NCBI GenBank assembly: GCA_000004985.1
Contig: GG738888.1
Strand: one strand, 5' to 3'
DNA: 64,000 nucleotides
From: Naegleria gruberi
Lineage: Eukaryota
Shown here: positions 1 to 64,000 of the stretch, in pieces
Numbering within the stretch: the stretch's first letter is position 1
How the letters are laid out: each line of letters starts with the position of its first letter
Translations under genes and position numbers: made by a program
The notes under the pieces: generated by a model
What the model was told of the DNA's origin: nothing
The model's database searches: none
Seen by the model: only the letters and a program-made list of their open reading frames with translations

Positions 1-501
1 ATTTAGAACTATAACATCTAGATGGGTTACATGTTGATATTCTAGATTCAATCACTATTCAATAATTCTTGGTATGATGTTAAGTGACTGGTTCATCTTT
101 TTTGAGGCGTATTTGTTGCTGCTGTGCATGTTCAGCTGATATCCATAGCGATGAGGCAACATGCTATCTCATTCGAAACTAGACTTTTTACCAACATTAT
201 TCGAAAGCTACATGTCAGTCAGTGAAAGGTCAGTCAGCTTGCTGTTGTTATTTCTTTTTTTTGTTAACGAATATTAATCCATCCACATGTTGTAATTTCC
301 ACGCTCAACTTAACAGCATTCTAATATTTCAATTTCACCAAAAGCAATCATCTGACTCAATTTGAACAATCAATTGTTGCTTTTAAACGATCTAATCTAA
401 TTAATACATGTGGTATTATTCAAGATTAGTTTGCCTAAATCTGCTAAATTGACTAGCCGAAAGTCGTTGGATTTATGGGAGAAATCTCCAAACTTGCAGA
501 T

Positions 502-954
502 TTATTGAAAGCAATTTCTGTTTTGCCCTTCTTGTTGGTGAATGAGAGCACAATACAATTGTAGAAGGAATAGGTTCATTTCTTGTTGGTTGTGGATGGT
601 GTTTATAATTTCGTCTGGTTGTGGATCATTTCGAATGGTTTCAGATGCTTGTACTGGTGGAAGTGGTTCATGGTGGGCGTTATTGACTATTGAATGAGAA
701 GTGCTGACATGTTTAGTCACAATTAATTGCTCATTTTCTAATGGTGTGTTTTCAATTCGAAAGACAACAGTTTCGTCCTTTTCTGGGTTCAAAACAAAGT
801 AATTCTTTAATAATTCATCATGACACAACTGTTTTCTCAGTTCATGTTTGACAGACATCTTTACCTTCTTCTTTTGTATTCTATTCAATGTTTTACAAGT
901 TTCGTCCATAAACTTTAGACCTTTCTCCTTCTTTCTAATATTCGAATTTTTCAT
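502..954 (-). CDS. Hypothetical basic protein (150 aa), member of a small local paralog family (copy A)
   Basis: ORF with a true ATG at 954. The first ~85 residues are clearly homologous to the ORF at 2039..2485 (shared LRKQLxxDE[L/I]LKNYFV[L/F]...FRI[E/D]...VT[K/Q]HV and a C-terminal FLLQLY). No family is recognised. Confidence 0.5.
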   Translation of the reverse strand: MKNSNIRKKEKGLKFMDETCKTLNRIQKKKVKMSVKHELRKQLCHDELLKNYFVLNPEKDETVVFRIENTPLENEQLIVTKHVSTSHSIVNNAHHEPLPPVQASETIRNDPQPDEIINTIHNQQEMNLFLLQLYCALIHQQEGQNRNCFQ

Positions 955-1243
955 TGGTTTGAGAGTTTTTTTATTTTAATTTGTATAGACCTGTCATCAT
1001 CAGTTACAAGACCTCCAATATGTAAGCGACGCATGAACCAGATTGTTTTCATTCCTTGTAACGACACATATCTGATGAATTTGAGATTTTTGTTTTGAAT
1101 TGAGTAATTAATTTTGTCCTTTTCAGAGTAGAGACATCAAAGTGTTTCTAAAACAATACCAATAAAATTCCTTATTTGATTCTTGTTTGGTTTTAAGCAG
1201 TTTTTGAAAAATGTTGTATAATAGAAAGTAGACGAAAGTTTGT

Positions 1244-1648
1244 TCAGTTTAATAATTCTTTTATTGATATTGAAGTTCTGACTACTCGTGTAATGTTTCT
1301 ATTAAAATTTGACTTATTCATTAATTGCGAGCTATTTTGATTAGTTTGCCATGTTTCAGGTTTAGTTTCTAATAGTTTCTTTTCTTTTTTTCGTTTTGGA
1401 GGTTTCTTTGTTATTCCCTTCTTGTTGCAGACCTTCCACTTTTCAAGAGTCTCAGTCTTGGTCACTATCATTCTATTAGAAGAATAATTATTGGACGAAT
1501 CCCCTTTCTTTGGTCTTCCTCTTCTTCTTTTCATTGTTTCTTCTACGCCATTACTGTTTTTTGGTGGTGGCGAGAATTCCACCATAGAGAATGTGTGATA
1601 ATTATTAATCTTGTAGGAAGATGCAGATGCTGTATTGATTAGTGTCAT
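1244..1648 (-). CDS. Small basic protein with an AT-hook motif (RRRGRPKK), 134 aa
   Basis: ORF with a true ATG at 1648. It contains a GRP-core AT-hook (KRRRGRPKKG) and a second basic KKPPKRKKEKK stretch. The sequence is low complexity, so coding status is moderately supported. Confidence 0.4.
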   Translation of the reverse strand: MTLINTASASSYKINNYHTFSMVEFSPPPKNSNGVEETMKRRRGRPKKGDSSNNYSSNRMIVTKTETLEKWKVCNKKGITKKPPKRKKEKKLLETKPETWQTNQNSSQLMNKSNFNRNITRVVRTSISIKELLN

Positions 1649-2038
1649 TTTTGTTTTTTGAAAAAGAAAATTACATGAAACAGGTTTTCATTAAAAAGGC
1701 AATCCATAAAGTTTCTTTTTAATGGGAGATTAGGTGCATTTCAGTCATGTCCACTTTAAGATATCAACACACATTCTTTGAAATGCTTTCTCGAAGGAGC
1801 ATTTCATGTAATGCAGCTATTTAATACCGTTACATTACAATACGATTGAAAAGGCAAGTAATTGTTCCAAAAACAGTTGGAAATGAAATCTAAATGGAGT
1901 GTTTTAAAGGAGATGATAGCTCTTGGCCAGATTGGTATTTTTATGCCTATGGTTAAACACCCGACCCGGTTATTCAAGATTGAGAAAAATTGAGTGTGGG
2001 TGGAAACTTGGTTTCGAATAATTGTTTATTGGTGAATG

Positions 2039-2485
2039 TTAGTATTCTTGTTGGTATTGTAAGAGTAAGCTGTACAGTTGAAGGAGAAAGATCATTTCTT
2101 GTTGATAGGTAGAATTATCCATTTGTTGATTTGTATTCGAAACTGTGAAATGCTGATGATCCACAGCATGTGTATTCATTTCATCTTGTCTATTTTCTTG
2201 ATTTCTCTCCTCAATACTATTCGATTCTCCAACTAGTCTAACATGTTGAGTTACCACACTATTTCCGATTTTAAACTCTTTATCTATTCGAAAGGTTGTC
2301 AATTGATCCTTCCTATTATCAAAAACAAAGTAATTCTTTAAAATTTCATCATTCTGTAATTGCTTTCTCAATCCTGGATATTTACTTTTTGGTTTCCTCT
2401 TGATAATCTTGTCTGTGGTCTTTACTGTTTCGTCTATTATCGAAAATTGTTTCGAACCTTTCTTCTGGTTTTGACCACTTGGCAT
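2039..2485 (-). CDS. Hypothetical protein (148 aa), paralog of the 502..954 gene (copy B)
   Basis: True ATG at 2485. The N-terminal ~85 aa align with the 502..954 product, and the C-terminus ends in the shared FLLQLY motif. Tandem arrangement in the same orientation. Confidence 0.5.
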   Translation of the reverse strand: MPSGQNQKKGSKQFSIIDETVKTTDKIIKRKPKSKYPGLRKQLQNDEILKNYFVFDNRKDQLTTFRIDKEFKIGNSVVTQHVRLVGESNSIEERNQENRQDEMNTHAVDHQHFTVSNTNQQMDNSTYQQEMIFLLQLYSLLLQYQQEY

Positions 2486-2923
2486 TGTTGTTTAATTTTT
2501 TATTGAATTACATCTCCTCACAGCGCTTTAGTTGAGGATTAGTTTCGTGAAAATATTATTTATTTGCAGACCGAAACCATGAAACCTCAAATTTGGTCAT
2601 TGATTTCCAAACTGTTATGAAATTGTAAAGATTATTTTTAATCTTACCCGTTTCTCTTGAGGATATTGCCTTTAAAAGTCGTTATAATGCAGTTTTATTC
2701 TATATGGAGTCCACATTGTCTTCAATCTTTCGAATATAGACTGTTCAGCATGATGATGAAATAGAAGTGTTTCAATAAACATTTAGCTAATCTTCAGCAT
2801 GTTGTGATGATTCTAGTTGGTTGTGGTGTAATTATGCAATTGAATACAATCAGCTCTATTATCCGTCTTCTTCAATGTGATGGAGAAATAGTAATTTTAG
2901 GAGAGCTTTTCGTTGTTCGTTGT

Positions 2924-2973
2924 NNNNNNNNNNNNNNNNNNNNNNNNNNNNNNNNNNNNNNNNNNNNNNNNNN
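2924..2973. other. Assembly gap (run of 50 N)
   Basis: Fifty consecutive n characters. The gap interrupts the ORF 2859..3269 on the minus strand. Confidence 0.95.
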
Positions 2974-3641
2974 ATTGAAACTCTTCTGTTTCTTAAAGTT
3001 TCGGATGATTTAGTTGCGACTGCATGCTGTTGATCCTGTCCATCGGCAGCTTGGTGTTGCTTAAGATGATATTGGTTCATTATTTTTGGTTGTTGATTGG
3101 TTTCGGCAAGATTACACTGGAAAGTTTGCATGGTTTCGGATTGTTGTGTTGGTGAAGGAAGTCGAAAGTGAACTTCATTTCTCTGAATCCCACTTTGAGG
3201 GTCTAAATTATTGTCTTCCAGACATGCACTAGAATCTAATGAGAAACTAGACGAAAGTTCATCATCCATTCTCTAAGAAAACCTCTTGGGAAGAATTTAC
3301 TTTTAATGTGTTGATTTGTTTTTTTCAAAGTGTTTTTATTGTAATACGAAAGGAACTTTGCGTTGCCAAACACCTAAACAATTTATGAAACCTGCCAAAC
3401 TGAAATTCTTGACCGAAGAATAGAATAATTTTATCTGAATGTGCTGAATAATGAAGTTAATGTTTGGCAGCCCCATTCCAATGTATTATGACAGGTTCGG
3501 TAACTTTGACAACTTCATTAGAATGTATTTAGTTTTCATAACCTCTCTATCCTAAATTGGTAATAGACAAATACGTTGAACAATAGCAATTGGTATAATA
3601 ATAACAACATTAAGAAGTTAACGAATTCGTTAGAAACAATT

Positions 3642-4169
3642 TTATTGATTATTCTTTGGGGGAATAAATTGACCAAACAAAGTTTCACTTAGAGAAAAAC
3701 CAGATTTCTGATAGAGAGCTTGAGCTTTCAGATTTTCATTCCTTACCAATAGACGAACACCTGCCATGTTTAAATTCTTTGCAATTTTCTTAGTTTCGTC
3801 CAGTAGAATACTAGCAATTCCACATCTCCTGAATTTTTCCCTCACAAACAATTCGTCCACATAGAGATAACCATTTTTCTTATTCAATTTTGGAAGAAAA
3901 CATAAACAAATAAATCCACACGCTTCTCTCTCATCATTTTCCACAATTAAGACCCAAAATGTATTGGAAATCATTCCAGTATTTTTCATGTTGTCGAGAA
4001 AGGATTCCAAATGAAGATTTGCATCTTCTTCCATTCGATTTTCCGACTCGAATTGTTCCTTTAATAATACAAGTAGATTTTCATGTAATTTGTTTTGGGT
4101 TGAGTGAATATTTTCATGGTTTGGATTAAGTGGTTGTAATTGATGTATTGTAAAGCTGTTTGATGACAT
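3642..4169 (-). CDS. GNAT-family N-acetyltransferase (~175 aa)
   Basis: Acetyl-CoA binding core LYVDELFVREKFRRCGIASILLDE...AKNLNMAGVRLLVRNENLKAQALYQKSGF (GNAT motifs A/B). The first real ATG is at 4169 (MSSNSF...); the ORF-track start at 4196 is a TTG. Confidence 0.75.
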   Translation of the reverse strand: MSSNSFTIHQLQPLNPNHENIHSTQNKLHENLLVLLKEQFESENRMEEDANLHLESFLDNMKNTGMISNTFWVLIVENDEREACGFICLCFLPKLNKKNGYLYVDELFVREKFRRCGIASILLDETKKIAKNLNMAGVRLLVRNENLKAQALYQKSGFSLSETLFGQFIPPKNNQ

Positions 4170-4430
4170 TTTTTTTTGAAGAATTTTGTTGAACAAATTT
4201 GTTGAATCTCATTTGCAATTATCATAATCAATTTGTACAATTTGCATTACTGTCGATATCACACAATGTATTTTTAATAAATATCATCAGATTCAGAGAA
4301 AAATTGAAACAAGTTGGCTTAATTTATTAAGGAATAGTTCTATGCTTAGTATTACTTAACAGCTCAACTATCAATTAAGCAGTATCGTTAATATGATTTC
4401 CGAAATTGAAAATAAAGTTAGAAAATTAAT

Positions 4431-6005
4431 TTATCTATTTGGTATGTGAGGTGTAAAGTCCAAATCTTGAACGTTATATTCAATCTTATGGATGGTTGTT
4501 TCATATCTATCACCATTCTTTGAAAAGAATGAATTATCCTTTACTCCAGAATAAGATGAATAGTCCACAATGGTGCTTCCCTCAGCATCTCCTGCAATAC
4601 AGAATGATCTGTCGAATGCTTTCAATAATTTATAATCTCCTTCACCTGCATCAGTTTCAAAATATCCTATCGAATTCAACCAGTGACAAAATTCATCCAA
4701 TGTTTTTCTATTCTCAAATATCATTGTATCCAATTTGGTAAATTCATTCTCGTAATCCAAATTTTGAATGAATGCCTTTAAAGTTTCAGTATAGTAGAAT
4801 TTTCTACTCGTGTTACCCTTCTTTAAATCGGAAAAGTAATTGTCAAAGGTCTTTCCACTTGGTCTACTCAATGAGAGAGCATCCAAAACTTGAGAGACAA
4901 AGTGTTGACAATTACAATCGAGTTGGCTATATGTCTTTTTAGCATTAAATGTACAACAAATATCTGTAATTTTCAAGAAGGCATCCATAATTTGATTCTT
5001 GGTTCTCAAAAAACCAAGATCAATAACAGCAATTGAATTGGATGATTCAATATTCTTATCAGTTCTAACACTAATCAGAGAGTTATTGTACCAATCAAAT
5101 TTCCACTCTCCAATCATGATTCCTGTATGGAGAATACCAAATTCAGTAGTAACAATCTTGGACAATACGCTTCTAATAAAATTATTTCCTTGCAATTCTG
5201 AAATGACCAATTTAACAGCAACATAAGGAGGCTTTTCCATCTTTCTTCTATTTGGATTTGCCAAAATTCTACTGCAAAATGTATTGTACAAGAATCTATC
5301 CTTGCATGTTAAATTTTGGGCATCCAAATCCAAATCACCAGTAAGATTAGCACTCTTGAATGATTTTCCTCTCTCATTGAGAGTCTTGTAATATTCAGAG
5401 AGATTCTTTTTACAATGTTCAATTCCTTGTTTCTCCCAATCATTAAGTTTTTCCTCATCAAATGGAGTTCTCGAATCAAAATCACTATCATCCGATGGTA
5501 AATGTACATTATTTGAATTAGTGCCAATATCACTCTGAGTTCCAGTCGTTGGAACAGAATCAAATTGATAAGCTGGATTATATCTCTGTTCCATTGCAGC
5601 AAAAGTATTCTTCCTACCAGAGCCATTCTCAATATCCTTTCTAATCTTGGCCTCAACCACTGAATCCACAAACGAACTCATACTTCCCTGATCAACATCA
5701 TATAATTTAGAAAGCCTTGCAATAATATATTGTTTTTCATCATCAATTGTTGAACGATCTCCGGTAACAATAGCCTTGGCCAAATCCTTAAAAACATGAC
5801 CATGAAACATTGTATTATTGATCAATAACTTCTCAATCAAGGAATTTTGATATTTAAATTCTCTCATCAGATTTATCAAATCATTATTATCACAATTATT
5901 AATTGGCTTATCAGTAATTGCTCGGGTTGGTACAGAATTTGCAGAATCGGAACCCTTTCCTACATTGAATGATTCGAGGGAATCTTGAGAAAAGTAATTG
6001 CCCAT
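4431..6005 (-). CDS. PPPDE (DeSI-like permuted papain-fold peptidase) domain protein with an N-myristoylation consensus, 524 aa (paralog 1)
   Basis: True ATG at 6005. The N-terminus MGNYFS fits the MGxxxS myristoylation consensus. The catalytic-dyad motifs G-I-L-H-T-G-I-M-I-GEWKFDWY and Y..L.CNCQHFVSQVLDAL resemble the DeSI1/2 motifs GIWHTSIVV and HNCNTFSNEVAQFL. There is a ~250 aa N-terminal extension. 55-60% similar to the 6853..8367 gene across the conserved regions. Confidence 0.7.
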   Translation of the reverse strand: MGNYFSQDSLESFNVGKGSDSANSVPTRAITDKPINNCDNNDLINLMREFKYQNSLIEKLLINNTMFHGHVFKDLAKAIVTGDRSTIDDEKQYIIARLSKLYDVDQGSMSSFVDSVVEAKIRKDIENGSGRKNTFAAMEQRYNPAYQFDSVPTTGTQSDIGTNSNNVHLPSDDSDFDSRTPFDEEKLNDWEKQGIEHCKKNLSEYYKTLNERGKSFKSANLTGDLDLDAQNLTCKDRFLYNTFCSRILANPNRRKMEKPPYVAVKLVISELQGNNFIRSVLSKIVTTEFGILHTGIMIGEWKFDWYNNSLISVRTDKNIESSNSIAVIDLGFLRTKNQIMDAFLKITDICCTFNAKKTYSQLDCNCQHFVSQVLDALSLSRPSGKTFDNYFSDLKKGNTSRKFYYTETLKAFIQNLDYENEFTKLDTMIFENRKTLDEFCHWLNSIGYFETDAGEGDYKLLKAFDRSFCIAGDAEGSTIVDYSSYSGVKDNSFFSKNGDRYETTIHKIEYNVQDLDFTPHIPNR

Positions 6006-6526
6006 CTCCGATGCTTGTTTTAAATATATTTAAATAAATAATAATAATTATAATATTATAATGTTGTTTGTGCTCTCTTGTTAGGAACAATGAATCGGTT
6101 GGTGCAGAGTTTGTGATTTTTTGTGTTTTTTCTTATTGATTTGATCTAATTAGAAGAGGAAGTAAACACGTGTTGGTTTTTTATGAGTTTTAATGAAAGA
6201 ATATTATCTTGACAAAAAAGTATCGATGTTCACGTTCTTTGAAACGTGATTCAAAGCTGTAGTTTGTTGTTTGACAGAAATGAAATGTGAATGCAGGATT
6301 GAAAATCATAAAATTACTCTTGTGCAATTTCTAGATATCCTCTACTTTGAACAAATTTTGGAAGATTTACAGAAGCAATAATTTTGGCTTGTTAATTTCA
6401 ATTCAAAAACCAAACAAAATTAATCTGAGGCTATTTTAAGAATAAATATAGAAGATAAGAGATTGATTTTACACCTCCTTATAGTAAAGACAAAATGGTA
6501 GCAGGAAATATACTAAAATAAAAAGT

Positions 6527-6607
6527 TGCAGAAGGTGGGATTTGAACCCACGAAGCTTGCGCAGTAGAACTTGAGTCTACCCCCTTTGACCACTCGGGAA
6601 CCCCTGC
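6527..6607 (-). tRNA. tRNA-Leu (anticodon CAA), type II with long variable arm, 81 nt
   Basis: The reverse complement reads GCAGGGGTTCCCGAGTGGTCAAAGGGGGTAGACTCAAGTTCTACTGCGCAAGCTTCGTGGGTTCAAATCCCACCTTCTGCA. It has a 7-bp acceptor stem, a GTGGG/TTCAAAT/CCCAC T-arm and a GTAGA-CTCAAGT-TCTAC anticodon arm (CAA). Confidence 0.9.
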
Positions 6608-6852
6608 TTCACATTTATTATCTTTAAATATGTTCTTCGTAAGTATGATCATTGTAAAATGGAAAAAGATGAAGAAAAGAACAGCGAATGGTGAGTGTGG
6701 AAGATTGTGAATATTAATTTGAAGAAATTGAGATCATACTGATGCATTGAAATACAGAGTTTAAATGGTGACAGTCAAACTTATTAATATCAAAGGGGAA
6801 TGACAGATTGAACATGAATAATATTTTGGCAGTTTTTCATCTTTATTGATGT

Positions 6853-8367
6853 CTATCTTTTGAGGAAATATTTTGACAAGTCCAAATCCTTTACATTGTA
6901 CTTGATATTGGTAATACTGGTATCATCATGAAGACCAGATTGAGAAAAGAATGCATTCTCCTTCTTGAATCCTTCCACAGAATAGTCAACCACGACCAAT
7001 CCATCTCTTCCCTTACCAGCAATTACAAACGATCTATCAAATGATTTAAGCAATTGATAATCTTCCTTTCCTTCTTCTGTTGTAAAATGACCTAAATCCT
7101 TGATAAAGAAACAGAATTCATCAAGATCTTTTCTACTTTCGAATTTGATTGACTTCTTTTTCTTGTAAATTGAATCTTGAGCTTTTTGAATCTTGTCAAT
7201 TAAAGCTGGGCTAAAGTAGAATTTTCTTGCCATATCTCCCTTCTTTAAATTTTTAAAATACTTTTCAAAGCACTTGGATTTTGGAGTGACAAGAGAAAGT
7301 GCATCCAAAAGTTCCGAAACAAAGTGTTGGCAATTACAATTCAATTGACCGTACTCCATAGTGGCATTGTATTTACAAACAATGTCTGAAATTTTGAAGA
7401 ATGCACTCAAAATTAAATTTTGATCAATCAGAGATCCCAAATCAATAACAGCAATTGCATTTCCAGAGCCAATATTCTTTTCCTTTCTAACACTGACCAT
7501 TGAATTGTCGTACCAATCGAATTTCCACTCACCAATCAATAATCCAGTGTGGAGGAGGCCAAATTCTGTATTCACTACTTTTGAGACAATGGATCTATAA
7601 ATTTCATTTCCCTCAATTTCTGAAATGATCAACTTAACTTGCATATATGGCTCAGAAGTCAAAACTCTCCTGCTTGAATTACTCAAAATTGGAGCACAGA
7701 ATGTGTTGAACATGAAACGATCTTTGCAGACCATATTTTGAGCATCCACTTCCAAGTCACCTATCAATCCACAAGTTTCGAATTTCTTCTTCTTCTCCTT
7801 CAAAAATTCATAATATTTTACCAAATTCTTCTTGACCTTTTCAATTCCTCTCTTCTCCCACTCGTTCAATTTATCTTGATCGTATGCAGTTGAAATGTTA
7901 TAAAAAGTTTGAGGAGTGACACCTGGATCCTGAGTCTCTGAATGCAAACTTGCTGTTGTTGTTGGAATGGATGAAATATTAATTTTCTTACTTGATGCAT
8001 TCGACACATCCCTTTTAATCTTTGTAATAACCACATTCTCAATAAAACGTGATAGCAAACTTTCCGTGATGGCATAACGAGTGGCATATCTGCTAGCCAA
8101 TCGGTCCCTTTCGTCTTCAATTTTTGATTGATTCTCCTCCAGTATTGGTGCAACAAGTGCAGAGAATATACTTCCAGACATGTCTTTTTCCTTGATGACA
8201 CTGGCCAATTTATTGCTCTTATCCTCGAATTTATAGTGTCTCAGAAGGACGAGCAAATCTTCAGCATCACATTCAGTGATTGGTTTGTTTACTACTTGGC
8301 TAATATCCACAGTAGAGGATTCAAATGATGCAGGCTTGGAGTCAAAAGATGAAGGTTTGCCACCCAT
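6853..8367 (-). CDS. PPPDE (DeSI-like) domain protein with an N-myristoylation consensus, 504 aa (paralog 2)
   Basis: True ATG at 8367. The N-terminus is MGGKPS. It shares motifs with the 4431..6005 gene: CKDRFMFNTFC, LLHTGLLIGEWKFDWY and CNCQHFVSELLDALSL. Confidence 0.7.
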   Translation of the reverse strand: MGGKPSSFDSKPASFESSTVDISQVVNKPITECDAEDLLVLLRHYKFEDKSNKLASVIKEKDMSGSIFSALVAPILEENQSKIEDERDRLASRYATRYAITESLLSRFIENVVITKIKRDVSNASSKKINISSIPTTTASLHSETQDPGVTPQTFYNISTAYDQDKLNEWEKRGIEKVKKNLVKYYEFLKEKKKKFETCGLIGDLEVDAQNMVCKDRFMFNTFCAPILSNSSRRVLTSEPYMQVKLIISEIEGNEIYRSIVSKVVNTEFGLLHTGLLIGEWKFDWYDNSMVSVRKEKNIGSGNAIAVIDLGSLIDQNLILSAFFKISDIVCKYNATMEYGQLNCNCQHFVSELLDALSLVTPKSKCFEKYFKNLKKGDMARKFYFSPALIDKIQKAQDSIYKKKKSIKFESRKDLDEFCFFIKDLGHFTTEEGKEDYQLLKSFDRSFVIAGKGRDGLVVVDYSVEGFKKENAFFSQSGLHDDTSITNIKYNVKDLDLSKYFLKR

Positions 8368-8789
8368 TTCTAATAGTGTGTGTGATGGAAGTTTGACAGT
8401 TGGACGATTTTTTTGTTGATGAATTGTTTAGGTAAGCTGTTAGTTTGACGTATGAATCGTGATAACGAGTGTGAATTGTTATTTTTGCAGTTGAATGTGA
8501 AAGTGTATAGCTATTCGAAGAGGTTGTTCGGTTAGGTTCACGTTCATGAGATTGTTGTTGTCCTGAGCAGGCAGGAGCACAATTTATTGTTTCCTCTCTA
8601 AGAAAGACAATCCTTCATTGTTTCCAACACAAGATGAAACGGTTGTTATTGATATTGTTGATACACATTAACACAAGTTGTTAACAAATAACAATAATAA
8701 TAGTAGTACATAGTAAAGCAAAGCAATTAACACACATCAACATCTTGTTGTTAATTGTTGGCAAAATAGTTCAGCTTCTGATGAAGATG

Positions 8790-9536
8790 TTAATTCTTGG
8801 CAGCAGTAGCAGAAGATGTAGCTTGTTCTGCTTCTTCTGGCTTACCCATCATACCTCTGAGTGAATCAATCATATCTAATTGTCTTCTGATGGTATTATT
8901 GTGTTGTCTTCTCAACTTTCTAGCAGAAATCCAAGCCTTTCTAAACTTTCTCAAATTACCAACTTCCTTCTCCAAAATAGCTTGATATTCCTTCAACTTG
9001 GCTGTAGCAGTCTCATAGGTTGTTTGTTGTTCTGTTGTTGTTGTGGATGATCTCTTCTCATATCGGGCCACATACTTTTTATAAATTCTTTGTGCCTTCT
9101 TGTAAGCCTTCTTCTTCTCAACAACCTTCTTATGAGTCTCCTTAACACGTCTGTTCAATTTTTTGTAGCGTTTTTCCAAGCGCGCCAAAGTCTTTCTCAA
9201 ACGTTCCTCAACACGAGTCAAGTGCATGTGCAAGGATTTGCTCTCCTCCGTTGCCAAATATTTGGATGATGAACCTGATGATGAGAATTTCTTCAATAAT
9301 TTAATGAGGGTCTTTTTCATGCGTTTTTGAGAGCGGATGGTTCGTTTCTTGTGGACCACACGAATATTTTCCTTTTTTGCCTCCACAAAATTTATTGTTG
9401 CTGTTGTAGAGAGAAGCACGACCATCAGGAAGAGAGCAATGGTGAGGAAGGTCAAGATGAAAAACTTGTTGCTTCTCATTGTGATGCTCTGACTGCCGTT
9501 GGATGAGATGTGATGTGGCAGCGAGGTGATAATCAT
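8790..9536 (-). CDS. Secreted/membrane-anchored Lys/Arg-rich coiled-coil protein (248 aa)
   Basis: ATG at 9536, with a second ATG at ~9479 (MRSNKFFILTFLTIALFLMVVLLSTTA) that begins a signal-peptide-like hydrophobic segment. The remainder is a highly basic heptad-like sequence (KRYKKLNRRVKETHKKVVEKKKAYKK...). Confidence 0.5.
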   Translation of the reverse strand: MIITSLPHHISSNGSQSITMRSNKFFILTFLTIALFLMVVLLSTTATINFVEAKKENIRVVHKKRTIRSQKRMKKTLIKLLKKFSSSGSSSKYLATEESKSLHMHLTRVEERLRKTLARLEKRYKKLNRRVKETHKKVVEKKKAYKKAQRIYKKYVARYEKRSSTTTTEQQTTYETATAKLKEYQAILEKEVGNLRKFRKAWISARKLRRQHNNTIRRQLDMIDSLRGMMGKPEEAEQATSSATAAKN

Positions 9537-9984
9537 TTTTTTTTACGGATGAAATTTGTAGATGATAGGTGACTGATAGGATTGACTTGAGTTGTTTGGC
9601 GCGGAGGGAAAATTACTGGCTATGTGATGTATTTTTGGGTTATTTAGTTTCTAAGGAATGAATACTAATTGAGTTAAAGCAATTTCTTGTATATTAGGTT
9701 TGTACTTGGTTTTTAGTTTTATTTGTTTTATTTCGTTGGAAATTGAATGTGTTTCGTTCAACCTATTTTCAAATATCTGTTCTTAGCTCAGAATCAAATC
9801 TGAGATTTTTAACAGTTACAATAGATCTTGTCATGAATCAAAAGTTGACAAGTTACAACCTAATTGTAACCACGACTTGATACACTGATTCATCTGGCCC
9901 AATATTAATAAACCAAATTTATTCAAATGTAGCATATTTACAATGGTAACCTAGTGAGTGGAGAAAACAATCTTCTTATTTTTC

Positions 9985-10605
9985 TCACTTTTCAGTTTTA
10001 GAAATGTCAGTAATCTTGATTGTAACAATTTCATCCTCAGCTGCCTTCATACTACCTGTCTTTACTTCAGATTTTGATTTAACCCATTCTTCCAAATCCT
10101 TCTCTGATAAATGTTTCAATAATTCTTTAGCTTCATCCGATAATTCCACTTGATTATTCTCAGTCCCTATTGTGGAAGCATACATGTATAGTACTAAATA
10201 ATATCCAATATAGACCGCTACTAGGCCAATAATAAATAAAATATACTTTTTACTTGGGGCATCGTCACAATAGGTAATCACATACATGTCATCATCTACA
10301 GGAGTTCTACAAGCCAGTCTTACTTCATTGTCAGTAAAGATACCCAAAAATGGATTGGACTTGGTAACTCTTTCTATTAGGTTTAATTTCTTTGGTGCAT
10401 TTGCATATTTAACTTCCACAAGGCATTGAGAACAAGTATACAATGGAACCTTTTTAAAGTCACCAGTCAATCTTCCACAACAGAAAACTGTTGATTGGAG
10501 TTTTGGTAGTTGAGTGGCTTTTAAAATTCCTAATGCAAGAAATGGAAAGACTAAGACTTTGAGAGGGTATGCAAAATTAACATTATTCTTTACCAATACA
10601 TCCAT
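9985..10605 (-). CDS. Hypothetical membrane protein (206 aa)
   Basis: Long ORF with an N-terminal hydrophobic segment (LKVLVFPFLALGIL), a Cys-containing ectodomain, a TM helix (ILFIIGLVAVYIGYYLVLYMY) and an acidic C-terminal tail. No family is recognised. Confidence 0.45.
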   Translation of the reverse strand: MDVLVKNNVNFAYPLKVLVFPFLALGILKATQLPKLQSTVFCCGRLTGDFKKVPLYTCSQCLVEVKYANAPKKLNLIERVTKSNPFLGIFTDNEVRLACRTPVDDDMYVITYCDDAPSKKYILFIIGLVAVYIGYYLVLYMYASTIGTENNQVELSDEAKELLKHLSEKDLEEWVKSKSEVKTGSMKAAEDEIVTIKITDISKTEK

Positions 10606-10930
10606 TAAATTAGTTCCTTTTGGTACATTATGAATAACTATTCCGATAGAGTTTCATTTCCGAATCAAACATTCCGAATGTAATAATGTTCATGAATAAT
10701 AATAAAAAAAAGAATATGATTTTTGGAAATTTAATGTGTGAGTGATGGTGATTTAATGACTGCTTCAACTTACTCTTCTTTGCCGTACGAACGGTAAAGT
10801 AATTCTTCTCTCTGGTGAATTTTTTCATTTTTTTTTTAAAGTTTTATTTGACTGGTTTAATTTTAGTTGATTGAAGGCTTAATTGCGTAAGGATGAACAC
10901 AAAATGATATTCTTAGTATCAATGATGTAA

Positions 10931-11001
10931 TCGGGTGTGGTATAGTGGTAGCATTCCAGACTGTCACTCTGGCGACCCGGGTTCAATTCCCGGCACTCGA
11001 G
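10931..11001 (+). tRNA. tRNA-Asp (anticodon GTC), 71 nt
   Basis: TCGGGTGTGGTATAGTGGTAGCATTCCAGACTGTCACTCTGGCGACCCGGGTTCAATTCCCGGCACTCGAG. It has a 7-bp acceptor stem, a CCGGG/TTCAATT/CCCGG T-arm and an anticodon stem CCAGA/TCTGG with loop CTGTCAC (GTC). Confidence 0.9.
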
Positions 11002-11180
11002 TATAACTTTTTAACTATTAGGATTCAATTTTAACTTTTTCAAAGAATGTAAACTATATAATATAGTCTACCAATATTTGAAAATTCAAGGTTTAATTAT
11101 CTGTTTTCATCGAAATATTTACAAAAGTTTCAGGTCCATTTTTTTGAACTCATTTTTTACCTTATTCGATCATACTAAAG

Positions 11181-11711
11181 TCAACATCTCGTATAACGAG
11201 AACCTAAAAGATATTCATAACGTTCCAATTCAGCACATGCAAACAATCTTCCATTATCAGCTTTATATACAATCTTTTTAGTATTTGGCTTTATATTTTT
11301 CATTTCATAATAACAATGACATTTCTTATCGAGAAATCTGTGAATCAATGGATCCACAACATATTTCTTTCCATCTCTCTTCACAACTAGTACTACCACA
11401 TGGAGTTGGGTAAAAACATTTAAAGACATTATTTCAGATTTACTAGTAATATTACCATCTCTAAATTGACTCTTCAAGCTTGAATTACGAAGTATATTAT
11501 TCATTTCATTTGCAGAGTAGAATGTTCTCTCGTCTTCACCACAAGGGGATTTCAGTTTTGGAATTAAATGTTTGCACGTTTCGATTAAAGTGTTAAGAAA
11601 CGGGTCGTAAATGTAGTAATACCAATATAAATAGGAAGAAAGGGAAACTATGAAGAGGGAAATCAAGATTAATAGATACATTTTTTTATCTTTCAGTTGG
11701 ATTTGTTTCAA
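11181..11711 (-). CDS. Hypothetical type II membrane protein (176 aa)
   Basis: ORF with an N-terminal TM helix (MYLLILISLFIVSLSSYLYWYYYIY) and a Cys-containing C-terminal domain. No family is recognised. Confidence 0.45.
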   Translation of the reverse strand: MKQIQLKDKKMYLLILISLFIVSLSSYLYWYYYIYDPFLNTLIETCKHLIPKLKSPCGEDERTFYSANEMNNILRNSSLKSQFRDGNITSKSEIMSLNVFTQLHVVVLVVKRDGKKYVVDPLIHRFLDKKCHCYYEMKNIKPNTKKIVYKADNGRLFACAELERYEYLLGSRYTRC

Positions 11712-11874
11712 TGAGTTTCACTATTTGTTTTACTAATTCCTAATTTGGAATTTTTATTTTTTTAGTAGGTTCACAAATCGGAAAATCAACAGAATCAGTC
11801 TTTACAAATTTATTATACATTCAATCTTATTAAGATTTTTCATAACTTTTTATACAATTTCAAATTCAAAAAAA

Positions 11875-12303
11875 ATGTCCACATCAGGAAAGGAATTAAT
11901 TATTCAACAAATTCATCAACAACTTGGTAGACTCCTCAAACAATTAGAAGATGTAGAAGATAATCGAGAACTGCTCGATTCGGAAGAAGAATATTTAGAA
12001 ATCAAGGGAGAAACCCTCAAACAATTAGAAGAGTTTCAGAATACTCTCAACGAATTAAATCATCAAGAATTAGCCTCCGATCAATTAAGCTCCTTCAAGA
12101 TGGCTATCCAGGCAGCATGTAGTCAAGCGTTTAAAACTCCAGAAATTATTTTGTCGATGAGTGATTTTAGGGAAAAGAAGAGTGAATTGTTGAGTGCTTT
12201 GCAGAAATTGGGAGTTTCTTTGAATTCCGAACAGACTCTCTTCTTGAAACAGAATATGAGTGAACAGCTGAAGCAATTTGTGGATGAAGAATCAAAGTGG
12301 TAA
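11875..12303 (+). CDS. LZIC: LZIC homolog (leucine zipper and ICAT/CTNNBIP1 domain protein), 142 aa
   Basis: True ATG at 11875. The N-terminus MSTSGKE...[34 protein letters not shown] and the core [29 protein letters not shown] closely match metazoan LZIC (MASRGK...LQDLEECREELD...[25 protein letters not shown]). Confidence 0.85.
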   Translation: [142 protein letters not shown]

Positions 12304-12375
12304 TGGAAATGGATGTTGTTAATATTTTTGAAGGTTTTGGAAATTAAGGAAATATTTAGTAAAGCAAGGAATAAG

Positions 12376-15218
12376 TTAATGGTAAACATCACGAATGGAT
12401 TTAATTCTTATATTGGAAATGAATTGATCCAAATTTTGAATTCTTAATTGATGATTTAAAGTGGAGAAGCGAATAGTTTCTGATCTTTCTTTCAACATCA
12501 TTAGTCCATTCCTGTCAAATCTTCCTGAATTTCCATCATTTTCTAACCAAACATAAAAGGCAACTTGATCTGAAATCAAATCAAATTGAACCACTGTTCC
12601 ATCCTCCAATAATTTTGCATTGATAATTTTAAAGTTTGTTTTTGGCAAATCAGTGACAAGTGCCAATGGTGAGAGGAAGTGAACATTTTCAGAGATAATC
12701 TCATTAGTAGAATAGTCGGTCAAGGACATGTGGACAAAGCAACGATTCGAAAGGAAGCACAAACTTTCTAGGATGAGCATTTCACTTTCCTTTGCAAAAA
12801 TCATTTGTCCAGAGAGTGGTTGAATGGAAAGGTTTGGGAAATTCAAAGTCTTTTTGATTTCACCATTCGAATATTGAATTATTTTCACAGTGACTGATGC
12901 TGTCAATTGTTTCATTCGATCAGTGGTGACAAAAATCTTAAACCATCCTCCCTGTTCGTAGGATAACACAAGACTCTCTGAGAAGAAATCCTTAACAAAG
13001 TAATGCATCATCTTCCATTTTAATCCATATTCCAAAGACGCCCAGTCCACAGTTTGCCAAATCGAATTCAATTGCCAATATAGGGCTCCATATGTTTGAA
13101 CATTTGGATCATCCCTTAGAGATCTGTAATATTCAGTTTGAGCTTTCATGCAGAGAGCTTGCGAGCATTGAGACAAGTAAATGAAATTTTCAAAATTTCC
13201 ATATAAATTATCAAATTTGAAATGATTTCCTATTTGGAAGAGTATTTGATTGGTACCGTCTGGATGGTGTTGTCTATGATTCATTAGTGTGGAATTATAG
13301 AACCAATCCTGGGCCATACTCACAGATTTGAAAGTTTGTAATGAGGCAAACGATTGATGTCCATACTCAGACATGAATCTGGCTCTTGGGAAATTATCCA
13401 CGTTGGTACAAACTGTACTGTAATCATAATAGTGAACATCTCCCAATGAGGTAGAGTAAGGATTAAGCCAATATCCAACGTATGGCTCTTCAGAAATTAC
13501 TCCCTTTGAAGGGCTTGATGGCCAGAATGGTCTTGAACTATCCACTTGAAGAAGATTTCTCCTCACCGTCTCGAAATATAATGTTCCATAATCGACAATG
13601 TATCTCATCTTGTTTGTGTTTGAATTAATCACTGGCGAGTACCAAGTATCTCCCCACAGAGAGGCCTCATTCTCATTACTTCCACTCCACATGATAATTG
13701 ATGGATGGTGCATCAATCGAGTTGCTTGTTGTTGAATTTCCTTTGAAATACTTTGTAGGAATAGTTCAGTTCTTGGATAGGTAGCACATGCAAACATGAA
13801 TTCTTGCCAAACCAATATTCCCTTCTCATCACAAAAATCATAGAAGGAATCTCTTTCAAAATTTCCACCTCCCCAAATCCTCAAAGTATTTTGATTGGAT
13901 TCTATGAAGGAATCGAGTAAATTTCTCAAATCTTGGTCGCTCACTCTTTCAACAAATGAATCTGGAGGAATGTAATTGGAACCTTTGGCAAATACTGGAA
14001 TTCCATTAATTTCAAAATAGAATGATTTGCTTGGATTGTTGATTGGATCAGTTTCTTGGATTGGCTTTTGAATTATTTTCACTTGTCTGAAAGCAATTCG
14101 TTTTTGTAAAGTGTCGTGGAATGATTGACTGGTGAGTGAGGCTTTCACTTGATAGAGAGGTTGAGACCCATAGCCAACTGGATACCATAATTGAACATTT
14201 TGGCAGGGAGTTGTTAATTCGAATTGTAAAAATCCATTCGAAATTTCACATTGATTGATGTTTACGATTTGAGAATTGGAGCAAATGGAATTTGATGAGG
14301 AATCTTCAATGTTCACTGAAATTTTGATTTGTTTTGGTAAATTAATCTCTGATACTACTTGAATGATGAAAGTGGAATTGATTTTGAACGTATTCGAAAG
14401 TGTTGGAATAATTTCTGCTCCGTTTCTTTTTGGAATAATATTAGATACTGGAAATGTTTCAATTCTCAAATCTTTCAATGTTAGAGAATTATAAACTGTT
14501 ATCAACTTGACTTGTTTCCAAATTCCTCTATTGATTTTTTATAAATTAGTGAGGAAATATTCGAAACTTACATTGGAGCAAAACAAGGACCCCAATCCCA
14601 TGAAAACGAAGATTGTGTCTTTCTTATAAAGTTTCTATTCAACTCACCATGCTGAACTTGCTCATTATCACTTGTTGGAATTGGATACAGACTTTCCTTT
14701 GCTTTCCGTTTCGAATATTCAATAGCAGATTGAAATTTCACAACCAACAAATTGGATTTTTCTCTTATCAAATCAGTTACATCAATCTCAATCTTGTGAA
14801 ACATATTCTCACTACCTCCAATCCACTGTCCATTCAATTCAATATCACAAACAGTATCCAATCCATCAAATTGTAAATAAATTCGTTTCATTTCGTTCAT
14901 TTTCATGCCACTTCCCAAATCAAATTGATTTGTAAATATCCACCCCTCCAAAGCCACCCATCTCAACAGTACATCATTAAATCGATAATACGGATCAGGA
15001 ATTACACTCCGATTATAGAGAATGGTGTGGACTGTTGCTGGAATTTGAAAATTACATTCTCTGATGGTTTGATTGTTGTTTTGGAGACACCAACCTTGAG
15101 AGAGGGGTAATTCTTGGTGTTGTTGTTGTTGTATGGATGTGTGTGCAAGGCTGGTTGAGATCAAAAGAAGGAAAGAGATGAAAAAGAGTTCGTGCATTTT
15201 TTTATGAGATTTAGCCAT
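12376..15218 (-). CDS. Beta-mannosidase (glycoside hydrolase family 2, MANBA-like), 2 exons, ~925 aa
   Basis: Exon 1 is 14572..15218: ATG at 15218, a signal peptide, and the GH2 N-terminal sugar-binding region ending ...[14 protein letters not shown]. The 44-nt intron at 14528..14571 runs GTAAGT...AATAG. Exon 2 is 12376..14527 ([14 protein letters not shown]...). The junction reproduces the conserved human MANBA segment [25 protein letters not shown]. The ORF-track start at 14505 is a TTG. Confidence 0.85.
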
Positions 15219-15412
15219 TCACCCATTGAATCAAAGTTTACAATGAGAATATCATAACTATCTTTTATCAAAGTTTAAGGGTTCGAGCCATTGGTTAAAT
15301 CTGAATTTTATTGAATGGAGTACTATTGAATTAAAGCTGCGTTTATTGAAAGAAGAGCAACAATTTAAGAAACGACTGCTCAACATCTAAAGGGATTTCA
15401 TAATGAATGTAA

Positions 15413-15485
15413 GCTGGCGTAGCTCAGTCGGTAGAGCGTTGGTCTAATAAGCCATTGGTCGCCGGTTCGATCCCGTCCGTCAGCA
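15413..15485 (+). tRNA. tRNA-Ile (anticodon AAT), 73 nt
   Basis: GCTGGCGTAGCTCAGTCGGTAGAGCGTTGGTCTAATAAGCCATTGGTCGCCGGTTCGATCCCGTCCGTCAGCA. It has a canonical D-arm (GCTCAGTCGGTAGAGC) and an anticodon loop CTAATAA. It is close to eukaryotic tRNA-Ile-AAT. There is one C-U mismatch in the T-stem. Confidence 0.88.
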
Positions 15486-15505
15486 TGAAATTTTATATTT
15501 TTATT

Positions 15506-17992
15506 TCAGTAATTGAAAATCTTCAAGACAGAACCATAGAAACCATAAACTTTTCTTTCCTGTGAATCAATTGCCAAACATCCACAAACTGTTCCTTCAA
15601 CATACAATATTGTCACATATTCACATGTCTTTCCATTATAAATTCTCAAATAATTGGAATCGTATTCTGCCTCAAAAATAAAATTATTCTTTGCGTCCAC
15701 ATTCACCACGTACGGCTTATCAAATTGAATTTCCACTCCACACGGAACATTCTTAATAATTTTCCCTTCTTTAGAAACAAATAAGAGTTGATTTTTTTCC
15801 TTTTCACAGACAATCAAGTGAGATTGATCTGCACTGAGGCACATGTCCGTTGGGAAGGTAATTCCAATACCAGTGATGGTTCTTGATAATTTTCCATCCT
15901 TGGAAAGTACAAGAATATCGCCATTAATAGCATCACCTACAAATATTGTACCATCTGAGTCTTGGCAAGTAACACCTTTGGCTCTTCTGATTGGATATGA
16001 CCAAATTTCTTTTCCATTCTTGGAAGAGGAGAATTTAGAAACCTTTCCCATGAATGAAATTACAAAGCTATCATCAATGCTGGAATAACACATCTTGTCT
16101 GGCATATCTCCTAGATTGGTGTGAACTTCAATCTTTCTACTTGTCAAATCCAAAGATAATAAATTTGAATTTAAAAAGTTACTAATTATCAATCTGTTGT
16201 GCTTCTTTTGTAAAACCATACCGAGAGGATTTTTAAAATCCAAATATTCATCATAATTTCCAGTTGACTCTATTTTGTCGACTTCCTCCAAAAATATCAA
16301 TGCATTTTGATCTTTGGATTCTTCAGTAGTAGCATTGGGATCATCCAAGGCAAAATCCAAATCATCCAAGTTCAAATCCAAACCGTCCAAATTCAAATCC
16401 AAACTATCCAAGTTCAAATCTAAATCTTTCAAACTCAAACAAGCAACAACCATTTCAGCCGAAATTCTGTCCTTTGGATTTCTTCTCAACATGGAATAGA
16501 CAAGGTCAATAAAATCTGTAGAGAAATTTCCTCTTTCCAAAATCTTTTTGGATATAAATTTCTTGAAATCTTCTTCATCTTGACTTGTGACAAGTGTTGC
16601 CAATGATGTGACCATATCAAAAGTAGCAAGTTGATACATGGAAACACCCAAAGCAAACATATCAGATGCAAATGAAAATGGATTGGATCCCATATTACTC
16701 ACAGAATATTCGACCAATTCTGGAGCTAAATAATTCATTGTACCCGCAATAGCAACTGATTGAGTGAAATTTTCCAAAGATTTAGCCAATCCAAAATCTC
16801 CCAAAGCAACAGTAATAATTTCATGTTCAGGATCCAAATTTCTAACCAGAATATTATGTGGTTTGATATCTCTATAATTCAATTAAATCAAAGATTTGAA
16901 ACATTTTGAAATTACCTACCTATGAATAGTTCCATCTGTTTTCTGCATCATGTCTAAAGCACTACAAACTTGTCTGGCCACTTCTTTCATCATATTTTCA
17001 TTCAATTCCAATTTTGGTTTCACAACCGATGAGTAAAGACTTCCCTTTGACATGAGCTCCATTTCAATACAAATCTTGGACATGACTCCTGGCAAAAAGA
17101 CATCCAATGTAGAAACAATGTGTTCATGAGTCAATTTGGTCATTTTCATGGCTTCTTGGAGTGCATTATTAATATCCGAAACATTCTCAATGATCATGAT
17201 CTTCAAGGCCTTTTCCTTTCCATTCTTTCTATCGACCACTTTATAGACAGCTCCAAAAGCACCAGCATCCAATCGAATAATTTCAGAATATCTCTTTTCC
17301 AAGATGGCTTCTACTGTTTCTTGAGAGAATGTTTCATTTCTAATAACTGAATTATTGGTGGCCTTATTGGAATTATTACCAGTACTACCAGGTGATGATG
17401 ATTCTCCTCCACTCATTGATTTGAAAGAAGCAATGCTATTTGACATTTCGAATGACATTGAAGGGAAATCTGAAGATGATGAATTTGATTTGTTTGGTTG
17501 ATATTTTACATTGATTGATTTGTCCTCTGGAGCTGCCGTCTTGGAAAATAACATGAAATCTTCAACTCCTTCACTATCAAAGATGGATACTTCCGTTTTT
17601 AATTTTACATCAAAATACGAAAGTTTACACAAACTTTCTTCCAGATTCGAATCTTGGAATTTAGATTGAATAATCTTGAAAAGCTCTGTTTTAGATAATG
17701 TATCGGAAGGATTTAATCTAATATATTGACATTCTTGTGAATTATTTGATAAATTTTGTAATTTTACCAAAACTCTTATAGGATCCGAGTTGGTTGTTGG
17801 GGATATAGTTGCTGTTTTAGTATTTGGTGATGGTGATGATTCTAAAGAAATTGTATTCTTATCTTCCTTTGATCCACCTCTCAACTTTTTCAAGAAGGAT
17901 GACATTTTTTTTGATGTTGTTGAACTTTTTGAAACAGTTTTGTTACATTTATTCACTGATGCAACGAAAGGGCTCAGATCGTTATTATACAA
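15506..17992 (-). CDS. Ser/Thr protein kinase with a C-terminal NHL/beta-propeller-like repeat region, 2 exons
   Basis: Exon A (16920..17992) carries the Gly-loop LDAGAFGAVYKV and VAIK-like ALKIM. The 48-nt intron at 16872..16919 runs GTAGGT...TTATAG. Exon B (15506..16871) begins R-DIKPHNILV (catalytic loop HRDIKPHN), has DFG and APE (MNYLAPE), then an (LDLN)n linker and repeated GxIFVGD / LSKDGK beta-propeller-like segments. The 5' end is uncertain. The track start at 17992 is TTG and the first in-frame ATG is at 17905. An in-phase upstream donor/acceptor pair (GTAAGT at ~18046, acceptor at 18000) suggests a further 5' exon. Confidence 0.78.
16341..16437 (-). repeat. 12-nt tandem repeat encoding (LDLN) units in the kinase linker
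   Basis: caagttcaaatccaaa units translate on the minus strand to LDLNLDSLDLNLDGLDLNLDDLDF. Confidence 0.8.
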
Positions 17993-18183
17993 GAGACGAG
18001 CTGTAAAATGTTTACAAAAACTGTAAATTCAACTACAGTTTTATTCCGAATACTTACCTTTTTCATTCAATTTTGAAACGTGATAAAGACTTTTGACATA
18101 TTGTAACTTTTTATTACTCCAAACTCAACAATTTTCACACCAACCATTTCAGAAAAAAAATACTATTCATCAAAAGCTTGGAA

Positions 18184-20562
18184 ATGAAAGTTGTTTTCCT
18201 TTTATTTCTGCTCGTATTGTTGTTGTTTTTTTCTCAACCTTCAATTGCCTCTGATAATAGCAAGCTCAGGAGAACTTTTCTAAAAGTAATTACTCAATGT
18301 TCATGTCAAGAACAAGTAACAAGTACTTTGGAAGACTTCAATGCATGTAGAATGGGTTCATTTAAATATCAAGGAGCGGGTGATCATGTTCATTTCACTA
18401 CTGAACTCGACCACAAAACTTATGTACTATTGATGAAGGATAAGTATGTAGTTTTGACAGCAGGAGGTGGTGAAGGTTTTGATGGAGTGAATGGTACAGT
18501 GTGTAGAAAACCTGGTTATGCTGGAGATGGTGATTTGGCCATCAAGGCATTGATGAATAGACCACTACACAATTCTATTGATCAAGTTACAGGGGATCGC
18601 TACTTGACTGATTCGCGCAATGACTGTATTCGAAAGGTTTCGAATCAGTACATTGATACTGTGGTAGGAACTGGAAAGTTTGGTACTGGTACACTTGTAG
18701 ATGGATTGCCTGCAACTAGTGTAAGCTTGGACAATCCAGTCAGCACAGTTTTTGCTGCCAATCAGCTCTTCATTCAAGAAGCAAGAGGAATTCTTGTGGT
18801 TAAGAATGAAATCATTTCCATCTTTATTGATCCAAAAGCAACAAACTTTGAAATCACAACATTTGGGGTATCTCCTGATGGTTCAACAGTTTATGTGGCC
18901 ATGCTACAAAACGGATCTTCCTATTTGAAGCAATATCACGAAAACGGCACTTGGACAAACATTATGGGAACATCAAAAAGACAATTAGAGGTTAGTGAAT
19001 TTGGACACAATAAGATGGCTTTTAATTCTTCTCTCTACTTTGTGTCTGATATAGTGTTTACTAATTATGGTACTGTTTATATAATTGACAATTACTTTCA
19101 CAATGATTCTTCATTGATCAAAGCCCAGGATCCAAGAATTAGATACCAATACTCTGCAATACATAGATTAGAAGTTGATGGTTCCTTTACCACTTTGCAG
19201 GTGTCTGATGTCGATACAAGGTTTAGCGATTTAGATGTTCATCCAGATGGAAATAGGTTTATTTATTCCACCAGTGAAGGGAAAACCCAGTCTTTTATTG
19301 CAGAATATGAGATTTATTGCAATGAAGGAAAAGCACTTTCAATCGATAAGAGAAGATGTGTTCCCATTTGTGGACAATATTCTTCTGAGCATCCAATGGT
19401 CTGTAATGGTCACGGTTCATGTTTAGACAATGGTTTATGTAACTGCACTGATGGATGGAGCCAAATTGACTATTGTGAAACTCCAATTTGTTTTGAGGAT
19501 TCCTCAGATTTTGGAGGTTGTACAGGTCATGGAAAATGCATTGGTCCTGATGAATGTGCATGTTTTAAAGGTTATGCCAGTAGTGAAGATGAAGAGAAAA
19601 GATGTCAATTTACACTTTGCCATGGAACACTATCTAATAATCATTCACATGTATGCTCAGGAAGAGGATCATGTGTAGAAGTAGACAATTGTGAGTGTTA
19701 TACTGTGAATGGAGCTCTAGCCTATCAAGGAGATAATTGTGAGTATGCTCTCTGTCATGGAATTTGGTCATATGATACAATGGTTTGCAGTGGAAATGGA
19801 AGTTGTATAAATCTTGACGAGTGTCATTGTCATAAGGATTATTGGGGAGACAATTGCCAACACAAATATAGCAACTCAATAATTTTGGGTGTTGCTGTTG
19901 GTGGTTGCTTGCTAGTGATTGTAATAGTATTGATTGGTATTGTTTGGTTTACTATAACACGCAAGAACAACAAATTAAAAGGTTCTAATCAACTCTTGGC
20001 CAATGAAAAGGAACAATTACTGGGTGATAAGAAGCAATTAGCAGGTTCTTATCAACGCTTGGCCAATGAACAGAATCAATTATTAGGTGATTACGATCGT
20101 TTAAATAAGAAATTCCAAGACTTGGAAAACCAAAAAAATCTCGAGATCAATATAGAACAAAATGGCAAGGTTGTCATGAAACAAATTAATCTAAAAGATA
20201 TTGAAAACAATGCAAACAGGTATATATCTTTTGACTACTTAGGTAATTTCGGTATTAAGAAAATTGCCGAGATTAACATGACAAGATCATTTCTAATTCA
20301 TAGTCGTATTTTCGATTATCAAAAGAATGAACAGATGAGCAATGTTGTTGAAATAATTAGCATTTTCACTCAAAAAGATGCTAACCATCCTCGTCAATAT
20401 ATTGCTTTGAGACACTATCCAAATGATAGGTTAAGAGAAGCATCCTCGGTAGTGAAACAGGCTATATTCACTTTAGAAGGACTTAAAAAAGCCTTCTTAA
20501 GCATGTGTTTAGAAATTTCAAATTCTAAAATAAAACATATTCTGTTGTGGTATTCAAATTGA
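18184..20562 (+). CDS. Type I membrane protein with tenascin-type EGF repeats and a cytoplasmic coiled-coil (~792 aa)
   Basis: True ATG at 18184, followed by a signal peptide (MKVVFLLFLLVLLLFFSQPSIA). There are about 6 Cys-rich EGF-like repeats (CxxxCxGHGxCxxxxxCxCxxGW/Y...C), a TM helix (ILGVAVGGCLLVIVIVLIGIVWFTI), and LLANEKEQLLGDKKQL / LANEQNQLLGDYDRL heptad repeats. Confidence 0.75.
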   Translation: MKVVFLLFLLVLLLFFSQPSIASDNSKLRRTFLKVITQCSCQEQVTSTLEDFNACRMGSFKYQGAGDHVHFTTELDHKTYVLLMKDKYVVLTAGGGEGFDGVNGTVCRKPGYAGDGDLAIKALMNRPLHNSIDQVTGDRYLTDSRNDCIRKVSNQYIDTVVGTGKFGTGTLVDGLPATSVSLDNPVSTVFAANQLFIQEARGILVVKNEIISIFIDPKATNFEITTFGVSPDGSTVYVAMLQNGSSYLKQYHENGTWTNIMGTSKRQLEVSEFGHNKMAFNSSLYFVSDIVFTNYGTVYIIDNYFHNDSSLIKAQDPRIRYQYSAIHRLEVDGSFTTLQVSDVDTRFSDLDVHPDGNRFIYSTSEGKTQSFIAEYEIYCNEGKALSIDKRRCVPICGQYSSEHPMVCNGHGSCLDNGLCNCTDGWSQIDYCETPICFEDSSDFGGCTGHGKCIGPDECACFKGYASSEDEEKRCQFTLCHGTLSNNHSHVCSGRGSCVEVDNCECYTVNGALAYQGDNCEYALCHGIWSYDTMVCSGNGSCINLDECHCHKDYWGDNCQHKYSNSIILGVAVGGCLLVIVIVLIGIVWFTITRKNNKLKGSNQLLANEKEQLLGDKKQLAGSYQRLANEQNQLLGDYDRLNKKFQDLENQKNLEINIEQNGKVVMKQINLKDIENNANRYISFDYLGNFGIKKIAEINMTRSFLIHSRIFDYQKNEQMSNVVEIISIFTQKDANHPRQYIALRHYPNDRLREASSVVKQAIFTLEGLKKAFLSMCLEISNSKIKHILLWYSN

Positions 20563-20933
20563 ATGTCCATGATAAAGTTGTGATGTGGTGATGAAATGTT
20601 GTATTTGGTCTTTAAACTCAAGATACAGTTCATGAATAATGTTGAAATTATATCTAACCTAACGTTGAATGTACAGATTTGAGTAGATATCAATTAAAAA
20701 ACTATACCTTCCTTAATAACCTTACTTCCATCCCAATTCAGGAAGTGCTATTTACTTAATTGTTTTAAGAACCTTCCTTAATAACTTAATCAGGGGCCTT
20801 TTTAGGTATCCATGACTTTCCACCCGAATAATCTCCAGCTTCTTAGAGCGAGTATTCGAGTTGCGTGTGGTCGAAATTCAAGCGAGTGTGGTCAGTTTGC
20901 CGACAAGCTACATAAAAAACCTTAGAAAAAAAA

Positions 20934-23243
20934 ATGGAGGGAAAACAACGTTCGTTGCTGCTGGTTGGAGAGAATTGTAAGGAGGTTGTTGATGATGATG
21001 ATAAAAGAGATTCCATTGTTGTTATTAGAGGAGGAGAGGAGAATGGAAAAATAATGGGAGATGATTTGAAAGGTGTTGAAATAATGGACGCTGAAAAAAA
21101 GGATTTGGCTGCATCTGAAATAATACCCTCATCATTGGCCACAAATAACAGTATTGCTGGTGATTCATTGTCGATGATGAAGAAGGAATTGAATAGTAAT
21201 GAGGGAAATACTCAACAACAACAACAACAACTACACAAGACAATAATATTAGGAGATGATGAGGATGATTCCTCTAAAGAAGATGAGTCAGAAAATTCGA
21301 GTTTGAGAAAGTCAGATAGCTTTACACTATCCACTGGAGAAGATTTAAACACATATCCTTCTAGGTTTTCATTTGAATATCTATTAATCAAGGGAATTTT
21401 ACATCCAAAGATGGTTTCAATAACCTTATTCATTCAATATCATACGATTTTATTCTATTCATTCTATTATCAAGATTTCTACTCTACCGTAGTGCTTGCG
21501 ATTTCTTTTATTGTTGGATTTCTGGTGAATACTCGTTTTGCACTCAACTCGATATGGGCAGCTGTCAAAGTTGGATCCGATAAAGCAGGAAATGCTGAAG
21601 ATGATAAGGGAAGAATGATTTGTAATTTAATATTATTTTCTCTACGATTTTACTATTTAAGATCAATGAGAATGATGCTCATGCCAATTTATTTCATGAT
21701 TATTACGAGTAACAATAATCTTAAACGAGAGGATATGATTTGGACTCTATTTCCAACCTATTATATTTCAATGCATTTCATAGGAAATCTTGGGTATAGA
21801 TTTCTTCTATTATTGATTGGACAGAGTACAGAAGATTTTGGATTTTTCTTTTCAGAGAATATTAGTACCATGATGTGTGTTGTAATGTTTAGTTTCTATA
21901 TTACAACCATCTCAATGCACTTGAAGAATAAGGTCACTTCACTGGAACATACAGGTAGCAAACTTCAATCAGCTCTCTTGACAAAACAAACATTTTTAAG
22001 GTAGGTCTTTAATCATTCTAAATTACTATTTACTTTGAAATATAGACATATAAGTCATGAATTCAGATCTCCATGCTTGAGCTCACTTGGAAGTGTGGAA
22101 CTTTTAAGAGAAACCAATTTGACACAACAACAAACAGAGCTTGTTGATACTATTGCTTCAGCTGATGGAATTTTACTCACTCTTATTGAGGATATTTTAC
22201 TCTTGGCTACACTTGAACATGAAAAGACTGTGGGAAAGAAAGGAGCCATTGACAAGTACATTCAAGTATTCAATCTTGGAAAATGCATGAAACTATTAGA
22301 AAATATCATTAGAAGTTATTGTACACAATTTAATGTGTCTTGTAAATTAATAATTGATGAGGTTTCAAAGAACGCTTGCGTGCGAGCTAACCAATCGAGA
22401 ATTCAACAAGTGATTAGTAACTTATTAACCAATGCAGTGAAGGCCTCCCACAAGGATGGAGTTGTAGAATTTATTTGCACCTGCGAAGGTGAGCCACGCT
22501 TGATCAATGGAATTAAGGAACAGAATTTTGTTTTCAAAGTTGTGGATCATGGTGTTGGAATTGAGAAGAGCAAGCAACAAAAGATTTTCGAGCCATTCTT
22601 TCAATTGCACAATGTCAATGAATCAACAATGCCATCATCTGGATTAGGATTGAACACTGTAATGCACAATGTACGTTCAATGGGAGGAAAGATTTCTGTC
22701 GAGTCAGACCTGGGTATTGGAAGTACATTTACAATTTCTTTACCTTTAGAATTGGTAGAAGAATCTCTAGCTAGGAATGGTTCAAAAGAGGATTTGGCCA
22801 ATTCTTCCATTAATAGACAATTACAAATTCAAGCTTCATATCTGAAATTGTTTGAGCATTCTGAAAAGGATTACAAGGTCTCCTCAAATCCTAAAGCAAG
22901 AATAATTCTGGCAGAGGATAATTCTATCAATAGAAAAGTGTTGGTAAAGTTGTTGGAAAATTTAGGATATTGTTGTGATACAGTTAGGGATGGCAAAGAA
23001 CTTGTGGAAAAGGTAGATTTTATGAAGCACAAGCTTGTCATTACAGATATGAATATGCCCAACTTGAATGGGTTGGAAGCAGCCACAATATTAAGACAGA
23101 GATACAAAGATGAGCTCAAGATTATTGTTCTGACAGCAGATGTTCTGTGTGATTTTCCAACCAATGTATTTGATGCGGTCATTATGAAACCTTGCAATAA
23201 GGCAACACTTCAGCCCTATCTAGAGAAATGGGCAAAAGAATAA
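20934..23243 (+). CDS. Hybrid sensor histidine kinase (multi-TM sensor, HisKA, HATPase_c, receiver domain), 2 exons
   Basis: True ATG at 20934. Exon 1 (20934..22000) encodes a Q-rich region and ~5-6 TM helices. The 45-nt intron at 22001..22045 runs GTAGGT...ATATAG. Exon 2 (22046..23243) begins at the H-box FLRHISHEFRSP (spliced). It has an N-box NLLTNAVKAS, a G-box VVDHGVGIEKSKQQKIFEPF...GLGLN, and a receiver domain RIILAEDNSINRKVLVKLLENLGYCCD...ITDMNMPNLNGLEA...KIIVLTAD. Confidence 0.85.
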
Positions 23244-23321
23244 AAGATCTAGGTTTATTGAAATAAAGGTTTGGATCATTCATTCTTCTACAGAATGAAC
23301 ATCAGTTCACAAACATTACTT

Positions 23322-24359
23322 TCAGTTGGTTGAGTTTCTTCTATAGTTGTTTCTGTTTGTGTATTTCCTTGTGTTGGACTGCTTTCTGTTGGTGATTGAT
23401 TTTCTTCTGGAATCGTTGGTTTCTCCTCCTCTGAGGGTCCTCTTTGGTTTTTCATCTGTTTGAGTTGTTTGAGTTGTGGAGGAGTTTGGTGGAGGTCTGT
23501 ACAAAGTGGCAGATGGTCTATTATAAACTTTAGGTTTTTCAGATGATTCGTCAGAATCTGAATCTGAAGAGCTATCAGCACTTTCATTCTCTGGCGTTGG
23601 AGATCTATTATCACTGGTTGTAGGAGCGGTAGTGGTGGTATTTGTTGTCGAAGGAGCAGCCCTTCCTCTGAGTGTTCTTTTTGGTTTCTCAATTTCTGGT
23701 TGTTGTTCCACTGGTTGTTTTGCAGTTGTCTGGTTGAGTCTTTCTCTTTCCTCCCTTTCTCTTTCCTTCTCTGCTCCAGCTCCATAATTCTTACTGGCCT
23801 CGTATATTTTAGGTTGTATATTTGGATATTTGTTCTTGTGCATCTTTTTCAAATTTTCCTCACTTGCAAGTAAACTCAAATCCGTTGTCTCTATCGATTG
23901 GAGATGTAAATCTTCCATCAGTTTTAATCGATCCATTGCTACCTTTCTTTCCTTATTATCTTTACAGGCTCCAGCATTCACTCTCTTTAACAATTGCAGT
24001 GATGTGAGATAGTATCTCTCTGTTAATCTTTGATTTCTAATCGATAGTTTTGCCTTTTCTCTCAATTCCTCTTTCACTTGACTTCCAGTTTCAAATGATG
24101 TACGAGTAACTGGACCTTCCTTTACTATTGTTGCTGGTTTCTTTTCTACCGCATTGTTCAATGTTGTTGTATTTCCTCCCCTCGATACAGAAGCACTCGA
24201 AGGTCTTGGTTTTCTTGCAATGCTCTGTGCATTGTTACTATTCACTGAAGGTTTTGGTATTGTTCTTCCTTTTGGTAAGCTGGAAGGACGAGCTTGTCTT
24301 CCAGAGCCGATCGTCGATGATGATGACGATGTTGGCTTGTTAATTGTTGCTGAATTCAT
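23322..24359 (-). CDS. Low-complexity Ser/Thr/Lys-rich hypothetical protein (345 aa)
   Basis: ORF with a true ATG at 24359. The nonapeptide EKPKRTLRG is repeated, and a central LKLMEDLHLQSIETTDLSLLASEENLKKM helical segment is present. Composition bias only. The 3' end may involve splicing into the overlapping frame 23288..23785. Confidence 0.4.
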   Translation of the reverse strand: MNSATINKPTSSSSSTIGSGRQARPSSLPKGRTIPKPSVNSNNAQSIARKPRPSSASVSRGGNTTTLNNAVEKKPATIVKEGPVTRTSFETGSQVKEELREKAKLSIRNQRLTERYYLTSLQLLKRVNAGACKDNKERKVAMDRLKLMEDLHLQSIETTDLSLLASEENLKKMHKNKYPNIQPKIYEASKNYGAGAEKEREREERERLNQTTAKQPVEQQPEIEKPKRTLRGRAAPSTTNTTTTAPTTSDNRSPTPENESADSSSDSDSDESSEKPKVYNRPSATLYRPPPNSSTTQTTQTDEKPKRTLRGGETNDSRRKSITNRKQSNTRKYTNRNNYRRNSTN

Positions 24360-24728
24360 CTTATTCTCCTCAACTGTTAATATTCGCTCGCTTTTTAAAC
24401 AATTATCTATTAAAATACTAATACTACGGAATCAATGATCAAACAACACAAAGAATGGCAGCTTATGTTGTTGTGGCGTAATGAGGATTTTTTTTAAGGC
24501 TTTGATTTTTAAAAATTTACGCCTTAATTTTTGTGTAACGGTTAGGAAATTGAACTTTTGAACATACCTACACCTTATTCTTCTCGGAATTGAGAACGTC
24601 TTCATCTGTCCCACTCTTTTCAAATAAATATATAATGTTATGAATATCTTGGGTCTGTTTCAATTCTGTTGATCTTATTGGCTTGTTATTTCCTAATGAT
24701 ACTAGTTGGTACCAACATATAATATTGT

Positions 24729-27263
24729 CTATTTGAGAGAGGAGGTGGTATCGTTTGTTGAATTTGAATCCACACTAATGTATGGTTTGGTTTGATGGAG
24801 TGGAATGGCTGTATTTAGTATTGTCATATCTTGTTGTTGTGGTGGTACTGATGATGGTGATGGTTGTTGTTGTTGAATGGTATGCTGATGTTCAACAGTG
24901 GTATCATTAATGGATTTGTTATGAGATCCAACTCTTCCTAATACCTTGGAAACAAATTGATTTTCAAATTCCTTCATTCCAATATAGTGAGTTTTGTAAG
25001 TTGGTGTTTGTTTCAATCTGCTAAAGGCGTCAATCATTTGAAAAGTTACCAAACTAATAAATTTCTTCTTCCAATCCAATTTGCTTGTGATAATTCCTTG
25101 ATGACTGATTGGAACTTGAGTTATTGTCGATTCCTCAATCACCATTTCAAGTTTTTTCAAATTAGTTTCCAAACTGTCCTTCAATTTGAATGAAGTTGCC
25201 TCTGCATTTAGTATATTCTTCAAAACATAATTTGGGAATATATTTGTAATGTCCTGTTCGGTAAAGTTTGAATTCTTTGAGACAAAAATATAGACTTCCA
25301 ATAACTCGGCTCTGAATTCTGCGGCCAGAAATCTTTTCATAATATCTACACAGAGTACATCGTCCACTTTGTGAGCGAAAAAAAATTCCATTTCTGATTT
25401 CAATTGTTTCAGACCTTCAAACTCGAGGGCTGGCTGTCTAGATTCGTACCAATAAATGAGAATCAAATAACCTGGTTCAAAACAAACCAAACAAACTTCA
25501 AATAATGTTTTGGAAATACCATAAAGAGAATATCCAATAATATGAGTGGCCATCATATTCGTAACTGGTAAAAAGTACACTTCACTCATGTAACTTCCAT
25601 TAATCAAGCTCAGAGCAAAGTAAAGTATTCCAGCCAGTGCAGTAATAATAACAGCTAAAAACTCTGCATGATATTTAAAAGTATCGTCATAAACAAAATA
25701 CCACTTGACAACTTTGGTAAAACTTCCCAATTGTTTGATAATTCCTCTATTGGTCAGCAAGTATAATGTCGTAGAACTGAGACTGAGAAAAATCATTACA
25801 GCAAATGCACCTATGGTCAAATAATCTAAAATATCATTCTTTAAGGTAGTATCAGCAATACCAGAAACTAGGTAAATTAAAATAACCTCAAAACCAATTA
25901 AAAGAATGGAGCAAATAATGTAAGTGATTTTGGATGAAATAATTCTGAACCAGAACGTTTCCTTCCTCTCAGATTCATAATACTTCTTGTAGAACCATCT
26001 ACAAAGAAAGTATCTCACCGTTTGCAAGGTATACAATGAAAATACCAATACCAGGACAGCAGTCATGACAAGGTTCATATAATAATTGTCAAAGGATGCC
26101 ATCACAAAACCAAATCTCAATACACTCACCAGAAAGAATAGAACTGTTGAAAAGTAGGGCGAGAAGAATCTCGATTGAATATATCTATTCCTTCTAGCCT
26201 TGACCAGCATTACCAAAAGACCAATGCAAACAAGTGCCACAATGAAACAAGAAATACCCTTCCAAATATTGTAGAATGGTCTTGTTTGAAAAAAAGCTGC
26301 ATTACATTCCTTTTCCCATCCATGTGATTGAGTCAAGTTGAAAATTTGAACCACTTCGAATAGTTGCTCCTCCTTCAGAAATGGAGCCGTGTAAGACTCA
26401 TTTCTCGAAAATTTAACAAACTCTTGTAGTCCAGTATTTTTCTTGAACACTATTTGCACAATAGTTTTACCATTCAAACGTGGCAATAGGGTATTATCGA
26501 TGTTGAGTTTAGTTGTCAATTGAATAGGATAAAAGGAGTTCAATTGCAAGTCCTGATGGGTTAATTCACTCCTATTAGAATTGAAAATTAAATTCTCCAA
26601 TTTAGTAGCTGGTCGACGACACTCTTCAAAATGTGTCTGATTCCTGTAAATGATACACACTGAATACGAATATTCTCCAAACGTATCCAAATTCCTAGGT
26701 AAATAGCTAACATGATTGCAGAAAAAGTAATAGGGAACATTAACAAGCATGCCACTAGGAGTAGTTGTTAAAGTTTCTGAAGGTGTGACTGAAGTAAGAA
26801 ACGAAATTCCATGACAAATAATAGTCCTATCAATACTTGATGATTTTAGTTGAAATTTCATGTTACTCATCATTGATTGATTAACACCCCCTGAAAGAAT
26901 TAAATCCCATTCCACTCGTACAGGTCCAGTCACTAGACAATTATTAAATAAATTCGTAGAAATCCCAGCAGTAGCCTCCACCATCATCACATTTTCCAAC
27001 ATTAATAAATTAAATATCCAATAATAACAAATTATATTGACAATAATTCCAGATATTGCTCCTCCCTTTTGATGATGATTATATTTCCTGTTGTTCGTTA
27101 TCATTTCTCTCCGATAAAAATCATAAGAAAAACACAAGCAGTCTCTCTTTGATTTCAGCACAGTCGCCACACAATCCAAAATTGTTGTGGGTGGCCCTGT
27201 TTTTGCTTTTTCGTAGTGTGGAGCTTTTTTTTGTGTGTTTGATTTGTGGTTTTGCAAAGACAT
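24729..27263 (-). CDS. Seven-transmembrane receptor-like protein with a large N-terminal ectodomain and a C-terminal RGS-like domain
   Basis: First real ATG at 27263 (MSLQNH...); the track start at 27323 is GTG. A signal-anchor precedes a ~300 aa ectodomain, followed by seven hydrophobic helices between residues ~330 and 640. The C-terminal region FFFAHKVDDVLCVDIMKRFLAAEFRAELLEVYIFV ... FQMIDAFSRL resembles the RGS fold signature F..FL..EFS.ENL.FW. The call rests on hydropathy and weak motif resemblance. Confidence 0.5.
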   Translation of the reverse strand: MSLQNHKSNTQKKAPHYEKAKTGPPTTILDCVATVLKSKRDCLCFSYDFYRREMITNNRKYNHHQKGGAISGIIVNIICYYWIFNLLMLENVMMVEATAGISTNLFNNCLVTGPVRVEWDLILSGGVNQSMMSNMKFQLKSSSIDRTIICHGISFLTSVTPSETLTTTPSGMLVNVPYYFFCNHVSYLPRNLDTFGEYSYSVCIIYRNQTHFEECRRPATKLENLIFNSNRSELTHQDLQLNSFYPIQLTTKLNIDNTLLPRLNGKTIVQIVFKKNTGLQEFVKFSRNESYTAPFLKEEQLFEVVQIFNLTQSHGWEKECNAAFFQTRPFYNIWKGISCFIVALVCIGLLVMLVKARRNRYIQSRFFSPYFSTVLFFLVSVLRFGFVMASFDNYYMNLVMTAVLVLVFSLYTLQTVRYFLCRWFYKKYYESERKETFWFRIISSKITYIICSILLIGFEVILIYLVSGIADTTLKNDILDYLTIGAFAVMIFLSLSSTTLYLLTNRGIIKQLGSFTKVVKWYFVYDDTFKYHAEFLAVIITALAGILYFALSLINGSYMSEVYFLPVTNMMATHIIGYSLYGISKTLFEVCLVCFEPGYLILIYWYESRQPALEFEGLKQLKSEMEFFFAHKVDDVLCVDIMKRFLAAEFRAELLEVYIFVSKNSNFTEQDITNIFPNYVLKNILNAEATSFKLKDSLETNLKKLEMVIEESTITQVPISHQGIITSKLDWKKKFISLVTFQMIDAFSRLKQTPTYKTHYIGMKEFENQFVSKVLGRVGSHNKSINDTTVEHQHTIQQQQPSPSSVPPQQQDMTILNTAIPLHQTKPYISVDSNSTNDTTSSLK

Positions 27264-27390
27264 AATTGGCAGAATATCATACACGAATGGGCATGTTCCC
27301 AACCAGATATGATCATATCTCACTGTTTACATGTTTAATGGAACAAACTTGAGAATCTTGAGAATGGATTTAATTGATGTTTTATTTGAG

Positions 27391-30035
27391 TTATAAGAGA
27401 GTAGCTCTTTCACCAGAGACACGTTTGTAATTCCTTACAAACATGACAACGGTCACAATGAGTAAGGCAACTGCAAAGATTAAGAAGAGAGCACATAGGG
27501 AAATAATGATACCAAAGAAGGCCTTACCAACTTTCATATCTTCTGAAATCACACAAGTATTCTTTGAGGCATTGTAATCATAACCATCATCACAAGCGAA
27601 TGGACAATTGTTGGTAGTGGATGAGTTGGTGTAGACTGCATTTTCAGCTGGCTTATTAGTACAAGCAGTACAGGAAAGTTGACCTGGGTTATATTCACCA
27701 ATGGCACATGGAATGCAGTTCTTCTTTTCAGCAGAGAAACCAAATCCAGGATTACAGCTGGTCAAGATACAGGTTGGAACATATTTACCAGTGTTGGTAT
27801 TACAATTTTGAACACCTTGTCCATTGGTCAAGTTACATGCCTTGGTTTGCCATTTAGCACAAATATCAAAGAATTTCATAGTATCAATCCAAACCTTTGA
27901 TCTATCAACAGCACTTTCCTTAGTATAACTCAATCTGAAATCAGAACCTTCAAAGAAGAATTCCAAAGGAGTTAATTCATTTTGATTCCAAGCATAAGCT
28001 TCACGAATGGCAAATCTGAATCTTGATTGAACTGGAAGTGGCTTTGGAGTAACATCTGAATTAATGTTCAAACTCTTAATATCAGCAAGTAAATCTTCAA
28101 ATTCATAAACTTGACCACCTGGAACTTGTGCAATTTGTTGTGGTTGACCACTCAAACCACCAACGACAACAGTCTTTACCTTTTGAGATTCTTGGAGGTG
28201 ACGAGTGAACAATGCACAAGTGGAGGCACATCTACCATTTGAGAGGAGAATGAAATCATCTGGTGAGTACTTTAACAAATCTTCACCAGTGAAATAGTAA
28301 TTATCAAATGATGGTTGACAATAATTTTCCTTAAGAATGGATGAATAGAATGCTGGTTTTCCATCAGTACCTCTAATGTAACTCTTTTGATTGGTATACC
28401 AAGTTTCATCTTTGAAATTCTTTCCATCAATAGTCTTCCAAGTAGCAAAATTCCAAATAGAATCAGCATCTGGTGACAATTTGGTTCCAGCAGTTGCTAA
28501 TTGTCTTCCCAATTCTGTGGCAATCATGTCAGTTCTAGCAAAGAGAGTTTCAAAATTGCTAGAGAAGGCATTAGAGTGCAAATATTTAATGAGGGCATAA
28601 CCCAAACATTCTTCACCACCTATTTGTTATTAAATTAATCAGAATAGTATTAGTATTTGGAAATTATTTGAATAATAATGTTAAAATAGAATACATACCA
28701 CCATTGTTGGTAACATCGACAATAATACGTGGAATCTTATTGAGCTTGGCAAGATACATGGCTGTTTGGAAATCTTTAGCAAATTGAACTTCATCTTTTG
28801 GAACAAAAGATTCAACAGTAATAACACCAACCTTTCCATCAATTTGGAAATAATTAACTTGATCACCAGTGATGAGATTGACAATATTGTGAGTATCCTT
28901 GGTTGCTTTAGACAAAAGTGGAAGAGTTCTCTTTTCTTGGAGAGGATCGACCTTCTTTTCCTCATTGGTCAATCTAGCTCTATTAGCAGTAGCAAGACAT
29001 GAGGCATAGAAATCGTTTGGTGATTGATAATTAATCAATGAAGAACCAACCCAAGGAATATTAACAGTACTAGTAGTTCCATCAGTAGCCAAAATTTCAT
29101 AGGAAACAATTTCACCATTAACTGGGAATCCGAGTCTATTCAAAGATCTAGTCATGAACAAGTTAGAGATGGCAACATTGAAACGAGCTCCTTCATCCTT
29201 GTAACCACCAGCATTAGCATTAGCCCAATCGACAATATGTCTAATAGCAACCTTTCCATGAATTTTGGTAATTTCACCTCCAACAAACTTTTTCAAATCA
29301 TATCCCAAACCAGTATAATAATCAATAATTCCAGAAGCATTATTGAGAGAGGCAATTCCAATCTTTTGAACATTATCAGCATCATCGAGATAGGAAATGA
29401 TAGAGAATGGTTGTCTCAATACTAAATTTCCATAACATTGAGGAGCAAAATATAAAGTATGTCCATCATTGAGTTGTCTGAAGAGAGCAACAATTGATTG
29501 ATGGAAATCAAAATCATATTCAAAGGTTTCTTGGGAAATCTTTTCCAATTCAGCCAAAAGATCAACTCTAATATTGAAACGTGGATCGGTAGCATTCTTT
29601 ACATATTCACGAAAGACGTACATTGGAATTGTCTTTTGAATACTAGAAAGTGTTTGTTTAGAAATTTCGGAATCCAATGTAATGTTATAAACACATGATT
29701 TAATCGAGTCGTATGAAATAGGAGTATCTATTCAATCAATAGTATTATTAATGATGATGATCCATGTTTAAATTCCAAGTTGATGATGATGAAATTTACA
29801 ATATAAAATAATTCCAACGTCATCATGATGACGATTTAATAAAAACAATTTTAAATTCCAAATTTAATTAATAGGTAATGATGAGTTATCCACTTTGAAT
29901 TTTCATCAATTTTTAAGAATACCTACTTGGTGTAAATTGACAAACATTTTGAGCCTCCGAGAAACCACACAGCACAAGGCAGCTAGTGGCAACGACCACA
30001 AGCATCAACGTGGACAGCAAGTGAGAGGACATTCT
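27391..30035 (-). CDS. S41-family (tail-specific/C-terminal processing peptidase-like) secreted protease with a C-terminal Cys-rich region and TM anchor, 3 exons
   Basis: Exon 1 is 29927..30035: ATG and the signal peptide MNSRMSSHLLSTLMLVVVATSCLVLC. Intron 1 is 29728..29926 (GTAGGT...GAATAG, 199 nt). Exon 2 is 28699..29727 and ends in the ...IPRIIVDVTNNGG S41 motif. Intron 2 is 28620..28698 (GTATGT...AAATAG, 79 nt). Exon 3 is 27391..28619 (GGEECLGYALIKYL...), ending with a Cys-rich region and the TM helix FFGIIISLCALFLIFAVALLIVTVVMFV. The join restores DVTNNGGGGEE. Confidence 0.75.
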
Positions 30036-30199
30036 AGAGTTCATTATTTTTTTTAAAGTCGAAAAAAGCAATTCACACAAAATCACTGCAGTAATAACGT
30101 TTTGCAGTTTTGGGAAGTATCATGCAAAACTAAAATTGTACAACTCCGAGAAGGAGATTTTTCGGAGTTCATTGTTGAGATATTGGAAGCGCAACTAAT

Positions 30200-31546
30200 T
30201 TATTGTTGTTGACTATATCGTTCTTCCAAAGTTTCCAAAACTGAGATGATTGTCACGAGACCTTGAATAAAGTTGGTGTCGTAAACTGGTTGATGGAGGA
30301 GGTTTTGGTGAACGTGGGAAAAATCAATAATTTTCATTGAAAAGTTCTTGTTTCTATCGTAAACAATTAAAAGTGAGCTAGCATACATTCTAAATTTGTC
30401 GTTTTTCTCTGTGAATAAATGGTGAATCTTTCTTACTTCTTTCAGTAAAAGATTAGTGACGTGTCTTCCTACACTAACACGAGTTTCTTCATCAAACCCA
30501 TTACTAAATAAGAAAGTTTCCATTGCTTCAACAATAGTATCAGGGGTGACACTTCTTCCCCACTGTCTATCAAAATATTGATATTCCTTTTTTACAATGT
30601 CATAGATTTTAGCTCCACTAATTCTCATTCCTAGTTGGTGTTGATAGACGTACTTGGATTCTTCTTCCAAAATCTTTTGTGGTGAGGCATCTTCGCCATA
30701 GGTTCTTTGACCCATTTTAATGTCCATCACATTTGGATGATCCATATTAGCTGTAATATCCTCTAATACTATAAAATCGATTGGTTTGAAAGTTTGTTGT
30801 GAAGGAAGTGTTGGTGTATTGGCAGGTGACACTGATGATGAGGACACTTCCGATGAAGATTGACTATTCAAATCACTATTAGTACTAACACCTGCTTGTT
30901 GTAAATATAAAGTATCCATCACTGAGCTGTTTGATGTAATATCAGGTATTTCTCCTTCTTCCAAAGGTACAAAAGTTCTTTGCACTCCATAATATTTCGG
31001 AATGAAAGGAAGAAGATAGGCTGCCAATTTAACTTGATTCTCATAGAAATGAACCTCTGACCACGATCTCTTCTTTCCTGGTTGTATTGCCTTGTATATT
31101 TTACAATCCCTGACCATCAATGAAAGTTCCTTTTTTTTCTTTCTCGTTCCATGCCCAGCCACTTGATTCATACAAGCCTCCAAACAATTTATATCAATAG
31201 GTGTAATCTTCAACTCTCCATAATCTGTTTTTTCAATATAGTACTGTTCTTGTTGATCAGCAACTAATGATGAGGATGACTCTCCACTGACGGCGGACAT
31301 TTTTCGCTTTTTTTTTCTTCTTCGTTTTTTCAATTGTTTTGTATTGATGTTGTCTTGTTGTTGTTGTATTGTTGGTGATGATAATGATGATGGAAAAGAA
31401 TCTTCATCTGGTGTTGAGCAGTATTCTTCTTCTCCTTCATCATCATCATTCGTTGGTGCATTAAAGATATTGTTATTATTAACGATCATTTGAAGATTGA
31501 ATTGGTTGCTGTTATCGGAATACAGATGAGTTTTAAAAGTTTTCAT
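30200..31546 (-). CDS. Inositol polyphosphate kinase (IPK superfamily, IP6K/IPMK-like), 448 aa
   Basis: True ATG at 31546. It carries the IPK signature PNVMDIKMGQRTYGEDAS (PxxxDxKxG), SSLLIVYD (SSLL motif) and IDFSH (catalytic IDF). An N-terminal basic NLS-like KKRRRKKKRK is present. Confidence 0.85.
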   Translation of the reverse strand: MKTFKTHLYSDNSNQFNLQMIVNNNNIFNAPTNDDDEGEEEYCSTPDEDSFPSSLSSPTIQQQQDNINTKQLKKRRRKKKRKMSAVSGESSSSLVADQQEQYYIEKTDYGELKITPIDINCLEACMNQVAGHGTRKKKKELSLMVRDCKIYKAIQPGKKRSWSEVHFYENQVKLAAYLLPFIPKYYGVQRTFVPLEEGEIPDITSNSSVMDTLYLQQAGVSTNSDLNSQSSSEVSSSSVSPANTPTLPSQQTFKPIDFIVLEDITANMDHPNVMDIKMGQRTYGEDASPQKILEEESKYVYQHQLGMRISGAKIYDIVKKEYQYFDRQWGRSVTPDTIVEAMETFLFSNGFDEETRVSVGRHVTNLLLKEVRKIHHLFTEKNDKFRMYASSLLIVYDRNKNFSMKIIDFSHVHQNLLHQPVYDTNFIQGLVTIISVLETLEERYSQQQ

Positions 31547-31700
31547 CAGCCATGTGATGATGAATATCTAGATCACGAAAAACTTGGGGTGATGATGAAC
31601 TTGGTTTTTTTATTAATTTAGAATTTGGAAAAAAATTGAAATTATAAAAAAATTCAAGTTTATGAGTGAATTATTATTTACTACAAGAATGGATTGTGAT

Positions 31701-32672
31701 TTAGATATGAGACTTGCCATCAAGAATGATAAAAGAGTGATCATTGTAAAAATTGAAAATGTACCAATACCAGTAACAACAACGGAAGAAACCAAATGTG
31801 AAATTATTGATAACTGCACCCAAGAAGTATCTACAGAACATATCAGTAGTATCAGCAGTCCATTCGAATCTCATTTCAACTGGTGAAGTAATTGGTTGAC
31901 CAATGATTGGATATTGTGAGCTATATTGAACATTGTAATTGATTTGAGTTTTCTTATTTCTTTCTCTCAATTGAGAAGCAACTTGTGGTGGAATAACAAC
32001 GAATTGACCTCTTCCATATCTAACTTGTTCCAAAAACTTTGGATTATAATATTGGTGGACGAAAGGATATAAGAAACCAAATGTCAAAATAGCACAAGTC
32101 TTCATCAAGGTATATAACAATTCTCTTTGCCATCCAAGATGAACACCATAATAACGAATCACTCCACGACAATCATTTTCAGGTTGCCAAACCACAAACT
32201 CATCCAAATTTGGAAAACTTCCACTTGCTTCCATCTTTTCATCTTGAGTTGGTTTTCTTGGCTTTACCTCCTCTGCCCAATGAATTCTCTCATCCAAATG
32301 AGAATAATAATGAACTGTCATTTGTCCACTAATGTACCAAATGCCGAGCGTCAAATAATTCAACATGTTATTCCAGAAACATCTAAAAATAATGCCAAAA
32401 CCATGAGAAGTATCATAATTCAAACGACGATTACCAATTCTCATCTTTCTAACTTCGTAACGAGTAATTTGATTGACGAATAAGAGTTCTGAAAGTCCCA
32501 ATGTGATTACCTTGAACAAGAAGAACATTATTGCTTCACATGGGTTGTGTTCTCTGCAACCAAAGATTCTATTCTTGACATGACGTTCTTGGTTGAGTTG
32601 GTGGATATTGAGAGGGGTCTTTTGCGAGGAAGGAGAGGTGGAGGTAGCTCCTTGCATTTCGTATGAAGCCAT
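31701..32672 (-). CDS. Hypothetical multi-pass membrane protein (~324 aa)
   Basis: Long ORF. The best ATG, at 32672 (MASYEMQG...), is preceded by an A-run. Several hydrophobic segments are present. The 3' end is uncertain: a TM-like alternative frame at 31613..31819 suggests possible unresolved splicing. No family is recognised. Confidence 0.45.
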   Translation of the reverse strand: MASYEMQGATSTSPSSQKTPLNIHQLNQERHVKNRIFGCREHNPCEAIMFFLFKVITLGLSELLFVNQITRYEVRKMRIGNRRLNYDTSHGFGIIFRCFWNNMLNYLTLGIWYISGQMTVHYYSHLDERIHWAEEVKPRKPTQDEKMEASGSFPNLDEFVVWQPENDCRGVIRYYGVHLGWQRELLYTLMKTCAILTFGFLYPFVHQYYNPKFLEQVRYGRGQFVVIPPQVASQLRERNKKTQINYNVQYSSQYPIIGQPITSPVEMRFEWTADTTDMFCRYFLGAVINNFTFGFFRCCYWYWYIFNFYNDHSFIILDGKSHI

Positions 32673-33146
32673 TTTGAATAGTTTTTTTTTGAGTATTGTG
32701 AAGAAGTGAAGAAGAGAAGAATGAGGGGAAAATTTATTCGAAAGTTGTTTTAAGTTTGTTTTCATGTACTTTCTATATTTGTTATCTTCATGTGGTTTCA
32801 CTAAATTTCAGTATGCGAAACATCACAATAAACTTGTTACTTGTCATTTTCCTTCTTCATTTGACTGAAGTCTAACATATTACACAAGACATATCCTAAT
32901 TCACTGAAGTATATTCAAGACATTAGACTTACTAAACTTGGAAGGTTGTCCAAGTTTTTTTTCTTCATGCTGAAAACAAACTTGGCATCTCATGACAACT
33001 AACACAAATTCGACTCGGAATACAATTGTAATAACTAAGGTTTTTACAATTTCATACACTTTCTTTTCTTTTAATAGAATCGAATTAACCAAAGCTCTTT
33101 TGGTTTATTGGCCAGTAGTTCTATAATATTAATATAATTATAAAAA

Positions 33147-34303
33147 ATGCGTAAACGGACAGAAAGTGATTCTTCTCTGTTGAAATTACCTACAGAAATT
33201 CTTAGAGTCATTCTCTCCTTTCTGAACTATCCGAATACATCAGAATATTGGAAAGTTGCAGACGAAACACTTTTCCATCATCCTATTTCAATGATACTTG
33301 AAAATATGAAACGAATGGTTTTAAATTTGCAATCTATTTGTTCATTCTTTCAAAATGATGACATTCCGATTGGAAGGGAATTAAACGAATTTTGGATAAT
33401 TTTAATCCAGAGAGAATTTTACTTTCCAAAAGGATTTATTGAAAGTAAAAAGGAAAAGATCAGACCAAAAGCTAAAAGATGTTATCTACTATTACATAAA
33501 ATGGTAGAAATGAAATTTAATAATGATTGTTGTGCTATTCGAAACATTCAACATTCAGTTCAAGAATCTAATAATTTCAAAGTGTGTGTAATGGGAGAAG
33601 TAGGAGCAGGAAAATCAAATCTATGTAGAAGATGCGCCAATGATGATTTCTTTGAAGTGTTTGATATGGGAACTGTGGAAGAAATTTTTAGAAAACAAAT
33701 TAGTGTCAATAATCAAAAATTTGACATTGAATTTGAAGAACCTTCCATTTATGGTAAGTTTATTTGAGGATTTTTGAATTCAAAATTGGAATAGATGAGT
33801 TTGAAGCACTTAGAGATATGTCAGTTCGTAACTGCCAAGTGTCAATTATTGTATTTCCATCGATTCATGATTCTGTAAAATCACTAGAACATAGTTTTTC
33901 TCATTTGTATTATGAAATGCATCGAATATTGAGAATTAAGGATTGTGATGATACTCCATGCATAATTGCATTCACAAAAAGTGATTTACTATCCGAATCA
34001 GCAAGTAATAATTCTCAAATCGATACCAAAACTAAAGAAATACTTATTAGAAGATTAATTCGAAACAGGGTCATGCTAAATTGTGGAATTGTGCACATGA
34101 GTGCTAAAACTGGACAAGGTACTGAGGAAATTATGAAAGAAATTATTAATCGATATTTAATTTATTCAACCCCAAAAAATCCAACAAAAAAACAAAATTA
34201 CCAAAATTGGAATACTGAAATAATTTTACAAAAAATAATTAATAATGAAAAGGAAATTACAATATTATATCCAATCAAAAAAGGGGAGAGAAATGTAACA
34301 TGA
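33147..34303 (+). CDS. F-box domain protein fused to an atypical Ras-like small GTPase domain, 2 exons
   Basis: True ATG at 33147. An F-box (LPTEILRVILSFL) is followed by a G1 P-loop KVCVMGEVGAGKSNL and a switch I T (MGTVEE). Exon 1 ends at 33753. The 41-nt intron at 33754..33794 runs GTAAGT...GGAATAG. Exon 2 (33795..34303) continues ...DEFEALRDMSVRNCQVSIIVF, has G4 TKSD and G5 SAK. The join aligns with Ras ILDTAGQEEYSAMRD, but DTAGQ is replaced by EEPSIY. Confidence 0.75.
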
Positions 34304-34374
34304 TGTAAAAAAGGCAAATTTGTAAGTTTTACAAATTTAGAAAGCCAAAACTTTTTGTTTTTCAATACAAAAAA

Positions 34375-35676
34375 ATGCCGTCACATAAACGAAGCCGATC
34401 CTCGCTCACTTCAACAACATCATCATCAGCATCTAGCGAGGAAAATTCTTCACTGCAAGAAAAGCCTAGCAAGAAAACAAAACGTCCAAAGGCTTTGAAA
34501 AAAGTTTGTTCGGATGAAGATTTGGATGATATTCGTATTTATTTATTAACTAGAAAGGTTGATGATACAAGTGATGATTCAGATGAGAAGAATTGGAAAC
34601 GAGCTGATTATAGAGTGTTGAAGAATATTCCAAATCATGATGATGAGGATGATGAGGTTGAACCTGAATCCGAGCCTGAAGTTGTAGAAAGATCTATTGC
34701 TTGTTGTATTAGTGAATTTAATTCTGGACTGTCGGATGATACTGGAGGAGAGGAACAAGTTCGTATTGGATTTTTGTTGGAAAATAAGAGTTCTATTGAT
34801 GTTGCCTATGTAATTGGGTTTAATGGATTGGAGGCTGCTTCAAAAATTCTTAAGAGTGAACGAACAACACTGATTGGAGATTATAGAAATAATACCAAAG
34901 GCTTTTCACAAGACTTTATTGTCAGCAAGAGTAAAATGGCTCAGGACGAAAGTGAAGTAGTTGATCGTGCACTATTAGATAAATTAGGTGTTATTGAGGT
35001 GAAGATTCATCGTGCCCAGAAATCTCATCAGGGAAAATCTCATGGTGATAATTCAAAAATTAAATCCACTGAATCTCCACAAATCAAAATTAAAGAGTCC
35101 ATGATAAAGACTTCAGCCGCAATGAGCTTGAATTTTGGAGCTGTCAAACAAATCCCTTCCCAAAAAGCTGGTGGATTGACAACTTATTTCGATTATAAGG
35201 AGCTTCTTATTAACCTTGAAATTAAATATCGTAATTACATTGGATACTTGGTCGAGTTAGCCAAAGCAAATGTTCCAATTGAGCAAAAGAAAACAACTAC
35301 GGAGTCAGAAAAGAATGAAGAAGAGATTATTGAAATTGAGAGTGATGAAGATGATGAAATTCAAGAAACTACTGCACCTCCACCAATCCAAACCACTCCA
35401 GCTTTGGTGTTAACACCATTCAAAAGTCAATCCTTAATGAGCAAAGTGAAAGAAAATGTGTCACAACTAGAAGCCATGTCAACAGAAGACCTTATCAAAT
35501 TTATCAAATTAATAGACGAAAAGCTATATGAATCCGTGAAAGATCCTTTCAGAAATGAAAACATTGATGGCAGTGTCTTTTTAGCTCTCTCAGGCCAAGA
35601 ATTAAAAGAATTAGGTATTAAAATTGGAGAACAAATCAAAATCAAGCAAATCATTCAACAAGTAAGAGAGAATTAA
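34375..35676 (+). CDS. Acidic Ser/Asp/Glu-rich protein with a C-terminal SAM-like domain (433 aa)
   Basis: True ATG at 34375. There are long acidic tracts (DDEDDEVEPESEPE, ESDEDDEIQE). The C-terminal ~65 aa (LEAMSTEDLIKFIKLIDEKLYESVKDPFRNENIDGSVFLALSGQELKELGIKIGEQIKIKQII) fit the sterile-alpha-motif pattern. Confidence 0.6.
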   Translation: MPSHKRSRSSLTSTTSSSASSEENSSLQEKPSKKTKRPKALKKVCSDEDLDDIRIYLLTRKVDDTSDDSDEKNWKRADYRVLKNIPNHDDEDDEVEPESEPEVVERSIACCISEFNSGLSDDTGGEEQVRIGFLLENKSSIDVAYVIGFNGLEAASKILKSERTTLIGDYRNNTKGFSQDFIVSKSKMAQDESEVVDRALLDKLGVIEVKIHRAQKSHQGKSHGDNSKIKSTESPQIKIKESMIKTSAAMSLNFGAVKQIPSQKAGGLTTYFDYKELLINLEIKYRNYIGYLVELAKANVPIEQKKTTTESEKNEEEIIEIESDEDDEIQETTAPPPIQTTPALVLTPFKSQSLMSKVKENVSQLEAMSTEDLIKFIKLIDEKLYESVKDPFRNENIDGSVFLALSGQELKELGIKIGEQIKIKQIIQQVREN

Positions 35677-35789
35677 CCTCCATGTAAATAATTTCACATC
35701 AAATTCAACAACAATACAAGCCAAATATTGAAATTCGTGTGCTCACTCGACCTTCCTAATAAGCCAATTACACAAAAAAATGCAACAAC

Positions 35790-36857
35790 ATGAGGAAGGA
35801 AATTCTTCAAAGTAGGATTGCGGTTATTTTGAAAAAGAAAACATTATCATCATCAACAAGTGTGGAAGAAGAGACGGAGGAGAGAATAGAATCATCATAT
35901 GGAATGGAACAATATGATATTAATGATGACAAATTAATAAAAACAACAACGGATGAAATAATTATCAAGGAGGAAAGAATTTCGGAATGTAAGAAGGATG
36001 AAAATATTCCTGATAATGATGAGGAACAAGAAGAACAAACAATGGCTGAAGAAGGTGCTGCTTGTGAGGAACAAGAAGTGATTCAAGTCAAGACAGAGAA
36101 GAAGAAGCGACCTTCTCTGACAAAGGAGGAACGTTTGGAGAAGAAGAGAAAGAAATTTGAAGAAGTGAAAAGAAAAAGTGGTGAGTTGGTGGCAACTTTG
36201 GTCCTGAAAGCATTGAAAAAGAAAATGAAAAAGGAGAAGCCAGAAAGCAAGACGAAACAAAGCAAAAAACGAAGCCAAACAAGGAAGAAAGCCGAGAAGA
36301 TCAAAATTGAAGAAAAGGTCGAGGAAGACGATCGTTCAGAGGCAGAAAATACAGAAGCATTAGAAGTCAATGAAGAAGCTCAGGAATTTGATCAAGAGCT
36401 AGGAGGAATGGAATGTGGAGATTTATTGGAAGAAAAACAAGTAACAAAGCCACTTTGGCTTATTTTGATGGAAAAGATGGAAAGAGACTTGGCTCTTTTG
36501 AGTACTCAAGAAGAGGAACAAAAAGAACAAGAACAGCCAACACTTTCACCCTCACCCCCACAAGTATCACAATCACAGGAATCTCATTCGCAAGCAGAAA
36601 GTAACATTGAAGAGGATGATGAAGAAGAAATAGTATTACGAAAAACTACGGTCGAAAAGCCAAAACAAAAGAAACCTACAAACAGATCAAAAACGAAAAC
36701 CACACAAAGGAAAACAAAAGTATCCAAAGCAGCTCCCAAACGAAAGCTCGTTACCTCTGATATTCACACAAATGAAGACTATGAAAAGAATAGAAAGAGA
36801 ACAAAACAAACGAAAATCTTGAGTTTTTTTCAAAGTAATCAAGTAAGCTCTCAATAA
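35790..36857 (+). CDS. Highly charged Lys/Glu-rich nucleolar-type hypothetical protein (355 aa)
   Basis: True ATG at 35790. It has a continuous ORF with KKRKKFEEVKRK and EEDDEEE tracts. Coding status is supported only by ORF length and charged-repeat composition. Confidence 0.5.
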   Translation: MRKEILQSRIAVILKKKTLSSSTSVEEETEERIESSYGMEQYDINDDKLIKTTTDEIIIKEERISECKKDENIPDNDEEQEEQTMAEEGAACEEQEVIQVKTEKKKRPSLTKEERLEKKRKKFEEVKRKSGELVATLVLKALKKKMKKEKPESKTKQSKKRSQTRKKAEKIKIEEKVEEDDRSEAENTEALEVNEEAQEFDQELGGMECGDLLEEKQVTKPLWLILMEKMERDLALLSTQEEEQKEQEQPTLSPSPPQVSQSQESHSQAESNIEEDDEEEIVLRKTTVEKPKQKKPTNRSKTKTTQRKTKVSKAAPKRKLVTSDIHTNEDYEKNRKRTKQTKILSFFQSNQVSSQ

Positions 36858-36923
36858 TATGAATTCATAACATTCAACCTAGGACACCTAAGAATTTTAA
36901 TTTTCAATATATTTAATAATTTA

Positions 36924-39900
36924 TTAATGGTCGTGTTCTTGTGACTTTTTCAATTCCTTCATATAATCCAATTCTCCCATGACAATTGATCTCAAATAGG
37001 AAGCGTTATTTCTTCCAGTTTCCTCAATCAAAGAAGCAAAGATGGATTGTTCACTTCTGGTGAGCAAGTTTCTTGGAGTATCGAATTCAGCTAATTGACC
37101 TGCCTTCAAAGCAACAATTCTATCAGAGTCAATGATAGTGTTGAGTCTGTGAGCAACTGTCAAGACAGTTCTGTCAGAGAATTCAGTTCTAACAGTTTCT
37201 TGAAGAAGGGCATCAGTTTGCATATCAACATTGGCAGTAGCTTCGTCCATGATAAGAATCTTGGTCTTTCTCAAAATTGCTCTGGCAACACAGATTAATT
37301 GTCTTTCACCAATAGAAAAGTTTTCACCATATTCAGCAACCTTGTAAGAAAGTTGACCTTCCAATGACTTGATCTTTTCCTTAATGTGAGATCTTTCCAA
37401 AGCTTGCCAAATTTGTTGATCAGTATATTCATCAAATGGATCCAAATTGAATCTGACAGTTCCTGAGAATAAAATTGGATCTTGAGGAATAATTGCCAAT
37501 TTAGATCTGAGATCATGTAAACCAATCTTGGAAATATCTACACCATCAACAACAATTTGACCTTGAGCTACTTCTGTAATTCTGAACAGAGCTTGCATTA
37601 AGGTTGATTTACCACAACCAGTACGTCCCACAATACCAATCTTTTCAGTTGGGTTTACATGGAGGCTGAGATCTCTCAACACAAAGTCGAGTTCTTCTCT
37701 GTACTTGAAGTAGACGTTTTTGAGTTCAATTTCACCCTTTTGTGGCCATTCTTCAGCTGGCTTGGTTTCTGGAATACTCTTTGGAGCTTCTTGTGGAATT
37801 TCTTCACAATAGTAGAGAACTCTTTCAACAGAGTTCATGGCAGCTTCAGCTTCTGTTGCACAACGAACCAACCAAGAGGCAGTCGAAGTAACAGAAAGAG
37901 CATATGACAATGACAGACCAGCCATAGCAGCTGTTGTACCTCCAACTAGGGCAGCAAGTGCAGCAAATAGAATAACTACAGCTCCCACCAATTCCAAACG
38001 GAAAGCCAACCATCTTTGAGAAACAAGTTGAGCAAAGTAGGCCTTGTTATTTCTGTCCAATAACTTGTGATTTTCCAATACGAATTCTTCTTGTCTTCTG
38101 TATGCTCTAATAGTGGCAATACCAGTGAGGGTTTCACCAAAGTGTGCAAAGAGTGGACTTCTACTGATGGAATCAAGTCTCTTCAATTCACGAGAAGTAC
38201 TTCTGTAATACTTTTGAACAAAATAGTAAACCAACAAGACTGGAATAATTGGAATGATGAAAAGATAACTGACAGTAGCAATCAAAATCAAAGTACCCAA
38301 TACTGAAAAGATGCAATTCAGCAACATTCTCAAAGTACCGATAAGACTTCCGTCAATACTTTCAGTATCCTTAGAGAATCTGTTAATAATACGACCGACT
38401 GGATTGGTGTCAAAGAAATGAGTTGGTGAGTTCATAATCTTATCCAAAGCCTTGGAGTGCAATTGTTTGGCAGCTCTAAGACCAGAAAAACCAAAGGAAA
38501 GTTCTTGGAAGAACATAAAGACGGCACTTCCAACACCCAAAGCAACGTAAATACCAATAAACATTGGCAAATTGTAGCCTAATTCGGTAGGAGTGGCTGG
38601 TAGAGTGCCATTAGTAGCATTATTGACATCATAAGATGAGAATACGGTATCAAAGAGTTCAGTGGAGTTGTACATTGTACTATTGGATGCAGTACCATTG
38701 GTTGGCAGTATACTTTGTGTGGCAATAGTTGACCATTCAGCCAAGAACCAAGATGTCATAATTTGAGAAGCCTGATTCAATGTAAAGAGTAAAAGAATGG
38801 CCAACAAGACAATATAACCACCAGCATATCTAATATAACTCTTATAAACACTAGCCTTGACACTACCTTCAGCACGTTCCTCAGTAGACATTAATTTACC
38901 ATCTCTCTTCTTGATACTCTTTTCTCCTTCTTCTTCCTTTTCTTTCTTTTCTTCAGTTTCTTCTTCCTTGTCTTGCTTGAAATAGCTCTTGAGCATGGAA
39001 GAGAACTTGGAATCACTTTGAACTAATTCAGAGTGAGAGCCTTGAGCAACAATGGCACCATTTTCAACCACAATTACATGATCAGCATCCTTCAAATATT
39101 GCCATTGGTGAGTGACTAATACACGAGTCTTGTTTGATAATAATCCACAAATACAATTTTGGAATACAGATCTACCAACATGTTGATCCAATGCAGAGAG
39201 AACGTCATCGAATAAATAAACATCAGCATCAGAGTAAACTGAACGAGCTAAAGAAACTCTTTGCTTTTGACCACCTGACAAAGTGATACCCTTTTCACCA
39301 ATTTCAGTCATGTCTCCGGCTGTTAAAATTTCCAAATCATTTTCCAAGCAACAAGCTTCAATAGTCTTGTAATATTTTTCAGTATTGAAAGGATTTCCAA
39401 ACAAGATATTATCTCTTACAGTGGCATTTCTAATCCAGGCTTGTTGAGGAACATAGGCAACACTACCAGAAACTTGGAGGTTTCCTGATTGTTTGAACAT
39501 TTCACCGATAATTGCTGACAAGAGTGATGATTTACCAGAACCAACCAGACCCACAATAACAACCAAATCACCCTTCTTGACTTGAAGGTTAACATGTTGA
39601 AGTGTGAAGTCTTTCTTTTCTGGTGCTGATGCCTTTTCCTTATCATCTACAAATTGCAATTCACCTTCAGAAGCTTCTACTACCTCTTCCTCTTCTTCCT
39701 CACCTTCAGCAAGTTCAATAGTGACTTGATCTGCTTCTGCTTCTTCTTCATCTTCAAATTCATTGTACTTTTTCTTTTCAGTCTTTGATCCCTTACTCTT
39801 GGTCTTTGATTTGAGAGTAGGTTGAGCTGGCTTTTTGGCTTCAGGCTTCTTCTTATCCTTGCTTGCTGGTTCTTCCTTCTTTTCTTGGTTGGACTTCCAA

Positions 39901-41510
39901 ATAAAGGTACCATCTTCAATAATAATTGGACAATCAATATCAGATCCTAAAGTAATATCCTCAATTTCATCGGCAAGTAAATAGTTTTGAAGTCTGTCCA
40001 AACTGACCTTAGCTTCAGCAAGGAGGGCAAGAATAGTTGGCAAGAAGGTAGCTGGGAATCTCAACAAGTTGAAATAGGAAAGGGATGGGAAAATAATGTC
40101 AGCATCCAACAATCCACCAGTGGCAGCAAAGATAGCAAAAGTGGCAACACCGACAAACAATGGAGCCATAGTCATTAACATACTGGTAACAATACCAATA
40201 AATGTTGATTGAGTAATCTTCCACATTTCCTTATTTCTGATTTCCATAATCTTTTTTACAAATGAATTTTCCCAAGCATAGAATTTGATAATTCTAATAC
40301 CTTGAATAGCTTCATTAACAAACTTGATACGTTCACCAGTAAATTGAAGCATGGCCTTACGAATTTTTTGAACTACTCTGGCAATAGCACCATTTAAGGG
40401 AATAACAACAACAATAATAGCAACACCAGCTAAGGTTGACCAACCAATGAGTGAGAATAACATCGCCAAGCATACAAAAATTTGGAAAACACCACTCCAT
40501 GTCATGTGTAGATATGTCACTAGACCACAAAGCTTGTTAGCATCAATTGCCATATAATTGATAATATCACCAGAACTGATTTTTTGTCTTGCTGAATTGG
40601 ATAACCTTAAACTCTTTGCATAGATGGCAGCACTCAACCCTGTCTTGAGACGCATACCTTGTGACATGACAATGTGGAAATATTGTTGAATAAATAAAGT
40701 ACTAAATGTTTGAAGAAGGAAAAGCCCTAAAACTAATAAATAACCCTGATAAACTGGAACTGTCTCGGAATCTCTAATTGTTGAAATGATCATCTTTACC
40801 AAAATTGGACTGGTCAATTGAGAAATATCGTAGACAACTTTTAACAAACCAGCCAAGTAAAATCTGAGACCATATGTCTTGTGAATTGCATAAATTAAAC
40901 TTGGTTTGGATTGTTTTTTCTTCTTAATATTTTCATCGAGTTCGTGTGACTCGACATCTTGATGATCTTTTGCTTTGGCTGCTTCCTTGTCCCAATTCTT
41001 CTTAAAGTCATCGGAAAGGTATGCAGCTTCATCAACTTTTCTCAATTTATACAGATCAGATAATTGAAGAACCTTATTGTAACCAGTTTTCATCAATGGA
41101 TTAAACCACCAAAATGATAATCTGGAGAAGATGTTTGCTGTTTCTTCAGGACAGTCTTGTCTATTTTGTGTGTTTTCATTGAAAGAATTTATCAATGATG
41201 ATGAAAATGACAGGTATAATGATGATGGTATAATGATGACAATAAATACTAATTAGAAAACTAATAAATTACAAAATAAAACATACTGATGCTCCTCTGC
41301 AATTTGAAATTCATCCACTTCTTGAACATCTCTAAAGTATTGATCAACATTTTCAGCCATCTTTTTAGGCTCCGAAGCTTCTTCTTCAGTTTCTTTAAAA
41401 GCCAATTGAGGATTCATCACTGTAGGTTGTGAAGCTGTTCCTCTCGTAGCAACATTAGTAAAAACACCACCACCATCATTCTTATTGTATGTCGGCGATG
41501 GTTGCATCAT
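36924..41510 (-). CDS. ABC transporter, C subfamily (MRP-type, 'short' form TMD1-NBD1-TMD2-NBD2), 2 exons, ~1497 aa
   Basis: Exon 1 is 41287..41510, with ATG ATG at 41510 (MMQPSPTYN...). The 126-nt intron at 41161..41286 runs GTATGT...AAAATAG. Exon 2 is 36924..41160. The join gives ...AEEHQ-QDCPEETANIFSRLSFWWFNPLMKTGYNK, the typical ABCC N-terminus. There are two NBDs with Walker A (GLVGSGKSSL, GRTGCGKST), ABC signatures (LSGGQKQRVSLAR, FSIGERQLICVAR) and Walker B (DDVLSALD, IMDEATANVD). Confidence 0.9.
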
Positions 41511-42762
41511 TTTTAATTCTATTTAATTCTATTTGATGATGATAATGAGGATGGAACAATTGAAAAAATGGCGTATGTACGCTTCTTGATGTTCCTGTTC
41601 CGAATCAGATTCTTCTTTGGCTACAAAAGCTATTGATAGACTTTTTTGCTTTTTTTTTGCTTCAAGAATAATTGTTGTTGATTCTTTTTTGAAGGGAGGA
41701 GATGAGACATTAATTCAATGTTGATTGTTGAACAAGAAGAAAGTGCTAGCTTGATGATATTGCACCCGCACGGCCAAAAATTGTGCGTCTCTTACAATGG
41801 TGTTGAATAATGTAATTCTGAGTGAAGGAATTTGCTTTGATACCATTCGATAATATTCATGAATGGTGTGAAACTCTTGCTTAATGCACCTTATTGATGT
41901 AATTCATTGGAAAGTAAAGATTATCTTGGTGAAGAAAATAATTTTCCGATTTAAAATTAAAAAATTAAAAAAATTTCTGAACAACAACAAGCAACACGGT
42001 TCAGAGAATTGATGATTTTCAACAGCAATTCTTTATGACATTAAAAACCGTTCAATGTACAACATGATAGGACTATAAGGAATGTGAATAACATTATTTT
42101 GGAGAAATTTGTAAATAGCTACAGATTTTAAGAAGCAATTATTAATTTTCAAAAAACAATTGATGGATTGTGGAATTACAACATATATTCCTTGTTGGTA
42201 ATCATCGGATATTGTACAAGGGAATATGTGCAAATGTTTTACTTCCTGATTGCTGCATCAAATTATTGAATTTAATACTTTTATCACAATAATACTCATC
42301 ATTTAGAATAATTAGAACGCAATATAGCCTTGTTCTAAATGATCATCAATAGAAACTTCCCTTTCAACATTTGAAGAGCAAAATTTAATTTCACTCGTGT
42401 GAGAAGGAATTATTACCATGATTGAGGAAGATACAACAATAAATACATCCGGGTTGATATAATTATTTGTTATTATTAATAAATTTAATGATGATGATGG
42501 TGATGATGAATATTATCTATGATAATGAAATCTACAATCTTCATTTGAAACACCACCATCATCTGTTTAACCAATTTCAATCATTCACTGATGTTATTCT
42601 TGAAGCAAAACCCAATCGTCCATCATCACATCATTCAATCATCATTAACTTGTCAAAAACTATTTCTCGTCAACATCAAGTAAAAAAAATTCACACCTTT
42701 CACAAGTGTTGAGAGTCGTCATCCATTCTGAAGCACAGAAACAACACATAAAAAACAAAAGG

Positions 42763-45700
42763 ATGAGTAGAAATCGCAAATCCACCAACACTGAAATCAT
42801 TGAAGATGAGTCCCAATATAAAATCAAAGTCAATGATGATGTTTGGTTACCACTTTCTTCAACAGCTTCAAATACAAGTGAACCTAATACACCAACAACA
42901 CCATCCGTAGTAGATTCTGGTGCTGAAGCTTTCCAATTGGCACGTGTCGTTTCAATTGATGAATCAAAACAAACAGCAGTCTGTGAAAATTCACTTACAA
43001 AACAACAAGAAACTTTTAAATTGACTCAACTCTCACCATCAAATCCACTCAAATTAGATTATGCTTTGGATATGGCCAGTTTATCTCATTTGAATGAACC
43101 ATCTGTATTACACAACCTCAAATTGAGATATACTAGAGATGATATCTATACATATTCTGGCTTGTTCTTGTTGGCTGTAAATCCATATAAGAATTTGCCA
43201 ATCTATACAAATGAGGTGATTAAAAAACACTCTGGAAAGAGGAGAGAAGATGTTGATCCTCACATCTTTACCGTTGCTGATGTTTCCTATAGACAAATGT
43301 TGTTGAATGAGAAGAATCAATCCATGTTGGTTACAGGTGAATCAGGTGCTGGTAAAACTGAATCAGGTATGTTATTTTCAATATTCAATCAGTTTTTTTT
43401 ATATTAATATCTATTCTATTTGATTTAATTACTAATTGTATTTTTTTTACAATATTTTGTAATAATTTTTAACAAATTGTAAAATATTCAATAATACTAC
43501 AGTCAAAAAGATTATTCAATATCTTGCAACTGTTGCTGGTGCAACAAGCCACGCTTCATCAGGAGGTGGTAACTTGGAGCAAAAACTCTTACAAACCAAT
43601 CCATTGTTGGAAGCTTTTGGTAATGCTAAAACTATTAGAAACAACAATTCTTCTCGTTTTGGTAAATTCATTTCCATTGATTTTGGTCTTCAAGGATACA
43701 TTGTTGGTACTAAAATTACTCACTATCTCTTGGAAACCACTCGTGTTATTTCACAAGCTAGTAATGAACGTAACTTCCACTTTTTCTATCAAATTTTAGC
43801 CGATCCAGAATCATGTAAAAAGTACAAACTCACCTCTGGTGTTAATTCATTCCATTTTGTAAATCAATCAGGTTGTACTCACGTTCCTGGTATTGATGAT
43901 AAGAAGGAATTCCAAGATACACTCAATTCTATGCGTGTTATTGGTATTAATGAAGATGAAATTGATGCTTGTTGTAGAGTTATTGCTGCCATTCTTCATT
44001 TTGGTAATATTGAATTCAAGAATAATGAAGATGAATTGTCAACTTTGCCAGATCGTTCATGTTTGGAAGTTGCTGCTGAATTGGTTAAGGTCAATCCAGA
44101 TGGTTTAGCTAAAGGTTTCATGAAACCAGATATTATTACTCCAACTGATCGTATTGAAACTCACGTTACTGCACTTCAAGCTTCTTACAATAGAAATGCT
44201 TTGGTTAAATCAACTTACAATCGTTTGTTTGATTGGCTCGTTTCTCGTATCAATGAAAATTTGATTGCCAGAGAAAGTATCAAGAATTTCATTGGTTTGT
44301 TGGATATTGCTGGTTTTGAAATTTTCGAAAACAACAGTTTCGAACAATTGTGTATCAACTTTACTAACGAAAAATTGCAACAATTCTTCAATCATCACAT
44401 GTTCAAGAAGGAACAAGAAGAATATTTGAAGGAAAAGATTGAATGGACATTTATTGATTTTGGTTTGGACTTGCAACCAACTATTGATTTGATTGAAAAG
44501 CCATTGGGTATCTTGTCAATTTTGGACCAACAAACTTTCATGGCTCAAAAGAATGAAGCTGGTCTCGTTCGTGAAATTACCAAGAATCATGGTACTAAAC
44601 CAATTTTCGAAACTTCCAAGTTTAATGAATTGGAATTCACCTTGAAACACTATGCTGGTAAAGTTATCTATGACACCAATGATTGGTTCAAACGTAACGT
44701 TGATCCATTGAATGATGATTGTAAGAAGGCAATGCTTCAATCCTCAATTCCATTCGTTAAGGCTCTTTACAATAGAGCTTCTGATCGTGAAGAATCTTCA
44801 AACTCTGGTAAGAAGCAACAAGGAGCTGGTACTCGTTTCAAGACTGTATCTGCTCAATACAAGCAACAATTGACTGAATTGATGGAATTACTCGGCTCTA
44901 CTGAACCACACTTTATTCGTTGTATCAAACCAAACAATTTACAAAAGCCAGGTATTGTTGAAGATAACAATGTTCTCCATCAATTGAGATGTAACGGTGT
45001 CTTGGAAGGTATCAGAATTTCAAGAAAGGGTTATCCAGGTAGAATCTTGTACAAGGACTTTGTCAGACGTTATGAATTATTAGTTGAAGATCGTACCAAA
45101 TTACTCTCTGATAAGAATGCCACTGATAAGGAGAGAACCAAGGCAATTTTGGAATATATCGAATTCGAAGAAACCAAGCAATATAAACTTGGTCTCACTA
45201 AGGTCTTTTTGAAGTCCTCACAAGAAGCTGAATTGGAAAGCTTGAGAGAAGTTCAAATTTCAAAGATTATTGGTGTTGCTCAAGCTGCTGCTTTGGCTGG
45301 ATATGAAAGAGCTTGTTACAAAAAGTTACAAAGAAGATTGTTGAGTATCAAGACCATTCAAAGAAACTTCAGAGGTTATACCAAGTTGCGTGAATGGGAT
45401 TGGTGGAAGTTGTTGGCAATTGTCAAGCCACTCTTGAAGGAATTCGCTTCTGAGAAACAAACTGAAAAGTTGAAGCAAGATCTCGTTGATTTGCAAGAAG
45501 CTGTCAAGAGAGAACAAGAAGATAAGAAGAAGATTGAATTGGAAAGACAAAAGATGATTCAAGAACGTGATGTTGCCAAGGAAGCACTCAAAGCAGCTCA
45601 CAATGAATTCGAAAAGGTAACTGCTCAAGTCAGAAGTCTTGAACAAGCTGGATCTGAAAAAGATCAAAACATTCGTTCATTGAAGGATGATGGTGAATAC

Positions 45701-48700
45701 AAACAAAGCACCATCAATGATTTGAACAAAACCATTCAAAATCTTGAAGAAGCTATCAAGGTTATGAATGAAAAGATTCACAATTTGGAACAAGAAGTCA
45801 GATCTAGAGATGTCCAATTGAAACAAAAGCAAACTGATATTCAAAATCGTGAAAATGACATTGAATTTTTGAGAAAGAAGCAAAAGGAATTGGAAGGAAC
45901 TGTTTCTGAATTGGAAAACAAGTTGATCGTCGCTGGTAATGAAGTTTCAAGCAGAGATCAAAAGATCATGTTATTGGGCTGTGAATTGGAAGATGAAAGA
46001 TCAAGACTCACCTCCGAAAATAAGACTAGATCTCTTAAGGAAGAAGATTTGAGAAAGTCTGAACAAGCCAACAAGAAACTCAGCCAAGATATTGAACAAC
46101 TCCAAAAGGAAGTTGAAGATTTGACTTTGGATTTGAACAAGACCAAGGTTGAAAAGACCAATTTGATTGATGACACTGAAAGAAAGCAAAAGCAAATTGA
46201 AGAACTCAATAGAAAGCTTGAAAGTGCTCAACAATCTGCTCGTGACTTGCAATACAAGTTGGATAATGAACAACAAAACTTGAAGAGTTCTGAAACTAAG
46301 GGTAAGAGCTTGTCTGGTGATTTGGAATCTGCCACTTTGAGAATTCAATCATTGACTGAAGAAATTCAAGGTTTGGAAGAAACTGTTGCCACTCAAAAGT
46401 CTCAAATCTCTCAACTTACATCCAAGATTGCTACCTTGGAAGAAGTTGAACTCAGATCTCGTGATGCCAAGATTAGAGAACTTGAAAACAACTTGCAAGA
46501 ACAAAAGCAAAGATTTGAAAATGAACTCAACCTCAAGGTTACTGAATTGCTCAGATTGAAGCAAAAGACTGACCAAGAACGTGTTGAAGCTGAACAAGTT
46601 CAATCCAAGTTGACTCAAGAAAAGAAGGATCTCAATGAAAATGCCAAGAATCTTGAAAAGGAAATCAAGAAGCTCCAAAAGACTATTGATGCCACCAATC
46701 AAGAAAAGAATGACGTTTTGCAAAAGGCTCAAAAGTTAGATTCTGGACTCAACCAAGCCAGTGATGAAAAGGAACAACTCCAAAAGAAGGTTCAAGAACT
46801 CGAGAATACCATCAGACAACTCACTCAAGACAAGAATCGTATTGAATTGGACTTGCAATCCACCAATGAAAAGTTGGGCATGACTTCATCAAAGCTTGAA
46901 CAAGTCACCAATGAATTGAACACTGAAAAGAGACGTGCTGAAAAGCTCGAAAGCGATGTTGAAGATTTGGAAAAGGACAAGAGCTCATTGAATGATCAAT
47001 TGACTAAGGCCAGAACTGAACTCGAAAATGAAAAGTCATCCACCTTAAAGTTGAAGGGCGAACAACAAAAGTTGGCCAACGACATTGAAAATTCCAAGTT
47101 GGAAAAGGTCTCCTTGTCAAAGGATAAGGATGAACTCAACTTTGAATTGAACAGATTGAAGGAAAGATTAACTCAACTCGAAAAGGAGAAGGAAAATGAA
47201 GCTTCCGAAAAGTCTCAAGCTCAAAAGAAGGCTACTTCATTGGCTAAGGAAATTGAAAAGCTCCAACAACGTATTGGTGAATTGGAAAATTCAGTCAAGT
47301 CTGAACAATCATCCAAGAGTGAAGTTGAAGGTGATGCCAAGAAGAAGGACTCAGCTCTCAAGGAAGCTAATGAAGAAATCTCTCATTTGAAGAGCAAGTT
47401 GACTGCTGTTCAACAAGAACACGAATTGGCTAAACGTCAAGTTGATGAAGAAGTCAGAAAGGCTGCTCAAATCAGAAATGAACTCAAGGACGTTCAACTC
47501 AAATCTAAGGATGCTTCTGCTGAAAGAGATGATTTGGAAGATGAAATTTCCAAGTTGACTTCTGAAATCAATGAATTGAACTTGAAGCTCCAAGATGCTG
47601 AAAGAAAGACTTCTGACGAACAAAGAAATGCTCAACAACTCGAAGAAGAAATTGAAAGAATTCGTCAAAATGCCTCCAGATCCAGAGAAGAAGTTGAAAA
47701 TGACAATAGACTCTTGAAGCAACAAATGACCTCTCTCACTCAACAAAGTGAAGGTTTTGGTCGTGAACTCAACGATCAAATTCTCAAGTTGAAGCAAGAA
47801 AACTTAAAGCTCAAGAAGGATTTGAAGAATGCCAAGAAGGAAACTCAACCAACTGATGCTGTCGATTCTCAATTAGTTGAAGGTTTGAAGAGAAAGTACG
47901 AAATTGAAGCATCCAACCTCAAATCACAAATTGAACAATTGAGTCTCTTGAAGCACAATTTGGATAACAAGAATATCACAATTGAACAAGAAAACTTGTT
48001 ACTCAAGGCCAGACTCGAAACTGAAGAAAAGCTCAAGAATAAGTTCAAGTCTCAAAAGGAACATGCCGAAAGAGAAATTGATGAATTGAGAAGTATTGCT
48101 GAAGAAACTGAAGATTTGAGAGATGAATTGATCAAGATGAGATCTGAATACCAATTAACCATTAGCAAGTTGCAATCTGAACTTTCTGATGAAAAGGAAA
48201 GATATAACACTTTGGATAAGGTTCTCTTACAAACTCGTAAGGATTTGGATCAAGTTAAACTCGATTTGGTTAGTGAACGTAAAAAGTTGGATCTTGGAAG
48301 TCTTTCTGCCAAGCAACATTACGAAATGGAAATGGCCAATCTCAATCAACTTATCCAAGAATTGAGAAAGGACAAGGTTGACTTGGTCAAGCAAGAAAAG
48401 AAGACTGCTCAAAAACTTGCCGATTTGAAACGTGATTTGCAAGAAGAAATTTCATCCAAGCAAGAATTTGAAAAGAGAGCTTCCAAAGCTGAACGTGAAT
48501 CTCGTTTGTCCAACTTGAATTTACAAGAAAGTGAAACCAAGTATAGACGTGTTGAATCTGAAAAGAAGAGACTTGAATTGGAAGATACCATGAATCGTGA
48601 TCAAATCAAACAACTTGAAAATGAAATTGATAGTTTGAGAACTCAATTGAGACAAGAAAAGATCAAGTCTTCTGCCAAGACTGAAAAGAAGAAGAGAAAG

Positions 48701-48817
48701 AATCAAGTCAAGAAGGTTCTTGCTGATTTGGAAGATGATTTGCAAAGTGGATTATTGAAGGAAGATGATGAAACTGTTGCTGCTGATTCATCTGCTCCAG
48801 TTGAAGCTGAAGAATAA
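42763..48817 (+). CDS. mhcA: Myosin II heavy chain (conventional myosin), 2 exons, ~1972 aa
   Basis: True ATG at 42763 (the track start at 42706 is not ATG). Exon 1 (42763..43366) ends inside the P-loop GESGAGKTES. The 136-nt AT-rich intron at 43367..43502 runs GTATGT...TACAG. Exon 2 (43503..48817) continues VKKIIQYLATVAG. It contains LEAFGNAKTIRNNNSSRFGKF, FNHHMFKKEQEEYLKEKIEWTFIDFGLD, IQ motifs, and a >1100 aa heptad-repeat coiled-coil tail. The head is most similar to Dictyostelium mhcA. Confidence 0.92.
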
Positions 48818-48908
48818 ATTATTTTAAAATTATATTTCACACATCTTGCAAACTCCATGATAACTTGCTTATTAGAAAAGAAGTTGTGATGTTTCCTTAA
48901 TTCGTTTA

Positions 48909-50033
48909 TTAATTTTTCAAAATGAAATCTCTGAGACGATTTTGGCTAGATGAAAAGGATAAACAAGATACAAGGGATTCACAATTTTGTCTACGATCCC
49001 AAATGTATGGACACAAGTCACGGAGAACATGGTCCTTATTACTATCGTGTGCAAATGATCTTACAAGTGAACATGCAGTGGAACAATCCATTGTTGCAAT
49101 ATTATTGGTTTTCTTCAATTGTTGCACGGCTTTTACCTTGTCAGATTCGAATCCAAACAATGAAATAACTCGGATGAGATCACTACCGGCCATTGGAGAA
49201 ACTTGGGATGTGGAATATGTTACAACAATCTTCATCTTGTCACTATCAAAACTCTTGCCTTGGCAAGCATTAATAATTGTATTAGCAAGTGAGCTAGTTG
49301 ATGTTATTGACATTGGTTGGACATAAACTTGAGGTTGAACAAATGGCTGTGGTTGAGAGAATGGTTGTGGTTGACCAAAAGGTTGAGGTTGTCCAAATGG
49401 CTGTGGTTGACCAAAAGGTTGTGGTGGAGGATAATTCATTGGAGGAGGATTATAGACAGAGGTTGTGGTTGGTGGAATAATTGTACTTGGAGTTGTGAAT
49501 GAAACATTAATACCAGAATTTCCAATAGAAATACCATATCCAGTATTCAGAGTTGGTTGTATTGATGGAGGAGTCATAAGACATCTAAAAACATCACCAT
49601 TCGAAAGTGGAATATTTTTCATGTCAAATGTTTCAGATTTCACAGGATATGGATTTCCTTGAAATTGAACATAAATGGTATGCTTATTTGAAGAGACATC
49701 TTTGGCAACATAAAACTCTGCATTTCTTCCATCTTGTTGATTTCTCATAATGAAATATCCAGCATGTGGACAAGAAGTGATTGACCAAGCTTTTCCAGAA
49801 TTTTCAGTATAAGTAGTATTGAGAGTTTGTTGATTCATCATTCCTGAGGCCATCATTCCTGAACTCAATCCATACACATTATAAACACTTGGTTGAGCAA
49901 AATTTGAATTCGATGAAACTCTATAAAAGTTATCACCCATTCCATACAGAGTATTTCCATCAGGACTAGAAGTTAATCTCCAATGTAAATTTCCATCAAA
50001 TGTAATATGAATCACCCAATCACTCGGACCCAT
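48909..50033 (-). CDS. Hypothetical protein with a central (PQPFGQ)n repeat and a C-terminal DUF4476-like domain (~374 aa)
   Basis: The first real ATG is at 50033 (MGPSDWVIH...). The track start at 50057 is TTG and is preceded by an in-frame TGA. It has 5 tandem PQPFGQ hexapeptides. The C-terminal ~120 aa (FDSDKMKIVVTYSTS...LIRVISLFGFESDKVKAVQQL...LSFSSSQNRLRDFI) fit the DUF4476 pattern. Confidence 0.55.
   Translation of the reverse strand: MGPSDWVIHITFDGNLHWRLTSSPDGNTLYGMGDNFYRVSSNSNFAQPSVYNVYGLSSGMMASGMMNQQTLNTTYTENSGKAWSITSCPHAGYFIMRNQQDGRNAEFYVAKDVSSNKHTIYVQFQGNPYPVKSETFDMKNIPLSNGDVFRCLMTPPSIQPTLNTGYGISIGNSGINVSFTTPSTIIPPTTTSVYNPPPMNYPPPQPFGQPQPFGQPQPFGQPQPFSQPQPFVQPQVYVQPMSITSTSSLANTIINACQGKSFDSDKMKIVVTYSTSQVSPMAGSDLIRVISLFGFESDKVKAVQQLKKTNNIATMDCSTACSLVRSFAHDSNKDHVLRDLCPYIWDRRQNCESLVSCLSFSSSQNRLRDFILKN
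49321..49425 (-). repeat. 18-nt tandem repeat encoding (PQPFGQ)x5 inside the CDS
   Basis: tggttgaccaaaaggttg units are repeated on the plus strand. On the minus strand they translate to PQPFGQPQPFGQPQPFGQPQPFSQPQPF. Confidence 0.85.
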
Positions 50034-50558
50034 CGGAGCAGATTTAGTTGATATCAATGTACCAGTCGCAATTCACCTGTTCCCTCTTGCACCCACTGAA
50101 AGGTATTGTAATTTTGTGTCGAGTGCCAAATTCTACCGCTTCCTTCTCTCCATGAACCGCCAATAATTGGTGTTACGTTGCCCATTTTTTCTTTTTCTTT
50201 TTAAATTGTGATGATCAAATGATTTGGAGGCTTTTTTTTAAAGTTTTAAAAGGTTACCTTGGAAGCAAAATTGAGGAGATTGATGTTACAAGTTTATGTT
50301 ATCATGGTTTGGAGTTGTAATGAAGTGAAAAATGTTGAAAGTGGACTCGTAATTGATCAAGAGGTTGAGTTGTAGAGATGATGATCTGGAACAATTTTCA
50401 TGGCAGCTAGATCATTATCTATTAAACAAATTTTTTGGTGGGAAAAAACTGTCAAATGTCGTGAGAGTGTGAAGAAAATATCACAAACAGCTAAATCTAA
50501 TAACACAATTCCAACAAATTATTTAAAAAAGTATTTATTCTAAACTAGCATCATCAAA

Positions 50559-50798
50559 TTATTGAGAAGCTTGATAGATCTTGAAACCCCACCAGATTGA
50601 CCAGAACCAACCGATCAAGAAATAGGCCAAGATGAATTGGAGAATACCAACAATAATAGCTGGAGTCTTCTTTTCAGCTTCTTGAGTCAAAACACCGGCA
50701 ATGACGGTACCCCAACCTGGGAAGAAAATGTTCAAAATCAAAACGATCAAACCCATAGAGGATTCAACCTTTGGAGTGGAGTTGTTAATCATGTCCAT
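50559..50798 (-). CDS. Small two-TM membrane protein (79 aa), possibly SPEC3/Stum-like
   Basis: ATG-initiated ORF with two hydrophobic helices (LIVLILNIFFPGWGTVIAGVL and IIVGILQFILAYFLIGWFWSIWWGF). The Trp-rich GW.WSIWWG tail resembles the SPEC3/Stum family. The family assignment is tentative. Confidence 0.45.
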   Translation of the reverse strand: MDMINNSTPKVESSMGLIVLILNIFFPGWGTVIAGVLTQEAEKKTPAIIVGILQFILAYFLIGWFWSIWWGFKIYQASQ

Positions 50799-51412
50799 CT
50801 TGTTGTATGAAGTAGTTGTGTTGTTTGTTTTTTTTTAACGCAAAAATTTCTCTTCAACTCGCCGCGTTTTTATGAGCCAATGAAGGTCAAAGAAGTTGAA
50901 AAGTTGGCAAGAGTTCAACTGGATGATAAATGGCGGGAAAAAATCACGCAACTCAAAAATGAACGGCAACAGAAAAAATTCCATCTGTGGCATTTGGCTG
51001 ATGACAGGACTGTTTTTGATTACACAGAAAAGGACAGTAGATTTTTCAAATCTCTTTCATAGATGATTTTTTTGTACTGTAGATGGTGTTTGGGTGATAT
51101 TGTAATGAATTACGGTTATTGGAAAGGTTGGTAGAAAGTGGAAGAAAGGTAAGTTACATTATCTCATTGTTGTGTAGAGCTTCTCAAAGGTCTGTATGAA
51201 TGCGAAATGTGATGTTATCTAGTATGGAATCGGAAGAGGTCACCACTTGTGTTGAACATGGTTACAAAGTTCGTTGTAAAAAACATGGAACCTCTACAGT
51301 AAAATTATTGATCACTGTGTTAATTGGATTCTAATTGTAACACAACTACAATAAACTTGTGTTCCATTCCTTGAATACGTTAGTTAATTAGAAACCGTTT
51401 AGTTTCGAACAA

Positions 51413-53836
51413 CTACAGTGTATCAACAACATCCCTCTTTCTATTTTGTGCAAAGAACAAATTCCTATGGAGTGTAACTTCATTTCGTTCAACAATGAAA
51501 CTCTTCTTGACCACCAACAAGGAATTCGATTGAGAGATAATTTCTTCTACTGAACATTTGCTTGGTTTGATCACAAACTCTTCGAGTGCTAGTGATTTCT
51601 TCGTGGTTCCTCTTGTTACTTGCTTGTAAAGAGGGGTGTGAATATTTGGATAGTTTTCTTTGAATTCATTGAGTAGGTCGAGTGCTGTCTTTCCTCTGGA
51701 ATTTTTCACAATGTCAAATTTCAATCCTCTTGCAATTAAAATGCTCATAACGTCCTCTAGAGCATAATGTGTTTTGCTCAAGATTTGTTGAGTGCATAAT
51801 CGAATGAGAAAATGTGAAATGTCGTCTCCCTCCTCTCCACCATACCATTGAAATCCTCCTGTTATTCTTGGAATATTTGAACTTTCTAATTTGAAATGAA
51901 TTGAATTATCCTTATTAAGAATAGTAATGTGAATAAGCTTGGGATGATTTTCGGTTGAGTAATCAAATCCAATTACGTTAGCATCTGATTTTAAATGTCT
52001 TTCGTCTTTTGATTTTAGTAAGAAATACATTATTCTGTTGAAACCTAAATTATCAAAGTAACCAGAAATGTTGATCGTAGGAGATTCGTTCCATTCAGCA
52101 ATAGAGGATAATAAATCTCTGTATAAATTAGTGCAGGAGTGAAGAAGAAAGGTACCATTATGATCTGGTGTCAGTAATATTTCTTCAGCTGATAAATTTG
52201 GAAGTACATTTTGTATGTCCAAATAATCAAACTTTGTAAAATAATGAATTAAATGCTTTCCATTTCGATCTCTGTAATCAATGTCTTGGTAAATTGAATA
52301 ATCAATTGTTGGATTAATTACTCCGGCTACTGCATAAAGAATAGCCAAATCAACTTCAAATCCATCCAATAATTTAAATGATCGAATACCATTAATTAAT
52401 TTCTCTATAGATTTAAAATGAAATATTTTAGTGAGTGGCTGGAATTTGAAATGATTCCATTCATTGGCAACAGCTATTTCTACTGGAGTTAATCCAAAAT
52501 TATTTTCTTCTTGTTCCAATTTATACAAAATATCATTGGGAATGTTTTTGGAAAATTGAGTGTCAGAATAAGTAAAATAATTAGAGCTGTTTCTATTATT
52601 TGTAAAAAAGTAGTGTAAAAAGTTGTTTCCATAAATATCCTTCATCATTATTTGTTGTAAAGTCATTGGTTTATCTTGGTTCTTTTGCATTAAAGGTGTC
52701 ACACCAAATACATCAGGGTTATCCAACGTGTCAAAACAAGAGGTTAAACCCAAATACGAAAAGCAATACTTTCCAATTTTGCTAAATCTGTTGACGAGTT
52801 CAGATTCACTTATTTCATCAGTGGGAAATAGTATACATCTTTTTACATCAAATTTAATAAATGGATATTTGTCAAGAATTTTCAATTGTTCCAACACTAT
52901 CCCCTTAACAATAAAAATTTTAAATTCTGGATATTTCAAATAAATTAGACATAAAATATCCAAAATGTTGTTACTCAGTCCTCCGGAAAATATAGATAAT
53001 ACTATATTCCAATAATGTTCAAAATATCCAATATCAATATCAATATTGTTAATGATGAATTTACAAGTATCAATTCTCTGAAAATATATTGAATAGGCAA
53101 GGATTATTTCTACATGAAATGGTCTCTTTCCCATTAATTTTGAAGCTTTTTTCAAGTATTCAATTTCTTCCATTTCTGTAGGAAAATTAGCACCAATACT
53201 TCTTGGAGCAAGTCCTCCAGATTCCATGAATAAATTTTGTTCATAAATACATGAGATGGTGCTTTGAACTAATGGATAATTCGAAACTAAATATTTCACA
53301 TTTTTAAATATCTTTTTTAATGGAATATTTCCTCCTCTCTTAGTCCAATAATTCTTTCCAAATGGAGCAAAACAGCTCACATACACCACTCTATCAAAAA
53401 CATTTTCATATCTTGTCTTGATTCTTTCCAATACTTTGTGTACATAATTATTATCTTGCAAACACTCCTCCGTATACAGGTTTTGGACACTCCTAATCAA
53501 TGTAAGAGATTCAAAATACGATCTATCAATTGGATATCTTGCCCAATTCTTCTTGTCTCCATTAATCATTTGTAGTTTAATTTCCATCGGTTGAAACGAC
53601 ACAAAGGCTTCATAAAAAGATTTACAAGTAATACACAGTGGTTCCCAAGAGTTGTATTCCGATAATCCATCATCCGAATACTCCAAATCCATCACCTCAT
53701 TAAAATCATCAATTTCCCATCCACGAACATTTGTAAAATCCAACACTGCTAATTTTCGAAGTCGGAAAATATCACGAAAATAATCCAAGTAACTGAAAAT
53801 GTGATGAAGGTTTTCGGGTGGAAGTTTGTTAATCAT
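51413..53836 (-). CDS. F-box-like N-terminus plus ankyrin-repeat-like hypothetical protein (~807 aa)
   Basis: Real ATG at 53836 (MINKLPPENLHHIFSYLDYF, F-box-like); the track start at 53872 is TTG. It has an 800-aa uninterrupted ORF with several ankyrin-like G-(x)-TPL/FLH segments (GVTPLMQ, GNNFLHYF, GLTPVEIAV, GKHLIHYF, GTFLLHSC, GKTALDLL). Confidence 0.6.
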   Translation of the reverse strand: MINKLPPENLHHIFSYLDYFRDIFRLRKLAVLDFTNVRGWEIDDFNEVMDLEYSDDGLSEYNSWEPLCITCKSFYEAFVSFQPMEIKLQMINGDKKNWARYPIDRSYFESLTLIRSVQNLYTEECLQDNNYVHKVLERIKTRYENVFDRVVYVSCFAPFGKNYWTKRGGNIPLKKIFKNVKYLVSNYPLVQSTISCIYEQNLFMESGGLAPRSIGANFPTEMEEIEYLKKASKLMGKRPFHVEIILAYSIYFQRIDTCKFIINNIDIDIGYFEHYWNIVLSIFSGGLSNNILDILCLIYLKYPEFKIFIVKGIVLEQLKILDKYPFIKFDVKRCILFPTDEISESELVNRFSKIGKYCFSYLGLTSCFDTLDNPDVFGVTPLMQKNQDKPMTLQQIMMKDIYGNNFLHYFFTNNRNSSNYFTYSDTQFSKNIPNDILYKLEQEENNFGLTPVEIAVANEWNHFKFQPLTKIFHFKSIEKLINGIRSFKLLDGFEVDLAILYAVAGVINPTIDYSIYQDIDYRDRNGKHLIHYFTKFDYLDIQNVLPNLSAEEILLTPDHNGTFLLHSCTNLYRDLLSSIAEWNESPTINISGYFDNLGFNRIMYFLLKSKDERHLKSDANVIGFDYSTENHPKLIHITILNKDNSIHFKLESSNIPRITGGFQWYGGEEGDDISHFLIRLCTQQILSKTHYALEDVMSILIARGLKFDIVKNSRGKTALDLLNEFKENYPNIHTPLYKQVTRGTTKKSLALEEFVIKPSKCSVEEIISQSNSLLVVKKSFIVERNEVTLHRNLFFAQNRKRDVVDTL

Positions 53837-55047
53837 TTTTTTTTGTAATTCGTCTTTAAAAAAATACAACAACTGTTTGAGGGAAACAGTTAGCGTCTTT
53901 GGCTAGAGGCCAGGTGCTAGCAGCACAGAGGTTGATCAACTACCAAAACTTGAGCATCGGGTTTAGAAGTCAGAGCAAATCGCGTACTCATATTAGCATG
54001 GAGGGTAATATAGTACAACTACCTTACGGTTCAAAGGTTTAAAGTAGATTTGGGTTGATCAATATGGGCAAAAATAAAATAGCTAAGGTAATAGGAGAAG
54101 TGGAGAGTAATGATTTAATTATGAAAAGAATTTGAATGTATTGTAAAACGAAAACACATTGGTTCGTTGATATTGGTGAAGAATTAATTATTAGCATAAG
54201 ACTTCCTGGTTAACTCTTATAACATCTTTATTAAGTGTATTCCTATTTATGGATAATCAAAAGGTTTAGTTTCGTTCCAAATCAAGCTTGAAGGCTAGGC
54301 GATAACTCCAATGTCTCTACAAAAGTCCCCTTCATTTTAAATAATGATGTATCTGTGAAAGAAGCGCTGCTTCCTGCGAACTGTTTACAATTGGAGATCA
54401 TTGACTTCACGTCTTTGAAGCAGGAATCTGAATAGATTCGTATTGTAAACGTAATAAAACATTACCAGATTTTTTTTTGTAATTTTTAAAGCTGCATTAT
54501 TTAAAGTTTCAATGTTATTAAAGAATTCGAAACTTAGTGTCAAGATTGAATTCTTTTATTAAGGGATTAACATCACTTGTTGAGTGGTGATTTCCATGAT
54601 TGAGAAGATGGAAAGTGTAACTTTAGTTTTTCAGCATTTGTCTGAACAAAAGTTTTTACAAAAGAGAGTTCTTCCCATTATTGACCAAGAGGTCTACACT
54701 TTTGGAAATGAGTAAAGAATAGAATAGCAGAGACGAAACCGTCATTGTCATACATTGGAACAACTGGTAAAAGAGTCAAACTTCTCTTTGTCATTGTTGG
54801 ATGATTTAGTAAATTGATAGGATATTTGTTGAGCTTGTGTTTCTGTGAGTGGAATCTCAACAGGTCTTTGACTATATCTAAATCAAACGATCACCAATTA
54901 AACCTCCAGAATGATCAAAAGCTCCAGAACATGCAAAGGAAGGATCACGAGTTGCAGTTTCAATTTGATTGCACAACAGAAACAATCAAGACTATTAGCA
55001 AACTGATGGTCTATTACAATGAGTTTACTATTTTACAATTAATTTAC

Positions 55048-56406
55048 TTATCTAATCCACAACCATCCCATCATGACACCATTAATAGGCATTGGGAGTG
55101 GGTTGTAATAACGGTAGTAATAAAAACCACTACCCTTACCATGAGGTTTTCCATCATAGGAACCACACATTGTCAGACAGTCAATACCTATACCAATCCT
55201 ACCATCTACAGTATCAGAAGTATCACCATCAGAAGAAAAACCAACTCTGATCTTGGATCCAAAGGAATCTTCACCTAGAGCATTGATATAACCAAATCTG
55301 TACCAATAGGCTGCCTTGTAATCGTAAGGAAGAGATCTCCATATACCAAGTGGCTTCTTATTAATTGGTTGAGTACCACAATTTGTTTGAGGTTCACATG
55401 TTGAAGTAGACATGTTGGTGGCATAGGATTTCATCATTCCATTGTTGGCAATCAAATTTCTGGCAGTATCGTACGAATGACTCCAAGAATTGTAATTTTC
55501 TAATGAATTCATAGCAAGTCTAGATTCTCTTCCTGCTAATTTATAAAAGAGAGGTGAGATGTAATCTTCATTGGCTGTAATATTTGTGAATGGTAATTTT
55601 TGTGTTCCTAAAAAGGATAAATCATTTGCAGTCCACATTGCATGGTCATACACGAAAGGAGAAGAAGTACTGGTTTTCATAATAAGAGTCCAACCACCTC
55701 CCATACTTTCCATATCACAATAAGCAGTGTAAATTGTTGGTCCAACATTGATTTGATATAATCCACTTCCTTCTCCATTGTAAGCATATGGCAGAGTTGG
55801 ATATCTGTATCCATAACATGATGTTGCTGTTGTTCCATCAGCAAAGGTTCTTCCCAAAATTGGATCATTAATTGTTGACATGTTTGAACAACTTGAGCCA
55901 CTAAACGATGTGAAACATAGACAATTATTGGATGAAATGCAAGTTCCATGTCCAGAGCAAACGGTTGGTGAATTGGCTGGAACACCATAGCATTCTACAG
56001 GAATATCACAATTTTCTCCTAAATATGTTGAACATTGAGCAGAGAGAATACTAATTTCTGATGAGAGCATCGACCGAGCAGACTCCTTCACTCGTAATTG
56101 ATGTTCTCTTTGAGCAATTTGCTCCAATAGCTTTGTATCATTTGCTTGCTTGAGAAATTCTATACCCTTTGAAATTTTAGCAATCGAGCATGAAAGAATA
56201 TCTTCTTCCTTTTGTTTGTCCTTAATATATCCCCTTAATCCGCATCCCTCACTCTCAGTATTTGTACATTTAGTTGTTGTTGGTGATGAGTGTACCACAT
56301 TCCCTCCCAAGAGACATGTCGCTAATATTACCAGAGAAAGAAGAAGCAGCGCAACTGCTTTTCTTCTTGAAATGATTGTCTTCTTCCTAGATGCTGGACA
56401 AAACAT
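55048..56406 (-). CDS. Secreted protein with a tenascin-type EGF module followed by a fibrinogen-related (FReD-like) domain, 452 aa
   Basis: True ATG at 56406, followed by a signal anchor (AVALLLLSLVILATCLLG) and a coiled segment. The EGF module is CYGVPANSPTVCSGHGTCISSNNCLCFTSFSGSSC. Next comes the FReD core CYGYRYPTLPYAYNGEGSGLYQINVGPTIYTAYCDMESMGGGWTLIMKT, matching the fibrinogen C-domain signature (VYCDM..GGGWTV[F/I]Q). The C-terminal half is divergent and lacks the classic NCA..GGWW. Confidence 0.6.
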   Translation of the reverse strand: MFCPASRKKTIISRRKAVALLLLSLVILATCLLGGNVVHSSPTTTKCTNTESEGCGLRGYIKDKQKEEDILSCSIAKISKGIEFLKQANDTKLLEQIAQREHQLRVKESARSMLSSEISILSAQCSTYLGENCDIPVECYGVPANSPTVCSGHGTCISSNNCLCFTSFSGSSCSNMSTINDPILGRTFADGTTATSCYGYRYPTLPYAYNGEGSGLYQINVGPTIYTAYCDMESMGGGWTLIMKTSTSSPFVYDHAMWTANDLSFLGTQKLPFTNITANEDYISPLFYKLAGRESRLAMNSLENYNSWSHSYDTARNLIANNGMMKSYATNMSTSTCEPQTNCGTQPINKKPLGIWRSLPYDYKAAYWYRFGYINALGEDSFGSKIRVGFSSDGDTSDTVDGRIGIGIDCLTMCGSYDGKPHGKGSGFYYYRYYNPLPMPINGVMMGWLWIR

Positions 56407-56621
56407 TTCAAACAGGTGCTTGTTTCTTTTGGTATTTTTTTACGTTTTTGAAAAGCTCCTTTACGCCTTAGTGTAATCTATTAAATTTTTCCCAGATAAT
56501 TTTCCTATGATCGTTTTGGAAAACAGTAGAAATTTGTTTACGGCCGAACGTTCAATCTCCCAATGGAACGACTCAATAGAAATAGTCCTAATGGTTATTA
56601 TTTCAAATAAACTTAGAATAT

Positions 56622-57227
56622 TTATTTGAAAATAATAAATTTTCCTTTAGGATTTGATTTTCTAAATTCAATTTCTTCAAACTTGTTGTATGAAAATCTC
56701 ACTCGATAGTTTGGTTTATCCTTTTTTTGTTTCCTTTTCTTTGAAATCTTATTCTTAAATAATGAGCTTTCTGGTTGATGAAAAGGGACGCAAAATGGAG
56801 CGTTTTCAATACGCGAAACTGGTTTCATATTGAGATCTATTTCTTCTTGTTGATTATTAGATATTATGATGTTGTTACAGACACTAGGGGAGCATTCATT
56901 AGAGGTTTGAGATGAAGGATTGGTTTGGAATAGAAATTCGTTTGGATTTGAATGGCAAGACAATTTGCTCCACACCAAGCCCAATGTAGATGGTACATTC
57001 CTCAATTCGAGGTCAATTAATTTGTCAATGTAATTTTCATCGAGAGTAATTCTTGTTGTTATTTGTGTTTCTATTATTACAGAACTTGAACTACTTGAAT
57101 TACTTGTACATGTGGATAATTCTGGCTCTTGGAGAAGGTTCATGCACTCACATGCTTTTATCCAAGAATACATGCCCAAAGCTGTATTGTTGTTAAATGG
57201 ATAAACATGTTCCTGGTTTGTTATCAT
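56622..57227 (-). CDS. Hypothetical protein (201 aa)
   Basis: ATG-initiated ORF (ATG at 57227), Ser/Asn-rich with a basic C-terminal KKRKQKKDKPNYR. No family is recognised, and coding status is weakly supported. Confidence 0.35.
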   Translation of the reverse strand: MITNQEHVYPFNNNTALGMYSWIKACECMNLLQEPELSTCTSNSSSSSSVIIETQITTRITLDENYIDKLIDLELRNVPSTLGLVWSKLSCHSNPNEFLFQTNPSSQTSNECSPSVCNNIIISNNQQEEIDLNMKPVSRIENAPFCVPFHQPESSLFKNKISKKRKQKKDKPNYRVRFSYNKFEEIEFRKSNPKGKFIIFK

Positions 57228-58433
57228 GTTGGTAGTTGACTTTAGGTTGTTTTTTTGATAGGTGTTAAGGAATTCCTTTGACCATTGTGGAGTATCGGTT
57301 TAGGTATGTGTGAACCTGGCAAAAATGGTCACTAAGAACGCGACATGGTTTTTAACATGATGTACAATAACTGAAATTGGTGTGCAAACTTGTTTCAGTC
57401 AAACCACACTCACTATCTCAACTCATAGATACTAATTGATCACTTTTCATAAAGGAACATATCTCCAACTACTAATAAATGTGGTTGTTTTACAATTATT
57501 GAAATAGCGATTCTTTCATGTTGTTGAGTATCCAAAGTTTCCGAATTGACTCTTCCAAACGGATACAAATATTAAACTATGGAACAAGTTGCTATTCCAA
57601 TACTGATTACTATGATAAACCATTATGATAACGGAGAATGGAATTAAACTAATGGCATTGATTGATTGCATGTACAACAATGGATAAACAGCTCTTGCAT
57701 ACACATCCAAAATATAATGTGCATCTATATCTGACATGGTCTTCAAGCTGGGTGTACACTAAATAATTATTTTCAAAGAAAATTATTTACGTTGTAGATG
57801 ATAACATGATAATTTGGACAATGTCCAAACTTTCCTTCTAGTTACCACGGGGTACACAACATGATGAAAAACAGTTCAGCGCCATTTTTTCAAAACAAAA
57901 TAATAAAAATCTTCATCACAACAGTGCTTTGTTATTACTTGGCCAAATGTTTGTTGCTTGTGGAGGACACGGAATCTTCAACCTTTCCGAATTGAAATAT
58001 ATTAAATTTAAAAAGGCATTGAAATGATAACTAATTGTGAATGAAAGAATTGAAAAGGAAAGAACTCAACCAATCATATTAATATTTTCAATGTACTGAT
58101 GAAGAGTGTAAAACAGGTCTCGATGCTTCATTATTGTTATGACTTTATGAATGGATCATTGGTCGTTTAAGGAAATGTACCACTGAATGATATAATACAA
58201 TCCAAGGATGGTCAAACGCAAACAAAGATCAAACACAAACAAAATATGATAGGAATGAAATGTTGGGTTGCAACAGCAGCGAATCAAACAATTCAAGGGT
58301 TTACATTGTACAATAATCGTACGATATATCACCCACTACAGTGCTCTAATTAGGTAATACGATGAGGAAATTACCAGTAGGTATGCTTCAATATTAAGCA
58401 AATCATCTTTAAAAAAATTAAGAACAATTAACA

Positions 58434-61400
58434 ATGATTAAGGCTAGAAGTAACTCTTCCCTCATTGTTGGTTTGGTGTTGATGTGCATGATTGCATTCT
58501 TGAGCGTTTATGCAAATGCTCGTAGAGGTGGTGGTGGAGGTGGAGGAGGAGGAGGAGGTGGTGGTGGTAGATCAGCACCAGCTGCTGCTCCAGTTTACAG
58601 AGCACCTACACCAGTTTACACACCAGTGTATAGAGCTCCGCAACCAGTTTATAGAGCTCCACAACCAGTGTACAGAGCTCCACAACCAGTATATAGAGCT
58701 CCAACTCCAGTTTATAGAGCTCCACAACATGTTTCAAGACCTACATCAGTTTATAGACCAGCTTCACAACCAGTTTCAAGACCTGTTACTAGATCTGCTT
58801 CTAAACCAGCTGCTGCCAACAAATTTGTTGCTACAAGGACATTAACTATTGGAAAGATGGCAGTTCACCACCACCACAAGCATGGTAAGCATCACCATCA
58901 TCACCACCACAAGCATGGAAAACATCATGATGGAAAGGATGGTAAGCATCACCATCACAAGCATGGTAAGCATCATCACCATCATCACCACCACCACAAG
59001 CATGGTCATGGAAAGGATGGTAAGCATCATCACCACCATCATCACCATAAACATGGCCATGGTGGATCTTCTGGCTCAACATCTGCTGGTTCCTCTCCTG
59101 TAATGGCAACTTTTGGTAGTGCATCCTCCAGGGGTATCTCACCAGTCAGATCAGTCTCAGTTTCAAATAAGAACGAACGTATTAGTGCTCCAGTTAAATC
59201 ATATAGAAGTGCTATTAAGTCTACTACAGAAAAGAGTACCAATGGTTCTAAATCATCTGTGTCAGTAAAGAGCCTCTCTGCAGGCAAAGGAAAGGAAAAA
59301 GCTCCAACTAAAAAGAATAACTCTCCTTCAGTTCGTAAGCAAAATAACAAATCTTCAACTAGTAAGAAAGATACTAAGGGAGATTCAAAAAAGCCAACTA
59401 CTCAAAAGGATACTAAGAAGAATATTAAGAAAGATAACAAGAAAGATAACAAGAAAGATACCAAGAAAGATGCTAAGAAGGATGCCAAGAAGGGTACTAA
59501 GAAAGATAACAAGAAGGTCAAAGATTCAAAGCCAAAGAAAACCACCGAAAGTGATGCGGATGATTTTTCTTACGGAACTGATGAAAGCTCCTCTCAACCA
59601 CAATACATCCCAGTTGAAAGTGCTCCAGTTGTAAGTGGTGACGAATACGTTGCACAAGTTGCTTCTATTCCTCAAAGAACTTTAGAAATTGAAGAAACTC
59701 CTGTAGTTTTTAGCAACCATGCCTTGCAAGTTAAACAATTTGATACTCCTACAGATGAAGAAGCTCTAGTTCAAAAGAAATCAAATAAGATTGACTCTGA
59801 TGACGAAGAAGTTCCAGTTCAAAAGAAATCTAAGATTGAATATGATGAAGAAGTTCCAGTAAAGAAGTCAAAGAACATTGATTATGAGGAAGAAAATCCA
59901 GTAAAGAAATCTAAGATTAAATCTTATGATGAAGAAGCTCCAGTTCAAAAGAAATCTAAGATTGAATATGATGAAGAAGTTCCAGTAAAGAAGTCAAAGA
60001 AAATTGAATCTGATGAAGAAGTTCCAGTTCAAAAGAAATCAAAGAAGATTGAATATGATGAAGAAACTCCAGTAAAGAAATCAAAGAAAATTGATTATGA
60101 TGAAGAAACTACAAGAAAGAAATCTAAGAAGATTGAATATGATGATGAAGAAGTTCCAGTAAAGAAGTCAAAGAAAATTGAGTATGATGAGGAAGAAAAT
60201 CCAGTAAAGAAATCTAAGATTAAATCTTATGATGAAGAAGCTCCAGTTCAAAAGAAATCTAAGATTGAATATGATGAAGAAGTTCCAGTAAAGAAATCAA
60301 AGAAAATTGATTATGATGAAGAAACTACAAGAAAGAAATCAAAGAAGATTGAATATGATGATGAAGAAGTTCCAGTTCAAAAGAAATCAAAGAAGATTGA
60401 ATCTGATGAAGAAGTAATTCCAAGAAAGAAATCAAAGAAGACTGAATACGATGAAGAAGAAAATCCAGTTTCTTCTATTCCTCAAAGAAAGAGATCAAAG
60501 AAGACTGAATCCGATGAAGAAGCTCCAGTTCAAAATAAATCCAACAAGTCAAAGAAGATTGAATCTGATGAAGAAGAAGCTCCAGTTCAAAAGAAATCAA
60601 AGAAGATTGAATATGATGAAGAAACTCTAGTAAAGAAATCAAACAAGACTGAAACTGATGAAGAAACTCCAAGAATGCAATTTAGTGAAGAAACAATGTC
60701 AATCAAGAAGCAATCAGTCAATACTCCAGAAATTCAAGTAGAAGAGGAAGAAGAATCTGAACAAGTTTCAGCCAAGTCAAATAATTCAAAGAAATCTGGA
60801 AAGAAACATGTTGCCAAGAAACAACCTGTGGAAGATTTAGAAATTGCTCCAAAACAAAGTGCTTCAAAGAAATCAGGAAAGAAGTATGGGAAGAAATCTG
60901 CTAAGAAGTATGGAAAGAAATTAAAGAAATATGGAAAGACATCTGAAAAGAAATTAAAGAAATCAAAGAAATCTGGAAAGAAGCATGGAAAAAAGAAATC
61001 TGGAAACAAGTTTGGAAAGAAATCAAAGAAATCTGGAAAGAAATCAAAGAAGTCAGGAAAGAAATCAAAGTCTAAGAAGTATGGAAAGAAGCATGGAAAG
61101 AAATCTAGAAAGAATAAGAAGTATGGAAAGAAATCAAAGCCAAAGAAGAAGTATGGAAAGAAATCAAAGAAGTCAGGAAAGAAATCAAAAAGAAATCTGG
61201 AAAGAAATCAAAGAAATCAGAAAAGAAATCAAAGAAGTCAGGAAATAGTAAGAAGTATGGAAAGAAATCTGAAAAGAAATCTGAAAAGAAATCAAAGAAA
61301 TCTGGAAAGAAATCTGGAAAGAAATCAAAGAAATCAGGAAAGAAATCAAACAAGAAATCTGGAAAGAGGGTAATTAAAAGGATTCCTATCAAGTCAAACA

Positions 61401-61795
61401 ATTCTGGAAAATATACACCTCAACCAGTTGGATTGCCTTATTCAAGATGGTATAAACAAAGAATCAATAGACTTGCTCCTCAATCAGTTACTCAATTCCA
61501 ACCTATCATCCAACCAATGGCCCAACCAATTGTCGCAATGACCACTTCACCAGTTGTGATCAAGCCACAAATTACTCCACAACCAACTATTGTTAACACT
61601 CCAACAGCTTCAGTAGCTCAAAGACCACAATCAGCAAATGGAGCAATGAATATTCAAAACATTGATATCAATATCGCAACCAATCCACAAGCTCCATCTA
61701 TCGCCAAACCAACTCCAAACATTGAATTGATTAGAAGACTTTTGGCTCAAAGAAGACAACAAGCTCAACAAAATCTTATTCCAATACAAAATTGA
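58434..61795 (+). CDS. Large secreted low-complexity protein (Gly-run, PVYRAPQ repeats, His-rich HHKHGK repeats, 18 tandem 13-aa KKSKKIEYDEEVPV repeats, KKSGKK C-terminal repeats) with an apparent frameshift near 61192
   Basis: True ATG at 58434, with a signal peptide MIKARSNSSLIVGLVLMCMIAFLSVYANA. The ORF in frame 1 runs to 61373. Around 61186-61200 an A-run (tcaaaaagaaatctgg, where the repeat elsewhere reads tcaaagaaatctgg) shifts the KKSGKKSKK reading into the RNLERNQ frame. The original frame continues in ORF 61433..61795 (...SGKRVIKRIPIK...PYSRWYKQRINRL...LIPIQN). This is most parsimoniously one gene with a homopolymer indel or a true frameshift. Confidence 0.6.
58590..58730 (+). repeat. 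Tandem 21-nt repeat encoding (PVYRAPQ)x6
   Basis: ccagtttatagagctccacaa units are repeated with minor variation. Confidence 0.85.
58861..59060 (+). repeat. His-rich repeat tract encoding HHHHKHGKHH(D/H)GKDGK units
   Basis: Repeated caccaccac / aagcatggtaagcat units. The antisense frames give spurious poly-M/V ORFs (58842..59060, 58846..59142). Confidence 0.85.
59764..60660 (+). repeat. Tandem in-frame minisatellite, ~18 copies of a 39-42 nt unit encoding KKSKKIEYDEE(V/A/T)PV(Q)
   Basis: Near-identical units (aagaaatcaaagaa[g/a]attgaatatgatgaagaagttccagt[a/t]...) are visible directly. Variant units encode IESDEE, IDYDEETTR, and IKSYDEEAPVQ. Confidence 0.9.
60770..61370 (+). repeat. Tandem 18-24 nt repeats encoding KKSGKK/KKYGKK
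   Basis: gaaagaaatcaaagaaatctg-type units. They read as KKSKKSGKK in one frame and ERNQRNLER in another. The frameshift at ~61192 lies inside this tract. Confidence 0.85.
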
Positions 61796-61903
61796 ATGTG
61801 GTAACTTTTTATCTAATTTCTATATCTTTCATGTGTTGTTATCAGCAATGTTACTTGGAATGATTGTTGTTTCTTTTTCTCACTTTTTCTCGCTCTCCAA
61901 TAC

Positions 61904-63118
61904 TTAAATTATTTTAGACCTATCTTCATCCACCGTTAATATCACTGTATCAAATAGAGGGGACGATTTCGTAAATAACGCTTTCTTGAATGGAGTTTCC
62001 AATCTAGTGATGGCATCAGCATCTCCTTCTTTGGCACCTCTCAAATATAATACGTAAGCCTTATTGATATCCTTTTCACAACCCCATCCATTCTCATACA
62101 TCCTTCCAAGCAGAAAATGTGCAAATTCACAATATCCACTATCTGATGATCTTTTAAAATGGTCAAATGCCTTATTGTAATCTTGTTCCACACCATTTCC
62201 ATTACAAAGCATTTCTCCATAGGTTGCAATACTATCGAAATTACCTTGTTCCATCGCTTCTTTGATCCACTTGAGAGCTGTTTGGAAATTTTGTTGAACT
62301 CCTTGACCTTTCAAATACATGTCTGCAATATTATTTTTTGCCAAGGCATCTCCCATCTCTGCAGCATCCAAATAATATTCCATTGCCTCTGAATAATCCA
62401 ATTTAACACCCTCACCACTGTGGAAAGCATAACCAACTCTGAAAATTCCATCAATACATCCCAAGTCAGCAGAATTTTCAAAATATTCGAATGCTTTCTT
62501 CAAATCTCGTTTTAATCCAAAGCCATGTCTATACATTAATCCAATTTTTTCCATTGATTGAGCATCACCTAATGCATTTCCTTTCCAAAACCAACTCAAT
62601 GCATTTGAATAATCATCACCCATGTAATAAACATTTCCACATCTATAAATTGCATCCACAGATCCATTATCAGCTGCTTTTTTATACCAATATAATGCCA
62701 TCTCTTGATTTTCTTCAACTCCTCTTCCACTTTCATAAAACCACCCAAGAAGTATCTGAGAATCCAATTCTTCACCTTCGGCAGCTTTTTTGAGCCAATA
62801 AAAAGCTTTTTCCACATTCTCTTCCACTCCATTACCATCATCATACATCCTTCCAACAATTGATTGAAATTCAGGACATCCTTTCTCAGCTCCTTTAAGT
62901 CTCCATTCAAATTCCTTCTGTTTATTATTTTCGGATTCATATCTATCACCAATTACTGCTATTAATTCAATTACAAGTTCGGGTTGTAAGTTCGGATCAT
63001 TCTCACTCTTTTCGAATAGAGTAATTAAATCCTCGAGATTCAATTCGTTTAAATCCGTTTCCATTGCATTGAGTGAGAGTGCTTCGCTCATGGGATCATC
63101 ATCGTGATGTTGTTCCAT
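61904..63118 (-). CDS. Sel1-like repeat (SLR/TPR-like) protein, ~404 aa
   Basis: Real ATG at 63118 (MEQHHDDD...); the track start at 63136 is GTG. There are at least 8 tandem Sel1 repeats with the canonical A..Y/W..AAEQGDA.AQ..LG.MY..G.GV..D...A..W pattern (e.g. KAFYWLKKAAEGEELDSQILLGWFYESGRGVEEN, KAFEYFENSADLGCIDGIFRVGYAFHSGEGVKLD). Confidence 0.8.
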   Translation of the reverse strand: MEQHHDDDPMSEALSLNAMETDLNELNLEDLITLFEKSENDPNLQPELVIELIAVIGDRYESENNKQKEFEWRLKGAEKGCPEFQSIVGRMYDDGNGVEENVEKAFYWLKKAAEGEELDSQILLGWFYESGRGVEENQEMALYWYKKAADNGSVDAIYRCGNVYYMGDDYSNALSWFWKGNALGDAQSMEKIGLMYRHGFGLKRDLKKAFEYFENSADLGCIDGIFRVGYAFHSGEGVKLDYSEAMEYYLDAAEMGDALAKNNIADMYLKGQGVQQNFQTALKWIKEAMEQGNFDSIATYGEMLCNGNGVEQDYNKAFDHFKRSSDSGYCEFAHFLLGRMYENGWGCEKDINKAYVLYLRGAKEGDADAITRLETPFKKALFTKSSPLFDTVILTVDEDRSKII

Positions 63119-63495
63119 TTTTTTTAATAAATACACTATTATTTACTATCGGATGGAAAATAATCTATTTTATATATTAAATGTAAAATTAATTCAACCA
63201 CCATGATCGATCGTATTTATATCTCGGAAATAAGCTATATTCAACAATTCTCTTTTTTGCTGATTGTGATGATGATCAATAGAAGTTTGAGAGGATGGCA
63301 TGCTGGACAGACTCCTAATTCTTGAAGAAGGTTGATAATTTTTATTAATAAGGCACCTTACACAAATTCCTCGTGTGTTCATCATGGCATCGCTAGGAAA
63401 ATAAGATTTGACTCTTCACACCAACAATGCAAATTCGCACCAGCAATTTACACATTAGCCAAATAGGGCTGTAATGAAGCTGTAACCCAAAAAAA

Positions 63496-64000
63496 ATGGC
63501 TTCAACCTCATCGGCGGCAACAATTCTTATTCTTATAATGATGCATCTTTTAGTATCATCACATCAGCGTGAAATTGCGTCACTCTCATGTAAGTTTTTC
63601 TTGTCTTTTGGTTGTTGATTTAATTCCTATTAAGGCAATGGATACTTGAGGTTATTAAAAGGATCTGTCTTTGAGAGTAATATAGACCTTGGGATTGTAT
63701 ATTCTTCAGTCAATTATGGTATTGAACAAGTTAAAAGCCGAGTTAAACAATGTAAATGTCCAAATATTTCGGAGCGAAATTTCCAAAGGCAATACCTAGG
63801 AGGACTTGAAGGATTGGTTTATAATTTAATGAATGATCATCCTACACTTGATAATACCTGTCCAAAACAATCGAGCTGGATAAAGATTAGCTCCCATTTG
63901 AAATCAATATCTTCATGTAATTTGGCTGATGTTTCTAATGGAAGTCCTTGTTTATTTGCATTAGGAATAGGCAGTATTCAAATTCAAGCTGCTTTTGCTG
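63496..64000 (+). CDS. Secreted protein, 5' part (gene continues beyond the window end), at least 2 exons
   Basis: ATG at 63496 after an A-run, then the signal peptide MASTSSAATILILIMMHLLVSS. Exon 1 ends at 63589. The 45-nt intron at 63590..63634 runs GTAAGT...ATTAAG. Exon 2 from 63635 is open to the window end (C-NGYLRLLKGSVFESNIDLGIVYSSVNYGIEQVKSRVKQCKCPNISERNFQRQYLGGLEGLVYNL...). No family is recognised with confidence. Confidence 0.5.

What the first reader, a model, noticed from the sequence alone, without database searches (positions are those of the whole stretch)
4431..8367. Tandem pair of N-myristoylated PPPDE (DeSI-like) peptidase-domain paralogs flanking a tRNA-Leu gene
Two ~510-aa proteins (4431..6005 and 6853..8367, both on the minus strand) share the PPPDE catalytic His motif (LHTG[I/L][M/L]IGEWKFDWY) and Cys motif (CNCQHFVS). 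Both carry a perfect MGxxxS N-myristoylation start (MGNYFS, MGGKPS) and an unusually long, conserved ~250-aa N-terminal extension. Canonical PPPDE proteins (DeSI-1/2, deSUMOylating/deubiquitinating isopeptidases) are ~170-200 aa and are not myristoylated. A membrane-tethered, extended PPPDE subfamily that has been tandemly duplicated around a tRNA gene is not a standard architecture, and the extension may be an uncharacterised regulatory or substrate-binding domain.
Basis: partly seen in the sequence, partly recalled or inferred. Interest (0 to 1): 0.55.

Follow-up and report, generated by a model that had tools for sequence, protein, structure and literature searches.

The report
Myristoylated SAM–PPPDE-like hydrolase gene pair
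Two neighbouring Naegleria gruberi genes encode divergent relatives of the DeSI/PPPDE cysteine hydrolases with a lipid-anchor signal and a SAM-like domain; they belong to a large, undescribed family found only in heterolobosean amoebae, and the tRNA gene between them is incidental.

Summary
There are two intact minus-strand ORFs (524 and 504 aa, 44% identical, E 7e-153), and a genuine tRNA-Leu(CAA) lies between them. The window is Naegleria gruberi.

The N-terminal "extension" is a myristoylation-consensus tail, a divergent SAM-like domain, a disordered linker and a helical hairpin.

The pair belongs to a large family (782 clusters at 50% identity). Every member with a named source is heterolobosean. 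Some members carry N-terminal SAM, PX, PH, C2 or kinase domains; 31% start with MG, mostly MGxxxS.

The tandem-plus-tRNA layout is not conserved, even in a relative whose protein is 80% identical.

Likely function: membrane-recruited cysteine hydrolases. The substrate, S-acyl thioester or SUMO/ubiquitin isopeptide, is unresolved.

The parts
4431..6005 (-). Paralogue 1 (NAEGRDRAFT_80841), 524 aa: myristoylation-consensus tail, SAM-like domain, linker, helical hairpin, PPPDE-like core, C-terminal helical domain, tail
   Evidence: ORF. It is 100% identical to the N. gruberi protein P0001, which UniRef names 'PPPDE domain-containing protein'. Full-length AF2 model.
5988..6005 (-). Paralogue 1 N-terminus MGNYFS (Gly2, Asn3, Ser6): N-myristoylation consensus
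   Evidence: Read from the sequence. Gly2 is present in 9 of 10 subfamily members. 76 of 244 family proteins start with MG, and 49 of those have Ser6.
5622..5903 (-). Paralogue 1 divergent SAM-like helical domain (about residues 35-128)
5454..5621 (-). Paralogue 1 low-complexity, predicted disordered linker (residues 129-184)
   Evidence: pLDDT <50 for residues 129-176. This is the gappy, poorly conserved region of alignment A1.
5256..5453 (-). Paralogue 1 helical hairpin before the catalytic domain (residues 185-250; WEKxGI...DAQNxxCKDRF)
   Evidence: Helices 189-211 and 225-249, pLDDT 76-89. Invariant L187, E191, Q230, C234, D236 and F238.
4860..5234 (-). Paralogue 1 PPPDE-like permuted papain-fold catalytic domain (residues 258-382). 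Codons: His293 5127-5129, Tyr359 4929-4931, Cys366 4908-4910
4590..4853 (-). Paralogue 1 family-specific C-terminal helical domain (residues 385-472; G397, F430, D437, LLKAFDRSF 460-468)
   Evidence: pLDDT >90 in the core model. Residues are 87-100% conserved over 204 cores. No convincing structural match.
4434..4589 (-). Paralogue 1 subfamily-specific C-terminal tail (residues 473-524; FF...YNVxDL)
   Evidence: Conserved within the subfamily. Low model confidence, pLDDT 51-81.
6527..6607 (-). tRNA-Leu(CAA), an independent Pol III gene lying between the paralogues. It is not part of the protein system.
   Evidence: ARAGORN. Rfam RF00005 at 48.7 bits. T-run immediately 3'. Absent next to orthologues in three other genomes.
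6853..8367 (-). Paralogue 2, 504 aa, same architecture. N-terminus MGGKPS at 8350-8367; SAM-like 7996-8280; hairpin 7678-7875; PPPDE-like 7282-7656 (codons His273 7549-7551, Tyr339 7351-7353, Cys346 7330-7332); C-terminal helical domain 7015-7275
   Evidence: ORF, equal to P0002. 44% identical to paralogue 1. Domain mapping. dN/dS 0.16 against the 80%-identical orthologue in L003. No Pfam hit above E = 0.1.

Best explanation
The two genes encode paralogous cysteine hydrolases of the PPPDE (DeSI / peptidase C97) branch of the circularly permuted NlpC/P60 papain-like fold.

Shown:
- The fold matches DeSI-1.
- A His-Tyr-Cys catalytic centre is present (His293/Tyr359/Cys366 in paralogue 1; His273/Tyr339/Cys346 in paralogue 2). 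It has the same Tyr-to-Cys spacing as PPPDE1 and is conserved across the family.
- The Cys sits at the N-terminus of a helix that follows the His-bearing strand.
- Paralogue 2 is under purifying selection.
- The pair belongs to a large family whose named members are all heterolobosean. The family's invariant unit is the PPPDE-like domain plus a C-terminal helical domain.

Inferred:
- After Met removal, Gly2 is N-myristoylated.
- Together with a divergent SAM-like domain (a possible oligomerisation module that would multiply weak single-myristate anchors), this brings the enzyme to a membrane surface.
- Other family members achieve the same recruitment with PX, PH or C2 domains.
- At the membrane, Cys366 is activated by His293 and attacks an acyl bond on a membrane-proximal substrate through a thioacyl-enzyme intermediate.

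Best guess for the bond (inference only): an S-acyl (palmitoyl-type) thioester on a membrane protein. This follows the in-vitro thioesterase activity reported for PPPDE1, PPPDE2 and CLN5. A SUMO or ubiquitin isopeptide bond is nearly as likely.

The tRNA-Leu between the genes and the tandem arrangement have no functional role.
For: Fold and catalytic centre:
- Foldseek's top two hits are the two PPPDE crystal structures.
- A 36-sequence core profile has DeSI-1 as its best PDB hit. The alignment spans the whole domain and pairs GxFHT with GIWHT and Y-x6-C (YxxxxxNCQHF) with YNLFEHNCNTF.
- The PPPDE1 centre is His38-Tyr101-Cys108 (PMC9012467).
- H293, Y359 and C366 are 98-100% conserved over 204 cores.
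- Helix 365-376 starts next to Cys366, and strand 293-298 starts at His293.

Sequence support:
- The N. gruberi paralogue P0004 passes the PF05903 gathering score (43.4 bits).
- 16 of 102 family members hit PF05903 at E<=0.01, against 2 for LRAT.

Membrane recruitment:
- MGNYFS and MGGKPS fit the NMT consensus.
- 76 of 244 members start with MG, and 49 of those have Ser6.
- Family members carry SAM, PX, PH, C2 or kinase N-termini.
- Many combine MGxxxS with a bona fide SAM domain.

Selection and substrate:
- dN/dS is 0.16.
- PPPDE1, PPPDE2 and CLN5 show palmitoyl-thioesterase activity in vitro (PMC9012467).
Against: - Sequence-only support is weak. PF05903 scores 19.8 bits against a 29.2 cut-off for paralogue 1, and paralogue 2 has no hit. 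The best profile E-value against PDB is 0.14.
- Myristoylation rests on consensus only. The N. fowleri and N. lovaniensis orthologues have Trp at position 6 (MGQSNW, MGQSYW), which is a poor NMT context.
- Neither N-terminus has a second membrane signal such as Cys or a polybasic stretch.
- The SAM assignment is marginal (hhalign probability 53%; no Pfam hit).
- Nothing tested here separates thioesterase from isopeptidase activity. The thioesterase precedent used artificial substrates.
- The closest characterised relatives, DeSI-1 and DeSI3a, are described as deSUMOylases.
Confidence: 0.45

Rival explanations
1. The proteins are membrane-recruited ubiquitin-like-modifier isopeptidases (deSUMOylases or deubiquitinases). 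They would work like DeSI-1, DeSI-2 and plant DeSI3a, removing SUMO or ubiquitin from membrane-proximal signalling proteins.
For: The closest solved structure and sequence relative is DeSI-1. The C97 family is described as deubiquitinases/deSUMOylases (PMC10318531). Plant DeSI3a is membrane-bound and deSUMOylates the kinase domain of FLS2 (PMC6759571). One N. gruberi paralogue fuses a protein kinase domain to two of these modules, which suggests signalling control.
Against: PPPDE1 and PPPDE2 were reported to have only weak SUMO/Ub protease activity but high palmitoyl-thioesterase activity (PMC9012467). From my own knowledge, not tested here, the family's accessory domains (PX, PH, C2, SAM, myristate) are typical of lipid-interface enzymes rather than of known deubiquitinases. 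Identity to DeSI-1 is only 24%, and the extra C-terminal domain has no counterpart in DeSI.
Confidence: 0.3
2. The proteins are lipid-directed acyl-enzymes, either phospholipase A or acyltransferase/transacylase. They would resemble PLAAT/LRAT or CLN5 and act on membrane glycerophospholipids rather than on proteins.
Confidence: 0.12
3. The tandem pair and the intervening tRNA-Leu form a functional or conserved unit, meaning a duplication organised around the tRNA gene.
For: The arrangement is real in this genome. The family often duplicates locally: several paralogues lie on single N. lovaniensis and W. magna contigs.
Against: N. lovaniensis and W. magna orthologues are single genes with no tRNA within 10 kb. 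In a Naegleria relative whose protein is 80% identical, the paralogue-2 orthologue is followed directly by the homologue of the window gene at about 2326-3269, without the tRNA, paralogue 1 or the GNAT gene. The paralogues are only 44% identical, so the duplication is old. No repeats flank the block. The window holds three tRNA genes, so they are dispersed here.
Confidence: 0.03
4. The proteins are catalytically dead scaffolds that kept only the fold.
For: None specific. Pfam scores are low.
Against: His, Tyr and Cys are 98-100% conserved over 204 divergent cores and present in both paralogues. dN/dS is 0.16.
Confidence: 0.03

Closest known systems
DeSI-1 / DeSI-2 (PPPDE2 / PPPDE1; MEROPS C97; Pfam PF05903; PDB 2wp7, 3ebq)
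   Same: Circularly permuted papain-like fold. The beta1 motif is similar (VKLxVxxL). The His-Tyr-Cys centre has identical Tyr-to-Cys spacing. These are the best structural and profile matches.
   Different: Identity is only 24%. The window proteins fall below the Pfam gathering score or are not hit at all. They are about 3 times longer. They have an N-terminal myristoylation consensus, a SAM-like domain and a helical hairpin. They also have a conserved ~90-aa C-terminal helical domain (LLKAFDRSF) with no DeSI counterpart.
Arabidopsis DeSI3a (membrane-bound PPPDE-type deSUMOylase)
   Same: It is a PPPDE-type enzyme that works at the plasma membrane on signalling proteins (PMC6759571). It shows that membrane association of this fold is not unprecedented.
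   Different: It is a short canonical PPPDE protein. It was not compared directly here. Nothing read here shows that it has the SAM-like or C-terminal domains or the same anchoring mode.
CLN5 (PPPDE-like lysosomal cysteine thioesterase)
   Different: Identity is only 14%. CLN5 is a luminal glycoprotein, not a cytosolic myristoylated protein. Its C-terminal domain is beta-sheet plus helices, not the helical domain seen here.
LRAT / PLAAT (H-REV107) acyltransferase-phospholipases
   Same: Permuted NlpC/P60 fold. The Cys lies in an NC[E/Q]HF motif. They act at membranes.
Other members of the same heterolobosean family (for example N. fowleri FDP41_008848 and N. lovaniensis C9374_012279, which UniRef names 'SAM domain-containing protein')
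   Same: Same core (PPPDE-like plus C-terminal helical domain). Many have the same MGxxxS-SAM-linker-core layout.
   Different: Their SAM domains pass Pfam thresholds, and most end in a CxCPFxDP motif. The window subfamily has a degenerate SAM, an extra helical hairpin and a different C-terminal tail.

Membership tests
PPPDE / Peptidase C97 (Pfam PF05903) | Score at or above the Pfam gathering threshold (29.2 bits) | tested here: not met
   Paralogue 1 scores 19.8 bits (E 7.5e-4). Paralogue 2 has no hit. The N. gruberi paralogue P0004 does pass (43.4 bits over two modules). 16 of 102 family members hit at E<=0.01. UniRef already names paralogue 1 'PPPDE domain-containing protein'.
PPPDE / Peptidase C97 (Pfam PF05903) | Circularly permuted papain-like fold: the His-bearing beta-sheet comes before the helix that carries the catalytic Cys at its N-terminus | tested here: met
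PPPDE / Peptidase C97 (Pfam PF05903) | His-Tyr-Cys catalytic centre (PPPDE1 His38, Tyr101, Cys108) | tested here: met
   The profile alignment pairs family H, Y and C with the DeSI-1 residues, and the Tyr-to-Cys spacing is 7 in both. The residues are 98-100% conserved.
PPPDE / Peptidase C97 (Pfam PF05903) | Isopeptidase or thioesterase activity that depends on the Cys | not testable with these tools
   Needs biochemistry.
N-myristoylated proteins (NMT substrates) | Gly2 after the initiator Met, an uncharged residue at position 3, a small residue (preferably Ser) at position 6, and no Pro at position 7 | tested here: met
   MGNYFSQ and MGGKPSS. The start is the first in-frame ATG after a stop, and public gene models give the same N-terminus. 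Gly2 is present in 9 of 10 subfamily members. 76 of 244 members start with MG, and 49 of 76 have Ser6.
N-myristoylated proteins (NMT substrates) | Actual attachment of myristate by the organism's NMT | not testable with these tools
   No predictor or proteomic data were available. That Naegleria has an NMT is assumed from general knowledge, and the literature search gave nothing specific.
SAM domain (Pfam PF00536 / PF07647) | Pfam SAM model hit | tested here: not met
   No SAM hit for either window protein at E<=1. 13 of 102 family members do hit SAM_2.
SAM domain (Pfam PF00536 / PF07647) | Compact helical bundle of about 70 aa that superposes on SAM domains, with homology to the bona fide SAM domains of relatives | tested here: inconclusive
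LRAT / PLAAT (Pfam PF04970) | NCEHF Cys, two catalytic His residues, a C-terminal membrane anchor and a Pfam hit | tested here: not met

The most novel reading that the evidence does not exclude
The pair belongs to a large, lineage-specific and so far undescribed enzyme family of Heterolobosea. In it, a PPPDE-like Cys-His-Tyr domain is fused to a new C-terminal helical domain and sent to different membranes by interchangeable modules (myristate+SAM, PX, PH, C2, kinase). The family could be a diversified set of cysteine-based 'erasers' of protein S-acylation, or of another acyl-type mark. That would make it a lineage-specific counterpart of the serine-hydrolase depalmitoylases of animals.
Probability: 0.25. 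Interest if true: 0.6.

Novelty: new variant of a known kind. Interest (0 to 1): 0.4.

Why it matters
The physiological substrates of PPPDE/DeSI enzymes are still disputed: SUMO, ubiquitin or S-acyl groups. This family is large and naturally diversified, and its members are explicitly addressed to membranes by myristate, SAM, PX, PH or C2 modules. That makes it a useful comparative handle on what the fold does at membranes. The genus includes the pathogen N. fowleri, and no named member was found outside Heterolobosea. The result also marks a gap in Pfam coverage: the conserved core and its C-terminal domain have no model.

Tried and rejected
- The full-length family profile against PDB sequences found nothing relevant. 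Only the trimmed core profile put DeSI-1 first, at E 0.14.
- The afdb50 fold library was unavailable, so no AlphaFold-database neighbours were obtained.
- Model coordinates are not exposed, so the catalytic geometry could not be measured.
- A third large homology search with the core profile added few proteins and no new named taxa.
- Literature searches linking PPPDE with Naegleria or Heterolobosea, DESI2 with myristoylation, and Naegleria with NMT found nothing pertinent.
- I looked for repeats or mobile-element signatures around the GNAT-paralogue 1-tRNA block. Only the paralogous core repeat (300 nt, 71%) turned up.
- No synteny was found between the window and the N. lovaniensis or W. magna loci.
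Full report
**Source and observation**

The window is Naegleria gruberi. ORF 4431..6005(-) is 100% identical to NAEGRDRAFT_80841. Neighbouring ORFs encode typical eukaryotic proteins: a myosin head, an ABC transporter, beta-mannosidase domains and a GNAT.

Both ORFs exist as described, at 524 and 504 aa. Each begins at the first in-frame start codon after a stop. They are clear paralogues, with 44% identity over 517 aa and E 7e-153. Both contain the two quoted motifs.

The tRNA-Leu(CAA) at 6527..6607(-) is genuine. ARAGORN finds it, Rfam scores it 48.7 bits, and a T-run follows it. No third family copy lies in the window.

**Is it a PPPDE domain?**

By Pfam alone the claim is weak.
- Paralogue 1 scores 19.8 bits on PF05903, against a cut-off of 29.2.
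- Paralogue 2 has no hit.
- A full-length family profile finds nothing in the PDB.

Other evidence agrees on the assignment.
- An N. gruberi paralogue (P0004: kinase plus two of these modules) passes PF05903 at 43.4 bits.
- PF05903 is the most frequent catalytic-domain hit over 102 family members: 16 hits, against 2 for LRAT and 1 for TseH.
- A 36-sequence core profile ranks DeSI-1 (2wp7) first in the PDB. The E-value is only 0.14, but the alignment spans the whole domain. It pairs GxFHT with GIWHT and Y-x6-C (YxxxxxNCQHF) with YNLFEHNCNTF.
- The PPPDE1 catalytic centre is His38-Tyr101-Cys108 (PMC9012467). Here it is His293-Tyr359-Cys366, with the same seven-residue Tyr-to-Cys spacing.
- These three residues are 98-100% conserved over 204 family cores.
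- The full-length model gives the same order. Foldseek's top two hits are the two PPPDE crystal structures.
- In the models, Cys366 sits at the start of a helix that follows the His-bearing strand. That is the permuted papain-like topology.

**Anatomy of the rest of the protein**

- a disordered N-terminal tail (residues 1-29);
- a helical domain (about 35-128);
- a disordered low-complexity linker (129-180);
- a helical hairpin (185-250) with invariant residues.

It is modelled at pLDDT above 90 and has no convincing structural relative. A subfamily-specific tail follows it.

**The family**

An exhaustive profile search found 782 cluster representatives at E<=1e-3. The shared region is the PPPDE-like domain plus the C-terminal helical domain.

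Every member with a named source is heterolobosean:
- N. gruberi, N. fowleri and N. lovaniensis;
- Willaertia magna;
- Acrasis kona;
- Percolomonas cosmopolitus;
- Pharyngomonas kirbyi.

The rest come from unnamed metagenome or transcriptome contigs, so lineage restriction is likely but not proven.

N-terminal regions vary. They include SAM, PX(+SAM), PH, C2 and a protein kinase.

Of 244 fetched members, 76 start with MG, and 49 of those have Ser at position 6. Many combine MGxxxS with a Pfam-positive SAM domain. The window pair is therefore a divergent version of a common family layout. The myristoylation consensus is a family trait, not a coincidence.

No paper in the searchable library connects PPPDE with Heterolobosea.

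**The tandem arrangement and the tRNA**

- N. lovaniensis and W. magna orthologues are single genes in different neighbourhoods. Neither has a tRNA within 10 kb.
- A contig from a close Naegleria relative (SRR21279712) carries the orthologue of paralogue 2, which is 80% identical at the protein level.
- On that contig, the orthologue of the window's coiled-coil gene (8790-9536) is followed by the paralogue-2 orthologue. Next comes the homologue of the window gene at about 2326-3269. There is no tRNA, paralogue 1 or GNAT gene in between.
- A neighbour-joining tree places the duplication before that species split. It also places the duplication after the split from the N. fowleri/N. lovaniensis clade (no support values).
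- The ~3.5-kb block of GNAT, paralogue 1 and tRNA was therefore either inserted in N. gruberi or deleted in the relative.
- No flanking repeats were found.
- The layout is real but lineage-specific, and I regard it as incidental.
- Paralogue 2 is under purifying selection, with dN/dS 0.16.

**Mechanism**

Shown: an intact, conserved Cys-His-Tyr centre on a DeSI-like fold, a conserved NMT consensus, and membrane- or signalling-type accessory domains across the family.

Inferred: the enzymes are recruited to membranes by myristate. This may be reinforced by SAM-mediated oligomerisation, because neither N-terminus has a second membrane signal. Once there, they hydrolyse an acyl bond through a Cys366 thioacyl intermediate.

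The substrate is the open question.
- I lean slightly towards S-acyl thioesters. PPPDE1, PPPDE2 and CLN5 are efficient palmitoyl thioesterases in vitro but weak SUMO/Ub proteases (PMC9012467). From my own knowledge, PX, PH, C2, SAM and myristate are the accessory repertoire of lipid-interface enzymes.
- A SUMO or ubiquitin isopeptidase role is nearly as likely. DeSI-1 is the closest relative, and plant DeSI3a is a membrane-bound deSUMOylase of receptor kinases (PMC6759571; PMC10318531).
- A lipid acyltransferase or phospholipase role is less likely.
- A dead-scaffold role is unlikely.

**Verdict**

This is a new variant of a known kind. The enzyme fold is known, and automatic annotation already labels one of the two proteins as a PPPDE protein. 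The family itself is undescribed and specific to this lineage, and it has its own C-terminal domain and modular membrane addressing. Interest is moderate at 0.4. The tRNA-flanked tandem arrangement, which motivated part of the original score, is not significant.

Noticed in passing
window 3300-6850, compared with L003 2455-2982: The block holding the GNAT gene (3642-4196), paralogue 1 and tRNA-Leu is absent at the syntenic site of a close Naegleria relative (SRR21279712 contig). There the paralogue-2 orthologue is followed directly by the homologue of the window gene at about 2326-3269. The difference is an insertion or a deletion of about 3.5 kb.
   Followed up: partly
window 2924-2973: A run of 50 N (assembly gap) interrupts a minus-strand gene at about 2326-3269. 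The ORFs listed there contain X residues.
   Followed up: no
P0004 (N. gruberi, 893 aa; not in the window): This paralogue has MGSSHS, a protein kinase domain and two tandem PPPDE-like modules in one polypeptide. It is the only family member examined that clears the PF05903 gathering score.
   Followed up: partly
Family members P0027-P0146: Most distant family members end in a conserved Cys-containing motif (CxCPFxDP) after FDRAFWLR. The window subfamily lacks it and has a different tail (FF...YNVxDL). The function of either tail is unknown.
   Followed up: no
P0003 (N. fowleri) and P0006 (N. lovaniensis): The orthologues keep Gly2 but have Trp at position 6 (MGQSNW, MGQSYW). This departs from the NMT consensus, so myristoylation may not be conserved in the pathogenic lineage.
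   Followed up: no
one search hit list: Several family paralogues lie on single contigs: N. lovaniensis C9374_014329/014344/014374/014376/014400 and W. magna ABK040_011914/011921. This suggests repeated local duplication. One A. kona member is named 'peptidyl-tRNA hydrolase', which is probably a misannotation.
   Followed up: no
window 10931-11001 and 15413-15485: There are two more tRNA genes (Asp-GTC and Ile-AAT). With three tRNA genes in 64 kb, tRNA genes are dispersed among protein-coding genes here.
   Followed up: no
window 43574-48817 (+) and 36924-41195 (-): One long ORF has a myosin motor domain followed by a long tail (1747 aa as listed, and the head is truncated at the ORF start, so an upstream exon is likely). 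The other is a full-length ABC transporter with two transmembrane and two ATPase domains.
   Followed up: no

What the first reader, a model, noticed from the sequence alone, without database searches (positions are those of the whole stretch)
24729..27263. Candidate seven-TM receptor with a large ectodomain and a C-terminal RGS-like domain
The hydropathy profile shows a signal-anchor, a ~300-aa luminal/extracellular domain, seven closely spaced hydrophobic helices, and then a ~200-aa cytosolic tail. The start of that tail (MKRFLAAEFRAELLEVYIFV) and a later helix (FQMIDAFSRL) resemble the RGS-box signature. A 7TM-RGS architecture (as in plant AtRGS1) would make this a self-contained G-protein GAP/receptor. 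The call is low confidence, but it could be a distinctive signalling component if correct.
Basis: inference. Interest (0 to 1): 0.5.

Follow-up and report, generated by a model that had tools for sequence, protein, structure and literature searches.

The report
Cryptic Naegleria seven-helix receptor with RGS tail
This Naegleria gruberi gene, so far annotated only as "predicted protein", encodes a surface-receptor-like protein with seven membrane helices and a very divergent G-protein-regulator (RGS-fold) tail; this architecture is already known in Naegleria and plants, so it is a new hidden member, not a new kind of system.

Summary
Window 24729-27263 (minus strand) is one uninterrupted 844-codon gene of Naegleria gruberi (NAEGRDRAFT_71148, "predicted protein"). 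It encodes:
- an N-terminal hydrophobic signal or anchor;
- a ~243-aa ectodomain, predicted beta-rich at low confidence, with cysteines and N-glycosylation sequons;
- seven TM helices with a clear positive-inside pattern;
- a ~250-aa cytosolic tail.

Against it: Pfam RGS and ordinary HMM searches find nothing. One of the three key G-alpha-contacting residues (RGS4 Asn88) is an invariant Leu, as in axin. GTPase-activating (GAP) activity is therefore unproven.

The family has only about nine detectable members, from N. gruberi and environmental contigs. Since 28 7TM-RGS proteins are already described in N. fowleri, this is a divergent new member of a known kind. Interest is moderate to low.

The parts
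24729..27263 (-). Complete single-exon coding sequence (844 aa plus stop) of N. gruberi NAEGRDRAFT_71148 / XP_002673857.1 / UniProt D2VQ35
   Evidence: ORF list and translation. 100% identical to P0001. Aligns without frame breaks to the paralogue P0002.
27063..27263 (-). aa 1-67: basic, non-conserved N-terminal stretch before the hydrophobic segment. It may be partly 5' leader if translation starts at Met54.
   Evidence: 13 K+R. Not alignable to P0002. The public model omits it.
26994..27062 (-). aa 68-90: hydrophobic signal peptide or signal anchor
   Evidence: Hydropathy peak 1.81. There is an equivalent hydrophobic segment in P0002 and a classical signal peptide in P0005.
26265..26993 (-). 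aa 91-333: ectodomain, predicted beta-rich at low confidence, with conserved cysteines, 5 N-glycosylation sequons and a conserved W-x3-C...R motif just before TM1. No recognisable family.
   Evidence: AF2 strands, pLDDT ~40-69. Invariant C/W/R columns. Sequons. No Pfam or PDB sequence match. Least conserved part of the family, 20-24% identity to distant members.
25485..26264 (-). aa 334-593: seven-transmembrane bundle with a GPCR-like fold
25437..25475 (-). aa 597-609: short helix after a conserved FEPxYL break at the cytosolic end of TM7 (helix-8-like)
   Evidence: AF2 helix H502-514 of the model. F-E-P-x-Y-L is invariant among four full-length members.
24912..25421 (-). aa 615-784: cytosolic RGS-homology (RGS-fold) domain with 8 predicted helices
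25281..25340 (-). aa 642-661, MKRFLAAEFRAELLEVYIFV: equivalent of RGS alpha3-alpha4 (RGS4 F76-C95). Most conserved element of the tail.
25014..25043 (-). aa 741-750, FQMIDAFSRL: equivalent of the RGS alpha7-alpha8 junction (RGS4 L159-F168). Contains D745 (aligned to D163) and the invariant R749 (aligned to R167).
   Evidence: The alignment here is colinear but low-confidence.
24732..24911 (-). aa 785-844: Q/S/T/P-rich low-complexity C-terminal end, absent from the paralogue

Best explanation
The gene encodes a receptor-like membrane protein of the 7TM-RGS type.

Anatomy:
- A signal peptide or anchor places a ~243-aa glycosylated, cysteine-containing ectodomain (predicted beta-rich) outside the cell or in the lumen.
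- A GPCR-fold seven-helix bundle spans the membrane.
- A helix-8-like segment leads into a cytosolic RGS-homology domain.

Proposed mechanism, inferred by analogy with Arabidopsis AtRGS1 and the N. fowleri 7TM RGS2-4 proteins. The tail docks on the switch regions of one or more of Naegleria's many G-alpha subunits in their GTP or transition state, at the membrane. A signal sensed by the ectodomain or 7TM bundle changes the tail's access to G-alpha, by conformational change or internalisation, and so sets the lifetime of G-alpha-GTP.

Shown here (on predicted models): the ORF, the topology, the 7TM GPCR-like fold and the RGS-like fold of the tail.

Inferred only: G-alpha binding, GAP activity and ligand control.

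The Asn88 equivalent is Leu and the Asn128 equivalent is probably Lys. I therefore put about 0.8 on '7TM plus genuine RGS-fold homologue', about 0.55 on 'binds G-alpha', and only about 0.35 on 'is an efficient GAP'.
For: ORF and identity.

Topology.

Sequence level:
- hhalign of the family tail profile against five verified RGS domains aligns EFRAELLEVY with RGS4 EYSEENIDFW. Score 28.6, P 5.5e-4.
- 200 column shuffles give mean 12.0, SD 2.3, maximum 21.7.
- The same register is obtained with each of the five RGS sequences separately.
- The greedy alignment is colinear over 103 columns and puts AFSRLKQTxxY on SYRRFLKSxxY.
- Family-invariant residues L646, E649, Y658, R749 and T753 fall on RGS4 L80, E83, W92, R167 and S171. 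Four of these (L80, E83, W92, S171) are invariant in my five-sequence RGS alignment; R167 is not.
- alpha3-alpha4 is the best conserved part of the tail.

Context:
- N. fowleri has 28 7TM-RGS proteins, and three of them are shown to be GAPs (PMC9283941).
- N. gruberi is reported to have ~229 RGS genes and more than 30 G-alpha subunits (44 in one count) (PMC5784254; PMC8584482).
- Many bikonts have 7TM-RGS proteins (PMC3971589).
Against: - No Pfam hit to PF00615, or to anything else, at E<=10 for the whole protein, the tail alone or the paralogue.
- No RGS among PDB sequence hits with single or profile queries.
- My RGS HMM gives only 4.7 bits.
- hhalign probability is only 30%, and it is confident over only ~33 columns.
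- Three G-alpha contacts of RGS4 are called critical in PMC8252600. Asn88 is an invariant Leu (L654). Asn128 seems to be Lys693 (uncertain alignment). Only Asp163 (D745) is kept.
- The distant family members P0005 and P0006 lack the alpha6 region.
- The best single-sequence match is axin, whose RGS domain is known (my own knowledge) for binding APC, not for GAP activity.
Confidence: 0.6

Rival explanations
1. The tail is a true RGS-fold homologue that has lost G-alpha-directed GAP function. It would then serve as a protein-interaction or scaffold module, like the RGS-homology domains of axin, the sorting nexins SNX13/14/25 or the GRKs. The protein would be a 7TM receptor that recruits some other partner.
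For: - The RGS4 Asn88 position is an invariant Leu. The motif A-E-L-L-E-x-Y resembles axin's A-D-L-L-D-F-W more than the E-E-N-x-x-F-W of GAP-active RGS proteins, and axin gives the highest single-sequence hhalign score (26.0 against 16.9-21.2).
- The Asn128 equivalent is probably Lys or Arg in most members.
- The alpha6 region is dispensable in P0005 and P0006.
Against: - The acidic residues aligned to E87 and D163, and the Arg aligned to R167, are conserved.
- All experimentally tested 7TM-RGS proteins of the same genus act on G-alpha (PMC9283941).
- Naegleria G-alpha subunits are lineage-specific, so the interface may have co-evolved (PMC3971589).
Confidence: 0.25
2. The tail is not homologous to RGS domains at all. 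On this reading the AlphaFold model is an over-interpretation of an amphipathic helical region, and the protein is an orphan GPCR-like receptor with a lineage-specific helical tail of unknown role.
For: - All sequence-to-profile searches are negative.
- The alignment is shallow and pLDDT is below 50 for 33 of 174 residues.
- hhalign probability is 30%.
Against: - The nine best of 48,164 PDB chains are all RGS domains, and further RGS-like domains (p115 and PDZ-RhoGEF rgRGS, GRK1, GRK2) follow.
- An independent sequence-profile method picks the same family in a structurally consistent register, and the score lies beyond all shuffles.
- Several family-invariant residues coincide with RGS-invariant core residues.
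Confidence: 0.12
3. The protein belongs to the Golgi/endosomal 'beta-sandwich ectodomain plus 7TM' group (GOST/LUSTR: TMEM87, GPR107/108, GPR180, Wntless). It would act in trafficking rather than as a G-protein regulator.
For: The layout is superficially similar: signal peptide, ~200-240-aa ectodomain predicted as beta-rich, then seven TM helices. The resemblance is recalled from memory only.
Against: - There is no Pfam Lung_7-TM_R hit or similar.
- This reading does not explain the RGS-fold tail.
Confidence: 0.03

Closest known systems
Naegleria fowleri 7TM RGS proteins (Nf 7TM RGS1-4; 28 genes; Bosch et al. 2022, PMC9283941)
   Same: Same genus and same order of parts: an extracellular N-terminal domain, seven TM helices and a C-terminal cytosolic RGS-fold domain. 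Plausibly the same job, a membrane-anchored regulator of the expanded G-alpha family.
   Different: - Those proteins were found with HMMs built from mammalian RGS domains. This family is invisible to such HMMs (4.7 bits) and to Pfam.
- No sequence relationship to anything outside its own ~9-member family was found in 1.84 billion representatives.
- The ectodomain has no EGF, lectin or GPS elements detectable by Pfam.
- The Asn88 equivalent is Leu.
- Direct comparison with the Nf sequences was not possible with these tools.
Arabidopsis AtRGS1 (the prototype 7TM-RGS)
   Same: Seven TM helices followed by a cytosolic RGS-fold domain, giving a proposed receptor-regulated GAP for G-alpha (PMC3386157 abstract; PMC9283941).
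   Different: From my own knowledge, AtRGS1 has only a short N-terminus and keeps the E-N pair (E320, N321) in alpha4. Here there is a ~243-aa ectodomain, and the pair reads E653-L654. No detectable sequence similarity.
Canonical RGS box (RGS4 and the R4 family; Pfam PF00615)
   Different: Below every Pfam or HMM threshold. Asn88 is Leu, and Asn128 is probably Lys. There is an extra ~12-residue disordered insertion between alpha6 and alpha7, and a long C-terminal helix.
Axin RGS-homology domain
   Different: Axin is a soluble scaffold of Wnt signalling with no TM region (my own knowledge). Identity is only ~10%. There is no evidence that this family binds an APC-like partner.
GPCRs with large ectodomains (classes B, C and adhesion)
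   Different: Sequence identity is 5-13%. No Pfam 7tm_1/2/3, GPS or ANF-receptor match. Class assignment is not possible.

Membership tests
RGS domain (Pfam PF00615, RGS box) | Significant match to the family's sequence profile | tested here: not met
   No Pfam family at E<=10 for the full protein, the tail or the paralogue. An HMM of 5 verified RGS domains scores the ORF 4.7 bits with all filters off. PDB profile searches return no RGS.
RGS domain (Pfam PF00615, RGS box) | All-helical bundle of about nine helices that superposes on solved RGS domains | tested here: met
RGS domain (Pfam PF00615, RGS box) | Conserved alpha3-alpha4 core motif F-L-x-x-E-(F/Y)-x-x-E-x-L-x-F-W | tested here: met
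   F645-L646-x-x-E649-F650-x-x-E653-L654-L655-x-V657-Y658 aligns without gaps to RGS4 F79-W92. hhalign score 28.6, P 5.5e-4, with 0 of 200 shuffles reaching it, and the same register with 5 separate RGS sequences.
RGS domain (GAP-competent subset) | Asn at the RGS4 Asn88 position (hydrogen bond to G-alpha switch I Thr182; PMC8252600) | tested here: not met
   L654 is invariant Leu in all family members with this region. The register is confident.
RGS domain (GAP-competent subset) | Asn (or Ser) at the RGS4 Asn128 position, which orients the G-alpha catalytic Gln | tested here: inconclusive
   A motif comparison by eye (SFKLKDS against EVNLDSC) puts K693 there. hhalign does not align this loop with confidence, and the model is below pLDDT 50-68 there. 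P0005 has an Asn nearby.
RGS domain (GAP-competent subset) | Asp at the RGS4 Asp163 position, and the structural Arg167 | tested here: met
   D745 is acidic in 6 of 7 members and R749 is invariant. They align colinearly to D163 and R167 in the greedy hhalign alignment, but with low per-column confidence.
RGS domain (GAP-competent subset) | Acceleration of G-alpha GTP hydrolysis; preferential binding to G-alpha-GDP-AlF4- | not testable with these tools
   This needs biochemistry.
7TM-RGS proteins (AtRGS1, Trichomonas and Naegleria 7TM RGS) | Seven TM helices N-terminal to the RGS domain, with the RGS domain on the cytosolic side | tested here: met
   Seven helices by hydropathy and AF2. GPCR-fold match. 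The positive-inside rule puts the tail in the cytosol.
7TM-RGS proteins (AtRGS1, Trichomonas and Naegleria 7TM RGS) | Detectable common ancestry with described 7TM-RGS proteins | tested here: not met
   An exhaustive phmmer search of 1.84 billion representatives returns only 8 relatives, none carrying a name or a Pfam RGS. The profile searches add nothing. Membership is therefore by architecture and fold only. The N. fowleri sequences themselves could not be fetched.
GPCR superfamily (7TM fold) | Seven-helix bundle with GPCR connectivity that superposes on solved receptors | tested here: met
GPCR superfamily (7TM fold) | Membership of a defined class (Pfam 7tm_1/2/3, Frizzled, Dicty_CAR and so on) and G-protein exchange (GEF) activity | tested here: not met
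   No Pfam 7TM family matches. GEF activity is not testable here.
Adhesion-type receptors with GAIN/GPS | GPS motif immediately before TM1 | tested here: not met
   No Pfam GPS or GAIN match. The conserved pre-TM1 motif is W-x3-C-x7-R-x2-Y-x-I-W-K, which by eye is not a GPS consensus.
GOST/LUSTR (TMEM87, GPR107/108, Wntless) | 7TM bundle and luminal beta-sandwich that superpose on solved members | tested here: not met

The most novel reading that the evidence does not exclude
This small, apparently Naegleria-group-restricted family is a 7TM receptor whose RGS-fold tail has been rewired. With Asn88 replaced by Leu, in an axin-like motif, it no longer acts as a GAP. It would instead hold a G-alpha subunit, or a non-G-protein partner, at the receptor. 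That would make it a 'pseudo-RGS' receptor scaffold coupled to a previously undescribed cysteine-containing ectodomain fold.
Probability: 0.25. Interest if true: 0.5.

Novelty: new member of a known kind. Interest (0 to 1): 0.33.

Why it matters
- It gives a first functional hypothesis to a set of N. gruberi "predicted proteins": NAEGRDRAFT_71148, 74079 and 74204, plus the tail-only model 68334. None of them has a Pfam domain.
- It shows that counts of RGS and 7TM-RGS genes made with HMMs miss at least one divergent subfamily. Examples of such counts are 28 7TM-RGS in N. fowleri and ~229 RGS in N. gruberi.
- If the tail really binds G-alpha without the canonical Asn, it would be a natural test case for how much of the RGS/G-alpha interface is dispensable.
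- The architecture itself is already well documented in Naegleria, Trichomonas, plants and some fungi. The result extends a known theme and does not open a new one.

Tried and rejected
- Pfam scans of the whole protein, the tail, the paralogue and five ectodomains found nothing.
- PDB sequence searches, with a single sequence, tail profiles of 2 and 7 sequences, and an ectodomain profile, gave only chance hits: Pumilio, TFPI and uL23, all with E>0.005. I rejected these as composition or repeat noise.
- Word-indexed homologue searches with the tail profile and the full profile at E<=10 returned no relatives beyond those already found.
- The metagenome contig scan with a 4-sequence alignment matched 150 pattern sites, none confirmed.
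- A look-up of the paralogue's locus, for a DNA-level comparison, found no record. The loci of P0004 and P0005 are short environmental contigs with uninformative neighbours.
- The afdb50 fold library was unavailable. I therefore could not look for AlphaFold DB proteins sharing 7TM plus RGS or the ectodomain fold.
- I considered a GOST/LUSTR-type protein and an adhesion-GPCR GPS motif. Neither is supported.
- I considered, from memory only, a DOMON-like ectodomain, because of the pattern 'L-x-W-x-L ... F-x-L ... C-x-G-x-x-F'. Nothing supports it at the sequence level, and the ectodomain model is too weak to judge.
- dN/dS was not attempted. The closest relatives are only 66% identical in protein, so synonymous sites would be saturated.
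Full report
**1. What is at the coordinates**

The window is AT-rich eukaryotic DNA (32-38% G+C). Positions 24729-27263 on the minus strand form one open frame of 844 codons from the first ATG. The frame is open up to a GTG at 27323. From base composition I estimate a chance probability of roughly 1e-28 for such a frame.

The product is 100% identical to Naegleria gruberi XP_002673857.1 (NAEGRDRAFT_71148, UniProt D2VQ35), which is annotated only as "predicted protein". No paper in the searchable library mentions it or its paralogues.

The public model starts at Met93 and so removes a hydrophobic N-terminal segment (aa 68-90). That segment has a counterpart in the paralogue P0002 (NAEGRDRAFT_74079, 66% identical), and the relative P0005 has a classical signal peptide. 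The longer reading is therefore more likely. Whether translation starts at Met1 or Met54 cannot be decided here.

**2. Topology**

Kyte-Doolittle analysis finds the N-terminal hydrophobic segment, a polar stretch of 243 residues, and seven hydrophobic helices between aa 334 and 593.

An AlphaFold2 model of aa 96-790 was built from a 9-sequence family alignment (mean pLDDT 61.8; 70-86 in the membrane part). It shows seven long helices, a break at the conserved FEPxYL, and a short helix-8-like segment.

Loop charges follow the positive-inside rule. The cytosolic loops have 4/10, 6/26 and 5/30 K+R. The outer loops have 0/7, 1/10 and 0/12. Five N-glycosylation sequons and six conserved cysteines lie in the ectodomain.

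**3. The tail**

Sequence-to-profile methods fail. There is no Pfam hit at E<=10. No RGS appears among PDB sequence hits. An HMM I built from five canonical RGS domains, each verified as PF00615 with 102-138 bits, scores the ORF only 4.7 bits.

(a) Profile-profile comparison.
- The family tail alignment, compared with the RGS alignment, aligns DDVLCVDIMKRFLAAEFRAELLEVYIFVSKNSN with RGS4 residues 68-100, which are helices alpha3-alpha4. Score 28.6, P 5.5e-4, probability 30%.
- 200 column shuffles of the query give a mean of 12.0, SD 2.3 and maximum 21.7.
- Each of the five RGS sequences taken alone gives the same register, with axin best.
- With a greedy setting the alignment extends colinearly over 103 columns.

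(b) Structure prediction.
- An AlphaFold2 model of the tail alone was built from 7 family sequences, without templates and with no canonical RGS in the alignment. It has pLDDT 71.4 and pTM 0.65, with core blocks at 85-92, and eight helices.

On this evidence I regard the tail as a genuine but very divergent RGS-fold domain (aa ~615-784).

**4. Is it a GTPase-activating protein?**

PMC8252600 names three RGS4 contacts as critical: Asn128, Asn88 and Asp163.
- Asn88 corresponds to L654 in the confident part of the alignment, and L654 is invariant in the family.
- The acidic residue before it (E653, aligned to RGS4 E87) is conserved.
- D745 and the invariant R749 align to Asp163 and Arg167, with low confidence.
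- The Asn128 loop is poorly modelled and poorly aligned. A comparison by eye puts K693 there.

The motif A-E-L-L-E-x-Y resembles axin's A-D-L-L-D-F-W. From my own knowledge, axin's RGS domain is known for binding APC, not for GAP activity.

Two distant members (P0005, P0006) lack the alpha6 region.

GAP activity is therefore plausible but far from assured. Naegleria's G-alpha subunits are a lineage-specific expansion (PMC3971589), so a co-evolved interface cannot be excluded.

**5. The family**

An exhaustive phmmer search of 1.84 billion cluster representatives finds only eight relatives:
- three further N. gruberi proteins: P0002; P0006 (NAEGRDRAFT_74204); and P0009 (NAEGRDRAFT_68334), a 113-aa tail-only model;
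- five proteins from environmental assemblies.

The environmental genes examined are single-exon genes on short contigs.

Within the family the ectodomain is the most variable part, 20-24% identical to distant members. The 7TM part is intermediate at 29-47%. The alpha3-alpha4 element is the most conserved part of the tail at 46-57%. This pattern fits a variable sensor joined to a constant cytosolic output.

The ectodomain matches nothing by sequence and its model is of low confidence. Its fold remains open.

**6. Comparison with what is known**

The 7TM-RGS architecture is established in Arabidopsis (AtRGS1), in Trichomonas, and in many bikonts and some opisthokont protists (PMC3971589; PMC3386157).

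It is also established in Naegleria itself. Bosch et al. 2022 describe 28 7TM-RGS proteins in N. fowleri, many with elaborate ectodomains. They showed that the RGS domains of three of them accelerate GTP hydrolysis on specific G-alpha subunits (PMC9283941). Those proteins were found with HMMs built from mammalian RGS domains, and that method does not see the present family.

N. gruberi is reported to have ~229 RGS genes (PMC5784254). A further, cryptic 7TM-RGS subfamily there is not surprising.

I file it as a new member of a known kind, by architecture and predicted fold. Common ancestry with the described 7TM-RGS proteins could not be shown.

**7. Verdict**

The most likely mechanism is a receptor-like 7TM protein whose cytosolic RGS-homology domain engages G-alpha at the membrane, under the control of the ectodomain and 7TM bundle.

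My probabilities are about 0.8 for a real RGS-fold homologue, 0.55 for G-alpha binding and 0.35 for efficient GAP activity. The main rival, at 0.25, is an axin-like or SNX-like non-GAP interaction module.

Interest is 0.33.

Noticed in passing
window 18178-23243 (+): Three consecutive same-strand ORFs look like exons of one receptor-type hybrid histidine kinase. They are 794 aa with an EGF_2 match, 356 aa with no match, and 402 aa with HisKA + HATPase_c + Response_reg. This gene lies just downstream of the 7TM-RGS gene, on the opposite strand.
   Followed up: partly
window 27391-29677 (-): Two adjacent minus-strand ORFs (337 aa and 404 aa) sit immediately upstream of the 7TM-RGS gene and have no Pfam match. 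They are separated by ~58 bp and may be one gene with a short intron. By eye, the second ends in a cysteine-rich stretch followed by a hydrophobic helix, so it is probably another surface protein.
   Followed up: partly
window 26985-26987 and 27261-27263 (candidate start codons Met93 and Met1): The public gene model (XP_002673857.1, 752 aa) starts at Met93, inside or just after the hydrophobic N-terminal segment. That segment is conserved in the paralogue, and a relative has a signal peptide, so the deposited model is probably 5'-truncated.
   Followed up: yes
P0009 (N. gruberi XP_002676429.1, 113 aa) and P0007/P0008 (environmental): Some family members exist only as tail-only (RGS-like) models of 84-202 aa that start at the same Met (M-E/D-x-F-L/F-A). 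They could be partial gene calls on short contigs or genuinely free-standing soluble versions of the domain.
   Followed up: no
window 25467-25484 (aa 594-599, CFEPGY): A conserved F-E-P-x-Y-L motif sits at the cytosolic end of TM7, just before the helix-8-like segment. By position it recalls the NPxxY motif of class A GPCRs. This is a resemblance only.
   Followed up: no
window 30200-31546 (-), 36924-41195 (-), 42706-48817 (+), 12376-15218 (-), 15506-17992 (-), 61904-63136 (-): These are ordinary eukaryotic neighbours. They comprise an inositol polyphosphate kinase, a full-length ABC transporter, a myosin heavy chain split over two ORFs, a GH2-type mannosidase split over two ORFs, a protein kinase split over two ORFs, and a Sel1-repeat protein. 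No other RGS domain was detected in the window.
   Followed up: partly
window 23322-24359 (-): A 345-aa ORF directly downstream of the 7TM-RGS gene is rich in S/T/N/K/R low-complexity sequence. It has no Pfam match and was not examined further.
   Followed up: no

What the first reader, a model, noticed from the sequence alone, without database searches (positions are those of the whole stretch)
33147..34303. F-box fused to a Ras-like GTPase domain that lacks the DxxGQ switch-II catalytic motif
The N-terminus is a clear F-box (LPTEILRVILSFL). The C-terminal two-thirds align end to end with Ras: G1 GEVGAGKSN, switch-I Thr, G4 TKSD, G5 SAK. The G3/switch-II sequence DTAGQE is replaced by EEPSIY-DE, so there is no Gly60 and no catalytic Gln61. 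The 41-nt intron sits exactly at this position. An SCF-adaptor F-box joined to a probably GTPase-dead (constitutively GTP-bound or nucleotide-free) Ras-like module suggests a GTPase-shaped substrate-recognition or regulated degradation adaptor. I do not know this fusion as a described family.
Basis: partly seen in the sequence, partly recalled or inferred. Interest (0 to 1): 0.6.

Follow-up and report, generated by a model that had tools for sequence, protein, structure and literature searches.

The report
Divergent Naegleria Ras with F-box-like head
This is a two-exon Naegleria gruberi gene for a fast-evolving Ras-type protein whose GTP-switch motif is broken and whose N-terminal extension begins with an F-box-like helix. 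The gene is already catalogued, and F-box–GTPase fusions are already described in this amoeba, so it is a modest addition to a known theme.

Summary
The sequence observation holds. Exon 1 (33147-33753), a 41-nt GTAAGT…TAG intron (33754-33794) and exon 2 (33795-34303) give a 371-aa protein. It has a bona fide Ras domain (Pfam E=4e-13). G1, the switch-I Thr, G4 (TKSD) and G5 (SAK) are intact, and DTAGQ is replaced by EPSIY.

The "clear F-box" is overstated. Only the first helix (LPTEILRVILSFL) resembles an F-box. All Pfam F-box scores are below threshold, helices 2-3 give a marginal signal, and AlphaFold was uninformative.

The fusion is not undescribed. The identical 371-aa model is listed as a newly annotated N. 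gruberi "Ras" in Herman et al. 2021 (Table S8). That paper reports F-box fusions to Rab, Rho, Ran and Gα domains, but does not flag one for this Ras subgroup. The gene belongs to a Naegleria-specific clade of N-terminally extended Ras paralogs. Most members have lost Gly60/Gln61 and most end in a CaaX box.

New here: a 98.8 %-identical copy from a metagenome ends in CNMM. The window allele has a 1-nt deletion that frameshifts away this prenylation signal.

Verdict: new member of a known kind, low-to-moderate interest.

The parts
33147..33753 (+). Exon 1 (residues 1-202 plus the first base of codon 203). It encodes the N-terminal extension, P-loop, switch I and beta3.
   Evidence: ORF list. Spliced translation. 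Identical to the curated model in Table S8 of PMC8296547.
33754..33794 (+). 41-nt phase-1 intron, GTAAGT...AATAG, directly after the Gln61-equivalent codon.
   Evidence: The same junction is used in NCBI XP_002668758.1 (P0001) and in the curated model. The same intron is present in L002 with 2 mismatches and in L001. No transcript evidence was found.
33795..34303 (+). Exon 2 (residues 203-371 and stop). It encodes the rest of switch II, G4, G5 and the C-terminal extension. The last 14 codons are in a shifted frame.
33177..33227 (+). F-box-like helix 1, LLKLPTEILRVILSFLN (residues 11-27).
   Evidence: Pfam F-box/F-box-like match to profile positions 1-18, 11.6-13.7 bits, below cut-off. hhalign against an F-box alignment gives P 1e-8 to 5e-9, and 0 of 120-200 column shuffles reach it. 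L14 and P15 are nearly invariant in 11 paralogs.
33228..33314 (+). Variable insertion between helix 1 and the next conserved block (residues 28-56). It is absent in paralog XP_002668120.
   Evidence: Family alignments. Low AlphaFold confidence.
33315..33419 (+). Conserved blocks MVLNLQSICSFF (57-68) and LNEFWIILIQREF (79-91). They may correspond to F-box helices 2-3 (xVCKxW ... LW).
   Evidence: S63, F82 and W83 are nearly invariant. The alignment to F-box H2-H3 is collinear but marginal: P=0.023, with 5 of 120 shuffles reaching it. An earlier smaller profile gave no signal.
33468..33518 (+). Conserved basic helix KAKRCYLLLHKMVEMKF (108-124) that links the extension to the G domain. The family motif is ELKRKxLL.
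   Evidence: R111 is invariant and L116 nearly invariant. A long helix is predicted in both AlphaFold models.
33594..33617 (+). G1/P-loop GEVGAGKS (150-157). The Ras position 12 is Val.
   Evidence: The allele/strain copies P0001, P0009 and L002 have GEGGAGKS.
33660..33683 (+). Switch I, FDMGTVEE (172-179). Thr35-equivalent T176 is retained and there is a one-residue insertion.
33735..33752 (+). Degenerate G3/switch II, EEPSIY (197-202). The changes are D57->E198, T58->P, A59->S, G60->I201 and Q61->Y202.
   Evidence: Ungapped alignments to Rap1b/KRas and to HRas and N. gruberi Ras.
33974..33985 (+). G4, TKSD (263-266).
34100..34108 (+). G5, SAK (305-307).
34220..34258 (+). Family-specific C-terminal helix IILQKIINNEKEI (345-357), which matches LLKxVIxxDxxxI of the paralogs. 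A 1-nt deletion relative to L002 sits in the T-run at ~34255-34257.
   Evidence: Family alignment. DNA alignment to L002 shows one extra T at 34257.
34294..34308 (+). Intact but out-of-frame CaaX box plus stop, TGT AAC ATG ATG TAA (C-N-M-M-*).
   Evidence: Three-frame translation. The L002 protein ends ...QKRGEKCNMM. Nine paralogs end in CaaX.

Best explanation
The locus encodes one member of a Naegleria-specific, rapidly diversifying clade of Ras-family paralogs with three parts.

1. A ~140-residue helical N-terminal extension. Its first helix (LPxEILxxILSFL) is F-box-like, and the extension is most likely a strongly diverged F-box followed by a helical linker.
2. A Ras-fold G domain that keeps the guanine-nucleotide and Mg-binding motifs (GxxxxGKS, switch-I Thr, TKSD, SAK). 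It has lost the DxxGQ switch-II motif and carries Val at position 12. It probably binds nucleotide but neither hydrolyses GTP nor switches like Ras. This is a pseudo-switch.
3. A conserved C-terminal helix and, ancestrally, a CaaX prenylation box. The window allele has lost the box through a 1-nt frameshift.

Inferred mechanism: in its intact form the protein sits on a membrane through the prenyl group. It uses the frozen Ras surface as a binding platform and uses the N-terminal helix to recruit Skp1/cullin. It would then either present partners for ubiquitination or control its own turnover.

Shown: the gene structure, the Ras domain, the motif states, clade membership and the frameshift. Inferred: nucleotide binding without hydrolysis, F-box ancestry, Skp1 binding and membrane anchoring.
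For: Gene model and clade:
- Gene model. It is identical to the curated Table S8 entry ACER01000421.1.
- Ras domain; the AlphaFold model of paralog P0003 matches K/H/N-Ras.
- Paralogs with the same layout: P0003/XP_002675968 and P0010/XP_002668642, plus at least 10 further Table S8 sequences.

Motif states in the clade:
- G3 loss is clade-wide. Of 13 N-extended paralogs, 3 keep Gly60 and 1 keeps Gln61.
- 11 of 14 keep GxxxxGK[ST], and 12 of 14 keep [NT]KxD.

F-box lead:
- Helix 1 gives hhalign P~1e-8, and 0 of 120-200 shuffles reach it.
- F-box-type Pfam models are the only families hit by more than one of 11 members: PF12937 in 5, PF00646 in 3, PF13013 in 1.
- The insertion-free paralog matches PF12937 positions 2-36 of 47, and another matches PF13013 positions 21-97 of 107.
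- The alignment of helices 2-3 is collinear, P=0.023.
- Naegleria Rab-like GTPases carry bona fide N-terminal F-boxes in the same position, with a gradient of divergence of 33, 18 and 13 bits (PMC8296547).
- The N-terminal extension is at least as conserved between most paralogs as the G domain.
- The extension is conserved in L001, where the P-loop and switch I are lost.

CaaX: the L002 copy ends in CNMM, the window keeps those codons out of frame, and 9 paralogs end in CaaX.
Against: - Every F-box score is below Pfam's gathering threshold.
- The family profile finds no F-box protein in PDB at E<=10.
- Helices 2-3 gave no signal with the first F-box profile (84 of 200 shuffles reached it). 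With the second profile the signal was only marginal.
- The conserved Trp of the F-box VCKxW motif is Ile/Leu/Phe here. A 10-30 residue insertion splits the putative domain.
- AlphaFold gave pLDDT 35-60 for the extension in the paralog model and 46 for the window N-terminus alone, so there is no structural support.
- Herman et al. screened these proteins with SMART, Pfam and CDD and did not flag an F-box on any Ras row.
- There is no transcript evidence and no biochemical evidence.
- The window allele lacks the CaaX box and has Val at position 12. Rough dN/dS against L002 is ~0.5 from only 13 substitutions, which is compatible with relaxed constraint.
Confidence: 0.45

Rival explanations
1. 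The gene and the degenerate Ras domain are the same, but the N-terminal extension is not a working F-box. It would be a lineage-private helical module (autoinhibitory, dimerising or localising) that shares only an LPxEIL-type amphipathic helix with F-boxes. That helix would be a relic or a convergence. There would be no link to SCF ubiquitin ligases.
For: - All F-box scores are below threshold, and PDB profile searches find no F-box.
- A control F-box profile of only 4 Naegleria sequences finds 29 F-box chains.
- Helices 2-3 are not significant or only marginal.
- A large insertion follows helix 1.
- The expert re-annotation did not flag an F-box on Ras rows.
Against: - Helix 1 similarity is far beyond the shuffled controls.
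- The LP dipeptide is nearly invariant across otherwise about 20 %-identical paralogs.
- F-box is the only Pfam clan that recurs among the members.
- The genomic context is an organism where N-terminal F-box + GTPase is a common architecture.
Confidence: 0.35
2. This copy is a decaying or non-functional member of a birth-and-death gene family. The broken G3, Val12 and the C-terminal frameshift would be signs of pseudogenisation, not of a specialised function.
For: - A 1-nt deletion removes the CaaX box that paralogs and the L002 copy retain.
- 8 nonsynonymous against 5 synonymous differences to L002.
- Relative L001 has lost the P-loop Lys/Ser and switch I.
- Herman et al. describe birth-and-death evolution and pseudogenes in Naegleria GTPase expansions.
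- No 1:1 N. fowleri ortholog is listed for any checked clade member.
Against: - The 371-codon reading frame is otherwise intact across two exons with good splice signals.
- Table S8 does not mark it as a putative pseudogene.
- Exons diverge from L002 at 1.2 %, against 3.1 % upstream and 4.9 % in the intron.
- G3 loss is shared by most paralogs that keep intact ORFs and CaaX boxes, so it is a clade trait and not private decay.
- The frameshift may be an assembly error or a very recent allele, because the out-of-frame CaaX and stop are still perfect.
Confidence: 0.15
3. The F-box-like ORF and the G-domain ORF are two separate genes, or a different splice restores a canonical DTAGQ.
For: Two ORFs are listed mechanically. 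No transcript evidence was retrievable.
Against: - Exon 1 alone already contains the extension plus the P-loop, switch I and beta3.
- The Ras alignment runs ungapped across the junction.
- Paralogs P0003 and P0010 are single proteins with the same layout.
- No D..G peptide occurs in any frame around the junction.
- The 12-nt-downstream acceptor deletes conserved residues.
- Two independent annotations use the same junction.
Confidence: 0.03

Closest known systems
Naegleria F-box-GTPase fusion proteins (Rab-like, Rho, Ran, G-alpha) and the N. gruberi Ras-family catalogue of Herman et al. 2021 (BMC Biol 19:142, PMC8296547, Suppl. Material 4 and Table S8)
   Same: - Same organism, and the very same 371-aa protein is listed (ACER01000421.1, 'Ras').
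- Same layout as the Rab-like fusions: N-terminal F-box(-like) helix, ~100-residue helical linker, Ras-superfamily G domain, and a CaaX in some subgroups.
- Same lineage-specific expansion with no relatives outside Naegleria.
   Different: [quoted passage not shown] This row has no additional domain flagged.
- The Rab-like F-boxes pass Pfam thresholds (29.5-33 bits). This one does not (about 12-14 bits).
- The G3 degeneration of the clade and the CaaX frameshift are not discussed there.
TbFRP, the FYVE-F-box-Ras-like GTPase of Euglenozoa (Exp Parasitol 2013, PMC3593210)
   Same: - An F-box placed N-terminal to a Ras-superfamily G domain in one polypeptide.
- It occurs in another discobid lineage.
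- The authors also speculate about a link to SCF and rapid turnover.
   Different: - TbFRP has an N-terminal FYVE domain. There is no FYVE hit here.
- Its G domain is Rab18/Ypt6-like, not Ras/Rap-like.
- Its authors found no N. gruberi ortholog.
RhoBTB and Rab40 (own knowledge; RhoBTB in Naegleria is mentioned in PMC8296547)
   Same: A Ras-superfamily domain is fused to a cullin-RING adaptor element: BTB for Cul3, or SOCS box for Cul5. RhoBTB's Rho domain is atypical and hydrolysis-deficient. This is the functional analogy for a 'GTPase-shaped ubiquitin-ligase adaptor'.
   Different: - The adaptor domain and the cullin differ.
- The adaptor is C-terminal to the G domain in both.
- Both are conserved widely in eukaryotes, whereas this clade is Naegleria-specific.
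- The adaptor function is only hypothesised here.
Nucleotide-binding but catalytically impaired small GTPases or 'pseudoGTPases' (Rnd, RhoH, RGK family with DxWE, kappaB-Ras; own knowledge)
   Same: They retain the P-loop, NKxD and SAK motifs, with substitutions at the Gly12, Gly60 or Gln61 equivalents. Such proteins are constitutively GTP-bound or non-switching and are regulated by expression, localisation or degradation.
   Different: - They are not homologous subfamilies.
- Here Asp57 is also changed (to Glu) and Thr58 to Pro, a more radical G3 loss than in Rnd or RhoH.
- Nucleotide binding is untested.
FBXL2 (CaaX-prenylated F-box protein; own knowledge)
   Same: An F-box protein tethered to membranes by a C-terminal CaaX box. 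It is a precedent for a membrane-anchored SCF receptor, if the intact allele is prenylated and the F-box is functional.
   Different: FBXL2 uses LRRs, not a Ras fold, to bind substrates. There is no sequence relationship.

Membership tests
Ras family small GTPase (Pfam PF00071) | Profile match above the curated gathering score | tested here: met
   49.6 bits against 21.6, E=4.4e-13, residues 145-322 matching profile positions 1-159 of 162. Rap1b/KRas at E~1e-14.
Ras family small GTPase (Pfam PF00071) | G1 P-loop GxxxxGK[ST] | tested here: met
   GEVGAGKS at 150-157. Position 12 is Val.
Ras family small GTPase (Pfam PF00071) | G2 switch-I Thr35 | tested here: met
   T176 in FDMGTVEE, with a one-residue insertion.
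Ras family small GTPase (Pfam PF00071) | G3 DxxG(Q), the switch-II and catalytic Gln motif | tested here: not met
   E198-P-S-I-Y202 aligns with D57-T-A-G-Q61. No alternative frame or splice supplies it.
Ras family small GTPase (Pfam PF00071) | G4 [NT]KxD and G5 SAK | tested here: met
   TKSD at 263-266 and SAK at 305-307.
Ras family small GTPase (Pfam PF00071) | C-terminal CaaX prenylation box | tested here: not met
   The window frame ends GERNVT. CNMM is present one frame off at 34294-34308 and in frame in the 98.8 %-identical L002 copy.
Ras family small GTPase (Pfam PF00071) | Guanine-nucleotide binding and GTP hydrolysis | not testable with these tools
   Needs recombinant protein.
F-box domain (Pfam PF00646 / PF12937 / PF13013) | Profile match above the gathering score | tested here: not met
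   - Window: 11.6-13.7 bits against 20.5 (PF00646) and 12.3-12.4 against 24.3 (PF12937).
- Best in the clade: 17.1 against 21.6 (PF13013).
- Naegleria Rab-like controls: 29.5-33 bits.
F-box domain (Pfam PF00646 / PF12937 / PF13013) | Helix 1 motif LPxE[IL]LxxI[LF]xxL | tested here: met
   LLKLPTEILRVILSFL. hhalign P 1e-8 to 5e-9, with 0 of 120-200 shuffles reaching it. LP is nearly invariant in 11 paralogs.
F-box domain (Pfam PF00646 / PF12937 / PF13013) | Helices 2-3 (L..L..VCK.W ... LW) contiguous with helix 1 | tested here: inconclusive
   The alignment NLQSICSFF / NEFW is collinear, but P=0.23 and 0.023. Trp is replaced by an aliphatic or Phe residue. A 29-residue insertion follows helix 1.
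F-box domain (Pfam PF00646 / PF12937 / PF13013) | Three-helix F-box fold | tested here: inconclusive
   AlphaFold pLDDT was 35-60 (paralog) and 46 (window N-terminus), too low for a fold search.
F-box domain (Pfam PF00646 / PF12937 / PF13013) | Binding to Skp1 | not testable with these tools
   Needs an interaction assay or a complex prediction.
Naegleria N-terminally extended Ras paralog clade (Table S8, PMC8296547) | Sequence listed in the catalogue, with the shared N-terminal blocks (LPxEIL.., NFQS.., FNEFW, LKRKxLL) and the C-terminal LLKxVI helix | tested here: met
   The 371-aa translation is identical to the ACER01000421.1 entry. The blocks align in 11-15 paralogs.
TbFRP (FYVE-F-box-GTPase, Euglenozoa) | N-terminal FYVE domain and a Rab18/Ypt6-like G domain | tested here: not met
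   No FYVE hit in Pfam at E<=10. The best G-domain relatives are Rap/Ras. The authors found no Naegleria ortholog.

The most novel reading that the evidence does not exclude
The whole Naegleria clade of N-terminally extended Ras paralogs, not flagged as F-box proteins in the literature, could be a family of prenylated, hydrolysis-dead Ras-fold proteins. They would work as membrane-bound SCF substrate receptors. A cryptic F-box split by an insertion would recruit Skp1, and the frozen effector face of Ras would serve as the substrate-recognition surface. This would extend 'GTPase-dependent ubiquitination' to the Ras family and give a natural example of Ras repurposed as a degradation adaptor.
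Probability: 0.2. Interest if true: 0.6.

Novelty: new member of a known kind. Interest (0 to 1): 0.3.

Why it matters
If the N-terminal helix really docks on Skp1, Naegleria would have wired all major small-GTPase families, including Ras, directly to cullin-RING ligases. This clade would then show how a G domain loses its switch and is kept as a binding scaffold.

In practice the result mainly refines an existing annotation. It proposes a cryptic F-box-like head for a catalogued Ras subgroup. It documents clade-wide loss of Gly60/Gln61. It also shows that the reference allele lacks its prenylation box because of a 1-nt frameshift, which affects any experiment that clones this allele.

Tried and rejected
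- **Word-indexed homolog search.** The search with the spliced protein found nothing. With N-terminal profiles it returned only P0001, P0002, P0008 and P0012. It did not return N. gruberi RefSeq paralogs that are in the collection, so no deep alignment could be built from it.
- I used exon 1 alone and paralog P0003 instead.
- **AlphaFold uninformative for the extension.** Both jobs gave low confidence there. I did not run a fold search on the N-terminus. Foldseek on the paralog model only re-found Ras.
- **PDB profile searches.** The N-terminal profile hit only chance helical proteins such as ApoA-I and the beta2 receptor.
- **Weak single-member Pfam hits.** Forkhead (E=0.008), TnsA_C and others were each seen in only one member, so I dismissed them.
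- **Exact look-ups.** Neighbouring proteins and the spliced 371-aa and 373-aa proteins are not on record, so no transcript evidence and no public locus could be retrieved.
- **L001.** The contig ends 120 nt after the intron, so that relative's G4, G5 and C-terminus could not be read.
- **TbFRP homology.** This could not be tested because no sequence was available.
- **Alternative acceptor.** The acceptor 12 nt downstream was rejected because it deletes conserved DEFE.
Full report
**What is in the sequence**

The window is AT-rich (34 % G+C), gene-dense eukaryotic DNA. At 33147-34303 (+) there are two adjacent ORFs. A 41-nt GTAAGT…AATAG intron (33754-33794) joins them into a 1116-nt CDS of 371 codons.

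Exon 1 alone encodes the ~140-residue N-terminal extension plus the P-loop, switch I and strand β3. The intron only splits the G domain, in phase 1, in the codon immediately after the Gln61-equivalent.

The junction has four lines of support:
- The alignment to Rap1b/KRas runs ungapped across it.
- Paralog P0003 has the same spacing.
- The NCBI model of the second allele, XP_002668758.1, has EEPSSYDEFEALRDMS.
- The manually curated model in the literature uses it.

The other in-phase AG acceptor lies 12 nt downstream, not 14. It would delete DEFE, which is conserved. No frame around the junction encodes a D..G motif. I found no transcript-derived evidence: neither spliced protein is in the 15-billion-protein collection.

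**Organism and prior knowledge**

An exhaustive HMMER search with exon 1 found a 96 %-identical partial protein and two paralogs with the same layout. All three are from Naegleria gruberi NEG-M: XP_002668758.1, XP_002675968.1 'ras family member' and XP_002668642.1 'rab family small GTPase'.

The literature search led to Herman et al. 2021 (PMC8296547). Its Table S8 lists a protein identical to my 371-aa translation as a newly created N. gruberi gene model (contig ACER01000421.1). It is annotated 'Ras', is not marked as a pseudogene, and has no additional domain.

Supplementary Material 4 of the same paper makes two relevant statements:
- This points 'to GTPase-dependent ubiquitination'.

A FYVE–F-box–GTPase, TbFRP, is also described in Euglenozoa (PMC3593210). 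What has not been stated is an F-box on Ras-family members.

**The G domain**

The Pfam Ras match is far above threshold (49.6 against 21.6 bits). The motif states, aligned to HRas, are as follows:

| Motif | HRas | Window protein | State |
|---|---|---|---|
| G1 / P-loop | GAGGVGKS | GEVGAGKS (150-157) | intact; position 12 is Val |
| Switch I | Thr35 | T176 | retained |
| G3 / switch II | D57-T-A-G60-Q61 | E198-P-S-I201-Y202 | lost |
| G4 | NKCD | TKSD (263-266) | retained |
| G5 | SAK | SAK (305-307) | retained |

Position 12 is Gly in the other allele or strain copies.

From established Ras biochemistry, Gly60 senses the γ-phosphate, Gln61 positions the catalytic water, and Gly12 substitutions block hydrolysis. 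This predicts a protein that can still bind guanine nucleotide but is a poor or dead GTPase with an uncoupled switch II. This is inference, not a measurement.

The loss is a clade trait, not a private lesion:
- Among 13 N-terminally extended N. gruberi paralogs, only 3 keep Gly60 and 1 keeps Gln61.
- 11 of 14 keep GxxxxGK[ST], and 12 of 14 keep [NT]KxD.
- A canonical N. gruberi Ras has DTAGQ.

A 54 %-identical relative from a metagenome (L001) has gone further. Its P-loop is GENAGEEKL, switch I is deleted and switch II is shortened. It still keeps the N-terminal extension and β4 well conserved, and has the intron at the same place.

**Is the N-terminus an F-box?**

Sequence-to-profile evidence is weak:
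- PF00646 scores 11.6-13.7 bits (cut-off 20.5) and matches only profile positions 1-18 of 43, that is helix 1.
- A profile of 4 or 11 family N-termini finds no F-box chain in PDB at E≤10.
- As a positive control, a profile of just four Naegleria Rab-like F-boxes finds 29 F-box chains among its 32 hits.

Several results still point towards an F-box origin:
- F-box-type models are the only Pfam families hit by more than one of 11 members: PF12937 in 5, PF00646 in 3, PF13013 in 1.
- In the one paralog without the post-helix-1 insertion (XP_002668120), the match extends over positions 2-36 of 47. In XP_002680941, PF13013 matches positions 21-97 of 107 at 17.1 against 21.6 bits.
- Profile-profile comparison gives 72.7 % probability on helix 1.

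In split tests with column-shuffled nulls, the two halves behaved differently:

| Region tested | hhalign P | Shuffles reaching the observed score |
|---|---|---|
| Helix 1, first F-box profile | 1.2e-8 | 0/200 |
| Helix 1, richer F-box profile | 5.5e-9 | 0/120 |
| Helices 2-3, first F-box profile | 0.23 | 84/200 |
| Helices 2-3, richer F-box profile | 0.023 | 5/120 |

The greedy alignment is collinear in the expected register: NLQSICSFF on xxRVCKxW, and NEFW on the trailing LW.

Bona fide Naegleria F-box GTPases score 29.5-33 bits, and an unflagged Rab-like subgroup scores 18.2 bits. There is therefore a gradient of divergence, with this Ras subgroup at the far end.

AlphaFold could not settle the matter. 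The extension had pLDDT 35-60 in the paralog model and 46 in the isolated window N-terminus.

My reading is that F-box ancestry is more likely than not (about 0.6). Retained Skp1 binding is uncertain, with about 0.35-0.4 overall.

**The 3′ end**

A 2.4-kb metagenome contig (L002) carries a 98.8 %-identical copy with the same intron. Its only coding indel is one extra T in the T-run at window position ~34257. In that frame the protein is 373 aa and ends …NQKRGEKCNMM. This is a CaaX box like those of nine paralogs (CSLM, CTLH, CICM, CSMM, CNLM, CILC, CSVM, CFIM).

In the window the last 14 codons are shifted (…TILYPIKKGERNVT*). The codons TGT AAC ATG ATG TAA sit intact, one frame off, at 34294-34308. 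The reference allele has therefore either very recently lost its prenylation signal or contains a 1-nt assembly error. The curated literature model inherits this end.

Exon divergence from L002 is 1.2 %, against 3.1 % upstream and 4.9 % in the intron. There are 8 nonsynonymous and 5 synonymous differences. This suggests weak or relaxed constraint, but the numbers are too small to test.

**Mechanism and rivals**

Best-supported picture (0.45): a Naegleria-specific Ras paralog that is ancestrally membrane-anchored by prenylation. It binds nucleotide but does not cycle. It carries an F-box-derived head that may recruit Skp1/cullin, for presenting partners or for its own turnover.

The main rival (0.35) keeps everything except the SCF link. 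In that reading the extension is a private helical module.

A third reading (0.15) is that this allele is decaying. Supporting it are the frameshift, Val12 and a birth-and-death family. Against it are the intact 371-codon frame, exons more conserved than flanks, and the clade-wide nature of the G3 loss.

The two-genes or other-splice reading is effectively refuted (0.03).

**Comparison with known systems and novelty**

- It works like RhoBTB (pseudo-Rho + BTB/Cul3) or Rab40 (Rab + SOCS box/Cul5), if the F-box is functional.
- It resembles Rnd, RGK or κB-Ras-type non-hydrolysing GTPases in its G domain.
- It would resemble CaaX-anchored FBXL2 in topology.
- It is a member of the Ras family by profile, and of the catalogued Naegleria N-extended Ras clade by identity.
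- It fails the Pfam membership test for F-box.
- It lacks the FYVE domain that defines TbFRP.

Novelty: new member of a known kind. Interest is about 0.3. A specialist in Naegleria GTPases already has this gene in a table. The added value is the cryptic F-box-like head of the Ras subgroup, the clade-wide switch-II loss, and the CaaX frameshift.

Noticed in passing
window 34255-34308; L002 full length: The window allele has a 1-nt deletion in a T-run relative to a 98.8 %-identical metagenome copy. This shifts the last 14 codons and removes a CaaX box (CNMM). The CaaX codons are still intact out of frame at 34294-34308. The published curated model (Table S8, PMC8296547) carries the frameshifted end.
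   Followed up: yes
window 33600-33602 (codon 152): The Ras Gly12-equivalent is Val in the window but Gly in XP_002668758.1, P0009 and L002. This is a natural G12V-like polymorphism in a protein that already lacks Gln61.
   Followed up: partly
L001 4422-5092: A 54 %-identical relative comes from the same metagenome sample (ERZ929261). It keeps the N-terminal extension, the intron position and strand beta4. It has lost the P-loop GKS, all of switch I (a 20-residue in-frame deletion) and part of switch II. It may be a nucleotide-free pseudoGTPase or a decaying copy. The contig ends before G4/G5.
   Followed up: partly
Table S8 paralogs, window 34220-34258: The clade shares a conserved helix between the G domain and the CaaX box, LLKxVIxxDxxxI (IILQKIINNEKEI in the window). 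It has no Pfam match, and I know of no description of it.
   Followed up: no
window 34375-35676 (+): The neighbouring single-exon gene starts only ~70 nt downstream. It encodes a 433-aa acidic, Ser-rich protein with a sub-threshold DUF7918 match and a C-terminal SAM domain.
   Followed up: no
window 30200-31546 (-), 36924-41195 (-), 31701-32801 (-): Other neighbours are an inositol polyphosphate kinase (PF03770, E=1e-43), a full-length ABC transporter with two TMD-NBD halves, and a 366-aa ORF with no Pfam match directly upstream on the opposite strand.
   Followed up: no
P0008/P0011 versus P0010; P0012 versus XP_002682439: Intron positions differ between paralogs of the clade. In XP_002668642 the intron lies after the G3 region. 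In XP_002682439 it lies inside switch I. In the window gene it lies right after the Gln61-equivalent. This suggests intron gain or loss during the expansion.
   Followed up: no
tool behaviour: The word-indexed homolog search did not return N. gruberi RefSeq paralogs, or at first even the 96 %-identical P0001. The cluster look-up shows these are in the same collection. Absence of hits from that tool therefore should not be read as absence of relatives.
   Followed up: partly

What the first reader, a model, noticed from the sequence alone, without database searches (positions are those of the whole stretch)
55048..56406. EGF module plus fibrinogen-related domain in a secreted protein of an amoebozoan-type genome
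The sequence SGLYQINVGPTIYTAYCDMESMGGGWTLIMK is a near-textbook fibrinogen C-domain core (VYCDMxTDGGGWTVIQ) and sits immediately downstream of a tenascin-type EGF repeat. This mirrors the tenascin/ficolin-like architecture that is usually considered metazoan. The C-terminal half of the domain is divergent: the Ca-binding and NCA..GGWW region is missing. It may therefore be an ancient or laterally acquired FReD variant. The neighbouring gene 18184..20562 carries the same tenascin-type EGF repeats.
Basis: partly seen in the sequence, partly recalled or inferred. Interest (0 to 1): 0.55.

Follow-up and report, generated by a model that had tools for sequence, protein, structure and literature searches.

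The report
Intelectin-like fibrinogen-fold protein in Naegleria
A Naegleria gruberi gene encodes a probably secreted or surface protein: an EGF module followed by a fibrinogen-superfamily head that most resembles animal intelectin lectins and belongs to a rare bacterial and phage-linked family, so the fold is real but not tenascin-like or animal-derived.

The parts
55048..56406 (-). Complete single-exon CDS, 452 aa plus stop. Naegleria gruberi; corresponds to the first 422 aa of public model EFC41119.1.
   Evidence: ORF list. Exact-match neighbours identify N. gruberi, and cluster member P0157 = EFC41119.1. pN/pS about 0.17 against a 98%-identical metagenomic copy, whereas the 3' flank is only about 91% identical.
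56302..56358 (-). N-terminal hydrophobic segment (residues 17-35, AVALLLLSLVILATCLLGG) after a basic stretch: a signal peptide or a type II signal anchor.
   Evidence: Highest Kyte-Doolittle 19-residue window in the protein, mean 2.57. Willaertia P0004 also has a hydrophobic N-terminus. No signal-peptide predictor was available, so cleavage is inferred.
56020..56235 (-). Putative alpha-helical stalk (residues ~58-129), shared with N. gruberi paralogs.
   Evidence: Helix in the (unreliable, pLDDT 32) full-length model. Aligns with EFC39678.1. The heptad periodicity test was not significant, so a coiled coil is not supported.
55888..55992 (-). Single EGF-like module (residues 139-173), tenascin/teneurin-like spacing except for the C1-C2 gap.
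   Evidence: Pfam EGF_2 28.3 bits (cutoff 22.1); EGF_Teneurin 22.4 (below its 24.3 cutoff). Reelin EGF is the top PDB sequence hit. Cysteine spacing.
55051..55839 (-). C-terminal globular domain (residues 190-452): fibrinogen-related superfamily, intelectin-like fold, 'GWLWIR' microbial family.
55678..55818 (-). A-subdomain or 'GGGWT module' (residues 197-243: C197 ... SGLYQI ... YC230DM..GGGWTL). This is the only part recognised by PF00147 and NF040941, and it is the junction of the mosaic.
   Evidence: PF00147 residues 212-246. NF040941 residues 211-242, 31 bits vs 30. C197, G215, Y217, C230, D231, M232 and G236-L241 are invariant. The paralog alignment stops at residue 242.
55204..55248 (-). 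Family-invariant acidic loop R387-VGFSS-D393-G-D395-T-S397-D398-TV-D401: candidate Ca2+-binding loop.
   Evidence: Invariant columns R387, G389, D393, S397, D398, D401. Placed on the canonical FReD FTTxDxDxD..NC loop by hhalign -mact 0.05 and -glob at low confidence. Metal binding is inferred, not shown.
55051..55140 (-). Last 30 codons (GKGSGFYYYRYYNPLPMPINGVMMGWLWIR), which the public fused gene model removes as 'intron'.
   Evidence: They contain invariant G425, G427, Y429, L449 and near-invariant W448. The same C-terminus plus stop is present in the metagenomic copy. The donor G|GTAAGG lies inside codons 423-425.
53854..55139 (-). The 1,286-nt 'intron' of public model EFC41119.1, most likely spurious. 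It joins this gene to the F-box-like ORF 51413..53872, which has its own ATG at 53836.
   Evidence: P0157 sequence compared with the two ORF translations. Junction sequences.

Best explanation
The gene encodes a secreted or membrane-anchored extracellular protein of Naegleria gruberi. It has an N-terminal signal or anchor, a helical stalk, one EGF module and a C-terminal globular head of about 260 aa.

The head belongs to the fibrinogen-related domain (FReD) superfamily. It is not the animal tenascin/ficolin type. It is a member of a rare, undescribed microbial family, always C-terminal in its closest relatives and ending GWLWIR. The predicted fold of this family is closest to the intelectin (X-type lectin) version of the fibrinogen fold and to uncharacterised cyanophage proteins.

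The conserved core comprises the A-subdomain disulfide with YCDM..GGGWT, an invariant acidic FSxDxDxSDxxD loop, two further Cys pairs and an H..GxGxY motif.

By analogy with every characterised branch of the superfamily, the head most likely works as a Ca2+-dependent recognition module for glycans or other surface ligands. In a bacterivorous amoeba, the likely targets are prey or substrate surfaces. In bacteria it is carried on pilin-like or Cys-rich repeat stalks, and in phages it sits near tail-fibre genes.

The gene is a mosaic. A Naegleria-specific cassette (stalk, EGF and GGGWT module) is shared with paralogs that carry other C-terminal halves. The C-terminal half was probably acquired by Heterolobosea from bacteria by horizontal transfer.

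Shown: family membership, fold ranking, mosaic structure, taxonomic spread and purifying selection. Inferred: ligand binding, Ca2+ dependence, secretion and the direction of transfer.
For: Sequence family. Residues ~190-452 are conserved with Willaertia magna P0004 (42% identity, E 3e-60) and with Myxococcota, Deltaproteobacteria-MAG and pilin-fused proteins. There are 50 invariant columns.

Superfamily. PF00147 is hit in 17 of 18 members (best 8e-10). NF040941 is hit. hhalign to canonical FReDs gives 97.9% probability.

Phage link. BFVD S-CAM8 and P-HM2 proteins match at E 6.6e-10 and 4.3e-9 with TM 0.58. phrog_1325 matches nearly the whole domain of member P0162 (E 2e-13) and residues 29-189 of the window domain (E 9.6e-7). 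The module-bearing gene in S-ShM2 lies four genes after a tail-fibre gene.

Bacterial display contexts. These include PF07963 N_methyl pilin N-termini, MopE/TSP3 repeats, 2-3 tandem copies and bacterial-style contigs.

Mosaic. Residues 54-242 match EFC39678.1 (E 1e-40), and the match ends at GGGWT. Paralogs EFC41812.1 and EFC50543.1 have the same layout.

HGT. The clade of Heterolobosea, P0050 and one prokaryotic subgroup has 92% support in an NJ bootstrap. Willaertia is 52-57% identical to prokaryotic members but 45% to Naegleria.

A real gene in a eukaryotic scaffold. It has myosin, ABC-transporter and F-box neighbours and uniform GC of about 0.35. pN/pS is 0.17.
Confidence: 0.62

Rival explanations
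1. It is a divergent but genuine tenascin/ficolin-type FBG domain: an ancient, vertically inherited or animal-derived EGF+FReD protein.
For: PF00147 is above threshold. The EGF spacing is tenascin-like in 4 of 5 gaps (PMC11401434). The order is EGF then FReD. Another heterolobosean, Acrasis kona, has EGF arrays with three full-length canonical PF00147 domains (212 bits, profile 4-219 of 221), so canonical FReDs do exist in this lineage.
Confidence: 0.1
2. The family is ancient in eukaryotes or was transferred from eukaryote to bacteria. The heterolobosean genes are then the source rather than the recipient, or inheritance was vertical with massive loss.
For: The root of the tree is unknown (midpoint only). 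Two divergent members with EGF- or Sushi-like N-termini (P0032, P0156) could be eukaryotic. The GGGWT module is common to N. gruberi paralogs.
Against: Prokaryotic members are far more diverse in sequence, architecture and taxonomy: Myxococcota, CPR-like pilin fusions, a Deltaproteobacteria MAG and a giant protein in an archaeal-labelled MAG. The eukaryotic copies nest within one prokaryotic subclade at 92%. Willaertia is closer to prokaryotes than to Naegleria. The searches returned no other named eukaryote.
Confidence: 0.15
3. The head is not a lectin. It could be a protein-binding adhesin, a matrix or cyst-wall structural component, or a self-recognition module, as tenascin, angiopoietin and fibrinogen FReDs bind proteins.
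For: Several FReD branches bind proteins rather than sugars: tenascin FReD binds integrins and TLR4 (PMC11401434), and angiopoietin-Tie2 structures are among the hits. The intelectin sugar-site residues are not demonstrably conserved. Bacterial and phage contexts imply surface recognition but not the chemistry of the ligand.
Against: The closest fold, intelectin, and most invertebrate FReDs are Ca2+-dependent lectins (PMC8185196, PMC9434060, PMC7858579). The invariant acidic loop suggests a metal site.
Confidence: 0.25
4. The locus is an artefact: bacterial contamination, or a pseudogene or mis-assembled fragment.
For: The closest full-domain relatives are prokaryotic. The public gene model is aberrant.
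Against: The gene lies inside a 351-kb N. gruberi scaffold among eukaryotic genes, with matching GC. Its N-terminal half is a Naegleria-specific cassette. An independent metagenomic contig carries a 98%-identical intact copy with mostly synonymous changes. Willaertia has an ortholog-like gene on a 68-kb contig.
Confidence: 0.02

Closest known systems
Intelectins / X-type lectins (human ITLN1 4WMQ/4WMY, Xenopus XEEL, lamprey LSVL)
   Different: Identity is 14%. The C-terminal 150 residues have no reliable sequence alignment. The intelectin ligand-Ca2+ residues and aromatic box are not demonstrably present. The cysteine pattern differs: only three candidate pairs (197-230, 337-343, 410-414). This family keeps an acidic DxDxSD loop where intelectin has FNNERAAN. 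Intelectins are described only from chordates and, via PANTHER, placozoans (PMC12800186, PMC9434060, PMC6321704), whereas this family occurs in bacteria and Heterolobosea.
Canonical fibrinogen-related domains (Pfam PF00147: ficolins, tenascin FBG, angiopoietins, FGL1, tachylectin 5A)
   Different: Only the first ~40-55 residues align by sequence. The P-subdomain signature NCA..GGWW(Y/F)..C is absent. There are large insertions (domain ~260 aa against ~220 aa). The partner domains differ: no collagen stalk, no FN3.
NCBIfam NF040941 'GGGWT_bact' proteins and the prokaryotic GGGWT-module proteins
   Same: The window protein passes the model (31 vs 30 bits). Its lead-in (ADGTxAxSCxxYRYP...Y.G.GSGLYxI) resembles the bacterial proteins P0127 and P0136. 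The module occurs at 553 or more loci in prokaryotic species representatives, including Myxococcota, Bdellovibrio, Bradymonadia, CPR and DPANN.
   Different: NF040941 is a 46-position module only. Most prokaryotic carriers have unrelated C-terminal halves. Only 3 of the 80 best loci (L006-L008) share the whole domain.
Cyanophage proteins of phrog_1325 and BFVD models A0A1D8KMS1 (S-CAM8) and E3SSV2 (P-HM2)
   Same: These give the best whole-domain Foldseek matches anywhere (TM 0.58, about 260 columns). Sequence-level homology covers most of the domain for bacterial member P0162 (E 2e-13). The genomic setting is next to tail-fibre genes, which is consistent with a surface-recognition role.
   Different: Function is unknown. 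Identity is 16-17%. tblastn with the Naegleria domain finds nothing in phage genomes, and a bacterial member finds only the GGGWT module.
Tenascins
   Same: The order is N-terminal stalk, EGF, then C-terminal FReD-superfamily head. The EGF spacing fits the tenascin-type consensus in 4 of 5 gaps (PMC11401434).
   Different: There are no FN3 repeats and only a single EGF. The C1-C2 gap is 10 rather than 3. No heptad signal was found. The head is not a tenascin-type FBG. Tenascins are restricted to chordates (PMC11401434).

Membership tests
Fibrinogen-related domain superfamily (PF00147 Fibrinogen_C) | Score at or above the Pfam gathering threshold | tested here: met
   22.9 bits vs 22.0, E 8.3e-5. 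This is marginal and covers only profile positions 14-50 of 221. 17 of 18 family members hit, best 8.3e-10.
Fibrinogen-related domain superfamily (PF00147 Fibrinogen_C) | A-subdomain: first Cys pair and the (V/A)YCDM..GGGWT(V/L) core | tested here: met
   C197, C230, D231, M232 and G236-L241 are invariant in the family. They align with fibrinogen, angiopoietin and ficolin sequences.
Fibrinogen-related domain superfamily (PF00147 Fibrinogen_C) | P-subdomain signature NCA...G(G/A)WW(Y/F)..C | tested here: not met
   No such motif is in the sequence. There is no HMM alignment beyond profile position 50. Only a loosely similar C410-x3-C414 ... G425-S-G427-F-Y429 exists.
Fibrinogen-related domain superfamily (PF00147 Fibrinogen_C) | Ca2+ loop D-x-D-x-D preceding the NCA cysteine | tested here: inconclusive
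   The invariant D393-x-D395-x-S397-D398 is placed on FTTxDxDxD by hhalign -mact 0.05 and -glob, but with column confidence near 0. No coordinates were available to check the geometry.
Fibrinogen-related domain superfamily (PF00147 Fibrinogen_C) | Fold similarity to solved FReDs | tested here: met
Intelectin / X-type lectin | Intelectin-type decorated fibrinogen fold over the whole CRD | tested here: met
Intelectin / X-type lectin | Sequence homology beyond the generic GGGWT core | tested here: met
   hhalign of A2 vs the intelectin alignment gives 97.8% probability, E 1.1e-12 and 90 columns, including W..DDYKNPGYYDI aligned to W..QDYVSxAFYxL. This covers only the N-terminal ~100 residues.
Intelectin / X-type lectin | Ligand-binding Ca2+ ligands (hITLN1 N260, E262, E274; H263) and aromatic box (W288, Y297) | tested here: inconclusive
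   The residue names are taken from PMC12800186, PMC9434060 and my own knowledge of Wesener 2015. Permissive local and global hhalign alignments of the C-terminal half disagree. No conserved N/E pair is evident. Model coordinates could not be inspected.
Intelectin / X-type lectin | Animal (chordate or placozoan) distribution and orthology | tested here: not met
   The relatives are Heterolobosea, Myxococcota, other bacteria, MAGs and phages. Identity to intelectin is 14%. It therefore resembles an intelectin in fold but is not a member of the intelectin family.
Tenascin | Heptad/coiled-coil assembly region + tenascin-type EGF repeats + FN3 repeats + C-terminal FReD | tested here: not met
   No FN3 hit. 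A single EGF with a C1-C2 gap of 10 instead of 3. The heptad test was not significant.
Ficolin | Collagen-like Gly-X-Y stalk + canonical FBG | tested here: not met
NCBIfam NF040941 GGGWT_bact (fibrinogen-like YCDxxxxGGGW domain) | Score at or above the curated cutoff | tested here: met
   31.0 bits vs 30, residues 211-242.
'GWLWIR' family (defined here: alignment A2) / phrog_1325 | End-to-end conservation of the ~245-aa domain, including W258, D281..F287-Y288, W308-x-H310, R370-F-G-Y373, R387..D401, C410/C414, H422, G425/G427/Y429 and a C-terminal hydrophobic strand followed by R | tested here: met
   All are invariant across 11 sequences and most across 18. Identity to members is 31-45%. phrog_1325 matches residues 29-189 of the domain at E 9.6e-7.

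The most novel reading that the evidence does not exclude
The 'GGGWT module plus exchangeable C-terminal half' would be an ancient prokaryotic and phage receptor-binding design, and the GWLWIR/phrog_1325 family would be the closest microbial relative of animal intelectins. On this reading, the intelectin (X-type lectin) branch of innate immunity, and perhaps animal FReDs in general, descend from bacterial or phage adhesin heads. Heterolobosean amoebae would have independently recruited the same head, by transfer from prey bacteria, onto a eukaryotic EGF stalk for recognising microbes.
Probability: 0.2. Interest if true: 0.7.

Novelty: new variant of a known kind. Interest (0 to 1): 0.45.

Why it matters
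Fibrinogen-related and intelectin lectins are treated in the literature as animal innate-immunity inventions: 'FReDs ... in all metazoan phyla' (PMC11401434) and intelectins 'throughout chordates' (PMC9434060). This locus belongs to a coherent but unnamed microbial family that spans bacteria, phage-like proteins and heterolobosean amoebae. Its predicted fold is nearer to intelectin than to any other solved structure.

If the head binds microbial glycans, it would be a protist pattern-recognition lectin built from a bacterial part. It would also give a tractable system (Naegleria, Willaertia, Myxococcota) for asking where the intelectin fold came from.

In practical terms, the result corrects a chimeric public gene model (EFC41119.1). 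It also shows that Pfam recognises only about 15% of this domain, so such proteins are systematically under-annotated.

Tried and rejected
- **Full-length representative search.** It was swamped by EGF-repeat proteins.
- **Full-length AF2 model.** It failed (pLDDT 32, pTM 0.22) and was not used except as a weak hint of a helix at residues 58-129.
- **Coiled coil.** In a crude heptad a/d hydrophobicity test against 5000 shuffles, about 40-50% of shuffles scored at least as high as the real sequence. The 'coiled-coil oligomer like ficolin/tenascin' idea was therefore dropped.
- **AFDB fold search.** The library was unavailable.
- **The search for related loci with the broad alignment A2.** It failed because no conserved stretch was found. 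A tighter alignment, A4, worked, but its patterns mostly recover the GGGWT module rather than the full family.
- **tblastn against phage genomes.** The Naegleria domain found no match. A bacterial member found only the 33-43-residue module.
- **Mapping intelectin ligand residues by profile alignment.** The local-permissive and global alignments disagree, so this was abandoned as inconclusive.
- **Papers not held.** Wesener 2015 (PMC4526365) and Doolittle 2012 (PMC3575912) were unavailable. No paper links fibrinogen-related domains with Naegleria, and the Acrasis genome paper mentions neither fibrinogen, tenascin, EGF nor lectin.
- **Contamination or pseudogene.** Rejected on genomic context, the shared Naegleria cassette and pN/pS.
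- **Biopython bootstrapping.** It timed out and was replaced by a numpy NJ implementation. No ML tree software was available.
Full report
**1. Observation**

The window holds an uninterrupted ATG-to-stop ORF of 452 aa at exactly 55048..56406 on the minus strand. The quoted peptide is residues 213-243. Pfam finds EGF_2 at residues 148-173 (28.3 bits, cutoff 22.1). It finds Fibrinogen_C (PF00147) at 22.9 bits against a cutoff of 22.0, but only for residues 212-246, which are profile positions 14-50 of 221. NCBIfam NF040941, 'GGGWT_bact: fibrinogen-like YCDxxxxGGGW domain', also just passes (31 vs 30 bits). Single-sequence PDB hits are weak and confined to residues ~207-268. They include angiopoietin-like proteins, fibrinogen, tachylectin 5A and intelectins. 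The motifs are therefore real, but on this evidence alone the 'FReD' would be a 40-residue match.

**2. Organism and gene model**

Two other ORFs of the window are exact matches to Naegleria gruberi proteins EFC41105.1 and EFC41037.1 on a 351,708-bp scaffold. The neighbours include a myosin, an ABC transporter, Sel1 and F-box-like proteins, and GC is uniform at about 0.31-0.38. The genome is thus a heterolobosean (Discoba), not an amoebozoan.

The public model EFC41119.1 (1235 aa, 'predicted protein') equals residues 1-422 of this ORF spliced to the downstream ORF 51413..53872. That splice uses a G|GTAAGG donor lying inside codons 423-425 and an AG acceptor at 53854. It creates a 1,286-nt intron that removes 30 codons plus the stop. 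The downstream ORF has its own ATG at 53836.

The removed codons carry family-invariant residues (G425, G427, Y429, L449) and the C-terminal GWLWIR shared by the homologs. A 98%-identical metagenomic copy ends at the same stop. I conclude that the fused model is a chimera and the 452-aa single-exon gene is correct.

Against that metagenomic copy the coding region differs at 13 of 1080 nt (8 synonymous, 5 non-synonymous; pN/pS about 0.17), whereas the 3' flank is about 91% identical. The numbers are small but consistent with purifying selection.

**3. The C-terminal ~260 aa is one conserved domain**

Homology searches recover a small family in which residues ~190-452 are conserved end to end at 31-46% identity.

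- *Willaertia magna* ABK040_016019 (P0004) aligns at 42% identity, E 3e-60.
- Some members have prepilin N-methylation N-termini (PF07963).
- Some have Cys-rich MopE/TSP3 repeat stalks.
- Some carry two or three tandem copies.

Named sources are a Myxococcota bacterium (MCK6550638.1), a Deltaproteobacteria MAG and Myxococcales MAGs. The contigs look bacterial.

Fifty columns are invariant across 11 sequences. They include C197/C230, the GGGWTL core, W258, D281, F287-Y288, W308-x-H310, R370-F-G-Y373, the acidic loop R387...D393...S397-D398...D401, C410/C414, H422 and G425/G427/Y429.

The family is rare. A profile search of 5.8 billion proteins gave 19 hits at the E <= 1e-5 cutoff used, and only about 15 of these cover the family's C-terminal half; the weakest hits match only the GGGWT module.

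**4. What fold**

A domain-only AF2 model built on an 18-sequence alignment is usable (mean pLDDT 75.6, pTM 0.80).

Foldseek also ranks intelectins first, but with low TM of 0.33-0.36.

Sequence profiles agree with the structural ranking. The best PDB hits of the family profile are XEEL, lamprey LSVL and ITLN1 (4.6e-11 to 9e-10). hhalign against an intelectin alignment, whose sequences were verified from the PDB, gives 97.8% probability over 90 columns. That alignment runs past GGGWT through the intelectin segment W..SDDYKNPGYYDI, which aligns to W..QDYVSxAFYxL.

[quoted passage not shown] The Naegleria head resembles that decorated version.

In the viral structure library, two uncharacterised cyanophage proteins match even better: S-CAM8 A0A1D8KMS1 and P-HM2 E3SSV2, TM 0.58, E <= 4e-9. 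phrog_1325 (function unknown) matches the window domain (E 9.6e-7) and nearly the whole domain of bacterial member P0162 (E 2e-13).

**5. Is the Ca2+ site missing?**

The canonical NCA..GGWW signature is not recognisable. However, the invariant loop GFS(S/G)-D-x-D-x-S-D-x-x-D is placed on the canonical FTTxDxDxD...NC loop by both permissive-local and global hhalign against canonical FReDs. Column confidence there is near zero, so this is a hypothesis, not a result.

Mapping of the intelectin ligand residues failed, because alternative alignments disagree. Metal and sugar binding therefore remain inferred.

**6. Mosaic architecture**

Residues 54-242 (stalk, EGF and the A-subdomain up to GGGWT) align with N. 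gruberi EFC39678.1 at 38% identity (E 1e-40). The alignment stops right after GGGWT. Residues 190-452 align with Willaertia, whose N-terminal part is unrelated.

Two further N. gruberi proteins, EFC41812.1 and EFC50543.1, have the same N-terminal layout with other C-terminal halves.

The same pattern holds in prokaryotes. Carriers include Myxococcota, *Bdellovibrio bacteriovorus*, Bradymonadia, Bacteriovorax, CPR/Patescibacteria, Bacteroidota and DPANN archaea. Only three of the 80 best loci share the full domain.

The superfamily thus behaves as a constant N-terminal module joined to variable, or rapidly diverging, C-terminal halves.

**7. Origin**

I built a neighbour-joining tree of 41 domain copies (241 columns, 300 bootstraps). 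It groups Naegleria, Willaertia, P0050 and one prokaryotic subgroup (pilin-fused and Myxococcales MopE-repeat proteins) at 92%. Other Myxococcota-like multi-copy proteins fall outside this clade.

Naegleria+Willaertia monophyly has only 62% support. Willaertia is 52-57% identical to prokaryotic members but 45% to Naegleria.

The result favours transfer from bacteria into Heterolobosea, followed by fusion to a resident cassette. The method is crude and the root is unknown. Two divergent members with EGF- or Sushi-like N-termini (P0032, P0156; metagenomic, unnamed) might be other eukaryotes.

**8. Mechanism (inferred)**

- The N-terminus has a basic stretch followed by a 19-residue hydrophobic segment. 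This is a signal peptide or a type II anchor.
- The mature part has 17 cysteines and four N-glycosylation sequons, which is typical of an extracellular protein.
- A coiled coil is not supported.

The head most likely recognises a surface ligand. Three lines of reasoning support this. Every characterised branch of the superfamily is a recognition module, and the nearest fold is a Ca2+-dependent lectin for microbial glycans (PMC8185196, PMC12800186). The bacterial relatives are mounted on pilin-like or repeat stalks. The phage relatives sit beside tail-fibre genes.

For a bacterivorous amoeba, binding of prey or substrate is the simplest role. Protein binding or a structural role cannot be excluded.

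**9. Comparison and novelty**

- It works like, and folds most like, an intelectin. It is not a member of the intelectin family: identity is 14%, ligand-site conservation was not shown, and the distribution is non-animal.
- It is a member of the FReD superfamily but fails the canonical P-subdomain signature.
- It is not a tenascin or ficolin, because FN3 and collagen regions are absent.
- The sequence itself is public, as part of a mis-fused 'predicted protein'.
- The short module is known to NCBIfam.
- I found no paper describing FReD or intelectin-like proteins in Naegleria, nor this family.

I rate it a new variant of a known kind, of moderate interest.

Noticed in passing
window 51413..56406 (-): Public N. 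gruberi gene model EFC41119.1 / XP_002673863.1 (NAEGRDRAFT_58918, 1235 aa) is most likely a chimera of two genes: the lectin-like ORF and an F-box-like ORF. They are joined through a chance GTAAGG donor at 55139 and an AG acceptor at 53854 (a 1,286-nt 'intron'). This deletes 30 conserved codons.
   Followed up: yes
L001 1-108 vs window ~56290-56406: The 98%-identical metagenomic Naegleria contig (ENA ERZ929261) does not align with the window upstream of residue ~41 and has an in-frame stop there. Either that contig end is chimeric, or the 5' exon and signal region differ between strains. The N-terminus of the window gene is therefore less certain than the rest.
   Followed up: partly
P0086 (Acrasis kona KAL0489149.1) and P0063 (KAL0489766.1, 'tenascin-X, partial'): Another heterolobosean, Acrasis kona, encodes huge EGF-array proteins. 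P0086 carries three full-length canonical Fibrinogen_C domains (212 bits, profile 4-219 of 221, with GGWWYS.CH motifs). P0063 combines C-type-lectin-like regions, EGF arrays and a YCDMSKDFGGWT module. This is a genuinely tenascin-like EGF+FReD combination outside animals, and the Acrasis genome paper does not mention it.
   Followed up: partly
N. gruberi EFC39678.1 (P0076), EFC41812.1 (P0182/P0057), EFC50543.1 (P0147): These form a Naegleria-specific paralog set with the same cassette: signal, C..GCG.R motif, helical stalk, EGF(s), and SG.Y.IKP..YC.M..GGG. Each has a different, unrecognisable C-terminal half ending in (F/Y)(I/L)R. This suggests a family of recognition proteins with swapped or fast-evolving heads.
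   Followed up: partly
It is conspicuous in predatory or epibiotic lineages (Myxococcota, Bdellovibrio bacteriovorus complete genomes, Bradymonadia, Bacteriovorax, CPR/Patescibacteria, DPANN archaea). Enrichment was not tested statistically.
   Followed up: no
L085 5656-6732 (Synechococcus phage S-ShM2 SShM2_035) and family members: Several GGGWT-module proteins, including the cyanophage one (30.3 bits vs cutoff 26.2), also hit Pfam COLFI, the fibrillar collagen C-propeptide. This points to a shared ancestry between the FReD A-subdomain and the collagen C-propeptide 'SGxYWIDPN..YCDF' segment. The phage gene lies four genes after an annotated tail-fibre gene.
   Followed up: partly
P0032, P0156 (JGI metagenome contigs of ~3 kb): These are divergent family members with two or three tandem heads that lack the C337/C343 and C410/C414 pairs. 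Their N-termini are EGF-like (P0032) or Sushi/CCP-like (P0156). They are possibly from other eukaryotes, but the source is unknown.
   Followed up: no
L006 (contig CAYONI010000028.1, 'Methanosarcinales archaeon' MAG, 6.3 kb): Here the domain is internal to an ORF of more than 2,000 aa that has FG-GAP-like repeats and runs off the contig. It is 71% identical to the pilin-fused member P0009. The archaeal binning of this short contig is doubtful.
   Followed up: no
window 18178..20562 (+): This 794-aa ORF has an N-terminal hydrophobic signal and one EGF module (residue 526) whose cysteine spacing is identical to the target's. It has no GGGW motif. It is 35 kb from the target, so it is not a functional neighbour.
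   Followed up: partly
window 6527..6607 (-), 10931..11001 (+), 15413..15485 (+): Three tRNA genes (Leu-CAA, Asp-GTC, Ile-AAT) are scattered among the protein-coding genes.
   Followed up: no
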